NCBI GenBank assembly: GCA_021162065.1
Contig: JAGGZK010000053.1
Location: 1 to 54,125, forward strand
Direction of reading: 5' to 3'
Length of the DNA stretch: 54,125 bases
Origin: Thermoplasmata archaeon
GTDB taxonomy: Archaea; Thermoplasmatota; E2; UBA202; JdFR-43
Shown: positions 1-54,125 of the stretch, in pieces
How the letters are laid out: the number at the start of each line of letters is the position of its first letter
Position numbering within the stretch: position 1 is the first letter of the stretch
Notes under the pieces: model-generated
The model's input: the letters and a program-made list of their open reading frames with translations, nothing else
The model's database searches: none
What the model was told of the DNA's origin: nothing
Position numbers and translations under genes: made by a program

Positions 1-1471
1 GGTAATAATAAAGAATTTTCAGAATGTATATGCTGATATGGTTAACGAGATGAAAAATTTAGAGAATTATGACACAACAGATAAAACATATTATGTCGCA
101 TTTTATCATAATGCTGGTAGAACTTCGGGAAATTCTTTTGTTGGTATTGATAATACGGGAAGTTACACAATGAAAAGTAATGTTACATTTTGGTTTGAAA
201 TAAGAGAAACTGACAACACAAATGGAGATTATACAAACTATAATCTTTCCACATTCAATGATGTCTATAATTTTAAGTTTAAGATTGCATATAACAGTAG
301 CAATAATTTTACAAGGTTTTTAAATCAATGTTGGATATTTGCAGGTAAAGGAATGGGAAGCGATAGAGATTATAATATTAATTATTTTACTGCATTTTCA
401 TCTAAAAATTCTTTCTTTTCGGCAGTTAAAATATATCAAACAGGTTCTTATGCTTCAGGTAAACCTTATTGTATAGCGTATGTTAATAATGGTTCTGTTA
501 CTTCATCAGCATATTGGAATAGAAGCGGTATTTTGTCTTGGAGAACGAGAATGCTGGATGTTTACAATACTATTAAAGACAATATGATAGCGGATGCTAA
601 TGCTTATTGGAATTATCTCCATTCATTAGGATATTATAACCTTTCAGATTTGCCAGAGGATTATATTCATGTTTTCCCTGATGTTTTTCTCCCAAATATG
701 GATTTACTCGGTAATTTATCAATGGAGAATTTTACAGCATTGTATAATGCAATTATGGCACAATTGGCACAACAGTTGGCAGATGAAAATATAACTAATA
801 TAACATGGGATAACTTTAAGATTGGTGATTATGTCGGGAAAACTGCAAATATAACATTAAAAAGGGTTACTAACACCACAAGCGGAGATGGTGAGGTTAT
901 AATTGATAAACATTATTGCTATGTTATACCTCTGGAAAGTGATTTAACAATATATACGAATAAAACTTATGCAATAACCCATAACACAAATAAACCGGCG
1001 TGGGCAGACAATCTCATTAACCAAAATGTTATGGTTATGGATTTAACCACGTATAGAACATATTACATTATAACCAACGAAACAACATATTACAATTTAA
1101 CCACGTATGATTTGAAAGAGGATAACAATTCAGTAAACTCATTAGATTATGATGTTGTTGACCCTAACGATTTTACAAATGCAATTTGGGGATTTAGATT
1201 TGTGACACCTAACCCGGAGGATTATATAATGCCAGTTCCACAGGATGAGCAAGATTTTTGGGATTTATTGAATGACTATAAAGGCATTATTACTGTTGGT
1301 TGCATTGTTTTGGGTGTAATCTTAACAGCAGGCACCAGGAAGGGAACGGGAGGGCACACCATTGGCATATTGCTTCTGGTTGCCGGGTTGGGAATGGCTG
1401 CATACTGGTACATCCTCCCGGCGGTGAACGAGATAACCTCCTTCTTTGACAAACTCACGTTCTGGGATTAG
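1..1471 (+). CDS. Large membrane-anchored surface protein, putative viral spike/fusogen (5'-truncated by window edge)
   Basis: Frame open to position 2; Asn/Thr/Tyr-rich ectodomain with many NxS/T sequons, helical segment then beta-rich segment, two C-terminal TM helices; heads the membrane protein/NTPase block. Confidence 0.55.
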   Translation, partial: VIIKNFQNVYADMVNEMKNLENYDTTDKTYYVAFYHNAGRTSGNSFVGIDNTGSYTMKSNVTFWFEIRETDNTNGDYTNYNLSTFNDVYNFKFKIAYNSSNNFTRFLNQCWIFAGKGMGSDRDYNINYFTAFSSKNSFFSAVKIYQTGSYASGKPYCIAYVNNGSVTSSAYWNRSGILSWRTRMLDVYNTIKDNMIADANAYWNYLHSLGYYNLSDLPEDYIHVFPDVFLPNMDLLGNLSMENFTALYNAIMAQLAQQLADENITNITWDNFKIGDYVGKTANITLKRVTNTTSGDGEVIIDKHYCYVIPLESDLTIYTNKTYAITHNTNKPAWADNLINQNVMVMDLTTYRTYYIITNETTYYNLTTYDLKEDNNSVNSLDYDVVDPNDFTNAIWGFRFVTPNPEDYIMPVPQDEQDFWDLLNDYKGIITVGCIVLGVILTAGTRKGTGGHTIGILLLVAGLGMAAYWYILPAVNEITSFFDKLTFWD

Positions 1472-1485
1472 GGTAAGGTGATGAT

Positions 1486-2067
1486 ATGGAATGGAAAATA
1501 GGGAAAAGGGGAATGGGATGGAAGGGAGGCATGATGATTATCCCCCTAATCGTCATGCTGATGATTGGGAACGTGGGGGCAACGACGGTAAACGTGAGCA
1601 TAGCGGGGCTTGGGGACGATCTGGTTCTCGGAAAGGACTATGCGGTGTTCAACATCACGGTGGCAAATGCCACCAGCGTAAGCAAGGTGCAGATATGGGG
1701 AGGCAGCAATGCAAGCAACCTGAGCAAACTGAAGGAATGGACGACATCCGCAGCCTACTACACATATAACTGGACAAATCTGAGCGATGGGGTGAAGTAT
1801 TACTACAAGGTGGCTGTCTTGGACAACGGCACATGGGTGAACAAGACGGGCAATTTCACCGTGCAAACATCCAGCATAATGGTGTATCTGACAGGTGAGG
1901 AGGCATATAAAACGTGGATCACAGGAGGCATGCTTCTGCTGGGATTGGCATTACAGGGAAGTAAACAATACAGAAAATTCGGGGTTATACTCCTCATAAT
2001 CGGCGTAATAGTGGGAATATACTGGTTCAATCCTCTCAACATAATGGGCTATTTCGGAGGTGGTTAA
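1486..2067 (+). CDS. Secreted Ig/FN3-like domain protein with C-terminal TM hairpin (putative virion protein)
   Basis: Signal peptide, beta-sandwich pattern (YTYNWTNLSDGVKYYYKVAV), two C-terminal TM helices; GGTGA RBS upstream. Confidence 0.7.
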   Translation: MEWKIGKRGMGWKGGMMIIPLIVMLMIGNVGATTVNVSIAGLGDDLVLGKDYAVFNITVANATSVSKVQIWGGSNASNLSKLKEWTTSAAYYTYNWTNLSDGVKYYYKVAVLDNGTWVNKTGNFTVQTSSIMVYLTGEEAYKTWITGGMLLLGLALQGSKQYRKFGVILLIIGVIVGIYWFNPLNIMGYFGGG

Positions 2068-2593
2068 AATGAACGACTTCATAACGTTGCTGATATACTC
2101 CCTCCTGGGAATTGCATACTACTTCGCTGGCTTGAGAATCTTCAACACAGGGAGGAAAAACATAGTCAACCTTGATGCTGGCAAACTCCAGATATATGCC
2201 ATCCTGACAGCCATAATCGGGCTTGGCTTGACATACTGGCTGTTCAACACAGCAATAGAGAACATCGTTGGCATTCTCTCATTCATCCCCGTATTTCCAT
2301 TGATGGCAAGGGGAGGATTCATGGACGTCCTGGACGGCAGGGGGCAGGCAGCCAAGAAGTTTGACAAGATTCTCATCATAGCCATAGGCGTTGTTTTTGG
2401 CTTCTGGCTCCTGACTTTCCTCAGCAGTTATTCGCAGATAACCAGCATAAGCACATACCTGCCGGCGGGCATAGTGGCGTTGCTGGGCTTCTGGATGATA
2501 GGAAACAAGGACGACAATCTGACGAGATGGGGCTATGGACTGCTGGCGACGGCGTTGCTCATCGTTGTAATGCAGATGGGTTTGTTCGCATGA
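2060..2593 (+). CDS. Polytopic membrane protein of the element
   Basis: About 5-6 hydrophobic helices; overlaps upstream stop; GGAGGTG RBS. Confidence 0.75.
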   Translation: MVKMNDFITLLIYSLLGIAYYFAGLRIFNTGRKNIVNLDAGKLQIYAILTAIIGLGLTYWLFNTAIENIVGILSFIPVFPLMARGGFMDVLDGRGQAAKKFDKILIIAIGVVFGFWLLTFLSSYSQITSISTYLPAGIVALLGFWMIGNKDDNLTRWGYGLLATALLIVVMQMGLFA

Positions 2594-2599
2594 GGAAGC

Positions 2600-3067
2600 A
2601 TGAGAGCCAGGAAATACATCCCTCTTTCCCTTCTATTCATTTTTCTGTTCGCCTGCCTGAATGTTAATGCACAGGATAGCCGGGAGGGTTTTGTCTGGAT
2701 CATAAGCGACAACAAACTCGTGAAGCAGAGCGAAAACATCGTCCTGGACAACGAGTTCTACATATTCCATTCCTACGATTACATCAGCGTGAAGTATTAC
2801 AGGGGCAATGAAACGTTTTTCCAGAGAGATAAGCAGGTTGGTAAACTTCTTTCTCTCACTCTCCATGATGGGGCAATATTGGAAATAAAGCATAACAACA
2901 GCGTGATCCTGAAGACAATAACCCACAAGAAAACCATCTCAAACACCCTGAAATACGGCTTGGGCGTGGAGTTCCAGCGTTCCATCATTTCCATAATAAT
3001 GGCTTTCGTGGTTGCCATCTCCGTGAACATCGCATATTATTACAACCTTGAGAGGAGGATATTATGA
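2600..3067 (+). CDS. Signal peptide plus C-terminal TM protein of the element
   Basis: N-terminal hydrophobic signal, soluble domain, C-terminal TM; operon spacing. Confidence 0.75.
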   Translation: MRARKYIPLSLLFIFLFACLNVNAQDSREGFVWIISDNKLVKQSENIVLDNEFYIFHSYDYISVKYYRGNETFFQRDKQVGKLLSLTLHDGAILEIKHNNSVILKTITHKKTISNTLKYGLGVEFQRSIISIIMAFVVAISVNIAYYYNLERRIL

Positions 3068-3429
3068 TTAAAGAAATGCTAACCACAAACTGGTTCTGGG
3101 CGTTGTGGGGGACAATGGGGGCTTATGCCATGATAAAAATACATAAGAGGGGCATTCCGTTTTTCGGCGATTTCGCCACGTTCTGGTTCGGAATAACCGC
3201 CTTTCTCGTGGGTTTTACCGTTCAATTCTCATTCTTTGGCTTATTGCTGGATTCGTCGGGAAATCTGGACATAAAGCAGATTCTTTACCTCGGCTTCCTC
3301 ATAATCGCATTCATCGGAACCCTCAAATTTGTTATGAATCAGAAATGGCTCAAGCCGTTCGCCTTCATCATCGAGATGTTCATCCTGGGTATGCTGGCTA
3401 ACTCTATATGGGATATGGTGGTGACATGA
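3064..3429 (+). CDS. Small 4-TM membrane protein of the element
   Basis: Hydrophobic throughout; ATGA overlaps with both neighbours. Confidence 0.75.
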   Translation: MIKEMLTTNWFWALWGTMGAYAMIKIHKRGIPFFGDFATFWFGITAFLVGFTVQFSFFGLLLDSSGNLDIKQILYLGFLIIAFIGTLKFVMNQKWLKPFAFIIEMFILGMLANSIWDMVVT

Positions 3430-4070
3430 AGGTTCTGGAATTTGGCAGGGAGTCTGTAAACTACGCCAGGGCAAAGTTTGACGAGTTAAAGAGAGGCTTC
3501 ACCCTCACCGCAGCCGCCGGCTTGTCCATCGTTCTTTTCATGTTCGCCCCGGATAAGTTCTATTTCATCGTCTTTGCTGCATTCTTCACCGCAACCATAT
3601 ACCATGCCATGCAGAGAATAGCAAACCTCAAGCACATCCTGACAATCGACTTCAGAAAAAACAGATTGGGGCTTTACCAGATGAGCCAGAAAAGGTTTAA
3701 CGAGTATGAGATCATAGACGAGGCGGGACTGCCGGCGACCATAAATTACAGGTTGATGGGAAAGAAGGCGGAGATCATAATCGCCGATGGGATAAAAGGG
3801 AAAAGAATCATTGTGAATCCCATTACTTCAAACATAGAGTTTGTGAGGAATTACAAGAAGGTTGCCATGGATCTGAAGGAGAAAATGAACCAGACGCTCA
3901 ACGAGATGATAGACCTCAAGGCGAAGTTGAGATATGAGACGTTGCTGAAGAGCGTTGAGTTGCTGGAAAGGGTGAGCGTTGTCGATAAGATGAACATCCC
4001 TCTGGAAAAATCGAATGGAAACGGAACGGTGGAGAAGGTAATGGAGGAGTTGGGGATAAACAATGAATGA
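3426..4070 (+). CDS. TM hairpin plus coiled-coil protein preceding the NTPase
   Basis: ATGA overlap at 3426; two N-terminal TM helices, ILTIDFRKNRLGLYQMS segment, C-terminal coiled coil; layout recalls the pre-NTPase gene of pleolipoviruses/pT26-2 elements. Confidence 0.7.
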   Translation: MKVLEFGRESVNYARAKFDELKRGFTLTAAAGLSIVLFMFAPDKFYFIVFAAFFTATIYHAMQRIANLKHILTIDFRKNRLGLYQMSQKRFNEYEIIDEAGLPATINYRLMGKKAEIIIADGIKGKRIIVNPITSNIEFVRNYKKVAMDLKEKMNQTLNEMIDLKAKLRYETLLKSVELLERVSVVDKMNIPLEKSNGNGTVEKVMEELGINNE

Positions 4071-4395
4071 GATGGAGAAGAAAGGAAGGTTTAACTACAT
4101 TCCCCGGGACTTCAGCGAGGTAAAGCAGTTCATAGACAGTGTTAATGAGAAGTATGGCATAGAGGTGTCCATCGTTGAGGACATAGAGGTTTACATCATC
4201 CTGAATGAGATGAGGAAGATAGCGGAGGAACACGGCTATGAGAATGCAATGAGGGAGATCGACGACCTCATCAAACAGAATTTCGCAAAGGATCTCACAA
4301 AGCAGAGGTTCATCATGCTGAGCAGGAAAATGCATGAGAGCATACTGAAGGGGAAAAACAGCATTGTGGATGTCCTGGAAAATGTTGAGATATGA
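4063..4395 (+). CDS. Hypothetical helical protein
   Basis: 110 aa ORF coupled to both neighbours. Confidence 0.7.
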   Translation: MNEMEKKGRFNYIPRDFSEVKQFIDSVNEKYGIEVSIVEDIEVYIILNEMRKIAEEHGYENAMREIDDLIKQNFAKDLTKQRFIMLSRKMHESILKGKNSIVDVLENVEI

Positions 4396-5131
4396 CGTTG
4401 TGGGGCTTGTGGATCCAAAACTGCATAAATTTTGTAAGTATGTGAACATGGTTAGGAGCCAGGATGAAGACTTCATCATGCTCATAACGGGGCAGACAAG
4501 GAGCGGGAAATCCACCTTGGCAATTGAAATGGCAATGCTCATGGATTCTGAATTTGAAATGGAGAGGCAAATTCTTTTTGACATAAAGGATTTGAAGAAA
4601 AGAATCTATGAGGAGAGAGGGAGAGTTTATCTCCTTGATGAGGCAATTTTTGATGCTTTCAACAGGGACTCAATGAGCATGATGAACAAATTTCTCATAA
4701 AGGTATTTACGGTGTGTGCGGAAAGAAATCATGTTATTCTAATGCTCATACCCAAGGTGAAATGGCTCGATAAACCCGTTAAAGAACGCATATCATTCAT
4801 GTTTTACACGATGAAGTATTACACCCCGGAAGGCGTTAAACGTGGCTCATATCGTGCCTATGACTGGACGGATTTTAACCCATTTGAGGACAGCGAATAT
4901 CCCACGTATGCATGGACGGGCAAATTTACACGTTTACCCCCACCTTTCTATGCAAAATACAGCGAGTTGAAAGTGCAGAATGTGAGGAAACGCCTGGAGA
5001 TAGATGAAAATAACCCATTACAATTCATGAGCAAGACGGCGATAGCCAGGGCAATCCTGAACGATCCACGCTTCAATGTGAGCAAGAAAGATCTCTATCC
5101 GATTTTTGGGAACGTGGTGTATAGGTTATAA
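4382..5131 (+). CDS. P-loop NTPase (viral morphogenesis/genome-extrusion type, Zot-like)
   Basis: Walker A GQTRSGKST, Walker B YLLDEA, LDKPVKER motif; ends the membrane protein block. Confidence 0.85.
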   Translation: MLRYDVVGLVDPKLHKFCKYVNMVRSQDEDFIMLITGQTRSGKSTLAIEMAMLMDSEFEMERQILFDIKDLKKRIYEERGRVYLLDEAIFDAFNRDSMSMMNKFLIKVFTVCAERNHVILMLIPKVKWLDKPVKERISFMFYTMKYYTPEGVKRGSYRAYDWTDFNPFEDSEYPTYAWTGKFTRLPPPFYAKYSELKVQNVRKRLEIDENNPLQFMSKTAIARAILNDPRFNVSKKDLYPIFGNVVYRL

Positions 5132-5140
5132 AGGATCCTT

Positions 5141-5467
5141 CTAACCCAATTTTTTAGTGAACCATTCTTCCACAGCCTTTGAGAACATCTCTGACCATGT
5201 GTTAAATTTGGTATGTTGTTTCACATATTCATTAAACTCTTTGGTTTCAAATATCTCTTGTGGGGTTTTGTCCACATCCTCACTAAATAATTCACTGTTA
5301 TTTAAAAAATCATCAATAGCGTTTGAATCTGTGTATCTTTGCATAAAAGAGGGACTAAATAACTCACTTAAAGAAACTTTAATTTCTTTGAATTTTTGTA
5401 TTTCTTTTTGGGTAGCCCCTAATATTCTTAACACTTCATCAAGACCTTCTATCTTTATGTCAAACAT
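5141..5467 (-). CDS. Conserved hypothetical protein (cargo)
   Basis: 108 aa AT-rich ORF with ELFSPSFMQRYT and TKFNTWSEM motifs resembling a small uncharacterised family in mobile elements. Confidence 0.65.
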   Translation of the reverse strand: MFDIKIEGLDEVLRILGATQKEIQKFKEIKVSLSELFSPSFMQRYTDSNAIDDFLNNSELFSEDVDKTPQEIFETKEFNEYVKQHTKFNTWSEMFSKAVEEWFTKKLG

Positions 5468-5499
5468 ATAAAAGAAGCGTTATAGGTGTATTTAATCGT

Positions 5500-5612
5500 T
5501 GGCGTGGCTTTTTCACATTCCGCTGCAATCTCACTCCTTGCCCTTGTATAATAATATAATATCAGGGGCGTGTGAATTGTGAAAAATAGGGAGTGTTTTT
5601 TTCACACCGCAA
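5500..5612. repeat. Non-coding region with repeated TTTTTCACA motif in both orientations and an AT-rich-loop hairpin
   Basis: TTTTTCACA at 5509-5517 and 5598-5606, TGTGAAAAA at 5578-5586; GCCCTTG..CAGGGGC around TATAATAATATAATAT. Confidence 0.5.
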
Positions 5613-5672
5613 ATTTTATGAATCCATGCAACCCCCCTCCATGCTTTTCAATCCCCAAATTATTTCCCCATC

Positions 5673-5864
5673 ATGGAAAGGAAGGTTTACATTCGCCCGG
5701 AGGATTCGCTGGAGTTTGTGTATGAAATCCTGGATAAATACAAGAATGAAGACACTCCAGATAAGGCAATAGAGAAACTAAAGAAGGACATGAGAAAGAT
5801 GATCCGCTATTTCAAGGATGAAAAATTTGAGAAGTTGCAGAGGGAGTTTGGGGTGGATCCGTAA
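5673..5864 (+). CDS. Small hypothetical protein
   Basis: 63 aa charged helical ORF, convergent with the protease gene. Confidence 0.6.
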   Translation: MERKVYIRPEDSLEFVYEILDKYKNEDTPDKAIEKLKKDMRKMIRYFKDEKFEKLQREFGVDP

Positions 5865-6332
5865 TTATTCCTCTTTCTCAAGCCATGCTATTTGCTTGGA
5901 AGGATGAAAATAAAGAGAGAGGTTGTGAAGTATTAAAAAATCTACTCCAATAATGCTTGGGAGAGAATATGACATGCCCCATCCTTCCTTATTGTCAGTA
6001 TATGGCAAATATACATACAATTTTTGTGGCTTTAAGTGGACTATTTCATTATCTTCCGTTCTGAACCTAATATCAAACTTCTCTTTTATAGGATATCCTT
6101 TATGTTTAGCCCCACCTATCATAATTTCCTCAAAGTCATTTCTATCAATTATGCTCTCAACATTAATATTCCTCTTCAAAAGTTGAGATAATGAAATAGA
6201 TGTATGACCACTCCCTGTATCTACAAAGGCATTAACAAATAATCTCGTATGTCGCCGAGGGAACTCACAAATAAATGTAACAAAAGGTTTTAGTCCACCA
6301 CTAAATTCTTCAACCTTTAATGTGATCTTCAT
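5865..6332 (-). CDS. Retropepsin-like (clan AA) aspartyl protease
   Basis: FVDTGS catalytic motif and C-terminal SIIGVDFL motif. Confidence 0.8.
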   Translation of the reverse strand: MKITLKVEEFSGGLKPFVTFICEFPRRHTRLFVNAFVDTGSGHTSISLSQLLKRNINVESIIDRNDFEEIMIGGAKHKGYPIKEKFDIRFRTEDNEIVHLKPQKLYVYLPYTDNKEGWGMSYSLPSIIGVDFLILHNLSLYFHPSKQIAWLEKEE

Positions 6333-6339
6333 GGGACAA

Positions 6340-6585
6340 TCATAAAATTAAAATTAGATTTTTTGGGGGAATGTATTCTATTATCGTTCTACTTAATTCA
6401 TCATCACTCAATTTATCTTTCAAACTATTGACTAAGTGTTCTGCATTTTCATCCACACCAACTATTTTCTTATTTATGATTGCGACAAACTTTCCAGCGT
6501 ATTTTTCTTGTAACTCCTTAAAATGTTTTGCCATCCAATGACTATCTTCCTCGAATTCCTTCATAAATTTCAATTCTTCTTCCAT
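6340..6585 (-). CDS. DUF5678-like small protein paired with the aspartyl protease
   Basis: W..KHFKELQEKYAGKFVAIINKKIVG pattern; start may be 6585 or 6615. Confidence 0.7.
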   Translation of the reverse strand: MEEELKFMKEFEEDSHWMAKHFKELQEKYAGKFVAIINKKIVGVDENAEHLVNSLKDKLSDDELSRTIIEYIPPKNLILIL

Positions 6586-6649
6586 TCCTTTTCCCTCCTT
6601 CATTCCTTCATTCATTCCTTTATTCTTTATTTCCTTCCGCCTATAATCA

Positions 6650-6671
6650 AAAAGTTATATTTATAACTTTT
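6650..6671. promoter_or_regulatory. Perfect palindrome overlapping a TATA box upstream of the DUF5678/protease pair
   Basis: AAAAGTTATA-tt-TATAACTTTT; minus strand contains TTATAAATA. Confidence 0.5.
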
Positions 6672-6768
6672 ATAAATTCTTTGTTTTATGTCTCTCCTCC
6701 ATTACCTCCTCAATCTTCACCAGATACTCCGCAACCTTTTTCCCCTTTTCAGTTAGCCAATACCACAT
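6670..6768 (-). repeat. Repressor-tail copy D (diverged), 32 aa mini-ORF MWYWLTEKGKKVAEYLVKIEEVMEERHKTKNL
   Basis: Translated by hand; aligns with the C-terminus of the wHTH protein at 9332-9616; starts 5 nt after the stop of 6774-7988. Confidence 0.75.
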
Positions 6769-6773
6769 AGTAA

Positions 6774-7988
6774 TCAGAACCAATTATAGAACTCTTGATT
6801 ACTTGAAAAACTTTTGTATATTTGTTGATTGAACACGGCTTTAACGTTTACGGAGTCAAAATTATTTTCCTTTCTATATTCATCTATCGCACTAGATTCT
6901 ATTCTTGGTTGGGTATTTCTCCATCCTCCATTATATGGAAAATCCTTATTTTGCCAAGTTGGATCAAAGATACATAATTTATCATCTTCAACATTCACAA
7001 AAATACACATATGATAGGTTTTTTCCCCATTCTTAATTAATTCAACCTCTGCACAGTAAAGCCATTTTACATCTTCTTCAGCCAGACACAAACTTATGAA
7101 TAAAAGAGCATGGTCTTCACAATCCCCTTTTTTGTTTTCCAGAGTTTCACAAGGATATAACCAACATTCTCCCCATACTCCCCCTTTAGGTGCAGTAATA
7201 TCCATGTCATAGTTATATTCTATATTGTCATATACCCAATCATTTATTTTATCCATGTCATCCCAAGTTAAATCACCATTGCAGCTACTGCCTAAAATAG
7301 ATTTTACTTTATTTTTTACTTCCGGATCATCAGGTGTAATAAACTGCTGAGCATATTGGGGTAATATAGCTTTTCTTTTACTTATAGTTTCCATTATGGA
7401 GTTATATTCATCTTCCAAAGCACTATAATCTGCTTTTAATGATTTGTATTTGTTATTTAAAGTAGAATAGTCATTTTGGAGAGCACTATATTGGGATTGT
7501 AGGAGAGAATAATTATTTTGAAGTGTTTTGTAGTCACTCTGGAGCGAGTAGTATTTCGATTGTAATTTTTCATAATCATCCTGTAGAGACATATATTTTA
7601 GCTCCAAAGAACCATACTCACTTTGGAGTGATTTAAAATTGGTATATAACGAGTTATAATCCTCTTGTAGAGAGTTGTATTCTGTCTCAAGAGCGGTATA
7701 ATTGTTTTGTAATGTTTGATATTGTTGTTGGAAAAGATTATGTTGTTCTTGAAGATGATTATAATTTGCCTGAAGAAGAACATATTTTGATTGAAGGGAA
7801 TTATAACTTTTCTTTGTCGTGTTATATTCCTGCTGGAGGTTAATATATTCCTGTTGCATGCTGGCATAATCTTCTTTAACTTCACCATATTCCTGTTGTA
7901 AATCTGTAAATGTATAAAAGCCCGCTACGTTAAACACAACTGATATACTCAAGAAAAGCCCTAATACTGCAGCCCCTGCATTTGACAT
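6774..7988 (-). CDS. Membrane-anchored coiled-coil protein with C-terminal transglutaminase-like cysteine protease domain
   Basis: N-terminal TM, long Y/L heptad repeat, GDCEDHA Cys motif, HM and FDPT completing a Cys-His-Asp triad. Confidence 0.8.
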   Translation of the reverse strand: MSNAGAAVLGLFLSISVVFNVAGFYTFTDLQQEYGEVKEDYASMQQEYINLQQEYNTTKKSYNSLQSKYVLLQANYNHLQEQHNLFQQQYQTLQNNYTALETEYNSLQEDYNSLYTNFKSLQSEYGSLELKYMSLQDDYEKLQSKYYSLQSDYKTLQNNYSLLQSQYSALQNDYSTLNNKYKSLKADYSALEDEYNSIMETISKRKAILPQYAQQFITPDDPEVKNKVKSILGSSCNGDLTWDDMDKINDWVYDNIEYNYDMDITAPKGGVWGECWLYPCETLENKKGDCEDHALLFISLCLAEEDVKWLYCAEVELIKNGEKTYHMCIFVNVEDDKLCIFDPTWQNKDFPYNGGWRNTQPRIESSAIDEYRKENNFDSVNVKAVFNQQIYKSFSSNQEFYNWF

Positions 7989-8012
7989 GAAGCGAGATAT
8001 AATGTAAAAAAT

Positions 8013-8774
8013 TTATTTCTTTCTATTTTTTTCGATTTTTTCCATTATCTTCTCAATCTCTATGAGATGTTTTGCGATCTCTTTTATTGCTTTCTTAGAG
8101 GTAATAGCACTAACAATCATCGCAATGGCTGTTATAATAACCATGCCTCCCGTCACAAGTACCATCCATTTTTGCCATTCTACTAAGTTTTTCGTTTCTA
8201 TTGCAGTTACTAATTGTTGAACAGCGGAAGGAGATAAAACTTCAATTCCTTTTCTGTTTCCATAATAATTAATCACTTTGCTATTTTTATCGAAATTCCA
8301 AATATTTCCTTTATATTCACATACATAAGTTGAATGATTGGTTTGAATTTCAATTGTCCATATTCCAGTTTCATTCAAAATTAGAGGTTTTTCTGGATTT
8401 AAATCCCAATATGATGAAATATATAGTATCGTCTTTTTGTAATGCCAATTATAATCTTTTACCATGTTAATATATCTTGTATGTCCGCTTGGTGAAATTA
8501 TAATAAGTCTTTCTATTGAAATGTTTGATGTAGAATCCAGTTGATAAATCCTGATATACATTATATTTTCATATAATTCAAATTGATCTTCTGAGAGATA
8601 TTTATTTCTATAATGGGATTCAAATTCCAATTTTATCGCAGTTGCAGAACCATAAATTTTTCCAGCCCATTCCGAGACGGTTTTCCAACTATTGTCATAA
8701 TAAGCATAAGTATTTAAATTAAATAGTAAAATAGCTATACTAACAATCGCCAGAGAAAATTTTATCTTTTCCAT
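8013..8774 (-). CDS. Secreted/membrane protein whose cytoplasmic C-terminus is a repressor-tail copy
   Basis: Signal peptide, beta-rich domain, TM helix, then KEIAKHLIEIEKIMEK identical to the repressor tail. Confidence 0.75.
   Translation of the reverse strand: MEKIKFSLAIVSIAILLFNLNTYAYYDNSWKTVSEWAGKIYGSATAIKLEFESHYRNKYLSEDQFELYENIMYIRIYQLDSTSNISIERLIIISPSGHTRYINMVKDYNWHYKKTILYISSYWDLNPEKPLILNETGIWTIEIQTNHSTYVCEYKGNIWNFDKNSKVINYYGNRKGIEVLSPSAVQQLVTAIETKNLVEWQKWMVLVTGGMVIITAIAMIVSAITSKKAIKEIAKHLIEIEKIMEKIEKNRKK
8042..8085 (-). repeat. Repressor-tail copy C (in-frame fusion)
   Basis: 44 bp identical to 8782-8825. Confidence 0.9.
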
Positions 8775-8854
8775 TCTTTCACCATTATCTTCTCAATCTC
8801 TATGAGATGTTTTGCGATCTCTTTTCCTTCTGGAGTGAGCCAATACCACTTCAT
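8762..8854 (-). repeat. Repressor-tail copy B, 30 aa mini-ORF MKWYWLTPEGKEIAKHLIEIEKIMVKEWKR
   Basis: 8782-8836 matches 9361-9415 at 53/55 nt; ATG overlaps the upstream stop (ATGA) and its end overlaps the downstream start. Confidence 0.88.
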
Positions 8855-9330
8855 TTTAACCTTCCTATTTCCTTTTCTATAGCAATTACAAACTTTTTCA
8901 ATTCACCAAATTTGGCTCTTTGAATACTCCATTTCATCTTATCTGTTGTGGAAAATCCAGATACAATGAAATTTAGAGAACACTTATTATAATCGTAAAT
9001 GCCTTGCCCAATCAGGGAAATCGAAAAGATGATTGTAAAGATCATAAGAATAGTGGATAATTCGTTATCATTTATCCCAAAAATTTCTAAAAAATAGCCC
9101 CAGAAAAACGATAGTATAAATATGACTACTCCTGCTATTATCCACCCTATCCAGTTATGAAAAATCATGGAAAGAGAAACAATATGGGGATAAAATAACA
9201 TATCTACTTTTTCTTGGGATCCTCCCTTATGCCTTATGATTTTTTTATTTGTAGCATAAAAATCGATACCATATTGTGAAAATTTTGCTATAACTTCTTC
9301 ATCCTCATCGAGATAATCTTTCAGAGGCAT
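8851..9330 (-). CDS. Membrane protein, possible bacterial-PH-like domain with inserted TM hairpin
   Basis: YLDEDEEVI...FYATNKKII N-terminus, two TM helices, C-terminal helix; starts 1 nt after the repressor stop. Confidence 0.65.
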   Translation of the reverse strand: MPLKDYLDEDEEVIAKFSQYGIDFYATNKKIIRHKGGSQEKVDMLFYPHIVSLSMIFHNWIGWIIAGVVIFILSFFWGYFLEIFGINDNELSTILMIFTIIFSISLIGQGIYDYNKCSLNFIVSGFSTTDKMKWSIQRAKFGELKKFVIAIEKEIGRLK

Positions 9331-9331
9331 G

Positions 9332-9616
9332 TTATCCCTCTCTCTTTTTCTCCATCTTTTCCATTATCTTCTCAATCTCTATGAGATGTTTGGCAATCTC
9401 TTTTCCTTCTGGAGTAAGAAAAATCCATTTCTTTCCTCCGAATTTGTCCTCTATTTCCCAATCTATTAAACCCTGTTCTCTTAATTCTTTAACTCTATCT
9501 ACTAATTGACCTCCTTTCATACCAACAAAATCTCCTAATTCATCCTGATATAACTTACCTTTGTCTAAAAGAATGGATAATATTTCAATACTTCCCTTTT
9601 TTCCAAATATTCTCAC
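9332..9616 (-). CDS. Winged-helix (HxlR/MarR-like) transcriptional regulator, putative proviral repressor
   Basis: SIEILSIL..LYQDEL..RVKELREQGLI..WIFLTPEGKEIA wHTH pattern; GTG at 9616 preferred over TTG at 9697. Confidence 0.8.
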   Translation of the reverse strand: MRIFGKKGSIEILSILLDKGKLYQDELGDFVGMKGGQLVDRVKELREQGLIDWEIEDKFGGKKWIFLTPEGKEIAKHLIEIEKIMEKMEKKREG

Positions 9617-9742
9617 AATAGTAAAATAGTAATTTATATCTAAATTTGATTTTCTATCTTTGTAGATTTTAAGAAAATAATAAAGTTTATAAACCAATTT
9701 GTATTATCTTTTTGTAGAAATTTAGAAAGTAGGAGGAATAAT
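9617..9742. promoter_or_regulatory. Divergent promoter/operator region (genetic-switch-like)
   Basis: AT-rich gap between divergent regulators; TTTATAAA at 9686-9693; repeated TATCTTT(TT)GTAGA; AGGAGG RBS before 9743. Confidence 0.55.
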
Positions 9743-9973
9743 ATGGAAAGAGGAAATGGAAATGAATGGAAAAGTGTTGGTGTTCGTCCTGTTGTCATAA
9801 AAATGCTGGAGAAGTTGCAGGCACATTACCATTACAGGAACGGGGAAAAGATGAGTTATGGAGCCATCGTTGAGAAGTTGGTAACTGCCGAGTTTTCCGC
9901 CCTGGGGCTTGAGTTGAACGGAAATGAGGAAAGGGAAAGGGAGGAGAGGAAAGAGTTGGAGGTGGTAACGTGA
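9743..9973 (+). CDS. Small putative DNA-binding protein (RHH-like), first gene of rightward operon
   Basis: WKSVGV strand followed by two helices; strong RBS. Confidence 0.6.
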   Translation: MERGNGNEWKSVGVRPVVIKMLEKLQAHYHYRNGEKMSYGAIVEKLVTAEFSALGLELNGNEEREREERKELEVVT

Positions 9974-10173
9974 AGTTGTGGAAGAAAGTGTATTTCTTCT
10001 TTGGATTCTTTGGAGGTGTTTTTGGATTTCTAACAAGCATAATATTCGAAGATTCTTTTAGCAATGCCGAGTTTTTGCCTTTATTCCTCCTCGTCATATC
10101 TGGAATGCTTCTTGGGGTGCCATTTGGAATGGTTATAGATAAAGAAATTTCAAGGAAGGAGGCGATAGCATGA
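9970..10173 (+). CDS. Small 2-TM membrane protein
   Basis: GTGA overlap, GGAGGTG RBS, two hydrophobic helices. Confidence 0.65.
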   Translation: MKLWKKVYFFFGFFGGVFGFLTSIIFEDSFSNAEFLPLFLLVISGMLLGVPFGMVIDKEISRKEAIA

Positions 10174-10298
10174 TTTCTGAAAACACTTGGTTAGGAAGAT
10201 TTTATAAACCAGAGAACAAAGAGGAAGAAGAATGGCTTAGACAAGCAGGATATAGGAAAATTGTATGTGGTTTTGGGATGGGGTGGTGGCACAAATGA
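10170..10298 (+). CDS. 42 aa hypothetical protein (not in ORF track)
   Basis: MISENTWLGRFYKPENKEEEEWLRQAGYRKIVCGFGMGWWHK; ATGA overlaps at both ends; GGAGG RBS. Confidence 0.55.
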   Translation: MISENTWLGRFYKPENKEEEEWLRQAGYRKIVCGFGMGWWHK

Positions 10299-10465
10299 GA
10301 TTGAAATGCCCCAAGTGTGGATATGAGCAGCCGTCCACGAACCCTGAGGAGGATAGAAAGGCATGGGGGGAGTTGGTGGCTGCCGGCGTTTATCGCTGTC
10401 CATTGTGTGGTGGAAAAATGGAATTTGATGAGGAAGAGAAAATGGAGATATTAGAGGAGGGATGA
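10295..10465 (+). CDS. Zn-ribbon protein
   Basis: CPKC...CPLC; ATGA coupling at 10295. Confidence 0.7.
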   Translation: MRLKCPKCGYEQPSTNPEEDRKAWGELVAAGVYRCPLCGGKMEFDEEEKMEILEEG

Positions 10466-10468
10466 GGT

Positions 10469-10744
10469 ATGAGGGATGAAAGAATAAAAACGATAGATGT
10501 GGTTGATGAGGTTATCAAAATACCAGAAGAGATCATCAAATTTCCTTTGGTTATCAGACAACCATTCCTGACCGAAATTCGTTATAAACCAAATGAATTT
10601 GGAGTGCAAACAGTTAGAATGTGGTTCAAAGAGAAACCACAAATTCCTGAAGATGAAATCATAATCAATGGAAAGCGATTCAAGGTGAATTTCATAGATA
10701 CAAACAACCGATTAGGAATGTTTTTTGATATGCTGGAGGGATAA
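10469..10744 (+). CDS. Hypothetical protein
   Basis: 91 aa ORF in operon with RBS. Confidence 0.6.
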   Translation: MRDERIKTIDVVDEVIKIPEEIIKFPLVIRQPFLTEIRYKPNEFGVQTVRMWFKEKPQIPEDEIIINGKRFKVNFIDTNNRLGMFFDMLEG

Positions 10745-10745
10745 A

Positions 10746-10886
10746 ATGGTAGAGGCAGAATGTATGGAATGTGGCAATACCTTTTTGTTGTCGGGTGTAG
10801 AATTGATAAGGTTGTATAGAGGAGAAAAGGTAAACTGTCCAATTTGCGGAAGCAAGGTAAAACTCATAGAGGAGGTGGTGGTTTGA
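10746..10886 (+). CDS. 46 aa Zn-ribbon protein (not in ORF track)
   Basis: MVEAECMECGNTF...VNCPICGSKVKL; GGAGG RBS; fills the operon gap exactly. Confidence 0.7.
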   Translation: MVEAECMECGNTFLLSGVELIRLYRGEKVNCPICGSKVKLIEEVVV

Positions 10887-11254
10887 GGGGAATTATAGAG
10901 GTTGGGATGGATGACGGGAGGAGAATGATTTACCGGGACGGGAACCGGCTCCATCTCGCTGTCAGGGGGGACAGCGTGGGGGGAGTCGTAAGAACGAGAA
11001 GGGTGAAGTCCATCGAGTTCGTTCCCTTGGATGATCTTGAGGGCATAAGGTATAATGGCGGTTTGCTGGAGAAAGACATAGTATACATTGACGGAAGTTT
11101 TGACTGGCAGCGTGGCGTTGTGATAGGAAAGATGGGATCCATGTTGTTTGTGAGGAAAAGGGATCTGTTCGACGGCACGGATCTCGACAGAAAGGAGAGA
11201 GTGCCGATTGAGAATGTCGTTGGGGTGGTGAAGGATAGACATGAGGAGAGTTGA
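10883..11254 (+). CDS. Hypothetical beta-rich protein
   Basis: TTG overlapping upstream stop with GGAGGTG RBS; overlaps integrase start. Confidence 0.6.
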   Translation: MRGIIEVGMDDGRRMIYRDGNRLHLAVRGDSVGGVVRTRRVKSIEFVPLDDLEGIRYNGGLLEKDIVYIDGSFDWQRGVVIGKMGSMLFVRKRDLFDGTDLDRKERVPIENVVGVVKDRHEES

Positions 11255-12242
11255 TCCTGAGACATGGAACCGATTCATCAATCATTGCTATGCTGAACAG
11301 CAGTTATCAGAGAAAACCATCATGGTTACCGTCAGGGCGTTAAAATACCTTGAGAGATGGGGCATGGATTTGATGGCTGACGAGAAAACCCTCAAGGAAA
11401 AGGCGATGGAGTATTTTGCCTTCAGGAGATTAAACGAGGGAGCGGAGGGGACAACCCTGAACCTGTATGTGAAGGCGTTAAACAGGTGGTGTGCATTTCG
11501 TGGCTTCGATTTGAGATTCAAGAAGTATAAGGAGATCTCTCCACCCCGTCGCATTCCGGTTACATCCGACATAAGGAAATTGCTGGACGTGTGCAAGGGC
11601 AGGGATCCGATAAGCAAGAGAGATCGGACATTGATTTATTTCATGGTGAACACCGGCTTGAGAAGGGAAGAGGTTGCCAATTTAAAACTCTCCGACATTG
11701 ACTGGAAAAACGGGTTTATCAAGGTGAAGGGAAAGGGAGGGAAAATCAGGATGGTGGCTGTCCCTTCGAGAGTGCTGGAAGGTAAAACAGCCCCATCGCT
11801 TAAAAACTATATCGAGAGATGGAGATTCCCGACCCACAGCACGGCTCTTTTCACCACACAGAGGGGCAAAATAACCCCTCAGATCGTGGGTAAGATAGTG
11901 AGAACCAGGGCAAGAGAGGCGGGCATGCCATGGATCCATGCTCATTCATTGAGGCATTACTATGCCACCAATCTTTTGAGGGCAGGCGTGAACATCCGCA
12001 TTGTCCAGGAATTGCTGGGACATGCTGACATCAAAACCACAGGAATATATCTCCATATCATCGAGGGAGATCTGAGGAAAGCGGTCGAGAATGAGAATAT
12101 TGAGGATCCTCTGAAAGTTCGCATAAGGAGAAAAACCAAGACCCCCCGAAAATCGGGCATGCTTGACAAAAAAATATGGGAAGAACGAAAATGCTCCCGC
12201 CGGGATTTGAACCCGGGTCTTCGGCTCGAGAGGCCGAGATGA
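11241..12242 (+). CDS. int: Tyrosine recombinase/integrase
   Basis: TGLRREE (R), KGKGGK (K), HSLRH, LLGH, TTGIY (Y) all intact; adjacent to tRNA. Confidence 0.95.
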   Translation: MRRVDPETWNRFINHCYAEQQLSEKTIMVTVRALKYLERWGMDLMADEKTLKEKAMEYFAFRRLNEGAEGTTLNLYVKALNRWCAFRGFDLRFKKYKEISPPRRIPVTSDIRKLLDVCKGRDPISKRDRTLIYFMVNTGLRREEVANLKLSDIDWKNGFIKVKGKGGKIRMVAVPSRVLEGKTAPSLKNYIERWRFPTHSTALFTTQRGKITPQIVGKIVRTRAREAGMPWIHAHSLRHYYATNLLRAGVNIRIVQELLGHADIKTTGIYLHIIEGDLRKAVENENIEDPLKVRIRRKTKTPRKSGMLDKKIWEERKCSRRDLNPGLRLERPR

Positions 12243-12266
12243 TTGGCCGGACTACACCACGGGAGC
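12192..12266 (-). tRNA. tRNA-Glu(CTC), integration target
   Basis: GCTCCCG acceptor stem, TCGGC-CT-CTC-GA-GCCGA anticodon arm, CCGGG-TTCAAAT-CCCGG T arm. Confidence 0.97.
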
Positions 12267-12392
12267 TTAGGGAAGTATATGCAAACTGATTTTTAACTAT
12301 TTTGTTTCTGCTGTGGGAAATCAAAAACAGATTGGCCGTATATGCACAATCAAATTCCCAAAACAATTATATGATGGAAATATTTTAGATGC

Positions 12393-13895
12393 ATGAAGAT
12401 CCATCCTGCCGCCATATCCCTCCTGATAATACTTTCCATTCTTTCTACATCCTCTCTCTCCTTCAACAGATCAGCCCTTTACCTGAACATCGACTGCTCT
12501 CTTACAGAGGGAAAAATAAAATATTTCTCCGAAATAAATTCCGGGCCATTGCCCATTCACTATATTAAAGATGGCGTGGATATAACAGAGCAGTATAAAC
12601 AGATAGGTATAAATTTTGTGAGGACCCATGATTTTTATGGCCCCACGGATATAAGCACCATTTTTCCCAACTGGAGTGCGGATGTAAACAACCCAGCAAG
12701 CTACAATTTCACCTCAAGCGATGAGGTTATTGAGTCAATAGTAAATGCGGGCTGCCATGTATTTTATCGCCTCGGCGAAAGCGCCAGTGATAATGAAAAA
12801 CTACGACAACCTCCCGAAAATTTCACCAAATGGGCGGAGATATGCAAGCACATAGTGATGCACTATAACGATGGATGGGCAAATGGATACCACTACAACA
12901 TAACCTACTGGGAGATATGGAATGAACCCGATTTAAGTGGATTCTGGAACGGAACGGCGGAGCAATATTATGAATTGTACAGAATAACAGCAACAACATT
13001 GAAAAACTACAATGCCTCCATCAAGGTGGGCGGCCCATGCACCTCCTCCGTGACCAACAAGAATTTCACCACAGGTTTTCTCGATTATGTCACAGAAAAT
13101 GACATCCCTCTGGATTTCTTTTCCTGGCATATGTATTCCTCCCATCCATATGAACTTCAAATGGCATCCCTCTATATCAGAAATCTTCTCGATGTCTATG
13201 GATTAAAAGATTGCGAGAACATAAATACCGAATGGAATGTAAACATACTCTCCCCCCAGCGTGATAAAGACAATGCCAAAAATGCCGCCTTCACCGCCTG
13301 CACCATGATGGCATGGCAAAGGGCGGGCATGGACTATGCTTTCCGTTACAGAGGCACTCAGGACAACAACTGGCTTGCCAGATTGCTGGGCTTCGATTTA
13401 TCCCTCTTCGCCTACGATGGCACATATAAAAGACCTGCTTTAACATATCTTGCCATGAATTATATGGTGAAAGATACGCCCCTCATGATTCAAACGCCCC
13501 CTTTTAATGTCTCCCAGGGGATTGCATACCTTGCGGGAATTGACGAGAAGAGAAGCAACATATCCATTCTGGTAAGCAACTACGACTCGCCGGATAAAAC
13601 CTTCACCATAAATCTCACCAATCTTCCATGGGAGAAAAGCAGCATAATTCATTACCTCATAGATGAAAAACATCATCTTCAGATAGTGGAGGAGAGGAAT
13701 ATCAACGGAATATCATCCAATATAACCATCCCTCTGAACAAAAACAGCGTACATTTTATTCGCATTACATCCTCGCCTGTAATTCCTGCAGAGGGGCCGG
13801 AGGTGGCACCAATACCTCTATGGATGAAACTTCGCTTTCTTGACCCTGTGACAAAACTTCTCGGAATCCTTTTGCTGATGCTTGTCTTCGGATGA
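12393..13895 (+). CDS. Glycoside hydrolase family 39-like, secreted and C-terminally anchored
   Basis: VRTHD, YWEIWNEPD acid/base, DFFSWH, INTEWN nucleophile; signal peptide and C-terminal hydrophobic tail. Confidence 0.85.
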   Translation: MKIHPAAISLLIILSILSTSSLSFNRSALYLNIDCSLTEGKIKYFSEINSGPLPIHYIKDGVDITEQYKQIGINFVRTHDFYGPTDISTIFPNWSADVNNPASYNFTSSDEVIESIVNAGCHVFYRLGESASDNEKLRQPPENFTKWAEICKHIVMHYNDGWANGYHYNITYWEIWNEPDLSGFWNGTAEQYYELYRITATTLKNYNASIKVGGPCTSSVTNKNFTTGFLDYVTENDIPLDFFSWHMYSSHPYELQMASLYIRNLLDVYGLKDCENINTEWNVNILSPQRDKDNAKNAAFTACTMMAWQRAGMDYAFRYRGTQDNNWLARLLGFDLSLFAYDGTYKRPALTYLAMNYMVKDTPLMIQTPPFNVSQGIAYLAGIDEKRSNISILVSNYDSPDKTFTINLTNLPWEKSSIIHYLIDEKHHLQIVEERNINGISSNITIPLNKNSVHFIRITSSPVIPAEGPEVAPIPLWMKLRFLDPVTKLLGILLLMLVFG

Positions 13896-14876
13896 TTATA
13901 TTATGCTCCTCTCAAGGAGATGAACAATATCCACAACCTCCCCATACTCCTTCAGATGGCCATAGCAGTGGGGCGATGCTGTGACAATGGTGGCATTCTT
14001 TTCCCTTGCCTCCTTTATTAAATGCATTGCCAGCTCCTCCGCCTCCTGAGGGAATGCTCTTCTGAACTCTATCTCTCCTCCGCATTGTTTTGCCCTCTCT
14101 CTCCTTTCATCAAATTCCACGAGGTTGGCAACTCTTCCAATCAACTCCCTCGGCTCGTCATATATGCCAAGATATCTTCCCAGAAAGGAGGAATCGTGGT
14201 ATATATATCTCTTTTCCTCTCTCTTCATTTCAGGGTTTAGCGAAAGGACAAACTGGGTTATGTGCATAGGATTGAATTCTCTTAAAGCAAGCATTCCGTT
14301 GGGGCATGAAAGCACCACTTTTTCTATATTCTTCTCCCTCAACTTTTTCCCTATATCTGTTTCAACCTTTCTTCCGATTTTCTCAATCGGATGACCGCAA
14401 CATCCGCCTACAATGGTGACATCAACACCCAGTTTATCGAAAAGAGAGATGACGGCATCCTTCATTTCCTTTTTCACCATGCATCCCATGATAAAGGCTA
14501 TTCTGCTGCCATCTCTCTCGAAGTTTTCCTCTCCAAGAATGTTGTTTGTTCTCCTGAAGTTATCCACAAGGATTTCATGCTCCGGTAACAGCGTGCTTAA
14601 TTCAAAGCGGGCCGCCTTTATTATATCCGTTATTTTTATCAGAGAGGGGCAGTCCACCTCGCATCTCTTACAGAGGGTGCATTTCTGCAACGCCCTAACC
14701 ATCTCCATGTTCTCTTCCAGTTCTTTGGTGTATAATCCATAGGCAAGCATTATTTTCCCCTTGGGATAATCGCTTTCCTTCTCAGGAAATTCATAGGCAG
14801 CATAGGATTTCTTGCAGAAGGCGCAACCGGTGCAGCTCAACATCTCATCATGATACTTCTCCAGCATCTTCATCAC
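13896..14876 (-). CDS. Fe-S oxidoreductase subunit (GlcF/GlpC-like, CCG domains)
   Basis: CTLCKRCEVDCP ferredoxin motif, GGCCG, SCP; coupled to the FAD oxidoreductase. Confidence 0.85.
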   Translation of the reverse strand: MMKMLEKYHDEMLSCTGCAFCKKSYAAYEFPEKESDYPKGKIMLAYGLYTKELEENMEMVRALQKCTLCKRCEVDCPSLIKITDIIKAARFELSTLLPEHEILVDNFRRTNNILGEENFERDGSRIAFIMGCMVKKEMKDAVISLFDKLGVDVTIVGGCCGHPIEKIGRKVETDIGKKLREKNIEKVVLSCPNGMLALREFNPMHITQFVLSLNPEMKREEKRYIYHDSSFLGRYLGIYDEPRELIGRVANLVEFDERRERAKQCGGEIEFRRAFPQEAEELAMHLIKEAREKNATIVTASPHCYGHLKEYGEVVDIVHLLERSII

Positions 14877-16270
14877 CTATACCTCAAATGGGAAATTATG
14901 CTTCCTTTCCACTGTGTCATCTTCCCGGGATTCATTATATTATTTGGATCTATGGCCTTCTTTATCATCTCCATCGTCTCCACATCTCCATTTATCCACG
15001 GCGCCTTGCTTATACCTATCCCATGTTCGCCGCTTGCTATTCCTCCAAGCCTTTCCACCGCTTTATATATTTCGGCCACCGCCTTTTCAGCCCTCTTCCA
15101 TTCATCCTCCTCCTTGGGATTTATCAATACCTTGGTATGGAGATTGCCATCCCCCGCATGGCCATATGTGCCTATAATTATGTTGTATTTCTTTGCTATC
15201 TCCTGAAATTCCTTTATGGCATATGGTATTTTGGATATGGGCACACACATGTCATCGGCAAGGCTTACCGATACCCTGTCTTCACCATATCTTGAAAGAG
15301 AGGGAAGCACTCCCTTCCTTCCTTTCCACAGATTGGCCATTTCCTCATCATCATAGGTGAACTCTATATTTTTCACCCTTCCCTTCAATATCTCCGCCAC
15401 CTTTTTTATATTCTCTCTCACCTCCCCCTCTTTCCCATCCACCTCTATGAGCAATATGGCTTCCACATCCGGCAGCCCTATATCCATGGCGTTGTTGACG
15501 GCCTGTATGCATACATGATCCATTATCTCAAGGGCAGATGGAATTAACCCGCTGCCAATTATGGCTGCCACTCCCTCCCCCGCCTTAACCACATCATCGA
15601 AGGAGGCGAGGGCGACACCTCTCTTTTCAGGCAGAGGAGAAATGCGTAGCGTTGCCTCCGTAATTATGCCCAGCGTCCCCTCACTGCCCACCATGAGGCG
15701 CTCAATTTGATAGCCCGCAGAATTTTTCAGCGTTCTGCTTCCAAGTCTTACCCTGCCATGGGGAAAAACCACCTCCATTCCGAGGATATAATCACGGGTC
15801 GCTCCATATTTTATGGCCCTCATGCCAGAGGCGTTGGCGGCTATCATTCCCCCTATGGTGCACACATCCCCGCTTCCAGGCGAGGGAGGGAAAAAGAAGC
15901 CATACTCTGCCAGCGCTTCGTTGAGTTTGGCGTATATAACGCCGGGCTCCACCACGCAGTAAAGATCTTCGATATGAATCTCCTTTATTCTGTTCATGGA
16001 TGTCATGTCAAGAAGTATGCCGCCTTCAATGGGCACCGCCTGCCCCGATAGCCCTGTGCCGGCTCCCCTCGCCACAACTGGAATGAGATACTGGTTTGCT
16101 ATGCCCACTATTTTTTCCACCTCTTCCGCATTTTTTACCCTTACAACAACATCCGGCATGGCATGGTGAATGGAAGCATCAAACCCGTAGGCATACAAAT
16201 CTGGTTTATCAGTGAGAACCCTGCTTTCATCCACGATTTTTCTTATCTCATCCACGATTTTCTGTTCCAT
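14873..16270 (-). CDS. FAD-linked 2-hydroxyacid dehydrogenase (GlcD/D-lactate dehydrogenase family)
   Basis: RGAGTGLSG, GSEGTLGIIT, GHAGDGNLH, SGEHGIG, DPNNIMNPGK. Confidence 0.92.
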   Translation of the reverse strand: MEQKIVDEIRKIVDESRVLTDKPDLYAYGFDASIHHAMPDVVVRVKNAEEVEKIVGIANQYLIPVVARGAGTGLSGQAVPIEGGILLDMTSMNRIKEIHIEDLYCVVEPGVIYAKLNEALAEYGFFFPPSPGSGDVCTIGGMIAANASGMRAIKYGATRDYILGMEVVFPHGRVRLGSRTLKNSAGYQIERLMVGSEGTLGIITEATLRISPLPEKRGVALASFDDVVKAGEGVAAIIGSGLIPSALEIMDHVCIQAVNNAMDIGLPDVEAILLIEVDGKEGEVRENIKKVAEILKGRVKNIEFTYDDEEMANLWKGRKGVLPSLSRYGEDRVSVSLADDMCVPISKIPYAIKEFQEIAKKYNIIIGTYGHAGDGNLHTKVLINPKEEDEWKRAEKAVAEIYKAVERLGGIASGEHGIGISKAPWINGDVETMEMIKKAIDPNNIMNPGKMTQWKGSIISHLRYR

Positions 16271-16317
16271 AATGGAAAAGCGATTATTATTTATTTTTTG
16301 TTGCATGATGAAGATTC

Positions 16318-16917
16318 TTAATGCATATCTCCCACGGACTCTATTGCCTCCTTCCCGAGCTTGAAGGCCATCGCATTTGCCTCTGCATACCTTTCATGAA
16401 AACTCTCCCTTATTGTTTCCAGCAAGGTTTCTTCCTCTATCGGAAATATACCCAAGGCATGAAATGCGCCCAGCATTACAATGTTCTTTGTCAGTATGCT
16501 CCCCGCCTTTCTCGCCAGTTCATCCGCATTTATTTTTATCAGGGTGCAGTGTTCCTCAATTTCCTCAAAGATTTTCTCCACGGGAGGATAATCGCCAATT
16601 CCAAGGGATATGAGCGGAGGTATTATGGGGTTTACGTCTGTAAGAACCACCCCATCCCTCTTAACCTTATGCAGGTTCCTCAGTGCCTCGAGAGGTTCAA
16701 AGGAAATTATAGCCTCCACACTCTCTCTCCTCACCATGGGGGAGTACACATTACCTATCCTCACATTGCATTCCACATTGCCCCCGCGCTGCGCCATGCC
16801 GTGCAGCTCGGATGTAACAACGTTATGCCCTGCCTTGAGAGATGCCCTGGCCAGTATATTCGCCGCCGTTATAACGCCCTGCCCTCCAACGCCTGCTATA
16901 ATAACGCTCTTCTTCAT
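16318..16917 (-). CDS. iorB: Indolepyruvate:ferredoxin oxidoreductase beta subunit
   Basis: AGVGGQG, ELHGMAQRGG, FEPLEALR; follows iorA. Confidence 0.95.
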   Translation of the reverse strand: MKKSVIIAGVGGQGVITAANILARASLKAGHNVVTSELHGMAQRGGNVECNVRIGNVYSPMVRRESVEAIISFEPLEALRNLHKVKRDGVVLTDVNPIIPPLISLGIGDYPPVEKIFEEIEEHCTLIKINADELARKAGSILTKNIVMLGAFHALGIFPIEEETLLETIRESFHERYAEANAMAFKLGKEAIESVGDMH

Positions 16918-18743
16918 TTTTTCACCTCTATGGCATCAAAGGGACATATCTGCGGGCATACCCCGCAACCCGTGCAAAGCGCCTCATTTATCCTCACATT
17001 TCCCCCCTCATCATGATAGAAGGCGGGGCATGCAAATCTCGTTATACAAACATCGCATTTCCTGCATTTCTCCTGATTTATCTGATATATTTCCCTCTCC
17101 TTCTTTGTCTTACTTTTCAGGAGTATGCATGGCGCCCTTGATATGACCACAGATAACCCCTCAAAATCCATGGCCCTTCTCATCGCTTCCATTGTTTCTT
17201 GGAGATTTCTTGGATCAACGACTTCCACATGCTTTACTCCTATCCCCCTCACCACCTTCTCTATGTCCATGGGTACTGCCTCATACCCCATTCCATCGAG
17301 CAGCGTGCCGGGATGCGGCTGATGGCCTGTCATGGCGGTGGTGAAGTTATCAAGGATGACAACAACAAAATTATGGTTATGATGCACCGCATTAACCAAG
17401 GCAGGCAGGCCAGCATGATAGAAAGTGGAATCACCTATGAATGCCACAACTTTTTGCTCTGTTGAGTAAGCAAATCCGCATCCGCTTCCTATGCTGGAGC
17501 CCATGCAGAGAAGGAAGTCGGCTGTTTTATATGGAGGAAGCAGCCCAAGGGTATAGCACCCTATGTCAGTGGGATATATAGTATCCTTAGGTGCAACCTT
17601 CTTTACCGCATAGTATGTCGCCCTGTGGGGGCATCCCGGGCATAAAACGGGGGGACGAGGGGCTGCCTCTCTAACATCCCCTTCATATTTCCATTCCAGA
17701 TTGAAAAACTCTGCAAGGGTTGCATAAACTATGTCAGGGGTATACTCATAATACCTTTCCAGTTTTCCAAATCCCTTTCCATATATCTCAACGCCTATAT
17801 CATTTCTCTGAGCGATCTCCCTTATTTCCCTCTCCATTATCGGCTCCAGTTCTTCAAGTATTATCACCCTTCTGCACTCCTTCAGAAAATCGATTATTTT
17901 TTTCTCCGGCAGCGGGTAACTCATGCCTATTTTGAAAATTCTGCATTTCAGCCCCATATCATCCACTGCTTCTCTGGCATAGTTGTAGGCTGCACCGGAT
18001 GCTATTATTCCATCCTCTCCTCCAAAATCCTCGATGAAATTGAATCTACTCCCATTGGAGAGTTCCCTTGCCCTCTCCATTTTTTCAAGTAGCATGGGAT
18101 GTAACTTTCTTGCCACCTCTGGCACAGTGACGGTAAGCCCTCCCTTCTCAAATTTTCCCTTCTTGGAAGTCATCTTCAGGGGCTTCAGCTCCACAACCCC
18201 TCTCGCATGGGAGATTCTTGTTGTTGTTCTTAGCAGCACGGGCAGCTCCAGTTTCTCCGAGATTTCAAAGGCCTCGATGGTCATCTCCTTTGCCTCCTGG
18301 GGGCTACTGGGTTCAAGCATCGGAAGGGAGGCAAATCTTGCATAATATCTGTTGTCCTGCTCATTCTGGCTGGAGTGGCAGCTGGGATCATCGGCCGTCA
18401 CTATGACATGCCCTCCCCTGCACCCTATATAGGCGTAGGTCATCAAGGCATCGCTTGCCACATTCACCCCAACATGCTTCATGCATGTCAGAGCGCGCAA
18501 TCCTGCATGGGAGGCGGCGGCTGCAAACTCAAGGGCAACCTTTTCATTCACCGAATACTGAAAATAAAAGGGTGCCTCTCCCTTTTCCCCCATTTTTCTC
18601 GCAACAGCAGAAAGGCTATCTGCTATTTCTGAAGAGGGTGTTCCGGGGTAAGTAGTGGCCACGTCCACATCCGCCTCCAGCGCACCCCTTGCAATTGCTT
18701 CATTTCCCAGCAGGACCTTTTTTCCCTCACCCAACAATTCCAT
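16914..18743 (-). CDS. iorA: Indolepyruvate:ferredoxin oxidoreductase alpha subunit
   Basis: LLGNEAIARG, YPGTPSSEI, SSQNEQD, LCPGCPHR, GDSTF TPP motif, C-terminal 2x[4Fe-4S]. Confidence 0.96.
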   Translation of the reverse strand: MELLGEGKKVLLGNEAIARGALEADVDVATTYPGTPSSEIADSLSAVARKMGEKGEAPFYFQYSVNEKVALEFAAAASHAGLRALTCMKHVGVNVASDALMTYAYIGCRGGHVIVTADDPSCHSSQNEQDNRYYARFASLPMLEPSSPQEAKEMTIEAFEISEKLELPVLLRTTTRISHARGVVELKPLKMTSKKGKFEKGGLTVTVPEVARKLHPMLLEKMERARELSNGSRFNFIEDFGGEDGIIASGAAYNYAREAVDDMGLKCRIFKIGMSYPLPEKKIIDFLKECRRVIILEELEPIMEREIREIAQRNDIGVEIYGKGFGKLERYYEYTPDIVYATLAEFFNLEWKYEGDVREAAPRPPVLCPGCPHRATYYAVKKVAPKDTIYPTDIGCYTLGLLPPYKTADFLLCMGSSIGSGCGFAYSTEQKVVAFIGDSTFYHAGLPALVNAVHHNHNFVVVILDNFTTAMTGHQPHPGTLLDGMGYEAVPMDIEKVVRGIGVKHVEVVDPRNLQETMEAMRRAMDFEGLSVVISRAPCILLKSKTKKEREIYQINQEKCRKCDVCITRFACPAFYHDEGGNVRINEALCTGCGVCPQICPFDAIEVKK

Positions 18744-18745
18744 TT

Positions 18746-19363
18746 TTATTCCTCCATAATTATTTTTGCATCCACCGCCTTTATTCCGCTTTCGGAAACT
18801 ATCACGGGGTTCAGATCCATCTGCTTTATTCTCATCTCCTCTGCCATTCTTGCCATCTTCATGAGCATGTTTATGACGTCGTCCCTGTTGAGATTCATTC
18901 TGTAGCCGGAGAAGATTTTTCCTGCTTTAAGTTCCGCAAGCATCTCCTCCGCATCTTCTTCATTTATGGGAATCATGCGAAATGCCACATCTCTATATAT
19001 CTCAGTGAAAATGCCACCCATTCCCACCATTATGCATTTTCCGAAGGCATCATCGTCGATAATACCTGCTATGATTTCCACACCTCTTGTCTCCATCTCC
19101 TCCACCATGAACTTCTCGTCAGGAAATTTTTCCTTCAGGGAGCGAAAGGAGGAGAGGAGCATTTCTTTGCTTGTGATGTTGAGGATAACTCCTCCCACAT
19201 CCGTTTTATGGAGAATATTGGGCGATGAAACCTTCAGGACGAGAGGATATCTCAGATCAATATTTTCCAGATCCTCCTCTCTCTCAACCACTCTGAACCT
19301 GGGAACATCTATTCCATAACGGGAAACAAGGGTTTTTGCCTCATGCTCGGCAAGCACTTTCAC
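18746..19363 (-). CDS. acdB: ADP-forming acyl-CoA synthetase beta subunit (ATP-grasp)
   Basis: YPLVLKVSSPNILHKTDVGGV, GMGGIFTE, DLNPV, AVDAKI. Confidence 0.9.
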   Translation of the reverse strand: MKVLAEHEAKTLVSRYGIDVPRFRVVEREEDLENIDLRYPLVLKVSSPNILHKTDVGGVILNITSKEMLLSSFRSLKEKFPDEKFMVEEMETRGVEIIAGIIDDDAFGKCIMVGMGGIFTEIYRDVAFRMIPINEEDAEEMLAELKAGKIFSGYRMNLNRDDVINMLMKMARMAEEMRIKQMDLNPVIVSESGIKAVDAKIIMEE

Positions 19364-19457
19364 GATTTGTTATGCATCCACACTTTTTATTTTTATGGGG
19401 TAATGTTTTGCAATGGCAAAGCGCAACAATATTTATACCTCAATTTAAATCATGAAC

Positions 19458-20867
19458 ATGGACATGGAAACAAAAGTCCTGGACAGAAATGCCGAGTGGT
19501 TTGGAGTAAGCACAGAAACATTAATGGAAAACGCCGGCAGGGCAGTGGCGGAGGAGGCAAAAAAATTGCCATACAAAAAATGGCTTGTTCTATGCGGCAC
19601 GGGCAACAATGGAGGGGACGGCTATGTGGCCGCCCGATACATAAAGAATGCCGTGATTATATATGCGGGAAAGCCCAAAACAACTCTGGCAAGAAAAAAT
19701 TACAGGAGAGCAAGGGCCATGGGAATACCGCTTCTCCCTTACAATAAGGAAATATTGGAGGAGGAAATAAAAAAATGCGATGGCATAATCGATGCCCTTC
19801 TTGGCGTAGGGGTGAAGGGGGAGCTGAGGGAGCCATACAGGGAGATGGTGGAGGTGGTCAACAACGCATCCAAATATGTCATCTCTGTGGATGTTCCATC
19901 CGGCATGGGAGGAAATCTGTTCGTAAAGGCGGATAAAATAGTAACATTTCATTTCGTGAAAAAAGGCATGGAGGAGATATGCAACGACATAGTGGTGGCC
20001 GACATAGGCATCCCGGAGGAGGCGGAGAAATATGTGGGTGCAGGGGATATGCTTTATTATCCAAGACCAAAAAGGGATGCACATAAGGGAGATAACGGCA
20101 TTGTTGCCGTCATAGGCGGTGGGCCCTACACCGGCGCCCCAGCCATGGCCGCCATGGCAGCCCTGCGCAGCGGCTGCGATCTCGTGTATGTGTGCGTCCC
20201 CTCCAGAGTGTGGAGTGTTGTTGCCTCCTTTGCCCCCGAACTCATAGTTAAAGAAATGGATGGAGATCATTTCTCTCCTCGCAACATTGAGGAGATTGAA
20301 GACATTGTGGAGAGGGCTGACACCATACTGGTGGGTCCGGGAATGGGAAAAAATGAGGAAAGCATGGAGGCATGCCGAATGCTGATTAAAAAATACATGG
20401 ACAGGAAATATTTTGTGATAGATGCGGATGCCATTTCAGCAGTGAAGGACATGGAATTCAATGAAAATGTTATAATAACGCCCCATGCGGGAGAATTCAG
20501 AAAACTCACTGGTATATCCCTCCCCGAAGATGTGGAAGGGAGAAAGGAGATTCTCATGGAGGAGGCAAAAAGGAGGAATGCCACCATACTCCTGAAGGGA
20601 CCAACCGACATAATAAGTGATGGAGAAAGGGTGAAGATGAACATTGTGCATAACGAAGCCATGACGGTGGGAGGCACAGGAGATGTGCTTGCGGGGATAG
20701 CATCATGCATGCTTTCCAAAAAAATAGCACCCTTCCATTCCGCCTGCATGGCCGCCTTCGTCAATGGGATGGCAGGAAATATGGCATATGAGGACTATGG
20801 CCATGGAATGGTGGCAGGAGACATAATAGATTACATACCTGATGTCATAGAAAGCTATGCTCCTTAA
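19458..20867 (+). CDS. nnr: Bifunctional NAD(P)H-hydrate epimerase/dehydratase
   Basis: LMENAG, GNNGGDG, DVPSG, TPHAGEF, GGTGDVLAG. Confidence 0.95.
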   Translation: MDMETKVLDRNAEWFGVSTETLMENAGRAVAEEAKKLPYKKWLVLCGTGNNGGDGYVAARYIKNAVIIYAGKPKTTLARKNYRRARAMGIPLLPYNKEILEEEIKKCDGIIDALLGVGVKGELREPYREMVEVVNNASKYVISVDVPSGMGGNLFVKADKIVTFHFVKKGMEEICNDIVVADIGIPEEAEKYVGAGDMLYYPRPKRDAHKGDNGIVAVIGGGPYTGAPAMAAMAALRSGCDLVYVCVPSRVWSVVASFAPELIVKEMDGDHFSPRNIEEIEDIVERADTILVGPGMGKNEESMEACRMLIKKYMDRKYFVIDADAISAVKDMEFNENVIITPHAGEFRKLTGISLPEDVEGRKEILMEEAKRRNATILLKGPTDIISDGERVKMNIVHNEAMTVGGTGDVLAGIASCMLSKKIAPFHSACMAAFVNGMAGNMAYEDYGHGMVAGDIIDYIPDVIESYAP

Positions 20868-21869
20868 TCAGTAGGGAGTTGCCCAGCTCTCATCATCTTT
20901 ATAGAACTCCTCGTTTATCTCCACATCCCCCCTTACCAGAGGTTCTGGCAGTCTCACCGCCTCGATGCGGTAGAGGGCAGACCTGTACCAGTTGTAATCC
21001 ACCCTGCATCCGAGTTTTTTCACTATTGGGAGTTTTTCCTGAAAGGAAAAGAAATTTCTTCCATCGTCCGGATACACCTGAAATCTTCGCCTTATATCTG
21101 TGATAACAAATCCCATTTCATGGAGCATCTGCTGTATTTCATACCATTTCCTTCTGGATGCCTCCAGTGTTGTCAACCCGAAATACCCGGAGGAGCCAAC
21201 TCCTTTAAGAGAGAGAGCAGCTCGGGACAAAAACAATCTTATTCCGGGAATGGTTTCCACAGGGTCGGTAACAAAAACATCGAATTTTCCTCTAAAGGTA
21301 TCATTTTCCCTTCTCACATCCTGAATGTATGCCTCCACGGGAAGAGAATACTCGGAGGCAACCTCATTTATGTAGTTTATTATCCTCTCGTCTATATCAA
21401 CGGCCACCACTTTTTTTGGTTTTCCAGTGAGGGCAAGGGCTATGCTGAATAAGTCATCATCTCCAACAACAAATATGCTTCCGCTGGCATCCCCCCTTTC
21501 CAGTATGAACGCCAGTTTTCGCAGAACTGTCTCCGTCCCTATATATCCTTGGTCAAAGGTCTCCACCGGGAGGGGGCGGTGCTCCACTATTTTCATGAAA
21601 TCCTCCCTCACCTCCTCTGCTATTCCATAGCCGGTGGAATCGCAGTGGGGGCAACGATATTCCTGGAATGCAATCTCCTCCGCGATTTTTTCACCTTTAT
21701 CCGTAAGAGTTACCACACCATCCCTTACCCTTACAATCCCGTCCCTCTCCATTTTTTCCATTATGCCAAAAAATTCTGGAAGGGAGGCATCCTGAAAATC
21801 TATGAGGTGCCATATGGATGAGGGACCGCGGAAAAGAAGGGATAATATCTGTCTCTCAATCCTGTCCAT
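20868..21869 (-). CDS. bpsA: Branched-chain polyamine synthase
   Basis: RPLPVETFDQG, VGDDDL, FVTDPVET, GYFGLT, DDESWATP; downstream of SAM decarboxylase. Confidence 0.9.
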   Translation of the reverse strand: MDRIERQILSLLFRGPSSIWHLIDFQDASLPEFFGIMEKMERDGIVRVRDGVVTLTDKGEKIAEEIAFQEYRCPHCDSTGYGIAEEVREDFMKIVEHRPLPVETFDQGYIGTETVLRKLAFILERGDASGSIFVVGDDDLFSIALALTGKPKKVVAVDIDERIINYINEVASEYSLPVEAYIQDVRRENDTFRGKFDVFVTDPVETIPGIRLFLSRAALSLKGVGSSGYFGLTTLEASRRKWYEIQQMLHEMGFVITDIRRRFQVYPDDGRNFFSFQEKLPIVKKLGCRVDYNWYRSALYRIEAVRLPEPLVRGDVEINEEFYKDDESWATPY

Positions 21870-21870
21870 T

Positions 21871-22212
21871 TTAGCCTCTGTCGAGCACGTAGTGCCTGTA
21901 CGATTCTGGAGCGAAATATTTAAGGAATGACTGAAATGCCACCTCGGCCTGATGGGGATCGCCGCATGTGAAAACATCGAGATTGACAAGGCCATATTCG
22001 GGCCAGGTGTGAAGGGAGATGTGTGACTCTGATATTAGAACAACACAGGTAACACCATGGGGTTCGAATTGTTTGTATATTGAGCCCACCGCCTCTATCT
22101 TTGCATCCTCTATGACCTTATCAACAATCTCCTTCACCTTCTCCTCCCTGGAGATAAGGTCACCCGAAACACCGTACAATTCCGCTATTATGTGTTTTCC
22201 CAATACTTTCAT
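21871..22212 (-). CDS. speD: S-adenosylmethionine decarboxylase proenzyme
   Basis: GKHIIAELYG, FEPHGVT, SESHISLHTWPE, DVFTCG; arginine decarboxylase paralogy not excluded. Confidence 0.88.
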   Translation of the reverse strand: MKVLGKHIIAELYGVSGDLISREEKVKEIVDKVIEDAKIEAVGSIYKQFEPHGVTCVVLISESHISLHTWPEYGLVNLDVFTCGDPHQAEVAFQSFLKYFAPESYRHYVLDRG

Positions 22213-22218
22213 TGCGAC

Positions 22219-22277
22219 CACCTCCAGCGGGGGTGATTCGCTGCAATACCAGAATTATCTCTGTTCCAGAACCCCCG
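22219..22277 (-). promoter_or_regulatory. Structured 5' leader of speD-bpsA (candidate RNA switch)
   Basis: CGGGGGT/ACCCCCG closing stem with inner stems ending 2 nt before the GGAGGTG SD. Confidence 0.5.
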
Positions 22278-22328
22278 ATTTTTTGTAAATGCTTCCTCTT
22301 TTTAAAATTTTCGGAGTGGCATATTGCA

Positions 22329-22429
22329 TGTTGAGTACGGAGATTTTTTCGCCTATTTATCTTTGCATTCGTCAGTTTCGCCATGCTGTCTGGTGGAACA
22401 GCAAAGCGAAATAATTTCCGTACTCTACA
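22329..22429. repeat. ~100 bp element bounded by imperfect 24 bp inverted repeats
   Basis: 22333-22352 vs 22406-22425 match 18/20, extendable to TGT...ACA ends; inner hairpin TGCTGT/ACAGCA. Confidence 0.7.
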
Positions 22430-22478
22430 GAGTGAAAAATTTTCAAAAAAGTTTTTATTTTGGTTTCCATTTATACAC

Positions 22479-23531
22479 GTGGATCTGACAAATTATGAAA
22501 AAAAGGTATTATACGGCATAACAAAATTTCCAAATGACAATGACCGCCAGATTGCGGAGAAATTCGGCATGAAACAGTCCACAGTGGCAGCGATAAGAAA
22601 AAGATTGAAGGAAGAGGGCTATTACAGGGTGTATGCCATCCCCATGCTGCAGAATTTCGGAGCGGAGTTAATGGCCGTCATCCACACCAACTTCAATCCC
22701 GTTATTCCCCTCACCAAGAGAATATCCATCACTGAGGAAAAGATAGAGGCAGCGGAGGAAATATTTTTCTCCATGGGAGAAGATGATAAGGGCTTTTCCC
22801 TCAGCCTCTCAAAAAATTACACATCCATAGGAAATCTCAACGATATAAGGACAAAAACCTTTGGGGCGCTGGGGCTCCTAGAAAATGAATATCCAAAGGA
22901 GATAATATTTCCATTCTCCATAAGCAAGGTATATCGCTTCTTCGATTTCTCCCATCTCCTTGCAAAAATTTTCAGAATAAAGGAGGAGAAGGGAAAGGTG
23001 GAGGAGTTCTTTGCCCTGAAGAATATCTCCCTTTCCAAAAGAGAGAGGGATGTGCTTTGTGCCATGGTGGAAAATCCGGAGATGCCCTCCAAGGAAATGG
23101 CCGAAATGCTCGGGATAACAAGGCATACAGTGGGGAGGATGAAGAAAAAATTTATGGAAGAGGGTTACATAAAAACCATAGTCATTCCTGACTTTGAAAA
23201 ACTGGGGCTCAAGATTCTTGCCTTCTATGATGTAAGCCTGAATCCCCATACCCCGCCGGATTTTGATAAAGATGAATTAAAGGATCTTCTGTGCGATGAG
23301 GTTATATTTCTGGCGGCACGCCGCTTCGAGTTCGTGGCCATCTCCATGCATACCGACTATGAGATGTACAAGATGTGCAAGACCGAGATAATGCAGAAGA
23401 TAAAGGAGAAGGAGTGGGTATCCATGATCCCCTTTGTGAGAACCTACAGTCTCAACAAGGCAAGGATAATAAAGGATTTCACATTTCCCCCAATAACCAG
23501 AAAACTTGTTCTGGGCGAGGGGCGGGGGTAG
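22479..23531 (+). CDS. Tandem-duplicated Lrp/AsnC-like wHTH transcriptional regulator
   Basis: Two HTH units (DRQIAEKFGMKQSTVAAIRKRL; SKEMAEMLGITRHTVGRMKKKF), each followed by IP.F..LG; GTG start at 22479. Confidence 0.8.
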   Translation: MDLTNYEKKVLYGITKFPNDNDRQIAEKFGMKQSTVAAIRKRLKEEGYYRVYAIPMLQNFGAELMAVIHTNFNPVIPLTKRISITEEKIEAAEEIFFSMGEDDKGFSLSLSKNYTSIGNLNDIRTKTFGALGLLENEYPKEIIFPFSISKVYRFFDFSHLLAKIFRIKEEKGKVEEFFALKNISLSKRERDVLCAMVENPEMPSKEMAEMLGITRHTVGRMKKKFMEEGYIKTIVIPDFEKLGLKILAFYDVSLNPHTPPDFDKDELKDLLCDEVIFLAARRFEFVAISMHTDYEMYKMCKTEIMQKIKEKEWVSMIPFVRTYSLNKARIIKDFTFPPITRKLVLGEGRG

Positions 23532-23604
23532 CCAAGCGGTCAACGGTGCAGGGCTTAGGACCCTGTGGCGCAGGCCTTCGTGGGTTCGAATCCCACCCCC
23601 CGCA
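23522..23604 (+). tRNA. tRNA-Leu(TAG)
   Basis: GCGGGGG/CCCCCGC acceptor stem, CAGGG-CT-TAG-GA-CCCTG anticodon arm, long variable arm, GGTTCGAATCCC. Confidence 0.96.
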
Positions 23605-23635
23605 TGGGTTTATTTATTGTTTCACTATTTTACCC

Positions 23636-24154
23636 ATGGAGGAAATTGCTGAGTTGGTAAAAAACGCCATGGTGCTGAAGAGGGTGGAAAGAAGTGGATG
23701 GAAAAGGGCTGGTATGGCAAAGGTGGAAAGCGTGGCCGAGCATACCTTCATGCTTGCCTTTCTGGCAATGGTGATGGGAGATACATTAAAAATGGATGTG
23801 GAAAAAATGATGAAGATGGCCCTGCTGCATGATCTGGCTGAGGCGATAACGGGGGACATAACACCCCATGAAATGGAGAAGGAAATAAAGCAGGAGATGG
23901 AGAATAAAGCAATGGAAAAATTGCTGGAAAACTTTGAGGATTATCGCAACCTCTGGCATGAATTTATGGACGGAGGTAGTATAGAGGCGAGGATGGTAAG
24001 GGAGATGGATAAGGCAGAGATGGTGATTCAGGCTGGGGAGTATGCCAGAGAATATGGTGTGGAAAAATTCATGGAATTTATTGAGGAAAGAAACAAAGTT
24101 GAGAATCCTTTACTGTTATTCATCATCAATCATTTTCTCGAACCATTGAGATAG
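23636..24154 (+). CDS. HD-domain 5'-deoxynucleotidase (YfbR/HDDC2-like)
   Basis: LKRVERSGW, ESVAEH, HDLAEAITGDI, DKAEM. Confidence 0.9.
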   Translation: MEEIAELVKNAMVLKRVERSGWKRAGMAKVESVAEHTFMLAFLAMVMGDTLKMDVEKMMKMALLHDLAEAITGDITPHEMEKEIKQEMENKAMEKLLENFEDYRNLWHEFMDGGSIEARMVREMDKAEMVIQAGEYAREYGVEKFMEFIEERNKVENPLLLFIINHFLEPLR

Positions 24155-24378
24155 ATTATGGCGGCGAGAATCATATATGCAAACACGGAAAAAATCCAGT
24201 TTCCAAACATTTTTGAGACCACGGAAAGAAACCAGAATAAGGACTGGATTGGAGGGGGTTCATATTCATATTGCAAATCCTGGAAAATGGAGGATAGGTC
24301 TGGAGAAAATATGTAGAGGCTCATGACTACAAAGAATAACAGCAGGATTTCTACCACGATTTTATCTTTGCCCGGCAT
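24130..24378 (-). CDS. Small membrane protein
   Basis: Hydrophobic 82 aa ORF coupled to DUF763 gene. Confidence 0.6.
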   Translation of the reverse strand: MPGKDKIVVEILLLFFVVMSLYIFSPDLSSIFQDLQYEYEPPPIQSLFWFLSVVSKMFGNWIFSVFAYMILAAIIYLNGSRK

Positions 24379-25435
24379 TCTCTTCAGGTATGAATTTTTT
24401 GAGGTTTTTAAGTGCTGTTATTTTTTCCTTTCTCTCCATCTCCGCCTCGTCTATGGCCTGCTGCAGCATTTCCGCCGCTTCATCCATTGCCCTCCTGTTG
24501 ACAGGATACGGAACTCCATCTTTGCCTCCTACTGCAAAGGAATACTTCACGGGGTCCTTCCATGAGGGTGGTCTTCCATAGATGAGATCGGAGATGTACG
24601 CAAGGGCTCTTACGGTGGCTGCCCCCATACCTTTAATGGAGAGCATTTCCTCATAAGTGGACGGCTGTATCTCGTAAACTTCCCTTAGGGCATTCCAGTT
24701 GATTCTTTTGGGCATATGCAGCATTTTAACCCTTCCATCCAGCGTCTGCTGGTACTCCATCAGGGTTTTGAAATCTTTTTCCACCTTCCCCGGCCCTTCC
24801 TTTGCCACATCTATGCTGATTTTTCTCGCCTCCCTGCTTGTTACGGATGTCATGTCCATTGCCATGCCCTTTCTTCCCACTATGGCGGTGTGGGGCTCTT
24901 CAATAAAATCATCTATCTTCCATATCCAATGATAGCGCCTCGCATACCTCGTCTCTGGATTCATCCCCTGCTGCACCACCGCCCATTTCCCATCGGAATT
25001 GAAAAATATGGCATGGTGATATATGCTGTAACCGTCCTGGAGGGCGGCGCTGTCTATCTTTGCGGCCATCCTGCTGGCATACTTTATTGGCTCGGCATCC
25101 ACATCCATCTCCTTTGCCTTTCTCTCTATCTCTTCTATGGTCTGAAAGGCCATTCCCTTACCGCCAGCCCCCATTATTCCATGCTTTTCCATCGCTTCCT
25201 TCAGGGCTGCGGTGGTGACTGTGGTTGTGCCAGAGCTATGCCAGTCATAGCCCAGCACACAGGAAAGGGCCTGAAACCAGTGGGGATCGGAAATCAGCTC
25301 CAGAAATTTTTCCTCCCCATATTCATATACTATTACCCTCCCTATGGCATCGGCAAGCTTTACCATCCTTCTGTACAGCCATCGGGGCGCCTTTCCGTAA
25401 TGGAGAGGAAGATTGGCAACTCCTGTCTTTCCCAC
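24362..25435 (-). CDS. DUF763 family protein
   Basis: LPLHYGKAPRWL, DWHSSGTTT, ARRYHW, FAVGGKDGVPYPV. Confidence 0.92.
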   Translation of the reverse strand: MGKTGVANLPLHYGKAPRWLYRRMVKLADAIGRVIVYEYGEEKFLELISDPHWFQALSCVLGYDWHSSGTTTVTTAALKEAMEKHGIMGAGGKGMAFQTIEEIERKAKEMDVDAEPIKYASRMAAKIDSAALQDGYSIYHHAIFFNSDGKWAVVQQGMNPETRYARRYHWIWKIDDFIEEPHTAIVGRKGMAMDMTSVTSREARKISIDVAKEGPGKVEKDFKTLMEYQQTLDGRVKMLHMPKRINWNALREVYEIQPSTYEEMLSIKGMGAATVRALAYISDLIYGRPPSWKDPVKYSFAVGGKDGVPYPVNRRAMDEAAEMLQQAIDEAEMERKEKITALKNLKKFIPEENAGQR

Positions 25436-25522
25436 AATAATAAAGAGAGGGATGCTATTAAAATTTTAGAGGGGGTGGAGGAAATATAAAACCTTTTTTA
25501 TTTCCCTTTCCATTTCTCTTCA

Positions 25523-25924
25523 ATGATAAGGCTGGTGTGCGTGGGAAAACTGAAGGAAAAATTTTATAAAGAGGCGGAGAGGGAATATATCAAAAGAATA
25601 TCATCTCTTGTGAAATTTGAGGTGAGGGAGGTGGATTTTTTAAAGGATGAAAAATGCGACTACTCCATATATCTGGACGAAAATGGAACTGAGATGGATT
25701 CCATTTCCTTTTCAAACTTCCTGAAAAAAATAATGATGGATAAAAAGAATATCTGCTTTTTCATAGGAGGGTGGGGGGGATTAGAGGAGGAGCAAATCAA
25801 AAAAGCTGACTTTGTCCTCTCCCTTTCAAAAATGACCTTCCCATATCAGCTATGTAGAATAATACTTCTTGAACAGATATATAGAGGGCTCGCTCTCATG
25901 AAAGGAATAGATTACCACAAATAA
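25523..25924 (+). CDS. rlmH: 23S rRNA pseudouridine-1915 N3-methyltransferase (SPOUT)
   Basis: VGKLKE, FFIGG..G, LSLSKMTFPYQLCRIILLEQIYR, YHK end. Confidence 0.9.
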   Translation: MIRLVCVGKLKEKFYKEAEREYIKRISSLVKFEVREVDFLKDEKCDYSIYLDENGTEMDSISFSNFLKKIMMDKKNICFFIGGWGGLEEEQIKKADFVLSLSKMTFPYQLCRIILLEQIYRGLALMKGIDYHK

Positions 25925-26011
25925 TGCGTTGTTCTGGCAGAACAATTTTGTTCGGCGGTTACAATAAATAGGAAATCAAACATTATAAATATTATTCAAC
26001 AATATTGTCCT

Positions 26012-26833
26012 ATGAAGCACATATACTCTATCTATGAGGGAATAGATGAGAGGTTAAAATTCATAACCACCTCAGGCGTGAGAATAAAAATGATGCTGAG
26101 TTTGTTGGAAGGACCCAAGAATTCCACGGAATTGAAGGATGAGGTGGGAGTGGTTGCCTCTACCGTCATCCATGCAGCAAGGGATCTTGAAAAGGAACAT
26201 CTTCTGGAAGAGAGGCCGGATGGCTATCATCTCACCAACACCGGAAAAATAGTGGCTCTGAAACTTATGGATCTCATCAAACTTTTCCATGTGATAAAAA
26301 CCACCGAGGATTTCTGGCTCTCCCACGACATGGAGGGAATACCTCCCCAGTTTATGGAGAGGCTGGGAGAGTTGCAGGAGTTAAAGGTAGTCAAATCCTC
26401 GCCCACCAATCTTCTCCAGGTACTCAGCCTCTACATGAAACTTGTCAGCAAGGCAAAGGAGTTGAGAGGAATTTCTCCAGTATTTGTGCCGGAATTTTCA
26501 AAACTTGTTAAAAAATTGCTGAAGAAGGGGGCAACGGTACATCTCATCATATCAGAAGAAATAATGAAACCGGTGGTGGAAAGCTATCAGAAAGATATAG
26601 AGCCGGATATAAAAAAGAAGGTGGAGGAGGGGCATCTCCGCATATGGGTGATGGAGGGGGTAAAAATAGCCATGAGTGTAACCGACTCCTTCATCTCCAT
26701 AGGGATGTTCAACAAAGATGGAACATATGATTTCTCCCATGATATGGTGAGTTATAATAAGGAGGCGATAGAGTGGGGTAGGGAACTATTCGAATATTAC
26801 AAATCTCGGGCCAGGGAGATTAGTCTTATATAG
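26012..26833 (+). CDS. wHTH regulator with DUF1724-like C-terminal domain
   Basis: SGVRIKMMLSL, FWLSHDMEGIP, AIEWGRELFEYY. Confidence 0.85.
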   Translation: MKHIYSIYEGIDERLKFITTSGVRIKMMLSLLEGPKNSTELKDEVGVVASTVIHAARDLEKEHLLEERPDGYHLTNTGKIVALKLMDLIKLFHVIKTTEDFWLSHDMEGIPPQFMERLGELQELKVVKSSPTNLLQVLSLYMKLVSKAKELRGISPVFVPEFSKLVKKLLKKGATVHLIISEEIMKPVVESYQKDIEPDIKKKVEEGHLRIWVMEGVKIAMSVTDSFISIGMFNKDGTYDFSHDMVSYNKEAIEWGRELFEYYKSRAREISLI

Positions 26834-26936
26834 GCTATTTCTCCCTTTCAAAAATTTTTTTAATTTATTAGTTTTAACAACGACTTTCACATCCTTTGTT
26901 GGTGCCTCCATCATCTCTCTTTCCTTTCTTCTTTTT

Positions 26937-27689
26937 ATGAATCATATAATGGTGGACATGGTTGTTTCCACCGCCCTCGTAACCTATAGCATCTATTCCC
27001 TCAACAGAATAACGGATATGGAAGAGGATGCATCCAACATTCCCGAGAGGGTGAAATTTCTGGAAGAGAGAAAGGATATGATTCTCATTCTCTCCATAAT
27101 GGCATATGTTGTGGCTCTTCTCATGGGAATAAGGGAGAACCTGTGGACAATGCCCATCTTTCTCACCCCCTTTTTTGTGGGAATCGTATACAGCATAAGG
27201 ATACATTCTTTCAGAATAAAGGATATCTTCGGCATGAAAAACATATCCATCGCCTTTTCCTGGGCCTTTTCCTCCGCCTTCCTGCCCTATGCCTTCAATT
27301 CCAACATGGAAAAGGCGTTTCTCATCTTCTCCTTTCTCTTCATAAAATGCTTCGTGAATACCGTCGTCTTTGATACCAGAGATGTGGAAGGTGACAGGAA
27401 GGCGGGGGCAAGAACCATACCTGTGGTTCTTGGGGTGAGAAAGACGAGGTTTATTCTTCTTATCTCCAACACCCTCCTCATTCCATGGACCGTTGCATGC
27501 TATCTCCAGAACCTTTTCATAGAATATATACCTGTAATCTTCTTTTCCATACTCTATGGATACTGGTACATAAATGCCTTCTGCGATGAAAAGAACAGAG
27601 AATCTGCCTTCAACTATGACTATCTGGTGGATGGGGAGTTCATAATCCTGGCTCTTTTTGCATTAGCCATAGATTTTGTTTTCCACTGA
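26937..27689 (+). CDS. UbiA family prenyltransferase (start uncertain)
   Basis: YSLNRITDMEEDASNIPER and FDTRDVEGD Asp-rich motifs; polytopic. Confidence 0.85.
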   Translation: MNHIMVDMVVSTALVTYSIYSLNRITDMEEDASNIPERVKFLEERKDMILILSIMAYVVALLMGIRENLWTMPIFLTPFFVGIVYSIRIHSFRIKDIFGMKNISIAFSWAFSSAFLPYAFNSNMEKAFLIFSFLFIKCFVNTVVFDTRDVEGDRKAGARTIPVVLGVRKTRFILLISNTLLIPWTVACYLQNLFIEYIPVIFFSILYGYWYINAFCDEKNRESAFNYDYLVDGEFIILALFALAIDFVFH

Positions 27690-27765
27690 CTTCATGGCAT
27701 TTGCACTCATTAGAAAAATCCAATTTTTGGGTTAACTATATAAAAATATTTCAGTTAAAGCCGAG

Positions 27766-28581
27766 ATGGGGGAAATGCATGCCATCTACGATGAGGTAGA
27801 GGAAGACATCAGATTTCTCACATCATCAAAAGTGAGGGGCATGGTTTTGCTTGCCGTGATGAGTGGAATAAAAAATTCGGGCGAAATATCGAGAGAAGCC
27901 GACTTGGATATATCCTCTGTGATTCACGCAGTAAGAGAGTTGGAAGAGAGAAGATATATAGTGGATAAGAATGGCTATGTTCTTACATCAAAAGGGAAAA
28001 TAATGGCCCACAACCTCATGAATTTTTTGGCATCCCTACATACCATTTCCATGGACAACTTCTGGAATGAACATTACATAGATGACATCCCCGATAACCT
28101 GCTTTCCAGCATACACATGCTGAGAAATTCGGAAATTATTAAAGATACACCCACAGAGTTGATGAGAGGATTTATGCTATATCTGAATCTTTTGAGAAAA
28201 TCCAGGAGAGTAAGAGGGTTCTCCTCCATTTTTCACCCTCGTTTTCCCTCCGTGATAGAGAAGCTGGCGAGAAGAAAGGCGGATATGGAATTTGTGATTA
28301 CTCCCAGCATTTTTGAGAAATTGAGGGAAACAAAAATGAAGAAAAGATTGGTTCCTCTTTTAGAAAAAGAGGCACTTTCTCTTTTTCTTGTGGAGAGGGA
28401 AGTAAAGTTGGCCTTCACTGTAACGGAGAAATTCCTTTCCTTCACCCTTTATTTTAAAAATGGATTGTTTGATGATAACACAACACTTATGAGTTATGAT
28501 GAGGAAGCTTTACAATGGGCAAACTCCCTTTATGATCATTACAGGGCATGCTCCAAGCCCCTCTCTCCTGAAGATTTTTAA
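27766..28581 (+). CDS. wHTH regulator with DUF1724-like domain (paralog of 26012-26833)
   Basis: FLTSSKVR, FWNEHYIDDIP, ALQWANSLYDHY. Confidence 0.85.
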   Translation: MGEMHAIYDEVEEDIRFLTSSKVRGMVLLAVMSGIKNSGEISREADLDISSVIHAVRELEERRYIVDKNGYVLTSKGKIMAHNLMNFLASLHTISMDNFWNEHYIDDIPDNLLSSIHMLRNSEIIKDTPTELMRGFMLYLNLLRKSRRVRGFSSIFHPRFPSVIEKLARRKADMEFVITPSIFEKLRETKMKKRLVPLLEKEALSLFLVEREVKLAFTVTEKFLSFTLYFKNGLFDDNTTLMSYDEEALQWANSLYDHYRACSKPLSPEDF

Positions 28582-29540
28582 ATCTTTATTCCCAGGGAAG
28601 GAATGCTCACTCCCTCTCCCCTCTCTATTTTGCCAACAACCTCTGCCTCCACATATCTGTTGAGTATATCCAGCGATGTGTCCACATCCTTTTTATCCAC
28701 CACAACGGCCATCCCCATCCCCATGTTGAAGGTCTGATACATTTCCTCCACACTCACATTTCCGAGTTTCTGTATTATTCTGAAAACCGGCTGCGGCTCC
28801 ATGGGATTTTCAATAACGAAATGGACATGGGGTGCCATTCTCTTTATCTTTCTCAATCCCCCTCCAGTTACATGGGCAATGCCTTTTACTTCAACATTCT
28901 CCCACAATTCTATTATTTCCCTCACATATATTCTCGTCGGCTCGAGGAGGGCATAACCTATTATTCCTATCCCTTCCATTTCATCATGGAAGTCATAACC
29001 GTTTTCAGTGAATACCTTCCTCGCCAGCGTGTAGCCATTTGAATGGATTCCGCTGCTTCTCATTCCTATTATAACATCACCCTCTTTTATGCCAGCAGGT
29101 ATATTCCTCTCAACAACACCAACGCATGTGCCAGCAAGATCAAAACCTTTTATTATCTCCGGCAGGGTAGCGGTCTCGCCCCCTATTATCTCCACCCCCG
29201 CCTTCTCAGCCCCAGCCTTCAAGCCCTTTGCTATCTCCTCCGCCATCCTCTCGTCCATCCTCTCCATGGCAAGATAGTCCACGAAGGCAAGGGGGCGGGC
29301 GCCCATCACAAGAGCATCGTTCACATTCATGGCCATGCAATCTATTCCTATGGTGTCCCACTTCTTCATTTCATTGGCCACAATCACCTTGCTTCCAACA
29401 CCATCGGTACAGAGTACCAGTTCCAAATCTCCAATGGCAATCCTGTCCTTCCTCGCCTTCATGGTTTCAATGAGGGTTTTCACAACCTTTTCTTCCCTGT
29501 CTATGTCGACACCGGCTCCTGAGTAGGTGAATCTTCCCAT
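28578..29540 (-). CDS. purM: Phosphoribosylformylglycinamidine cyclo-ligase
   Basis: TYSGAGVDI, TDGVGSK, GGETA, SSGIHSNG, TFNMGMG. Confidence 0.96.
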   Translation of the reverse strand: MGRFTYSGAGVDIDREEKVVKTLIETMKARKDRIAIGDLELVLCTDGVGSKVIVANEMKKWDTIGIDCMAMNVNDALVMGARPLAFVDYLAMERMDERMAEEIAKGLKAGAEKAGVEIIGGETATLPEIIKGFDLAGTCVGVVERNIPAGIKEGDVIIGMRSSGIHSNGYTLARKVFTENGYDFHDEMEGIGIIGYALLEPTRIYVREIIELWENVEVKGIAHVTGGGLRKIKRMAPHVHFVIENPMEPQPVFRIIQKLGNVSVEEMYQTFNMGMGMAVVVDKKDVDTSLDILNRYVEAEVVGKIERGEGVSIPSLGIKI

Positions 29541-29582
29541 GAAAAAGTATAGGGCAATGAATATAAAAAGGATGTCACGCCC

Positions 29583-29981
29583 TCACCATTTTTTCATTCC
29601 AGTCTTTTTTAGGATTTCCCTGAAATTTTTTATGGAGGGGGAATAGAAAAGATGACTCCTGCACCTGCAGTCGCTGGAACCGAAATTTGGGATGAAATCA
29701 AATCCCATTCTCCTAAAAATTTCTGCAATTCTGCATTCTTCTCTCCTCTCTCCAGGCATATACCATATTTCCTCCACATCCGCCTCCTCTCTTAGATAAT
29801 CAATGTGCCATCTCATCCTTTTTCCCCTTTTCAGATGTCTTCCTATTCTTCCCTCCATCCCTCCGAGAGCGGAGCCCACATAGGCGTAATATCCGGGTTC
29901 AAAATTTATTTCCCCCAGGGCCCCTACATCTATCTTTTTCCTTTCAGGAAGAATAAGTATTAAAACGTATGTCCCTTTCAT
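29583..29981 (-). CDS. DUF123/GIY-YIG (Uri) family nuclease
   Basis: KGTYVL, GYYAYVGSA, RWHIDYL, FGSSDCRCRSHL. Confidence 0.9.
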   Translation of the reverse strand: MKGTYVLILILPERKKIDVGALGEINFEPGYYAYVGSALGGMEGRIGRHLKRGKRMRWHIDYLREEADVEEIWYMPGERREECRIAEIFRRMGFDFIPNFGSSDCRCRSHLFYSPSIKNFREILKKTGMKKW

Positions 29982-30520
29982 GGAAACAGTTTGCTTATAT
30001 CCATCTGATCGATTTTTTCTCCAGGATATATCCACTCGTCTTCCATCCTTATGTATCCCTCCTTTTCATAGTCCTTCAATATCCTGTCTATAACCTTCAT
30101 TTCCTCCTTCATTTCCTTTTTAAACACCTTTATGTTAAGCCTCCCCCTCCTTTTCATGCTCACAAAAAGAAGAAAGATTATGGCCATGGCTATGTCCTTG
30201 GCCAGCAGTTCTTCCGCCACAATATCGTCGATTTCCTCCATCTCATCCCCCATTCTCCATCCCAGAAGCATGACACCATCGGTGGCGAGCTTACCAGTCC
30301 ATGTAAGGGTGTAAAAATTTCCTTCCTTCTTTATGAAATTTATTTCCTGAAGTGTTGCCAGAGCGCGATTGAAGGTGGCGGTGGGCAGCCCGGTGATTTC
30401 CTGGAGGTCTTTCCACCTGAGTTTCTCCTTTTCCCTTATTGCCATCAGTATCTTCAGGGCATTCTCTCTGAGAGATTTGAAAATTTTGTATACCACATCC
30501 TTTTTTTCCTTTGTCCTCAT
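29978..30520 (-). CDS. wHTH transcriptional regulator
   Basis: LRWKDLQEITGLPTATFNRAL...YTLTWTG. Confidence 0.8.
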   Translation of the reverse strand: MRTKEKKDVVYKIFKSLRENALKILMAIREKEKLRWKDLQEITGLPTATFNRALATLQEINFIKKEGNFYTLTWTGKLATDGVMLLGWRMGDEMEEIDDIVAEELLAKDIAMAIIFLLFVSMKRRGRLNIKVFKKEMKEEMKVIDRILKDYEKEGYIRMEDEWIYPGEKIDQMDISKLFP

Positions 30521-30615
30521 TGCATAAACAACTTTTTTCTCTTAATAAATATTATCTTTTATTCAAATTTCAGGAGAAATACATAAACTTTTATTAATCG
30601 GGATGCAATCATTGG

Positions 30616-31539
30616 ATGATGAGGGCTGTGATAATAGCCAGTAAAGAAGCACTTCTTCCCGTTTGTGGAGAAATGGTGGTGGAGAGACTGATAAAAAAGC
30701 TCAGAGATTATGGTTTCGATGAGATTTACATATATCCCCTCTCCTATGCAAGAATAATCAAAAATCCCGGGGTGAAATTCATAGGCAGTTTAAAAAACAT
30801 AAAGGAGGATGTGTTTGTGATAAAGGGGAATGTCTTTCTCTCCCGCCTCAATCTATGCCGTGAAAATATATTTGTGGGTAAGGACGGCGCGATCATAGCA
30901 TTCTACGGAAAACCCTCAAAGAATTTCAACAAAAAAGGTAAGGCATGCAGGGTGAATGGTTTTGAAATAAAGAATGAGGAGGATATCAGAAAAGCGGAGA
31001 TAATAGTCAGGGGAAAGAGCGGAGATATCGTTTACAGATATATCCACAGCAAAATATCCGGGCCCATCTCATCTCGCCTTTGCTCCAGTTACCTGATGCC
31101 GTGGCAGCTTTTCACAGCATCCTTTCTCCTTTCCATAATTTCCCTGCTTTTCTACATGATGCCTTCATATCTATATGCCGTAGTAGCGGGCATAATGGCC
31201 GAGGTTTCAGCAATTGTAAAAGATACGGGAGAGGAGATTATGAGCATAAAGGAGGGGAGATGGCACGGCATAAAAGTTTTATCTCTTTTTACCGTACTTC
31301 TGGGCGCCTCCTACCATGCATGGATAGATGGGGCATCCTTCCATATATGGATACTCGCTCTCCTGATAGCCATGGCAATAGCCATCATCCAGAAAAGTGG
31401 GGAAGGTTATGCAGGAGAAGATTTTTTCATATTCGTGGTTTTTGTGGGTACGCTTGCGAATCAATTATTATGGGCCTTTTTGATAGCCGCCGTCATAATG
31501 AATGAGGAAGCCATAAGGAGGGTGATTTCTTCACCATGA
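30616..31539 (+). CDS. Degenerate nucleotidyltransferase/CDP-alcohol phosphotransferase fusion (IPCT/DIPPS-like)
   Basis: MRAVII..LLPVCG N-terminus; DIVYRYIHSKIS and TM layout of DIPPS; catalytic motifs missing. Confidence 0.55.
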   Translation: MMRAVIIASKEALLPVCGEMVVERLIKKLRDYGFDEIYIYPLSYARIIKNPGVKFIGSLKNIKEDVFVIKGNVFLSRLNLCRENIFVGKDGAIIAFYGKPSKNFNKKGKACRVNGFEIKNEEDIRKAEIIVRGKSGDIVYRYIHSKISGPISSRLCSSYLMPWQLFTASFLLSIISLLFYMMPSYLYAVVAGIMAEVSAIVKDTGEEIMSIKEGRWHGIKVLSLFTVLLGASYHAWIDGASFHIWILALLIAMAIAIIQKSGEGYAGEDFFIFVVFVGTLANQLLWAFLIAAVIMNEEAIRRVISSP

Positions 31540-34265
31540 AGCGGGTCATCATTGTTGGCATATTGATTATGATTTCCATCATCCCTCTTAGAGTTCATGC
31601 CTCAAATCACCAGTTGCTGCCCATTGATTTGCCAGATGATATGAAGGGGCAACCGATAGATATAAGAGTGGATTTCCAGAAGACATGTTATGCCGTTGAT
31701 GAAAACAGACATTCCATAAGATTGCTTTACAATGGGAGAGAGATAGAAAGCCAGATATATGATCTGGAATTTGAGGGTAAGGAGAAACTTGTTTCCTGCA
31801 ATCTGGTTTTCATATATCAGGGAAAGGGGGAATACATTCTGGAGTATGGAGAGGATGTGAGAGACGTTGATTACATCGACCATCTGAAGGTGAACGACAT
31901 CTATTATTTCATCGAACCCATCCCCGGGTATTACGCCAAAATAAACTGCTATGAAATAGAGGAGGATGGAAAAAGCATATTCGGCATATGCCAGGATGGG
32001 AGCATTCTGGGAATAGAGATGGGGAACAAGGTTATAACCATGAAGGAGGGAGTCGAAAAATTCGAGATGAAAAACTGGGATCAGTTTTTCTCCTTCGCCT
32101 TCTTCCATTCAGACGGAGAGGAAAAGGGAAGCGATGAGAAACTTCAGGGTAAGAAAATACTGGTGGATGGAAACCTGATGGTGAGGATCGCTTTGAATAC
32201 ATCCTCCCGGGATGAAAAACTGAGGACTGAGGCCATATACACCTATTACTACTCACCCCATGAAAAAAGATTGTTCGTCAAATTGAAGCATGAATCCAGA
32301 GAAGAATGGAATGGAAATATCACCTATGCGTATTTCTCAAGCATTCATTCCACAAGCAAAAGCATAGAGGAGTTGAACATGGGGCGCATAATGCCCTATA
32401 TCCACATAAATGGAAAGGATGGAATAGAGGAATACAAGCTCAATACAAATCCGGAAAGTAAAGAATTTCAGTGGATTATATCTGCAAAAGATGCTGTTTA
32501 TATGGGCCAACCTCCATGGGTTTCGGTGGATGACAAAAAGAAGGCATATGCCCTCATTTTCTCGAAAAGCCTGCTGGTCACCGCCGCCACCAAGGAGGAA
32601 ATAAATGTGCCCGGTCTGGAGGTGGATGGAGGCGGGGTAAATATGGGGGCATACGGAAGGGTAAACGAAGGCGTTGCATATGATGGCGTTGTGGAGGCCT
32701 TCATCGGAAATTACAGCGATGTCAAAATGGAGGGGGATGCCTTTGAAATTCTCATGAATTACAGGAATCTTGGGGGAGGGGCAGGGGAATATGAAAAAGA
32801 GGCAATTCACAATCTCACGGTTGTTGCTGGAATGAGGCATTCCATTCCCTTCTCCACCCATATATCTGCTCTCCTGGGCATAAAGATTCCCCACATGGAG
32901 ATTGAGATATGGGAAGGTAACAGGAAAGTGGCCAGTGGAGCGGTCAATTTCAGAAAAATAGATTTTCAACTACCCGATGGAAATTACACAATCAAAGCAT
33001 TTCGTCTCGGCATTAACGGAAAAAAATTCATCGGGGAAAAATACGTTGAATTGAAAAAAGATGAAAGAGTAAAGGTGTGGTGCACCTTCCAGAGTCACAT
33101 AAAGGTAAAGAGTGTTGAAGGAAGTGTGATAAAAATTTTTGATGGAAAGGGAGGCATGGTTGGGGAAAATGTGAGTCATGGAATCATCACCATTCCTCTT
33201 CCTGCCATAAAAAGATACACCCTTCAGATTATTTATCATGGTTTTCTAATGGAAGAAAAGGAGATATTTCTCTTGCTTCCCGCCTCCGTAGAATATTCCT
33301 TCCCCACCTATGATTTTGCCGTTGATGTAAAAGATTCTCTCGGCCTGCCCTTCGGGGAGAAAGTGACGGTATTCATGTACAGCGATGAAATGAGGGAGAG
33401 AGAGAATATTTATGGTGTAAAGGACAGGAGCATTTATTCCTTTTCCTCCCTTCCCTCCGCCACCTATCATCTTGTTGTGACATATAAGGGCACATCGGTG
33501 GATAAAAAGATTGTCATCCCGGATGAAAATATGGCGGAAATCGTTCTTCCAGTGGATTACGGAATAAAAGTCAAAACCTATGATTCGAGGGGATTTCCAC
33601 TCTCCACAAAAATATATTTTGAAAGAGAAGGCAAAAAGTTTAGCGGAGAGAGATTGCCTCCCGGGGAATACTGCATGGACATATACAGGGGCGGGAAAAA
33701 AATCGCCAGCAGGGAAATACTGGTTAATGGAGATGCAAATTATGATGTAATAACGAACAGGATTTCTTTCTACCCCTTTATCATACCTCTGGCCATGGTT
33801 GTGTTTGCTCTCATCGCAAAAAGAAAGGAAGCATATCTGGGCCTTCTGCTCTCCCTTTCTCTCCTCTTTCCATGGTGGAGAGCCAAAGGCATGTCATCAA
33901 CATCCCTTTATCTCTTCCCTCCATCCATGATTGAGATGAAATCCACATATGGAAACATTGTTTCTCTGCCATCACCCCTCCTCATGGCCCTCTACATATC
34001 CCTGATTCTATTGCTTGCTTCCCTACCCATCCTTTTCCACAGAAAATACAGCAAGTTCTCCATTGCCACCGTTGCAGCATCCCTATCCATATTTCTATAC
34101 ACCATCTACAGATTTTCCAGCATAACGGTTGGCAGCATAGCAGGAGGAGGTTCAGCAGGTAATGTCTCGTCTTGGGGAATGGGCATAGGCTTTTATTTGG
34201 CTTTGTTATCACTGGTTTTAATAACGGTGAAGGTGATTTATGATGAAACTGGAAGAAGCGGCTAA
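31536..34265 (+). CDS. Large secreted multi-domain protein with carboxypeptidase-regulatory-like beta repeats and C-terminal TM bundle
   Basis: Signal peptide, repeated LP.G.Y.I/V.D..G.P motifs, about 5 C-terminal TM helices. Confidence 0.75.
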   Translation: MKRVIIVGILIMISIIPLRVHASNHQLLPIDLPDDMKGQPIDIRVDFQKTCYAVDENRHSIRLLYNGREIESQIYDLEFEGKEKLVSCNLVFIYQGKGEYILEYGEDVRDVDYIDHLKVNDIYYFIEPIPGYYAKINCYEIEEDGKSIFGICQDGSILGIEMGNKVITMKEGVEKFEMKNWDQFFSFAFFHSDGEEKGSDEKLQGKKILVDGNLMVRIALNTSSRDEKLRTEAIYTYYYSPHEKRLFVKLKHESREEWNGNITYAYFSSIHSTSKSIEELNMGRIMPYIHINGKDGIEEYKLNTNPESKEFQWIISAKDAVYMGQPPWVSVDDKKKAYALIFSKSLLVTAATKEEINVPGLEVDGGGVNMGAYGRVNEGVAYDGVVEAFIGNYSDVKMEGDAFEILMNYRNLGGGAGEYEKEAIHNLTVVAGMRHSIPFSTHISALLGIKIPHMEIEIWEGNRKVASGAVNFRKIDFQLPDGNYTIKAFRLGINGKKFIGEKYVELKKDERVKVWCTFQSHIKVKSVEGSVIKIFDGKGGMVGENVSHGIITIPLPAIKRYTLQIIYHGFLMEEKEIFLLLPASVEYSFPTYDFAVDVKDSLGLPFGEKVTVFMYSDEMRERENIYGVKDRSIYSFSSLPSATYHLVVTYKGTSVDKKIVIPDENMAEIVLPVDYGIKVKTYDSRGFPLSTKIYFEREGKKFSGERLPPGEYCMDIYRGGKKIASREILVNGDANYDVITNRISFYPFIIPLAMVVFALIAKRKEAYLGLLLSLSLLFPWWRAKGMSSTSLYLFPPSMIEMKSTYGNIVSLPSPLLMALYISLILLLASLPILFHRKYSKFSIATVAASLSIFLYTIYRFSSITVGSIAGGGSAGNVSSWGMGIGFYLALLSLVLITVKVIYDETGRSG

Positions 34266-35535
34266 ATATGCAGCTGATCTGCTGCTCACCCTGCCAAAAA
34301 AGAGTACCATCCGGGTGATAGGACATGTGGATGCGGATGGCATCTCCGCTGCTTCCATAGTGGCCATGGCCCTTGCAAGGGCGGGGTATAATTTTCATGT
34401 TTCCATAAAAAGAACCGAGCCGGATTTGATTGAGGAAATGAAAAAGGAAGAGAATGAGATGATTATATTCGTGGACATAGGAAGTGGTTATCTGGAGGAA
34501 ATGGAAGGGCTTGAATGCAATGTCATAGTTCTTGACCATCATCTTGGAGGAGAGGAGATACCGGGAAATGTGATGTATGTGAATGCCCGCCTCTATGGGC
34601 TGGATGGAAGCAGGGAGGCGTGCGGAGCGAGTGTCGCCTACGCCTTCGCCATGGCGATGGATGAGAATAATGTTGATCTATCCCAGCTTGCCATAGCTGG
34701 AATAATAGGAGATAAGCAGGTTTTTGAGGGATATAACAGGAAGGTTCTGGAGGACGGCATAGGAAGTGGATTTGTGGAGGAGAGGGAGGAGTATATCCTC
34801 TCCGGAAAGAGTTTGAAGGAGAAACTGGAGAGCTCCCTTGAGCCATATTTCACGGGTTTTCGCAACGCATCCCCGTTTCTGGAGAAAATTGGTATAGAGG
34901 AGGGAGAGAAATTTGAGAATCTGAAGGAGGAGGAAAGGAAGAAATTGCTCTCGGCCCTTACCCTCAAACTTCTGGAGCAGGGTTGCGATGATGTGGAATG
35001 GAAAAAAATTGTGTATTACGGAAAGAGATATGGAGATCTCCATGACCTGTCATCAAAGTTAAATGCCTGTGCCCGTCTGAATGAGAGTGGCACCGGCGTA
35101 GCCCTGTGCATGGGGGATGTGACAGCATGGGAAAATGCGGAGATAATACAGGAGAGATACAGGGATGAAATCAGAAAAGAGATGAGAGAGCTGGAAAAGG
35201 TGGAGCCCGAAGAGATGGAGAGATTCATATATTTCCATGTGGATCATGCCCCTCTTTCCGGTGTCCTTGCCGGGCTCTCCCTCAAATATCTTCCCCAGTT
35301 CATGAAGGGCAAACCGGTGATTGCACTCGCAAGAAAAAATAAATTTATAGACATTTCAGCAAGGGCGGATGAGAAAATGGTGAAGGAGGGCGTAAACCTG
35401 GGGGAGGCCATCAAAAAAGCCGCTGAACTGGTGGGGGGAGTGGGAGGCGGCCATCCCATAGCGGCGGGAGGCAAAATACCTTCAGATAGGGAAAAAGAGT
35501 TCCTCCAAAATCTTGATAGGGCGATGGAAAAATGA
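34240..35535 (+). CDS. DHH family phosphoesterase (archaeal RecJ-like)
   Basis: HVDADG, VDIGSG, LDHH, GGGHPIAAGG (DHHA1). Confidence 0.92.
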   Translation: MMKLEEAAKYAADLLLTLPKKSTIRVIGHVDADGISAASIVAMALARAGYNFHVSIKRTEPDLIEEMKKEENEMIIFVDIGSGYLEEMEGLECNVIVLDHHLGGEEIPGNVMYVNARLYGLDGSREACGASVAYAFAMAMDENNVDLSQLAIAGIIGDKQVFEGYNRKVLEDGIGSGFVEEREEYILSGKSLKEKLESSLEPYFTGFRNASPFLEKIGIEEGEKFENLKEEERKKLLSALTLKLLEQGCDDVEWKKIVYYGKRYGDLHDLSSKLNACARLNESGTGVALCMGDVTAWENAEIIQERYRDEIRKEMRELEKVEPEEMERFIYFHVDHAPLSGVLAGLSLKYLPQFMKGKPVIALARKNKFIDISARADEKMVKEGVNLGEAIKKAAELVGGVGGGHPIAAGGKIPSDREKEFLQNLDRAMEK

Positions 35536-37496
35536 AGAGATTGATAATATGTGAGAAGAACATTGCAGCAAGGCGAATAGCGTGGATACTCTCAGATGGA
35601 AAGGCAAGGCAGAAGAGGATTTTCAACATCCCGTATTACCAGTTCAACAACACCATTGTTATAGGTTTGAGGGGGCATATCAAAAAACTGGATTTTCCGA
35701 AAGAATATGGGAGATGGGAAAATGTGAAACCCCGTGAACTCATCTGGGTTGAGCCCGTGAAGAAAATAGGGGAGATGGCCATCGCCAACGCCATAAAGAC
35801 TCTGGCAAAGGATGCAAAGGAGGTGATAATAGCCACGGATTATGACAGGGAGGGGGAGCTTATAGGGGCAGAGGTGCTGGATTTGATTCCTAAGGGCATA
35901 GAGGTAAAAAGAGCACGTTTCAGCTCCATAACTCCCGCAGAAATAAAGAAGGCATTTGAAAATCTTCAGGATGTGGACATGAATCTGGCAAGATCGGCGG
36001 AGGCGAGGCAGTACATAGACCTCATATGGGGCGCGAGTTTGACCCGTTTCATATCTCTCGCATCAGGGCAACTTGGAAAGGATTTTCTTTCCGTGGGAAG
36101 GGTGCAATCTCCCACACTCGCAATGATAGTGGAGAGGGAAAGGGAAATCCAGAATTTTGTGCCCAAACCCTTCTGGAAGATAAGGGTATTCTTTGAAAAG
36201 GACGGTGTGAAATTTGAGGGAGAATATCCCGAAAAGATATGGGATGAGGAAGAGGCGGAGAATATATATAGAAAATTGAAGGAGGTAGAAAGGGGCAGGG
36301 TTCTGGTTTTCAAAAAGGAGATAAGATATGACCGCCCGCCGCCCCCATTTGATACCACATCCTTTCTGAAGGAAGCATCATCCATGGGAATCTCCGCACC
36401 CCATGCCATGAAGATTGCTGAAGAGCTTTACATGAACGGGCTTATATCATACCCAAGAACAGACAACACGGTATATCCCCCTCTTCCCTTCAAAAACATT
36501 CTCAGCAAACTCGCCAAGGTGTATCCGGAGGAGGTGAAGGAAGTTTTTTCCATGTTGAGGAGTAGACCCGTCTCGGGCAAAAAGGAGAGCAAGGATCATC
36601 CACCAATTCATCCTGTAGACGCCTCTCGCCTGCAGGGGAGTCATGCCAAGATATTTGATTTAATCGCAAGGCGGTTTATGGCAACCCTGAGCAAAGATGA
36701 TGTGCTGGAGAGAAAGGAAGGAGAGATAGACATAAATGGTGTGGTGATAAAGGCGAAGGGACTCATTATAAAGGAAAAGAACTGGAGAAAGGTTTATCCT
36801 GCAAGGATAGAGGAGAAGCACATGCCCGATCTGGAGGAGGGGGAGGAAATAGAAATAGTGAAGGTGGAAAGAAGGAAGGACAAGACAAGGCCTCCCCGCC
36901 GCTACACTCAGGGAAGTCTAATTGTGGAGATGGAAAGGAAGGGTCTCGGAACCAAGGCGACAAGGCATGAGATAATAGGAAAACTGTATGAGAGAAATTA
37001 CATCTCCGGAAAGCAGATAGTTCCGACACCATCCGCCTTTGCCGTTGTGGATGCTCTCAAAGAGGGGGCAGAGATAATAACCAAGCCGGACATGACAGCC
37101 CGCCTGGAAAGAGAGATGGATTTAATTGCGGAAGGCGAGAAAAGTTTTGAAGAGGTGATAGAGGAATCCAGGCATATACTGGAGAAGGCATTCGAGATTC
37201 TGGAGAAGAACAGGGAGAGTATAGGAAGAGAGATAAAGGAGGCCATAAGCAAACAGAATTTCTTCGGGAAATGCCCCGTATGCGGAGGAGACCTTGTGAT
37301 AATGAAATCCAACAGGGGGAAAAGATTCATAGGGTGCACCAACTTTCCAAAATGCACCAACAGCTATCCACTCCCCCAGAGGGGAAAGATTATTTTCGAG
37401 GGAGATTACTGCCAGAAATGTGGAGCGCCCATAGTGACGAGTATATACAGAGGAAAGAAATGGAAAAAGTGCGCCGACATGAAATGTGGCGAATAA
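35532..37496 (+). CDS. topA: Type IA DNA topoisomerase
   Basis: ICEK, ATDYDREGE, SVGRVQSP, ISYPRTD, C-terminal Zn ribbons. Confidence 0.96.
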   Translation: MKRLIICEKNIAARRIAWILSDGKARQKRIFNIPYYQFNNTIVIGLRGHIKKLDFPKEYGRWENVKPRELIWVEPVKKIGEMAIANAIKTLAKDAKEVIIATDYDREGELIGAEVLDLIPKGIEVKRARFSSITPAEIKKAFENLQDVDMNLARSAEARQYIDLIWGASLTRFISLASGQLGKDFLSVGRVQSPTLAMIVEREREIQNFVPKPFWKIRVFFEKDGVKFEGEYPEKIWDEEEAENIYRKLKEVERGRVLVFKKEIRYDRPPPPFDTTSFLKEASSMGISAPHAMKIAEELYMNGLISYPRTDNTVYPPLPFKNILSKLAKVYPEEVKEVFSMLRSRPVSGKKESKDHPPIHPVDASRLQGSHAKIFDLIARRFMATLSKDDVLERKEGEIDINGVVIKAKGLIIKEKNWRKVYPARIEEKHMPDLEEGEEIEIVKVERRKDKTRPPRRYTQGSLIVEMERKGLGTKATRHEIIGKLYERNYISGKQIVPTPSAFAVVDALKEGAEIITKPDMTARLEREMDLIAEGEKSFEEVIEESRHILEKAFEILEKNRESIGREIKEAISKQNFFGKCPVCGGDLVIMKSNRGKRFIGCTNFPKCTNSYPLPQRGKIIFEGDYCQKCGAPIVTSIYRGKKWKKCADMKCGE

Positions 37497-37649
37497 TCAG
37501 GCGCCGCCCTTCCTCTCCTTGGATTTGGGTCTGAGACGGGATGAACCACATCTTCTGCACTTCTTTGCCTTGAGTGGATTACGGGCATTGCAGTTCATGC
37601 ATATGAGCTTATTGAGCAATCTCGCTTCCGCCTCAGGAAATCGTGCCAT
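37497..37649 (-). CDS. rpl40e: 50S ribosomal protein L40e (not in ORF track)
   Basis: [45 protein letters not shown]. Confidence 0.95.
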
Positions 37650-37690
37650 GGGAGGTAAAAGTGGTGGGATTTATAAATATTTGGATATCC

Positions 37691-39436
37691 CTACTTCTTC
37701 TTTCCGGGTTTCTTCAGCATCACAGCCACTATTGCCACAAAAATGATAAAGGATGCAATCAGAATGTATCTATCATTTCCACTTTCTTCCGAGGGATGGG
37801 ATATGCCAAAAAGTTGATTATCACTTTTCATGAAAATCGATTTTATTAATCCAATTGCATCATCATATTTCCCCTTCTCCACCATCTCCTTGGCCATGCT
37901 GTATTCTTGGCTCAATTCACTTCCATTTATGATTTCATCCACACCAGCCCTTATGTTTGCCATGCTCAGGGCAATTCTCGCCACCATCTCCTTTTCTTCC
38001 TCATCCATGCCTTTTATGACAGAAGCCATGTTGCATATGGTGGTGTAATAATCATCCTTCCACATTCTGAGAACCTTTGCCCTATTCTCCTTGCTTACTC
38101 CAAGATAGAGTTTCTGCATGAGAAATGCCTGCCTCTGCATTTCTGTATCGGTGAGTGTCATGATATCAGATGTTTTGTCACTTTTCAGGGCTATCTCCTC
38201 CATCCTCTCATTTTCCTTTATAAGCACGTGTTCCACGCTGCTGAAATCCGTTTTGCCTACGTTGCTCAATATCGCCAGCGCCTGCTCTGCCGCCATGCCA
38301 TTTGTATATTCCTCCGCTATGGCCGTATCACATATGTGGACGGGCACAAATATGGAGGCGCATTGGTCGGGGGCGAACCAGCCCATGGTTATGCCGTCCC
38401 CTGTGGGGATTCTGAAGATCATTGTGGCCTTCTTCTCTCCCTCACACATTCCTCTAAGACCATTCAAATCCTCTGACTGCATGCGGGAGAGATTCATCAA
38501 ATCCATAACCGTAATTCTTCCGTATTTCTGCTGAAGAATATCCTTTATTTTATTCTCCCATGCATAATATTCATAGCATACCCTCACCTGCGCCCTCTTT
38601 CCGTCTATCTCCTCCACTTCCACATAAAAATTCCCCACCTTTGCCCCCTCTCCCTTAGATATCTTCACCTTGTTTCCCGCAGGTGTTTGTTTTGCAACCA
38701 CACCGTTCTCATCTATTTTAGTAAACTTCACTCCCTCCATCCCTCCAATTCTCACGGTCTGCCATTTTCTAACGCTTCCCTCAAAAACCCTATCAAAATC
38801 GGAGGCGATGGCAACCCTACGTAGCAACCTTGTATGCCAAAGCTGCTTCGGATAGTTGGACATGACAACGATACCATCCGCCTTTTCACTCACAAAGTGG
38901 AAGGCATCCGCCTCTATTACATATGCATCGTTCCTACCAACAACAAAAAGATTCTCTCCCACACCGGGGGCATGCATCTCCTGAACTTCTTTGAGCAGAT
39001 TAACCGCCTCTTCTGTAGTGCTGGCCGTCTGGGCGGCATACCGCAGCCAGTCAAAGTCGTCCCAGGAAAACTTTGTGGGATTGACATAAAAGGTGGGAGA
39101 GTCGGCATCTCCATAGGCTATATCGGCGTCGCTCATCAGCATTCCCGCCTTGAATATATTGGGCGGGGCATCTCCAGCGGTGACCACTCCTATGACCTTG
39201 TGTTCAAATCTGTAGGGAATATTGTATCCCTTCCATGGGTGGTGATATGTGTATTCATATCCTTTCTCGATCATGCACAGGACCTGGGTGCCCGGACGCG
39301 AGGGGTCGCGAACCTTCATAAAGAGGTTATAATCCCCCGCCGTCCCCCCATCCATCACAATAACATCCTTGCATGCAGTGGCCATGGGCATAAACAATAT
39401 GATGATAACCATAACCACCGCATACCTTCTCATCAT
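37691..39436 (-). CDS. Membrane-anchored extracellular Ntn-hydrolase (C45/C69-like peptidase)
   Basis: Signal peptide ending ATA|C places Cys at the mature N-terminus; KVRD, GENLFVV; C-terminal TM with basic tail. Confidence 0.65.
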   Translation of the reverse strand: MMRRYAVVMVIIILFMPMATACKDVIVMDGGTAGDYNLFMKVRDPSRPGTQVLCMIEKGYEYTYHHPWKGYNIPYRFEHKVIGVVTAGDAPPNIFKAGMLMSDADIAYGDADSPTFYVNPTKFSWDDFDWLRYAAQTASTTEEAVNLLKEVQEMHAPGVGENLFVVGRNDAYVIEADAFHFVSEKADGIVVMSNYPKQLWHTRLLRRVAIASDFDRVFEGSVRKWQTVRIGGMEGVKFTKIDENGVVAKQTPAGNKVKISKGEGAKVGNFYVEVEEIDGKRAQVRVCYEYYAWENKIKDILQQKYGRITVMDLMNLSRMQSEDLNGLRGMCEGEKKATMIFRIPTGDGITMGWFAPDQCASIFVPVHICDTAIAEEYTNGMAAEQALAILSNVGKTDFSSVEHVLIKENERMEEIALKSDKTSDIMTLTDTEMQRQAFLMQKLYLGVSKENRAKVLRMWKDDYYTTICNMASVIKGMDEEEKEMVARIALSMANIRAGVDEIINGSELSQEYSMAKEMVEKGKYDDAIGLIKSIFMKSDNQLFGISHPSEESGNDRYILIASFIIFVAIVAVMLKKPGKKK

Positions 39437-39522
39437 CAATAAATGCACATGTAATAAATGTATTTTTCCTTGATTTCGGTAAAAGTTTGCAAATTTTAAA
39501 TATGTGAAAGTTAATTAATTCA

Positions 39523-40590
39523 ATGGAAAGAAGGAAGATTCTGCTTCTCATCATTGCCCTCTTCATTTTTCTCCTGGTGGCATCCATCCTCATATTCCTT
39601 CAGTTTGCCGTGGAAAATGAATATTTTACTCCAATAGCAGGAAAACCCTATAACATGAGAATGGATGTTGATGATGATAAAGTCCTTTTCCTGGTGGATG
39701 TTGACATATGCAATCCCAATAGTTTTAATATCTCATTCACAAAGGAAATGATAGATGGCACCATAAAGTTTAACGGAGAAAAAATAGGAAAGGTAATCAT
39801 GAAGAGGGCGGTTAATCTTTCTGCCAGAAATATGACGAACATCACCCTTGTGGCGGAAATAGAGAATAGTAAAGTTGCAGGATGTCTTCTCTCCCATATA
39901 AAAAATAATGAGGAGAGCAGAATAGATTTCATAATTCCGGTTAACTTCACCATTGGAGGGGTGAAATTCAAAACCAGATACTTCAATGGCACTTCCACAT
40001 TGAACACATCCATATTGGAGGAGGTGGACAAGGAAGTGGAGAAGATAGCATTTCCTCTTCTCTTTAGTGTGAAAAAATCCACTTCCTTGTGGAGGGTGGA
40101 AGGAGAGGAAATAAAATTCGATACTCATCTGGATGCCTGTTGTTTTCCTTTTATTCCTGTTTTACCCTTCAATATGACCCTTTCTGCCAACAATGTGAGC
40201 ATAGCCCAGATGCATTCCCTCACATCCTATCATATCCTTCACAGAAGAAATATTGGCATGGATATGGAAACCATTGTTATCAAAGATAATATCGATGACT
40301 ATCTTTCCACCCTCTCCAGTAATCCATTAAATAGAACGCATCTAAAAGCAGAGATATTTTTCAGAATGTTTTTCAGAGAGTTCAGGTTTGTAAAGGAATG
40401 GAACTATGAGATAAACCCCACAGATTTGATGGGGAGCATGAAAATATCCATGCAGGAGCAGGAGAAGAAAAAGATCACGAATATTCCCGAAATTATTTCA
40501 GGCATCTCGGTTATGTGGGCATTGTTCGGTGTCTTTCTGGCAGGGGCGGTCAGGCATATTAAAAGAAAGGAACGCCAAAAATTATTATAG
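39523..40590 (+). CDS. LEA type 2 (WHy) domain membrane protein
   Basis: N-terminal TM, VDICNPNSFNI, HIKNNEES motif, C-terminal TM. Confidence 0.7.
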   Translation: MERRKILLLIIALFIFLLVASILIFLQFAVENEYFTPIAGKPYNMRMDVDDDKVLFLVDVDICNPNSFNISFTKEMIDGTIKFNGEKIGKVIMKRAVNLSARNMTNITLVAEIENSKVAGCLLSHIKNNEESRIDFIIPVNFTIGGVKFKTRYFNGTSTLNTSILEEVDKEVEKIAFPLLFSVKKSTSLWRVEGEEIKFDTHLDACCFPFIPVLPFNMTLSANNVSIAQMHSLTSYHILHRRNIGMDMETIVIKDNIDDYLSTLSSNPLNRTHLKAEIFFRMFFREFRFVKEWNYEINPTDLMGSMKISMQEQEKKKITNIPEIISGISVMWALFGVFLAGAVRHIKRKERQKLL

Positions 40591-40607
40591 GCAAAGCATT
40601 TTTCCTT

Positions 40608-42836
40608 GTGCTTGCCAGAATATGGGTGAACGGCATCGTTCAGGGTGTCGGCTTCCGCCCGTTTGTGTATAGAATTGCTGTCACGCTCGGACTTAAAGGA
40701 TATGTTCTTAACATGGGGGATGCGGGTGTTGAAATAGAGGTGGAGGGGGAAGAGGAAAAAATAAAAAAATTTGTTGAGACACTGGAAAAAAGAAAGCCGC
40801 CGCTGGCCTCCATAGAGAGCATAAAGATTGAGTTTCGAGAGGAGAAGGGTTATGAAAATTTTGAAATAAGAAAGAGCAGGGAGGAAAGAGGGGAAGGTAT
40901 TTCCGTAATCCCTCCAGATATAGCCATATGCGATGATTGTCTTGAAGATATGGAGAGGGAGGGAAGGAGGCATAACTACTTTTTCACCACATGCACCAAT
41001 TGCGGGCCAAGGTTCACAATAATAAGGCGTTTGCCATACGACAGACCCAACACCACCATGGATGAGTTTGAGATGTGTAAGGACTGCCACGCGGAGTATA
41101 CCAACCCTCTGGACAGACGCTACCATGCCCAGACCATAGCATGCATAAATTGTGGGCCTGAAATTTTTTTAAAATGGAGAAAGGAGACTCTGAAAGGAGA
41201 AGATGCCATATGGAAAGCATGTGAGATTCTTGGAGAAGGAAAAATAGTTGCCATTAAAGGTGTTGGTGGCTATCATCTTTCATGCATTGCCAGTGATGAA
41301 AGTGCTGTCAGAAATTTGAGAAGGCTTCTTGGAAGGCCCCAGAAACCCTTTGCCCTCATGGCAAAAAACATGGAAATGGTGAGGGAGATAGCATATGTGA
41401 ATGACGAAGAGGAAAAAATGCTCCTGAGTCATATACGCCCCATTGTGCTGCTAAATAAAAGGAAGGAGTTGCCCCACGTTGCCCCCCATCTCCACAATTA
41501 TGGTGTAATGCTTCCCTATACAGGGCTTCATTACCTCCTTTTCAAAAAGATAGATGCGCCGCTAATAATGACCTCCGCCAATTTCCCTGGAAAACCCATA
41601 ATTCATACAGAGAAGGAGATTGAAAGAATGGGAGCAGATGCCATATTATTTTACAATCGCCGCATATGGCAGAGGTGCGATGATTCCATAGTTAGAGTTG
41701 TGGACGGCAGGGCGTTGCTGATAAGAAGGAGTAGAGGCTTTGTTCCTGTTTCCATTCCTGTTGCTAAAGGGAAAACAAAAATACTTGCTACAGGGGCAGA
41801 GGAAAATGTGGTGGCATGCCTGCTGAAAGAAAAACATGCCTTCCTCACCCAATACCTGGGCCATGTGAACAGCGTGGAAAACCTGGAATTTTTTGAAGAT
41901 GCTATAAAACATCTATCCGGTTTAATCAATTTTAAGGCAGAAGGTGTTGCCTGTGATATGCATCCTGCATTCCTCAGCAGCAAATATGCGGAGGGAATTG
42001 CAGAAAAGGAGAATATTCCATTGTTCAGGGTGCAGCATCATCATGCCCATGTTGCGGGAGTGATGGCAGAGTATGGATTAAAAGAGGCAATAGGAATTGC
42101 CATGGACGGCTTTGGATATGGTGAGGACGGCATGGCATGGGGAGGAGAGGTGATATATTCCAATATTGCCTCATATGAAAGAGTTGCACATCTTGAATAT
42201 CATCCCATGCCCGGCGGAGACACGGCAACCCGCTACCCTCTTCGCATAGTGGCGGGCATTCTTGGGAGGAATGCGGAGGAATTTTTGATGGAGAGGAGGG
42301 ATGCTTTTCCCCATGGAGAGAAGGAGATAGAGGTTGTTCTCAAAATGGTGGAGAAGGAAAGATTAAAAACAAGCAGCTGTGGCCGTTTACTGGATGGCAT
42401 TGCCGCCATGCTGGATATATGTCACAAAATGCATTATGAAGGGGAGGGGGCGATGAAGCTGGAGAGTGTGGCAAGGAATGGCAGAAACATACTGGAGATG
42501 GAGTCAGAGATAAAAAATGGTGTCATCCACACCAGAGAAATGGTGAGGGAACTTTTTGAAAGCATGGAGAAAGCAGAGAAGGAAGACCTGGCCTATTCCG
42601 CTGAGGAATATATTGCCACATCCATGGCAGAGGCGGCGATTATGGAAGCAGAGAAGAGAGGGATAAAGGATATGGTTCTCTCGGGAGGATGCGCCTACAA
42701 CGAGCATATCACAGGAAGGATAAAAGAAAGGGTGGAGGAGCACGGGCTTAATCTTTTCCTTCCCTCTCTAATTCCGTGTGGCGATGGAGGTATATCCTTC
42801 GGGCAGGCGATGGTGGCAGCGGAGAGGATGAAGTAG
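40608..42836 (+). CDS. hypF: Hydrogenase maturation carbamoyltransferase
   Basis: GIVQGVGFRPFVY, CTNCGPRF, QHHHAH, DGFGYGEDG, GDGGISFGQ. Confidence 0.96.
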   Translation: MLARIWVNGIVQGVGFRPFVYRIAVTLGLKGYVLNMGDAGVEIEVEGEEEKIKKFVETLEKRKPPLASIESIKIEFREEKGYENFEIRKSREERGEGISVIPPDIAICDDCLEDMEREGRRHNYFFTTCTNCGPRFTIIRRLPYDRPNTTMDEFEMCKDCHAEYTNPLDRRYHAQTIACINCGPEIFLKWRKETLKGEDAIWKACEILGEGKIVAIKGVGGYHLSCIASDESAVRNLRRLLGRPQKPFALMAKNMEMVREIAYVNDEEEKMLLSHIRPIVLLNKRKELPHVAPHLHNYGVMLPYTGLHYLLFKKIDAPLIMTSANFPGKPIIHTEKEIERMGADAILFYNRRIWQRCDDSIVRVVDGRALLIRRSRGFVPVSIPVAKGKTKILATGAEENVVACLLKEKHAFLTQYLGHVNSVENLEFFEDAIKHLSGLINFKAEGVACDMHPAFLSSKYAEGIAEKENIPLFRVQHHHAHVAGVMAEYGLKEAIGIAMDGFGYGEDGMAWGGEVIYSNIASYERVAHLEYHPMPGGDTATRYPLRIVAGILGRNAEEFLMERRDAFPHGEKEIEVVLKMVEKERLKTSSCGRLLDGIAAMLDICHKMHYEGEGAMKLESVARNGRNILEMESEIKNGVIHTREMVRELFESMEKAEKEDLAYSAEEYIATSMAEAAIMEAEKRGIKDMVLSGGCAYNEHITGRIKERVEEHGLNLFLPSLIPCGDGGISFGQAMVAAERMK

Positions 42837-42877
42837 GAAGGCCAAAATTTTTTAATGGTAGCCGCATTCATTAGCAA

Positions 42878-43426
42878 ATGCTGAAGGAAATAATATTTTA
42901 TGGCAGAGGTGGACAGGGTGGTGTGACCGCAGCCAATCTTCTTGCCTCCGCCGCCCTCAAAAGCGGGAATAAAGGGGTGCAGGCGTTTCCTTTTTTCGGC
43001 GCAGAAAGGAGGGGTGCACCCGTAAAGGCATTCGCCAGGATAAGCGATGAGGAGATATATCTCAGGAGCCAGATTAGAGAGCCGGATGTGGTGGTTGTTC
43101 TCGATACAGGCATAATGGACGTGGTGAATGTTACGGAGGGGCTTAAGGAGGATGGCATAGTTCTTCTAAACACCCCAAGGAAGCCGTCAGAGGTGGAGAT
43201 GCCCTGCAGGGTTGCCACAGTGGATGCGACAACCATAGCATTAAACAACAAAATCCTTGTGGGAGGCATTCCTGTGGTGAATACACCGCTGGTGGGGGCA
43301 CTGGCGAAACTGCTGGATGGCGTCAATATAGAGGCGGTTAAGGAGGCCATAAAGGAGAGATTTGGCAAAAATGCGGAGGCAAACGCCAATGCGGCGGAGC
43401 AGGCATATAACGAGGTGGTTTTATGA
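42878..43426 (+). CDS. porC: 2-oxoacid:ferredoxin oxidoreductase gamma subunit (Por/Vor)
   Basis: [19 protein letters not shown]. Confidence 0.92.
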
Positions 43427-43671
43427 TAAAAACAGCTTTATCTACGCCTACTGAAGGGGCAATGGGAAAGACGGGCACATGGCGTGTTTTCCGCCCCGTG
43501 ATAGATAAAGAAAAGTGCATAAAATGCTGGTTCTGCTGGGTTTACTGCCCTGATGCAGCCATAGCAAGAAAGGAATATCCCGAGGTGGACTATGACTACT
43601 GCAAGGGATGCGGAATATGCGCCAATGAATGTCCTGTAAATGCCATAGAGATGAGGAGGGAGGAAAAATGA
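43423..43671 (+). CDS. porD: 2-oxoacid:ferredoxin oxidoreductase delta subunit
   Basis: [30 protein letters not shown]. Confidence 0.92.
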
Positions 43672-44783
43672 TTGTTATAGATACCGGCAACCATATTGCT
43701 GCCCTCGCAGCCAAAATGGCGAAACCTCATGTTATTGCTGCATATCCCATAACGCCCCAGACAACCATAGTGGAGCGCCTTGCCCAGTATGTTGAAAATG
43801 GAGAGATGGATGCGGAGTTTATAAGAGTGGAGTCGGAGCATTCCGCCATGGCTGCCTGTATAGGGGCAGCAAGCGTGGGGGCGAGAACCTTCACGGCCAC
43901 CTCCTCGCACGGATTGCTATTAATGCATGAGATGCTTCACTGGGCGGGGCTGGCAAGGCTGCCCATAGTGATGGTGAATGTCAACCGTGCCCTCGGCCCG
44001 GGATGGAACATATGGAGTGATCTGAACGATTCCTTATCGCAACGCGACACCGGATGGATACAGTTTTATGCCTCAAGCGTGCAGGAAGCATATGACAACA
44101 TAATTCAGGCGTATAAGATTGCGGAAAACGAGGAGGTCATGCTTCCAGCCATGATATGCTACGACGGCTTTATATTAAGTCATACATCCATGCCGGCAGA
44201 AATTCCCGAGCAGCATGAGGTGGATAAGTTTCTGCCAGAATACAAGCCAGCATGGAAAATGGATGTGGAGAAGCCGGCAACACATGGGAATATAGTGCCG
44301 CCGGAATATTACATCCAGATAAGATATGATATGCATCTTGCCATGGAGAGGGCAAAGAAGATAATACAGGAGGTTGGAGAGGAATTTGGACGGAAGTTTG
44401 GCAGGGAGTATGGATTGATACATGAATACAGATGCGATGATGCTGATTATGTGATGGTAACCATGTCTTCTATAGCAGCAGAGGGGAGGGTGGCTGTTGA
44501 CAGATTGAGGGAGAAGGGAGAAAAGGTTGGACTGGTGAATTTAAGGACATTCCGTCCCTTCCCCCGTGAAATGCTGAAATACGACAAAATGATTGTTATA
44601 GATCGCGATATTTCTCCCGGATTGGGAGGTGTGGTGTACAATGAAATCAGAGGAAATGGAAGCGAGGTATATGGATTCATGGCCGGACTGGGAGGCATGG
44701 ACGTCAGTTATAAGGACATAGAGAGAATGTACGAACTTGCCAAACAGGGCAAGGAAGGATTGTATCCGCTGGAGGTGAAATGA
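43668..44783 (+). CDS. porA: 2-oxoacid:ferredoxin oxidoreductase alpha subunit
   Basis: [23 protein letters not shown]; pyruvate vs 2-oxoisovalerate specificity unresolved. Confidence 0.9.
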
Positions 44784-45691
44784 TGGTGGCAATAAAGGAT
44801 TTACCGCTCGATGAAAAAATATTGAAGGGGCATGCTGCCTGTCCTGGCTGCCCCATAACCATTGCTTTAAGAATTGCTCTCAAGGCGCTGGGAGAGAAAA
44901 CCATGCTTGTAATCCCCGCCTCCTGCAGCGCCGTGGTGCAGGCATTGTATCCGAAAACGGCATTCAATGTGCCCACCCTTAACATCGCCTTTGAGGCGTC
45001 TGCGGCGGCAGCTTCTGGAGTCAGCTCCGCCCTAAAAGCGCTGGAGAAGGAGGATGTGCTCCCGGTTGTGTGGGCTGGAGATGGAGGAAGTTATGACATT
45101 GGCCTGCAGGCTTTATCGGGAGCGCTGGAGAGGGGAACGGATTTCATATATGTCTGCTACAATAACCAGATGTATTCCAACACGGGCATACAGAGGAGTG
45201 GGGCAACGCCCTATGGAGCATGGACCACCACAACATGGAAGGGAAAGGAAGAGCATCAGAAGGAACTGGCTGAAATAGTAATGGCACACCACATTCCATA
45301 TGTGGCGACGGCCACCATTGCCTATCCCACCGATTTATACGAAAAAATGAAGAAGGCCAAGGAGATGAAGGGACCCAGATATATTGAAATTCTCGCTCCC
45401 TGCCCACCTGGATGGAGATTCGATATGAGCAAGACGGTGGAGATGTCACGCCTTGCCGTGGAGACGGGGGCATGGGTTCTGTATGAAATGGTAGATGGAA
45501 AAATGGAATTCACGGGATACAGCAAGAGATTGCTTGCGGGCAAGAAAAGAAAGCCCATAAAGGATTGGCTCAAAATGCAGGGGAGATTCAGACATCTCAC
45601 AGAGGAAGATATAGAGGAGATAAAGAAGGAAATAGATGCCAAGTGGGATTACTATATGAAAATATATGGAGGAAATGAAGACGGGAAATGA
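44780..45691 (+). CDS. porB: 2-oxoacid:ferredoxin oxidoreductase beta subunit
   Basis: GHAACPGC, GDGG, NTGIQRS, PCPPGW. Confidence 0.9.
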   Translation: MMVAIKDLPLDEKILKGHAACPGCPITIALRIALKALGEKTMLVIPASCSAVVQALYPKTAFNVPTLNIAFEASAAAASGVSSALKALEKEDVLPVVWAGDGGSYDIGLQALSGALERGTDFIYVCYNNQMYSNTGIQRSGATPYGAWTTTTWKGKEEHQKELAEIVMAHHIPYVATATIAYPTDLYEKMKKAKEMKGPRYIEILAPCPPGWRFDMSKTVEMSRLAVETGAWVLYEMVDGKMEFTGYSKRLLAGKKRKPIKDWLKMQGRFRHLTEEDIEEIKKEIDAKWDYYMKIYGGNEDGK

Positions 45692-46830
45692 TTGCCTACT
45701 TTGACGTGATAACAGGAGTAAGCGGGGACATGTTCCTCTCATCCCTCATAGATGCGGGATTCCCTGAAGAGAAATTGAGGGAGGAGCTGAAAAAACTTCA
45801 TCTGGATTTTGAACTCGTTGTAAAAAAAAGAAGGGATGTGATAGAAGCCACGACTCTGGAGGTCATGTACAACGAAGAGGAGGAAATGGAAAGGCATCTT
45901 TCAGATATCCTCACCATACTCGAAAATTCTGAAATCGATGATGAAGTCAAAGGAAAGGCAAAAGAACTCTTCCATCGTCTGGCAGAGGCGGAGGCAAAAA
46001 TTCATGGCACAAGCGTGGAGAAGATACATTTTCATGAAGTGGGGGCGGTAGATACAATAGTGGACATAGTTGGCTCCCTCATTGCCCTAAAGGGATTGGG
46101 CATAGAAGAGATATATTCCTCCCCTGTGGTGCTTGGAAAGGAAAAAGTAAAGACAGAGCATGGTGTGATACCCGTGCCAGCCCCCGCCACCTTAGAACTT
46201 TTGAAGGGGAAGCCAGTGAGATTTTCCTCCGTGCCCACGGAAATGACCACACCGACCGGGGCTGTGTTGATATCCATGGCGGAATTTTCCTATCCGGAGA
46301 TGGAGATAAAGAGCATAGGATACGGCATGGGAAAGAAAAAGATGGATATGCCGAATGTGCTCAGGGTCGTCATAGGGAAAAAATCATTCATCCATGATTT
46401 ATATGTAATAGAAACTAACATAGATGATATGAGTTCCGAGGTATATCCCTTCATAATTGAAAGGTTGCTGGGTGCTGGAGCGATGGACGCCTTTGTTATG
46501 CCAGCAATCATGAAGAAGGGAAGAGCGGGCAATCTGCTCAGGGTCATTGCACCTGCTGAAAATCTGGAGGAAATAAAGGGTATAATTTTCAATGAGACCT
46601 CCACTCTGGGCATAAGATATCACGGGGTGAGGAGGCATGTTCTGGAAAGGAGGATAATAAAGGTGGAAACTGAATATGGGGAGATAAGGGTGAAAGTAGG
46701 GTATCACAACGGAAAGGTGACCACCATCTCGCCAGAATATGAGGACTGCAGGAGGATTGCGGAGAAAAGCAAAGTTCCGCTGAAGAAAATATATGAGGAA
46801 GCAAGGGAAAGGGCGAAGAAGATGCTATAA
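45688..46830 (+). CDS. larC: Nickel pincer cofactor nickel insertase
   Basis: GVSGDM, HFHEVGAVD, PVPAPAT, ETNIDD, MKKGR, PEYEDC. Confidence 0.93.
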   Translation: MIAYFDVITGVSGDMFLSSLIDAGFPEEKLREELKKLHLDFELVVKKRRDVIEATTLEVMYNEEEEMERHLSDILTILENSEIDDEVKGKAKELFHRLAEAEAKIHGTSVEKIHFHEVGAVDTIVDIVGSLIALKGLGIEEIYSSPVVLGKEKVKTEHGVIPVPAPATLELLKGKPVRFSSVPTEMTTPTGAVLISMAEFSYPEMEIKSIGYGMGKKKMDMPNVLRVVIGKKSFIHDLYVIETNIDDMSSEVYPFIIERLLGAGAMDAFVMPAIMKKGRAGNLLRVIAPAENLEEIKGIIFNETSTLGIRYHGVRRHVLERRIIKVETEYGEIRVKVGYHNGKVTTISPEYEDCRRIAEKSKVPLKKIYEEARERAKKML

Positions 46831-46857
46831 CTTTTATATCCCGCACCATTTTTCATC

Positions 46858-47019
46858 ATGGTGAAATGCGAATTCTGTTTGAATTTCAATGGTGTCACAT
46901 GCATAGAGCCCCACAGCGAAAAATATGGAAAGGAGATAGAGAATCCCATGGAGGACATAGATTGCCCGTATTATCTGGAAAAGGGCATAGCCGGGCTGGT
47001 GGGCATGGGAATGATTTGA
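46858..47019 (+). CDS. 53 aa Cys-rich small protein (not in ORF track)
   Basis: MVKCEFCLNFNGVTCIEPHSEKYG...DCPYYLEKG; TTTTATA about 25 nt upstream. Confidence 0.55.
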   Translation: MVKCEFCLNFNGVTCIEPHSEKYGKEIENPMEDIDCPYYLEKGIAGLVGMGMI

Positions 47020-47059
47020 TGGCGCAACATCTATTTAAGGCATTTTTCATGTAATAAGT

Positions 47060-49723
47060 GTGCTTCATCCAGAAATAGAAAAGGTGATGCAGAAACTGGG
47101 CATTTCCAGCCTCACATTACCGCAGGAGAGAGCAATACCAAAAATTCTGGAGGGAAAGCACTGTCTGATAATAGCACCCACAGGTCTGGGGAAGACGGAG
47201 GCGGCATTGCTTCCGGTATTTCATCTTTTCCTGGAGGAGAGAAAAAGAAGGGAAATGAAAGGCATAAACATCCTTTACATCACCCCCCTCCGGGCCCTCA
47301 ACAGAGACATGCTTCGCAGAACCATGGAATGGGGAAAGGCATTGAATATAAAAATAGGGGTTCGTCATGGTGACACCACAAAATATGAAAGGAGAAGACA
47401 GATGCTGCATCCCCCGAATATGCTTATCACAACTCCGGAAACGTTGCAGATTCTTCTCTCCGGCAGGAGATTGAGGGAGGGTCTGAAAAATGTAGGATGG
47501 GTGATTGTGGACGAAATCCACGAACTGGCGGGAGGCGAGAGGGGGGCACAGATGGCTGTGGCACTGGAAAGGCTGCGGAAAATCGCCGGCGATTTTCAGA
47601 GAATCGGTTTATCCGCCACCATAGGAAATCCTGAGGAGGTGGCAAGATTTCTGAATCTGGAGGGGGCAGAAATAGTGGATGCCATGGGAGAGAAGGCAAT
47701 GGAAATAGAGGTGGAAGTCCCTGAAGTAAAGGAGGAAGATCATGGCATCGCGGAAAAGATGGAATTGGGAGTTGAATCCGCATCTCTCCTTAGAAGGGTG
47801 AAGGAGGTCATAGAAAAGCATGAGGCCACTCTCTTCTTTGTGAATACCAGGGATGCGGCGGAGATACTGGCCGCCCGCCTCAAGGAGATGGGGGCGGATA
47901 TAGAGATACATCATGGTTCTCTTTCAAGGGAGGCGAGGATAGAGGCGGAGGAAAGGTTCAAAAAGGGTGAGGTGAAAGCCCTTATATGCACTTCATCGCT
48001 GGAGCTGGGAATAGACGTGGGTCAGGCGGATTTTGTTCTGCAGTATAACTCTCCCAGACAGGTGACAAGAATTGTTCAGAGAGTGGGAAGGAGCGGGCAT
48101 CGGGTTGGAAAGGTTTCCAGAGGGATGATAGTGGCCATAAATCCTGAAGAATATGCGGAGGCAAAGGTGATTGCAGAGAAGGCCATAAAGGGAGAGATAG
48201 AAAAGATAAGGATAAGGGAAAATCCCGTGGCAGTGATGGCGAATCAGATAATAGCGATGGCGGTGGAATATGGAGAGGTGAAGGAGAGTTTCGTCTATGA
48301 TGTATTGAAAAGGACATATCCCTTCAGAAATTTGGATATGGAGTTATTTCGGAAAGTTGTCGAGCAGCTCAGAAATAGTGGCATAATATGGGCTGAAAAT
48401 GGAATTATAAAGAGGAGGAGGAAATCCACCTTCTATTTCATAGATAACATATCCATGATTCCCGATGAGAAAAGTTACGATGTTCTGGATATATCTTCTG
48501 GCAAAAAAATAGGAAAACTGGATGAAGGCTTCGTAAGCAAATATTGCGAGGTGGGCTCAAGATTCATAATAAAGGGGCGGGCATGGGAAGTGGTGAAAAA
48601 GGATGAAATCATACACGTATCCCCTGTTGTCAGAACATATATTGTTCCGGACTGGGCTGGAGAGGAGATACCTGTACCTTTCGAGGTGGCAAGGGAGGTG
48701 GGAAAATTAAGGAGGATGGTGGCGGAGGGAAAAATAAAGGACAGGATAATGGAGGAGGAAATCAGGGAGCAGAAGGAAAAGGGATTCATTGTTCCTTCTG
48801 ACAGAATCATAACCATAGAGGGAAAGGGAAATGTTGTCTACATAAACACCCATTTTGGAACCAGGGTTAATGAAACTCTGAGTAAAATAATCGGCTCGTT
48901 GCTTGCTCAGAGGATCGGAGAGAGTATCGCCATGGAAAATGATGCGTATCGAATAAGATTTATAGTGCCCCACTCCATTGACAAAAAAATTGTGAAGGAC
49001 ATTCTTCTCTCCATAAAGCCAGAGGGTATTGAAGACCTTCTTCATATTATTCTGAAGAGATCTGCCTTCATAAAATGGGATGCGGTGAAGGTGGCCAGAA
49101 AATTTGGCATTCTGGAAAAGGATGCCAGCTATGAAAATTTCTCCATGGATAGGATAATGAATGCCTTCCGCAACACCCCTTTTATGGAGGAGGTGGTGGA
49201 CAGGGTGATATGGGAAAAAATGGATGTGGAGAATACGATGAAGGCGGTGAGGATGATAAGGGATGGAGAAATAGAGATAAAATTGCAGCCTCTTTCTCCA
49301 ATCTCGCTTGAGGGGGAGAAAGCAAGGAAGGAATTTTTGAGACCCTTTGGTCTCGATGCTTCCCTTCTTAAAGCCATAAAAAAGAGGATAGAGGAGACGG
49401 CGATAACAATGATATGCATGGCATGTGGCTATGAAATAAAAACAAGGGTGGAGAGGGCGCCCCTCACATGTCCAAAATGTTCCTCCAAGATGCTCGCCGT
49501 TACGAAAGGAAGCATAAAAGAAAAAAGCAGGGAGTGGCTCATGAAAAACGCCTCTTTGGTGGCGGCCTATGGAAAAAGGGCCATAATGGCCATGGCCGCC
49601 CATGGTGTCGGCCCAGATACTGCATCAAGGATACTTTCCATGGAAAAAAAGGGAGACGATTTTTTGAAGGAGATACTGAAGGCGGAAATAACTTATGCGA
49701 GGACGAGAAGATTCTGGGATTGA
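47060..49723 (+). CDS. lhr: Lhr family DEAD/DEAH helicase (archaeal, C-terminal Zn finger)
   Basis: APTGLGKT, DEIH, HHGSLS, CTSSLELGID, QRVGRSGH, RTRRFWD end. Confidence 0.93.
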   Translation: MLHPEIEKVMQKLGISSLTLPQERAIPKILEGKHCLIIAPTGLGKTEAALLPVFHLFLEERKRREMKGINILYITPLRALNRDMLRRTMEWGKALNIKIGVRHGDTTKYERRRQMLHPPNMLITTPETLQILLSGRRLREGLKNVGWVIVDEIHELAGGERGAQMAVALERLRKIAGDFQRIGLSATIGNPEEVARFLNLEGAEIVDAMGEKAMEIEVEVPEVKEEDHGIAEKMELGVESASLLRRVKEVIEKHEATLFFVNTRDAAEILAARLKEMGADIEIHHGSLSREARIEAEERFKKGEVKALICTSSLELGIDVGQADFVLQYNSPRQVTRIVQRVGRSGHRVGKVSRGMIVAINPEEYAEAKVIAEKAIKGEIEKIRIRENPVAVMANQIIAMAVEYGEVKESFVYDVLKRTYPFRNLDMELFRKVVEQLRNSGIIWAENGIIKRRRKSTFYFIDNISMIPDEKSYDVLDISSGKKIGKLDEGFVSKYCEVGSRFIIKGRAWEVVKKDEIIHVSPVVRTYIVPDWAGEEIPVPFEVAREVGKLRRMVAEGKIKDRIMEEEIREQKEKGFIVPSDRIITIEGKGNVVYINTHFGTRVNETLSKIIGSLLAQRIGESIAMENDAYRIRFIVPHSIDKKIVKDILLSIKPEGIEDLLHIILKRSAFIKWDAVKVARKFGILEKDASYENFSMDRIMNAFRNTPFMEEVVDRVIWEKMDVENTMKAVRMIRDGEIEIKLQPLSPISLEGEKARKEFLRPFGLDASLLKAIKKRIEETAITMICMACGYEIKTRVERAPLTCPKCSSKMLAVTKGSIKEKSREWLMKNASLVAAYGKRAIMAMAAHGVGPDTASRILSMEKKGDDFLKEILKAEITYARTRRFWD

Positions 49724-49777
49724 TGAAAGGGAGGATAAAAAGAAAAATAATTAATACCTCGCCATGATTTCCAGCAA

Positions 49778-50680
49778 ATGATAGAAGTGAGTAACCTCCG
49801 GAAGGAATATGATGGCGTTGTCGCCGTTGATGGCATTTCCTTTAAAGTGGAAAAGGGTGAAATTTTTGCATTGCTTGGCCCTAATGGAGCGGGAAAAACA
49901 ACAACCATAAAATCAATACTGGGGCTCATAAATTATGAGGGGGAGATAAAAATAGAAGGCAAGGAAGCGAGAAGCAATGAAAAGGAAATAAAAAGAAAAC
50001 TCGGTTATCTGCCGGAGAAGGTGGCATTCTATGACAACCTCACGGCCATCCAGACACTCCAGTTTTTTGCAGAACTCAAGGGGCTCAAAAATGTGGACTT
50101 CATGGCTCTTCTTAAGGAAGTGGGACTTGAGAAGGATGCTGAAAGAAAGGTGGGGGGGTACTCCAAAGGAATGCTTCAACGTCTCGGTTTTGCCCAGTGC
50201 ATTATGGGTTCTCCTTCTCTCCTTATTCTCGATGAGCCCACCACCGGACTGGATGCCGTTGGGGCCTATGAATTGAGGGAGAAAATAAAAAGGTTGAATG
50301 AGGAAGGCGTCACCATTCTTCTCTCCTCCCATATACTTTCGGAGGTGCAGGAACTCAGTCACAGGGTGGCGATAATGAACAAGGGAAAGATAGTGGCAAT
50401 AGATACGGTGGAAAATCTGAGCAAGAAATTTGAGGTGGAGCCGAGGTTGAGGGTAGAACTGCAGCGGCCCTCTGACTACATCCTCAAACTCGTGAAGGGA
50501 ATAAAATCTGTGAAAGATGTTAAAGCAGATGGAAATGTTCTTGAAATTTTATGCCCTCCCAGCGCCAAACTCTCCATCATAAATACCATTGAAGAAGCGG
50601 GAGGAAAAATACTTGATTTCAAAACCGTGGAGCCAACCTTAGAGGAAATTTTCATAAAGGTGGTGAAGGAGAATGAATGA
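49778..50680 (+). CDS. ABC transporter ATP-binding protein
   Basis: GPNGAGKTT, YSKGM, LDEPT, SSH. Confidence 0.95.
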   Translation: MIEVSNLRKEYDGVVAVDGISFKVEKGEIFALLGPNGAGKTTTIKSILGLINYEGEIKIEGKEARSNEKEIKRKLGYLPEKVAFYDNLTAIQTLQFFAELKGLKNVDFMALLKEVGLEKDAERKVGGYSKGMLQRLGFAQCIMGSPSLLILDEPTTGLDAVGAYELREKIKRLNEEGVTILLSSHILSEVQELSHRVAIMNKGKIVAIDTVENLSKKFEVEPRLRVELQRPSDYILKLVKGIKSVKDVKADGNVLEILCPPSAKLSIINTIEEAGGKILDFKTVEPTLEEIFIKVVKENE

Positions 50681-51506
50681 AATTGTTGCCATAGCCAAAA
50701 AGGAATTCATGGACAACTGGAGAAATAAATGGGTTATTGCCGTTTCCTCCATCTTTGTTATACTAACGCTGGTGATTTCCTACTTCGGCTCAGGATTTGG
50801 TTCGGGAGGCGTGGGATGGAAGGATCTGGATGTGACGATAGCAGGGATGATGACCCTGGTTTCCATACTCATACCCATCATAGGACTTATGCTTGGCTAT
50901 GCGGCCATTGTGGGAGAAAGAGAGAAAGGTTCTCTTGAGCTTCTTCTTTCATATCCGGTAAAGAGAGAGGAGGTTATTGCAGGAAAATTTATTGGTCTTG
51001 GCGCAGTGATGGCAATGGCAAATTTCATAGGTTTCGGAATTGCTGGCATCATAATAGGAATAAATGTGAAGGATGTGGCATGGGGTGATTATTTCATTTT
51101 TATACTGTCTTCCATCCTGCTGGGGCTTGTTTTCATTTCAATAGCCCTGTTCTTTTCCTCCATATTCAAAAAACGCTCCACGGCCATGGGCGGCGCCATC
51201 TTCCTTTGGTTCCTCTTTGAGATGATATGGGACATTGTGCTGGCCGGCATACTGATGGCCCAGTATGGTATTGGAAAGTTGAGCGACCCCGATTTTGTGG
51301 CCCCCTCGTATTATTACATAATTTCGTTAATGAATCCGGTAAAGGCCTATTCCACCCTCGCTGCCCTAAACATTTCCTCCATAAGCAGCAATCTCGGCAA
51401 CCTCCCCTCCTTTGTGAATACACCTTTCGTGCTTGCCATACTTTTTGCCTGGATGATTGTGATGCTGGCAGGAGGATACCTCATATTTAAGAGAAAGGAT
51501 TTATGA
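50673..51506 (+). CDS. ABC-2 type permease (NosY-like)
   Basis: IAKKEF, GEREKGSLELLLSYP, about 6 TM, FKRKDL end. Confidence 0.9.
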   Translation: MNEIVAIAKKEFMDNWRNKWVIAVSSIFVILTLVISYFGSGFGSGGVGWKDLDVTIAGMMTLVSILIPIIGLMLGYAAIVGEREKGSLELLLSYPVKREEVIAGKFIGLGAVMAMANFIGFGIAGIIIGINVKDVAWGDYFIFILSSILLGLVFISIALFFSSIFKKRSTAMGGAIFLWFLFEMIWDIVLAGILMAQYGIGKLSDPDFVAPSYYYIISLMNPVKAYSTLAALNISSISSNLGNLPSFVNTPFVLAILFAWMIVMLAGGYLIFKRKDL

Positions 51507-52343
51507 TTTCAGGAGTTTAACAACCTCTTCAGCAACGCTCACCATGCTGTAGGAACTTTCTATTGTATCCGTGGCCACCAGCCCATCACAACCCGCCTGT
51601 ATTATTCTTTCATCAGCATTCCCTATGAATAGGCCGTGGACGCAGGCGGCGTATATTTTGCTGGCTCCCCGCTTTTTCAACAGCTCCACCGCCTTTGCCA
51701 TGGTTCCCCCGGTGGAAATGATGTCATCGAGTATAAGAATCCTTTTCCCTTCCACATCCATGTTCTTTACTTCCATTCTCACCTCGCTTCCGCTTATCCT
51801 TGTTTTTTCGAAATGGTCGTAATCACATCCTATTATAGAAGAGGCCTTTTCTGCCATATGAAGGGCTCCTTTATCAGGGGCTATAACAGCATCCACCTTT
51901 TCTTTAAAATATTCTGCTATGGCTGGCACGCCATCGCATATCTCCGCCTCTATATCAAAAAATTTCAGAATGTGCTCCTTATGTGGGTTTATTAGAATAA
52001 CGTGGTTTGCATCCATTTCTATTAGTTTTGCCATTTTTTCTGCGCTTATTGCCTCTCCTTCCTCAAAAACCTTATCCTGTCTTCCATAGCCATAGTAGGG
52101 AATGACTATGTCCACTTTCGCATTCATCCTCTTCAAGGCATCCTGAATGATAAAAAGCTCCACCAGATTCTCATCAGGATAGGTGTTCTGCACCACCACG
52201 GCATGCTCTATCTTCTCATTGAATTTAACATAGCACTCTCCATCAGGAAATCTCTTTATGGAAACGTCTGCCAGTTCCATATTCATTAATCTGGCAATGT
52301 TTTTGGCAAGCATGGGCGAGGATGAGCCGGCAACAATCTTCAT
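51501..52343 (-). CDS. prs: Ribose-phosphate pyrophosphokinase
   Basis: RFPDGE, YGRQD, APDKGA, DDIISTGGT. Confidence 0.96.
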   Translation of the reverse strand: MKIVAGSSSPMLAKNIARLMNMELADVSIKRFPDGECYVKFNEKIEHAVVVQNTYPDENLVELFIIQDALKRMNAKVDIVIPYYGYGRQDKVFEEGEAISAEKMAKLIEMDANHVILINPHKEHILKFFDIEAEICDGVPAIAEYFKEKVDAVIAPDKGALHMAEKASSIIGCDYDHFEKTRISGSEVRMEVKNMDVEGKRILILDDIISTGGTMAKAVELLKKRGASKIYAACVHGLFIGNADERIIQAGCDGLVATDTIESSYSMVSVAEEVVKLLKS

Positions 52344-52372
52344 GATATGGAAATGCTCAAATGTTTTTAATT

Positions 52373-52663
52373 TTAATTGGTGATTGTTTTCATTATCACC
52401 TTCACAATATCATCAGCATCCGCGCCAACCATCTCCACATTTTCCGAAAAATGGTGTATTATGGGGAGTATTTTTTCCTTTTTGAGTTCGATATTTATTA
52501 GCATTTCCTCCAGTTCTTCCAATTTTTCCTCCGGATACATGAAGAAATCTCCACTGAACTTTATTTCCTCTATTCTTCCATTCTTTACCTTCATTCTGCA
52601 CTTGATGAGCTTTCCCCCTCTGACCTTCAATTCACCTCTTAAAATTCCATTCTCTGCTTTCAT
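52373..52663 (-). CDS. lplB: Lipoate-protein ligase accessory (C-terminal) subunit
   Basis: KVRGGKLI, IKFSGDFFMYPE; next to lplA catalytic gene. Confidence 0.85.
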   Translation of the reverse strand: MKAENGILRGELKVRGGKLIKCRMKVKNGRIEEIKFSGDFFMYPEEKLEELEEMLINIELKKEKILPIIHHFSENVEMVGADADDIVKVIMKTITN

Positions 52664-53369
52664 ATTTTTCCCTCAGTTTTTTCGCCTCCGATATCTCCTC
52701 CTGGGTAATTTCACCTTCGTAGAACCTTAAGTGCATTTTTTCCTCAAATCCCCCCATCAATGCCCTTTTTATTTCTTCCTCATCTAAGACTCCACCCTCT
52801 TTTTCCACGGATGTCACCCTCTCCTCCACATTCTTTATCTCCTTATCGCTTATCTTCTCCTTGCCCACCTTCAGCAGAGAAAACATCTTTTTGACATCCA
52901 CTCTCAGGAGCAATGTTCCATGTTGCAGAATATTCCCGTATTTCCTTGTCATGGCACTCCCCGATATCTTTTTCCCATTGACAACAATGTCATTTATCCC
53001 CCTATGCTCTGCATTCAAACCAAGATATCTCAGCCCCAGGGCAAGAGAGGAGCATATTAAGGAGTATATGTCCATTATTTTTTTTGGCAGCATTTCCTGA
53101 GGACACACAAAGGAGTAGGTTATCTCTCCGTTGCTATCATGGTACACCGCCCCCCCTCCCGTAATGCGTCTAACCACATCTATGTTTTGTTTTTCACATT
53201 CTTTCAGATTCACCTCTTCCTCCATGCTCTGAAAATATCCAATGGAGATGGCCGATGGCCTCCATTTATAAAAGCGGAGGGTTGGTGTGCCGCCTATTAA
53301 AATTGCCTCATCTATTGCCATATTTTCATATGCATCCCTCCACCCATCGTTTATGAGACGGAATTCCAT
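52632..53369 (-). CDS. lplA: Lipoate-protein ligase catalytic subunit
   Basis: NMAIDEA, RRITGGGAVYHD, NDI..GKKISGSA, QHGT. Confidence 0.93.
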   Translation of the reverse strand: MEFRLINDGWRDAYENMAIDEAILIGGTPTLRFYKWRPSAISIGYFQSMEEEVNLKECEKQNIDVVRRITGGGAVYHDSNGEITYSFVCPQEMLPKKIMDIYSLICSSLALGLRYLGLNAEHRGINDIVVNGKKISGSAMTRKYGNILQHGTLLLRVDVKKMFSLLKVGKEKISDKEIKNVEERVTSVEKEGGVLDEEEIKRALMGGFEEKMHLRFYEGEITQEEISEAKKLREKYESREWNFKR

Positions 53370-53451
53370 GAGAATAAAGGGATGGAAATATATTTCTGTT
53401 GTCCTTGTCATATAAGTTTTTCTCCTATAAAAACTGTTGTAGAATCGGATC

Positions 53452-54125
53452 TCATATGCCCATTATTATTGAAAACATTTCTCTTCCAAAAAGAATTGTA
53501 AAAATCAATGCCACAAGTATGATGGGTGCCATGGGATAGGATATGAATATGGAAACATCATCGCAGCATTTCTTTAATGTGCTTATTTCTCCCTTTGATA
53601 TTCCGGTATGTTTTGGTATGAGAAGAGCCTCCATTCCCCTGCTCCCAATTCTTCTCCTTTTGATTGCCTTAATTATCAAAGATGGCTCTTCCTCAATTCT
53701 CACAATTTTTCCGTTTTTAATATAGATGCTCTCCGCCAGTATTTCTCCCACAATTTTATTCGAAACCTTTACTTTTTTCCTGCACGGAAGAAAGGAGGAG
53801 GAGATATCTCCTATTATGAAAAACATGATGAGAGAGGTAAGAATGGCAATATTTCGGGAAACATTTTCCAGAAGAAAATATGAAAGCATCGGAAGAGTTA
53901 TTATTAGTACCATCGCCACAGCAAATATTTTTCCTTTTTTCTCCCTCATCGCCTGTATCATCCCAAATATGAAATAATGGACAAGGGAGGAAAAAGCCAG
54001 CATCATGAAAAATGAGGGGATAAACTCGATACCATAATTTGGGGAGAGAAGGGATATCAATCCCATAATAAGCTTCGCATCCCCTCCGCCCCACATCCCC
54101 GCCCGCCATATAAGCCAGATTATAA
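53452..54125 (-). CDS. A24 family prepilin/preflagellin peptidase (5'-truncated by window edge)
   Basis: WGGGDAKL catalytic motif, polytopic, C-terminal PMAP; frame open to the edge. Confidence 0.8.
   Translation of the reverse strand, partial: IIWLIWRAGMWGGGDAKLIMGLISLLSPNYGIEFIPSFFMMLAFSSLVHYFIFGMIQAMREKKGKIFAVAMVLIITLPMLSYFLLENVSRNIAILTSLIMFFIIGDISSSFLPCRKKVKVSNKIVGEILAESIYIKNGKIVRIEEEPSLIIKAIKRRRIGSRGMEALLIPKHTGISKGEISTLKKCCDDVSIFISYPMAPIILVALIFTILFGREMFSIIMGI

Follow-up and report, generated by a model that had tools for sequence, protein, structure and literature searches.

Temperate phages and archaeal integrative elements carry hot spots of mosaic and moron genes, where exchange takes place at short conserved stretches. 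Another arrangement occurs at bacterial CDI and Rhs loci, where arrays of orphan toxin/immunity modules are explained, in the portion of the literature cited here, by displacement and homologous recombination (PMC4927057). Mobile elements of the Thermoplasmata have barely been described; the cited part of one survey gives only 30 proviral regions for 5041 Thermoplasmatota and 2275 Nanobdellota genomes together (PMC13573593).

Here, we describe a locus from a hydrothermal-vent archaeon of the class Thermoplasmata in which copies of the 3' end of a small regulator gene (tails) lie between accessory genes (cargo). The window, that is, the whole stretch of DNA analyzed, comprises 54,125 nucleotides (contig JAGGZK010000053.1). 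An initial annotation read the locus as a candidate cassette system comparable to an integron.

The array lies in an element integrated at a tRNA gene

The array sits in an integrated element of approximately 14.5 kb at a tRNA-Glu gene (Table 1). The integrase gene lies beside the tRNA gene, and the 22-nt repeat on the attR side recurs as an identical copy at the far border (attL, C71:34759-34780, on a second contig), behind which the G+C content drops. The region is thus a tRNA-integrating element with a tyrosine integrase, and it presumably runs continuously across its two contigs. The best NCBIfam model for the integrase was XerA_Arch (168.1 bits; cut-off, 220), and scores against integron-integrase models were 89.7 bits for TIGR02249 (cut-off, 265) and 60.2 bits for NF011946 (cut-off, 435). 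No virion gene was recognized, and the term "proviral," used in the initial annotation, is an inference.

The regulator is predicted to be a MarR-like winged-helix protein

The regulator gene diverges from a run of small genes extending to the integrase, and its product may act as a repressor in the element. A TTG at 9697 is also open as an alternative start and would extend the protein to 121 aa. The protein matched the Pfam models HTH_24 (22.7 bits; cut-off, 21.9) and HxlR (21.6 bits; cut-off, 20.8) and, among PDB profiles, AF_1382 (2qvo; E = 1.1e-05). Foldseek matches of its AF2 model (pLDDT 87.4; pTM 0.75) included MarR, AF1382, 1ub9, Sso10a-2, and AspA, with a probability of 1.00 for MarR-family chains and AF1382 and a TM score of 0.75 for Sso10a-2. 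On the basis of this model, the full-length gene is predicted to encode a MarR/AF1382-like winged-helix protein, and the secondary structure of the model assigns wing strand β3 and the long C-terminal helix to the tail.

Copies of the regulator tail punctuate a block of co-oriented genes

The array fills the gap between the regulator gene and a convergent gene that is conserved in related loci (74 to 95% identity in L002, L004, L012, L014, L015, L016, L020, and L021; 49% in L018; and 37 to 38% in L041, L061, and L064). The open reading frames and the sequence give the minus-strand order initially annotated, namely, the regulator with tail A, cargo 1, tail B, cargo 2 ending in tail C, cargo 3, and tail D.

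Table 1. Features of the regulator-tail array and its surroundings (positions in the window)
Feature	Position	Strand	Description
Tyrosine integrase of the element	11241..12242	plus	PF00589, 127.4 bits
tRNA-Glu(CTC), attR side	12192-12266 (feature 12187..12266)	minus	22-nt att repeat at 12187-12208
Small winged-helix regulator gene	9332..9616	minus	94 aa from GTG at 9616; sole full-length copy in the window
Tail A	9332-9427	minus	Codons for strand β3 (residues 63-67) and C-terminal helix (69-93) of the regulator
Cargo 1	8851..9330	minus	159 aa, two hydrophobic segments
Orphan tail B	8762-8854	minus	30-aa mini-ORF, β3 and helix, own ATG
Cargo 2	8013..8774	minus	253 aa, N-terminal and C-terminal hydrophobic segments, ends in tail C
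Tail C	8013-8085	minus	Helix part only, in-frame fusion to the cargo 2 C terminus
Cargo 3	6774..7988	minus	404 aa, N-terminal hydrophobic segment, long coiled coil, transglutaminase-like domain
Orphan tail D	6670-6768	minus	32-aa mini-ORF, type-2 (WYWLT) kind
Palindrome and five T	6648..6669	minus	18-nt palindrome directly after D; read from sequence
DUF5678 gene	6340..6615	minus	Co-oriented, without tail; PF18929, 39.6 bits (cut-off, 23.2)
155-aa ORF, family unassigned	5865..6332	minus	Last gene of the variable block, without tail
Conserved convergent 63-aa gene	5673..5864	plus	Bounds the variable block

The genes are tightly packed. Cargo 1 starts 1 nt past the regulator stop, the ATG of mini-ORF B overlaps the cargo 1 stop, its 3' end overlaps the start of cargo 2 by 13 nt, and cargo 3 starts 24 nt past the stop of tail C. 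The palindrome, whose hairpin also appeared in a fold of 6660-6775, would form a terminator-like end to this block, which may be co-transcribed from the promoter of the regulator. The initial annotation placed one tail after every cargo gene; this holds for three of the five genes of the block but not for the DUF5678 gene or the 155-aa ORF, and the latter has no homologue among the related loci. It also described all cargo as membrane or surface proteins; in the present analysis, this description relies on a Kyte-Doolittle scan, which placed hydrophobic segments in cargo 1 (at residues 53 and 89), cargo 2 (4 and 202), and cargo 3 (1). Searches of Pfam, PADLOC, and NCBIfam returned no significant family match for cargo 1 or cargo 2, only coiled-coil and transglutaminase-like models for cargo 3 (in Pfam, DUF553, 29.8 bits, cut-off 20.5, and Transglut_core, 26.4 bits, cut-off 23), and no toxin or immunity signature in any cargo of the window. 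The C terminus of cargo 1 is itself weakly tail-like. Tail C follows the last hydrophobic segment of cargo 2 and is rich in lysine, which makes a cytoplasmic location probable.

A repeat search of the window recovered four direct copies of one repeat family (9361-9434, 8782-8855, 8042-8115, and 6699-6772). Our recount agreed with the identities reported initially, with 53 of 55 nt shared by A and B (65 of 74 in a longer register) and 44 of 44 by B and C; A and C share 42 of 44. The longest exact runs are 31 nt (A/B), 35 nt (A/C), and 44 nt (B/C). Tail D is diverged, as had been stated, with 51 of 74 nt identical to B and a longest exact run with A of only 8 nt. At three mismatches or fewer, the 44-nt core had 3 matches in the window, compared with 0.00 expected from 100 shuffles. 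It differs at no position from B, C, or the orphan tail of L008 and at 2 positions from A, while tails of other loci show 6 to 12 differences, most with the same or nearly the same peptide. No tails beyond the window copies were found elsewhere in the assembly (1.38 Mb, 74 contigs). These identities suggest that A, B, and C arose by recent copying inside the element. The copies are truncated to different extents: A belongs to a whole gene, B and D lack the body, and C retains the helix only. Over 67 nt, tail B is identical to the orphan at about L008:706-801, an independent metagenome contig, and a D-like tail is joined to a full wing in contigs of public runs X1 and X2.

Gene content varies among related loci

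Across 10 distinct loci, the distance between the stop codons of the regulator and convergent genes measures 6, 24, 24, 327, 905, 1824, 2240, 2867, 3037, and 3474 nt. The genes in it differ, with at least six different first genes after the regulator in nine loci; related elements therefore carry different genes in different number here, as the initial annotation had proposed. Most relatives vary their cargo without any extra tail. In others, membrane-protein genes alternate with complete regulator paralogues, and hybrid regulators, orphan tails, and membrane proteins tipped with a tail also occur. In L001, the order is type-2 regulator, 127-aa membrane protein, partial tail, type-1 regulator, membrane proteins of 312 and 81 aa, and orphan. 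In L008, a type-1 regulator precedes a 149-aa membrane/zinc-ribbon protein and an orphan, after which come a type-2 regulator and a cargo 1 homologue with a tail, and L060 has a regulator, a 91-aa membrane protein, and another regulator, adjoining an integrase 75% identical to that of the window. Tails also flank other genes in L001 and L008, again in line with the earlier proposal. Plainly decayed or frameshifted tail copies occur at L008:640-801, at L001:9876-9956, and in L058.

The units of tail and cargo also occur behind different upstream genes, which agrees with the suggestion that they are shuffled. Cargo 1 lies behind a type-1 regulator in the window and in L010 (66% identity) and a type-2 regulator in L008 (65% identity, with a true tail helix at its end). 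A cargo 3 homologue lies directly after the regulator gene in L013, whereas cargo 3 of the window follows cargo 2. The cargo 2 homologue in L014 (67% identity over 153 aa) likewise ends in a tail helix.

Hybrid regulators and conservation of the tail

In the comparison of the window with L007, 42 of 47 codons at identical residues are themselves identical in the regulator body but only 16 of 30 in the wing and tail (Fisher p = 0.0008); nucleotide identity is 142/150 and 86/102, respectively. The first regulator of L008 matches that of the window down to 9360 and has a different end thereafter. In contigs of runs X3 and X4, tail A and cargo 1 are joined at 9408 to other regulator bodies. Overall, homology breakpoints are spread over 9332, 9360, 9408, 9457, 8085, 8014, and 6765/6766. 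Recombination intermediates, tail-tail deletion junctions, and circles were absent from the assembled public-run contigs, in which rare variants are dropped.

Family-wide, amino acid identity is 0.38 in the body, 0.78 in the wing, and 0.65 in the tail, and codon identity at identical residues is 0.49, 0.50, and 0.46, respectively; synonymous sites have diverged as far in the tail as elsewhere in the gene. By these comparisons, the tail is conserved across the family as protein and not as DNA. The wing just upstream of β3 is even better conserved, yet it is absent from orphans. Tails B and D, the orphan of L001, the L058 relic, and the database proteins P0023, P0027, P0042, and P0054 all start within 1 to 3 codons of the start of β3, and most of them have their own start codon there. 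Neither random deletion nor crossover at the edge of homology predicts such a common left boundary. Where fused and orphan tails depart from their counterparts, most of the differences are synonymous, with pN/pS of 0.14 for the cargo 2 tails (window versus L014) and 0.15 for D versus the L001 orphan. These low ratios point to selection on the peptide, unless each tail was recently copied from a functional gene.

Discussion

We regard the tail repeats as the mark of a recombination hot spot and not as a proven new cassette machine. The explanation that we favor, with restrained confidence, is that accessory genes and orphan modules accrete here by homologous recombination and gene conversion. 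In this element family, each small winged-helix regulator gene has behind it a gene that is coupled to it in translation and usually encodes a membrane protein, and several such two-gene modules can stand in tandem. The best-conserved parts of the regulator, the wing and the last 25 to 30 codons (β3 and the C-terminal helix), owe their conservation to protein constraint and not to a DNA site. Among the stretches of homology between otherwise unrelated modules, it is these last 25 to 30 codons that persist in orphans and fusions. Recombination between modules of the same element or of co-resident elements would therefore tend to resolve in or beside this stretch. The events would be crossovers, homologous or homeologous, together with gene conversion and an occasional illegitimate join, and new units of tail and cargo would push older ones downstream. 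Three products could result: hybrid regulators, 3' fragments that lack the body (B and D), and preceding membrane proteins that have gained the helix as an in-frame fusion (C). The locus would then be an orphan-module array comparable to those known behind cdiA and rhs genes. The common left boundary of the orphans and the low pN/pS ratios of fused and orphan tails speak against this explanation, as does the absence of intermediates, tail-tail deletion junctions, and circles from the assembled contigs. Selection at the peptide level may act on the tails as well.

Sso10a dimerizes via its C-terminal helix. Tails could accordingly be kept because the peptide works, with mini-proteins and tail-tipped membrane proteins pairing with the regulator and titrating it or tethering it to the membrane. 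The C-terminal helix would then be the dimerization helix of the regulator, and each acquired module would be wired into the switch of the element. We consider this a credible but not a probable explanation, and it is compatible with recombination at the tails. The extent of the helix in the AF2 model, the match to small archaeal winged-helix proteins including Sso10a-2, the low pN/pS ratios, and the probable cytoplasmic location of tail C are consistent with it. So are the starts: an unbiased six-frame scan found an ATG at β3 in 4 of 6 body-less tails, made in different ways (ATG AAG TGG, ATG TGG, and ATG TAT), and P0026, P0027, P0042, and P0054 share this start, although that census is biased toward ORFs with a start codon. 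However, low pN/pS may be inherited from full-length donors or renewed by gene conversion, as the identity of B and C illustrates, some copies are decayed or frameshifted, and most relatives have cargo without an extra tail.

It is rather unlikely, in our estimate, that the tail serves as a portable module with two uses, supplying both homology for capturing, stacking, and swapping units of tail and gene behind the regulator gene and a dimerization helix that pairs with the regulator. On the DNA side, this would amount to a cassette array in a mobile element of an archaeon that works without a recombinase of its own, through homologous recombination; on the protein side, tail-bearing mini-proteins and membrane proteins would feed the state of the membrane or cargo back into the switch.

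The two full regulators in tandem in L001, L008, and L060, together with the 88% identity over 76 nt between D and the tail of a full-length gene in L001, would also fit an old tandem array of regulators and membrane-protein genes in which the inner regulators lost their 5' parts, with no recombination at tails. Such decay seems improbable to us as the whole explanation, since it leaves unexplained the hybrid genes, the identical unit of tail and cargo behind different bodies, the 0 to 2 mismatches among A, B, and C compared with 6 to 12 in other loci, and the shared left boundary of the orphans.

A dedicated integron-like system, as initially proposed, would excise units of one gene and one tail as circles and insert them at the 3' end of the regulator gene by site-specific recombination. 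Each of cargo 1 to 3 has a tail on either side, and the genes share one orientation and are tightly packed; the cargo 1 homologue of L008 likewise lies between two tails; the start of cargo 2 (MEK) resembles the ...IMEK of the tail, as in a circularly permuted unit; and a tyrosine recombinase lies 1.6 kb away. However, that recombinase, the only one found, is the element's Xer-like integrase at its own att site, it scores below the cut-offs of the integron models, and no IntI-type integrase was detected. Single-strand folds of the four tails on both strands (z-scores, -0.06 to -2.17) revealed no attC-like structure and no common long hairpin, with only a 5-bp stem common to all eight. There is no fixed crossover point, since cargo 1 starts after the tail stop, cargo 2 inside ...IMEK, and cargo 3 beyond the stop, and junctions differ per cargo and per locus pair. 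Across the family, the tail shows no conservation at synonymous sites, and cargo varies in single-tail relatives. Collectively, these data do not support a dedicated cassette system, which we judge very unlikely. Finally, although the window is a contig of a metagenome-assembled genome and short public contigs break at the repeat cores, a chimeric or collapsed assembly can be dismissed almost entirely, because X1 or X2 contigs cover all tail/cargo junctions without differences and the independent metagenome contigs L008 (B-type orphan) and L014 (cargo 2 homologue with tail) have the same junction types.

The locus offers a concrete, repeatable picture of how accessory membrane-protein genes are gained and stacked in Thermoplasmata elements, and it carries the logic of orphan modules over from bacterial toxin loci, the setting in which it has been known so far, to a regulator gene of an archaeon. 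Should the retained helix also act as a peptide, the tails would be natural micro-proteins or membrane-tethered decoys derived from the dimerization helix of a transcription factor.

The full-length regulator shares its fold with AF_1382 (2qvo/3ov8), the PH protein 1ub9, Sso10a-2 (4hw0), and pNOB8 AspA (4rs8), that is, three helices, a two-stranded wing, and one long C-terminal helix, at a sequence identity of only 20 to 26%. To our knowledge, in none of these proteins is the C-terminal part dispersed as separate fragments. As in mosaic and moron hot spots, a variable accessory region lies between conserved genes and exchange involves conserved coding segments; unlike in those hot spots, the conserved stretch of the window has repeatedly been left behind as orphan mini-ORFs and protein fusions. 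Like an integron, the window has a co-oriented, tight array behind a fixed gene with a repeat after each unit, and the number and content of units differ among relatives; unlike attC, its repeats are coding and are not conserved as DNA family-wide.

The closest parallel is to the CDI/Rhs arrays, so far as these are characterized in the cited portion of their description (PMC4927057). In both cases, the main gene has copies of its conserved part behind it, 5'-truncated and in the same orientation, and each copy leads into a different variable unit. Retained homology permits recombination with the main gene there, and the A/B and A/C identities would suffice for it here. Those arrays are interpreted as the trace of acquisitions made one after another, with older units displaced downstream each time, and the same reading may apply to the window. 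The main gene of the window, however, encodes a 94-aa DNA-binding regulator and not a large exported toxin, and what varies is a set of separate genes downstream of it, most of which encode membrane proteins, and not a toxin domain with an immunity gene. The host is an archaeal mobile element and, unlike in the CDI/Rhs arrays, the preceding cargo protein also carries the retained piece as a fusion.

Layout of the array and identity of its repeats

The minus strand of the window carries, from 5865 to 9616, one co-oriented, tightly packed gene block headed by a winged-helix regulator. A repeat search of the window recovered a single family of four direct copies, tails A to D, which derive from the 3' end of the regulator gene; A is the regulator's own. 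This search and a recount of the matches (A/B, 53/55; B/C, 44/44; A/C, 42/44; B/D, 51/74) confirm the array of regulator-tail repeats that was the core observation of the initial annotation and bear out its repeat figures. The 44-nt core occurs three times in the window at ≤3 mismatches and is absent from shuffled sequence, and no further tail copy was found anywhere in the window's assembly (1.38 Mb, 74 contigs).

Features of the regulator-tail array and of the borders of its host element
Feature	Position	Strand	Remark
Winged-helix regulator gene	9616..9332	-	94 aa
Cargo 1	9330..8851	-	
Mini-ORF B	8854..8762	-	30 aa
Cargo 2	8774..8013	-	C-terminus is copy C
Cargo 3	7988..6774	-	
Mini-ORF D	6768..6670	-	32 aa
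Palindrome	6669..6648	-	18 nt, running into five T
DUF5678 gene	6615..6340	-	
155-aa ORF	6332..5865	-	
Conserved gene	5673-5864	+	63 aa, convergent on block
tRNA-Glu	12192-12266		Integrase terminates within it
tRNA-Glu end	12187-12208		22 nt
Copy of tRNA-Glu end	C71:34759-34780		Identical, on another contig
tRNA-Glu-like sequence	C32:1342-1473		On another contig

The full-length regulator passed the Pfam cut-offs for HTH_24 and HxlR marginally, and a profile built from 18 relatives matched AF_1382 (2qvo; E = 1.1e-05). An AlphaFold2 model (pLDDT 87.4) places helices at residues 2-5, 9-19, 24-31, and 36-47, strands at 51-55 and 63-67, and, after the second strand, a single long helix at 69-93; its Foldseek neighbors are MarR-family chains and the small archaeal proteins AF1382, 1ub9, Sso10a-2, and AspA. 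The model, profile, and Foldseek results thus identify the tail as the wing's second strand together with the C-terminal helix. Exactly at this strand, both B and D start; copy C is the helix alone, joined in frame to cargo 2 after that protein's last hydrophobic segment. Sso10a dimerizes through its C-terminal helix. A complex prediction that paired orphan B (alignment A3) with the regulator (alignment A2) scored 0.30 (mark, 0.32), a value that speaks neither for nor against binding. Six distant relatives of 172 to 198 aa (database proteins P0036, P0041, P0051, P0063, P0084, and P0107) contain two complete winged-helix units per chain with a tail on each; tandem duplication of the regulator gene is also found as a fusion.

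In cargo 3, near-regular LQ..Y repeats (coiled coil) fill about 180 residues from an N-terminal hydrophobic segment to a transglutaminase-like domain, and the homologue in the related locus L013 has these repeats too. PADLOC returned no match for cargo 1 or cargo 2, coiled-coil noise only for cargo 3, and a weak match of the 155-aa ORF to candidate PDC-M08B (E = 2.7e-4). This ORF, paired with the DUF5678 gene, contains a VDTGSG stretch, which we take to recall aspartic-protease motifs; downstream of the palindrome and T-run, a TATA-like sequence seems to serve the pair alone. The convergent 63-aa protein has no known family and is 74 to 95% identical across related elements with widely different other genes; its gene is the best conserved of the module and a fixed border of the variable block. 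In PHROGs, nine of 10 element proteins had no match and the P-loop ATPase had only weak ones, and an Rfam scan of 5000-12500 gave the tRNA alone above threshold.

Gene content varies among related loci

A protein search for relatives of the regulator retained 22 of 23 candidates. Genome scans yielded five loci, one being a distant actinobacterial match; metagenome scans yielded 21 and viral contigs one distant locus. Scanning 197 genomes of the class added further loci, and 12 additional stretches were extracted. Loci with the same or nearly the same DNA were counted once (L004 = L019 = L030 = L066; L002 = L065; L029 within L001; L041 within L064; L040 within L060; and the groups L020, L021, L022 and L003, L017, L025).

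The initial annotation had anticipated that related elements would vary in content, and they do: the gap genes differ among the 10 distinct loci with both anchors (the regulator and the convergent gene), where the distance from stop to stop is 6, 24, 24, 327, 905, 1824, 2240, 2867, 3037, or 3474 nt. At least six different genes come first after a type-1 (window-type) regulator among nine loci: cargo 1 (the window and L010), a 149-aa membrane/zinc-ribbon protein (L008), a 312-aa membrane protein (L001), a four-segment membrane protein (L011), cargo 3 (L013), and an 85-aa cysteine-rich protein (L026). L007 and L009 have no convincing ORF in the short sequence remaining after the regulator.

More than one tail is present in three loci besides the window among L001 to L027. 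L001 carries a type-2 regulator (WYWLT), a 127-aa membrane protein, a partial tail, a type-1 regulator, 312-aa and 81-aa membrane proteins, and a 29-aa orphan. L008 starts with a type-1 regulator and the 149-aa membrane protein, the end of which reads as a frameshifted tail, followed by an orphan that matches B without a difference over 67 nt, a type-2 regulator, and a homologue of cargo 1 ending in a true tail helix. In L014, a cargo-2 homologue (67% identical), likewise helix ended, precedes a type-2 regulator. Outside this set, L060, whose genome belongs to the same family, has a 91-aa membrane protein between two regulators; its element carries the integrase closest to that of the window (75% identical). 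Tandem [regulator + membrane protein] modules are thus a trait of the family; in the remaining relatives the cargo differs though just one tail is present. In L060 (G184:C10, 4098-7865), the genes next to the regulator/membrane-protein array are, in order after it, a 302-aa integrase-core type transposase and a gene for a Cas3-like helicase of 709 aa.

Proposed recombination at the tail

Comparison of the window and L007 regulators revealed that, at identical residues, the same codon is kept at 42/47 positions in the body but at 16/30 in the wing and tail (Fisher p = 0.0008), with nucleotide identities of 142/150 and 86/102, respectively; this contrast points to hybrid genes. The first regulator of L008 and that of L009 track the window gene to 9360 and differ beyond, and both B and the second L008 regulator are mixed, joining a type-2 WYWLT strand to a type-1-like helix. 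Units of tail plus cargo also change partners. Cargo 1 with its tail lies behind type 1 in the window and L010, behind type 2 in L008, and behind other regulator bodies in contigs of the public sequencing runs X3 and X4, where divergence sets in at 9408; cargo 3 with an ...NRK-ending tail lies behind the regulator in L013 and behind cargo 2 in the window. Within the element the 44-nt core is nearly invariant, with no mismatches in C and B and two in A; tails of the other loci differ at 6 to 12 positions, yet in most of them the encoded peptide is unchanged or almost so.

Neither a circle nor a deletion junction (A-B, B-C, or A-C) is present in the contigs of four public runs; as such contigs miss rare variants, this does not speak against their existence. 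One X3 contig links 5872 to 9351, skipping 3478 nt (depth 5.7; shorter side, 30 nt at 90% likeness); we read it as a cargo-less relative rather than excision in the window's strain.

The most likely reading, which we hold with moderate confidence, is that the array consists of orphan modules built by recombination, and that it occupies the hot spot for accessory genes in an integrative element of Thermoplasmata. [Tail + cargo] units would recombine at regulator tails within this hot spot, and the array would build up in this way.

A functional role for the tail peptides is less likely but plausible; it would be compatible with a recombination-built array and an addition to it. Body-less tails (B, D, the L001 orphan, the relic in L058, P0023, P0027, P0042, and P0054) share a common start, and the wing directly upstream is better conserved yet absent from them. 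A six-frame scan found an ATG at this start in four of six body-less tails, arising in different ways. Between the window and L014, the cargo-2 tails give a pN/pS of 0.14, and D against the L001 orphan gives 0.15, synonymous sites being close to saturation. The common start, the ATG codons, and the low pN/pS would fit selection on the peptide and would fit repeated copying from functional genes as well. A search with regulator residues 55-94 found two shorter proteins, P0023 and the window's own B, and 12 longer candidates, none significant; the latter result says little on fused forms because significance is out of reach there for a match of only 17 residues.

The L058 relic (G182:C65, 338-1171), in a genome assigned to the same genus, sits some 100 nt beyond the downstream side of tRNA-Lys(CTT); it shares 79% identity, over 120 nt, with the end of cargo 3 (3') and the orphan D that follows. 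A 218-aa TPR/zinc-ribbon ORF, of which the window's assembly contains no homologue, now opens with the relic's ATG and its first ~21 codons; a 26-aa stand-alone version is present in the database as P0042.

The host element

The integrase (PF00589, 127.4 bits) marks one border of the element at tRNA-Glu. Beyond the identical copy of the tRNA end on contig C71, 2.3 kb of low-G+C DNA reaches the contig end; given this copy and stretch, the element probably covers two contigs, C71:34780-37102 and window 1-12208 (~14.5 kb), a join that we infer. An open-ended membrane ORF at the C71 end and the 5'-open ORF at window 2-1471 may be parts of one reading frame. The 5'-open 489-aa ORF at the contig start (window 1-1500) has 28 to 39% G+C, versus 45% for the genome, and no family match. 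A second tRNA-Glu-like sequence, on C32, matches the two halves of the window's tRNA-Glu at 94% and 93%, with the matches 54 nt apart; it may be a paralogue that contains an intron.

We call it an integrated mobile element. No virion proteins were recognized in it, and scans of the viral collection with the P-loop ATPase or the single regulator found no relative; alignment A1 picked up a single distant locus there, L006. We therefore regard the label "provirus" as unproven.

Comparison with known systems

The part of the initial annotation that stands is that gene content varies and tail-plus-cargo units occur behind different partners; the dedicated site-specific cassette machine that it proposed is very improbable, as codon identity at identical residues is flat family-wide (body, 0.49; wing, 0.50; tail, 0.46), amino-acid identity is 0.38, 0.78, and 0.65, respectively, junctions spread over several positions rather than a single point, single-stranded DNA folds of the tails are unremarkable, and the integrase fails integron-integrase models and has its own att site. 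That site has no similarity to the tails. The tail is conserved as a protein, not as a DNA site, and three of the four integron features tested are absent from this array.

Searches of open-access text turned up no account of regulator tails scattered in such a way. The array is not a member of the cdiA/rhs orphan-module family, since the toxin/immunity signature was not found. In mode of working, however, the orphan-module arrays behind cdiA/rhs are the nearest analogue: new modules there push older ones downstream, and kept homology permits recombination with the main gene (PMC4927057).
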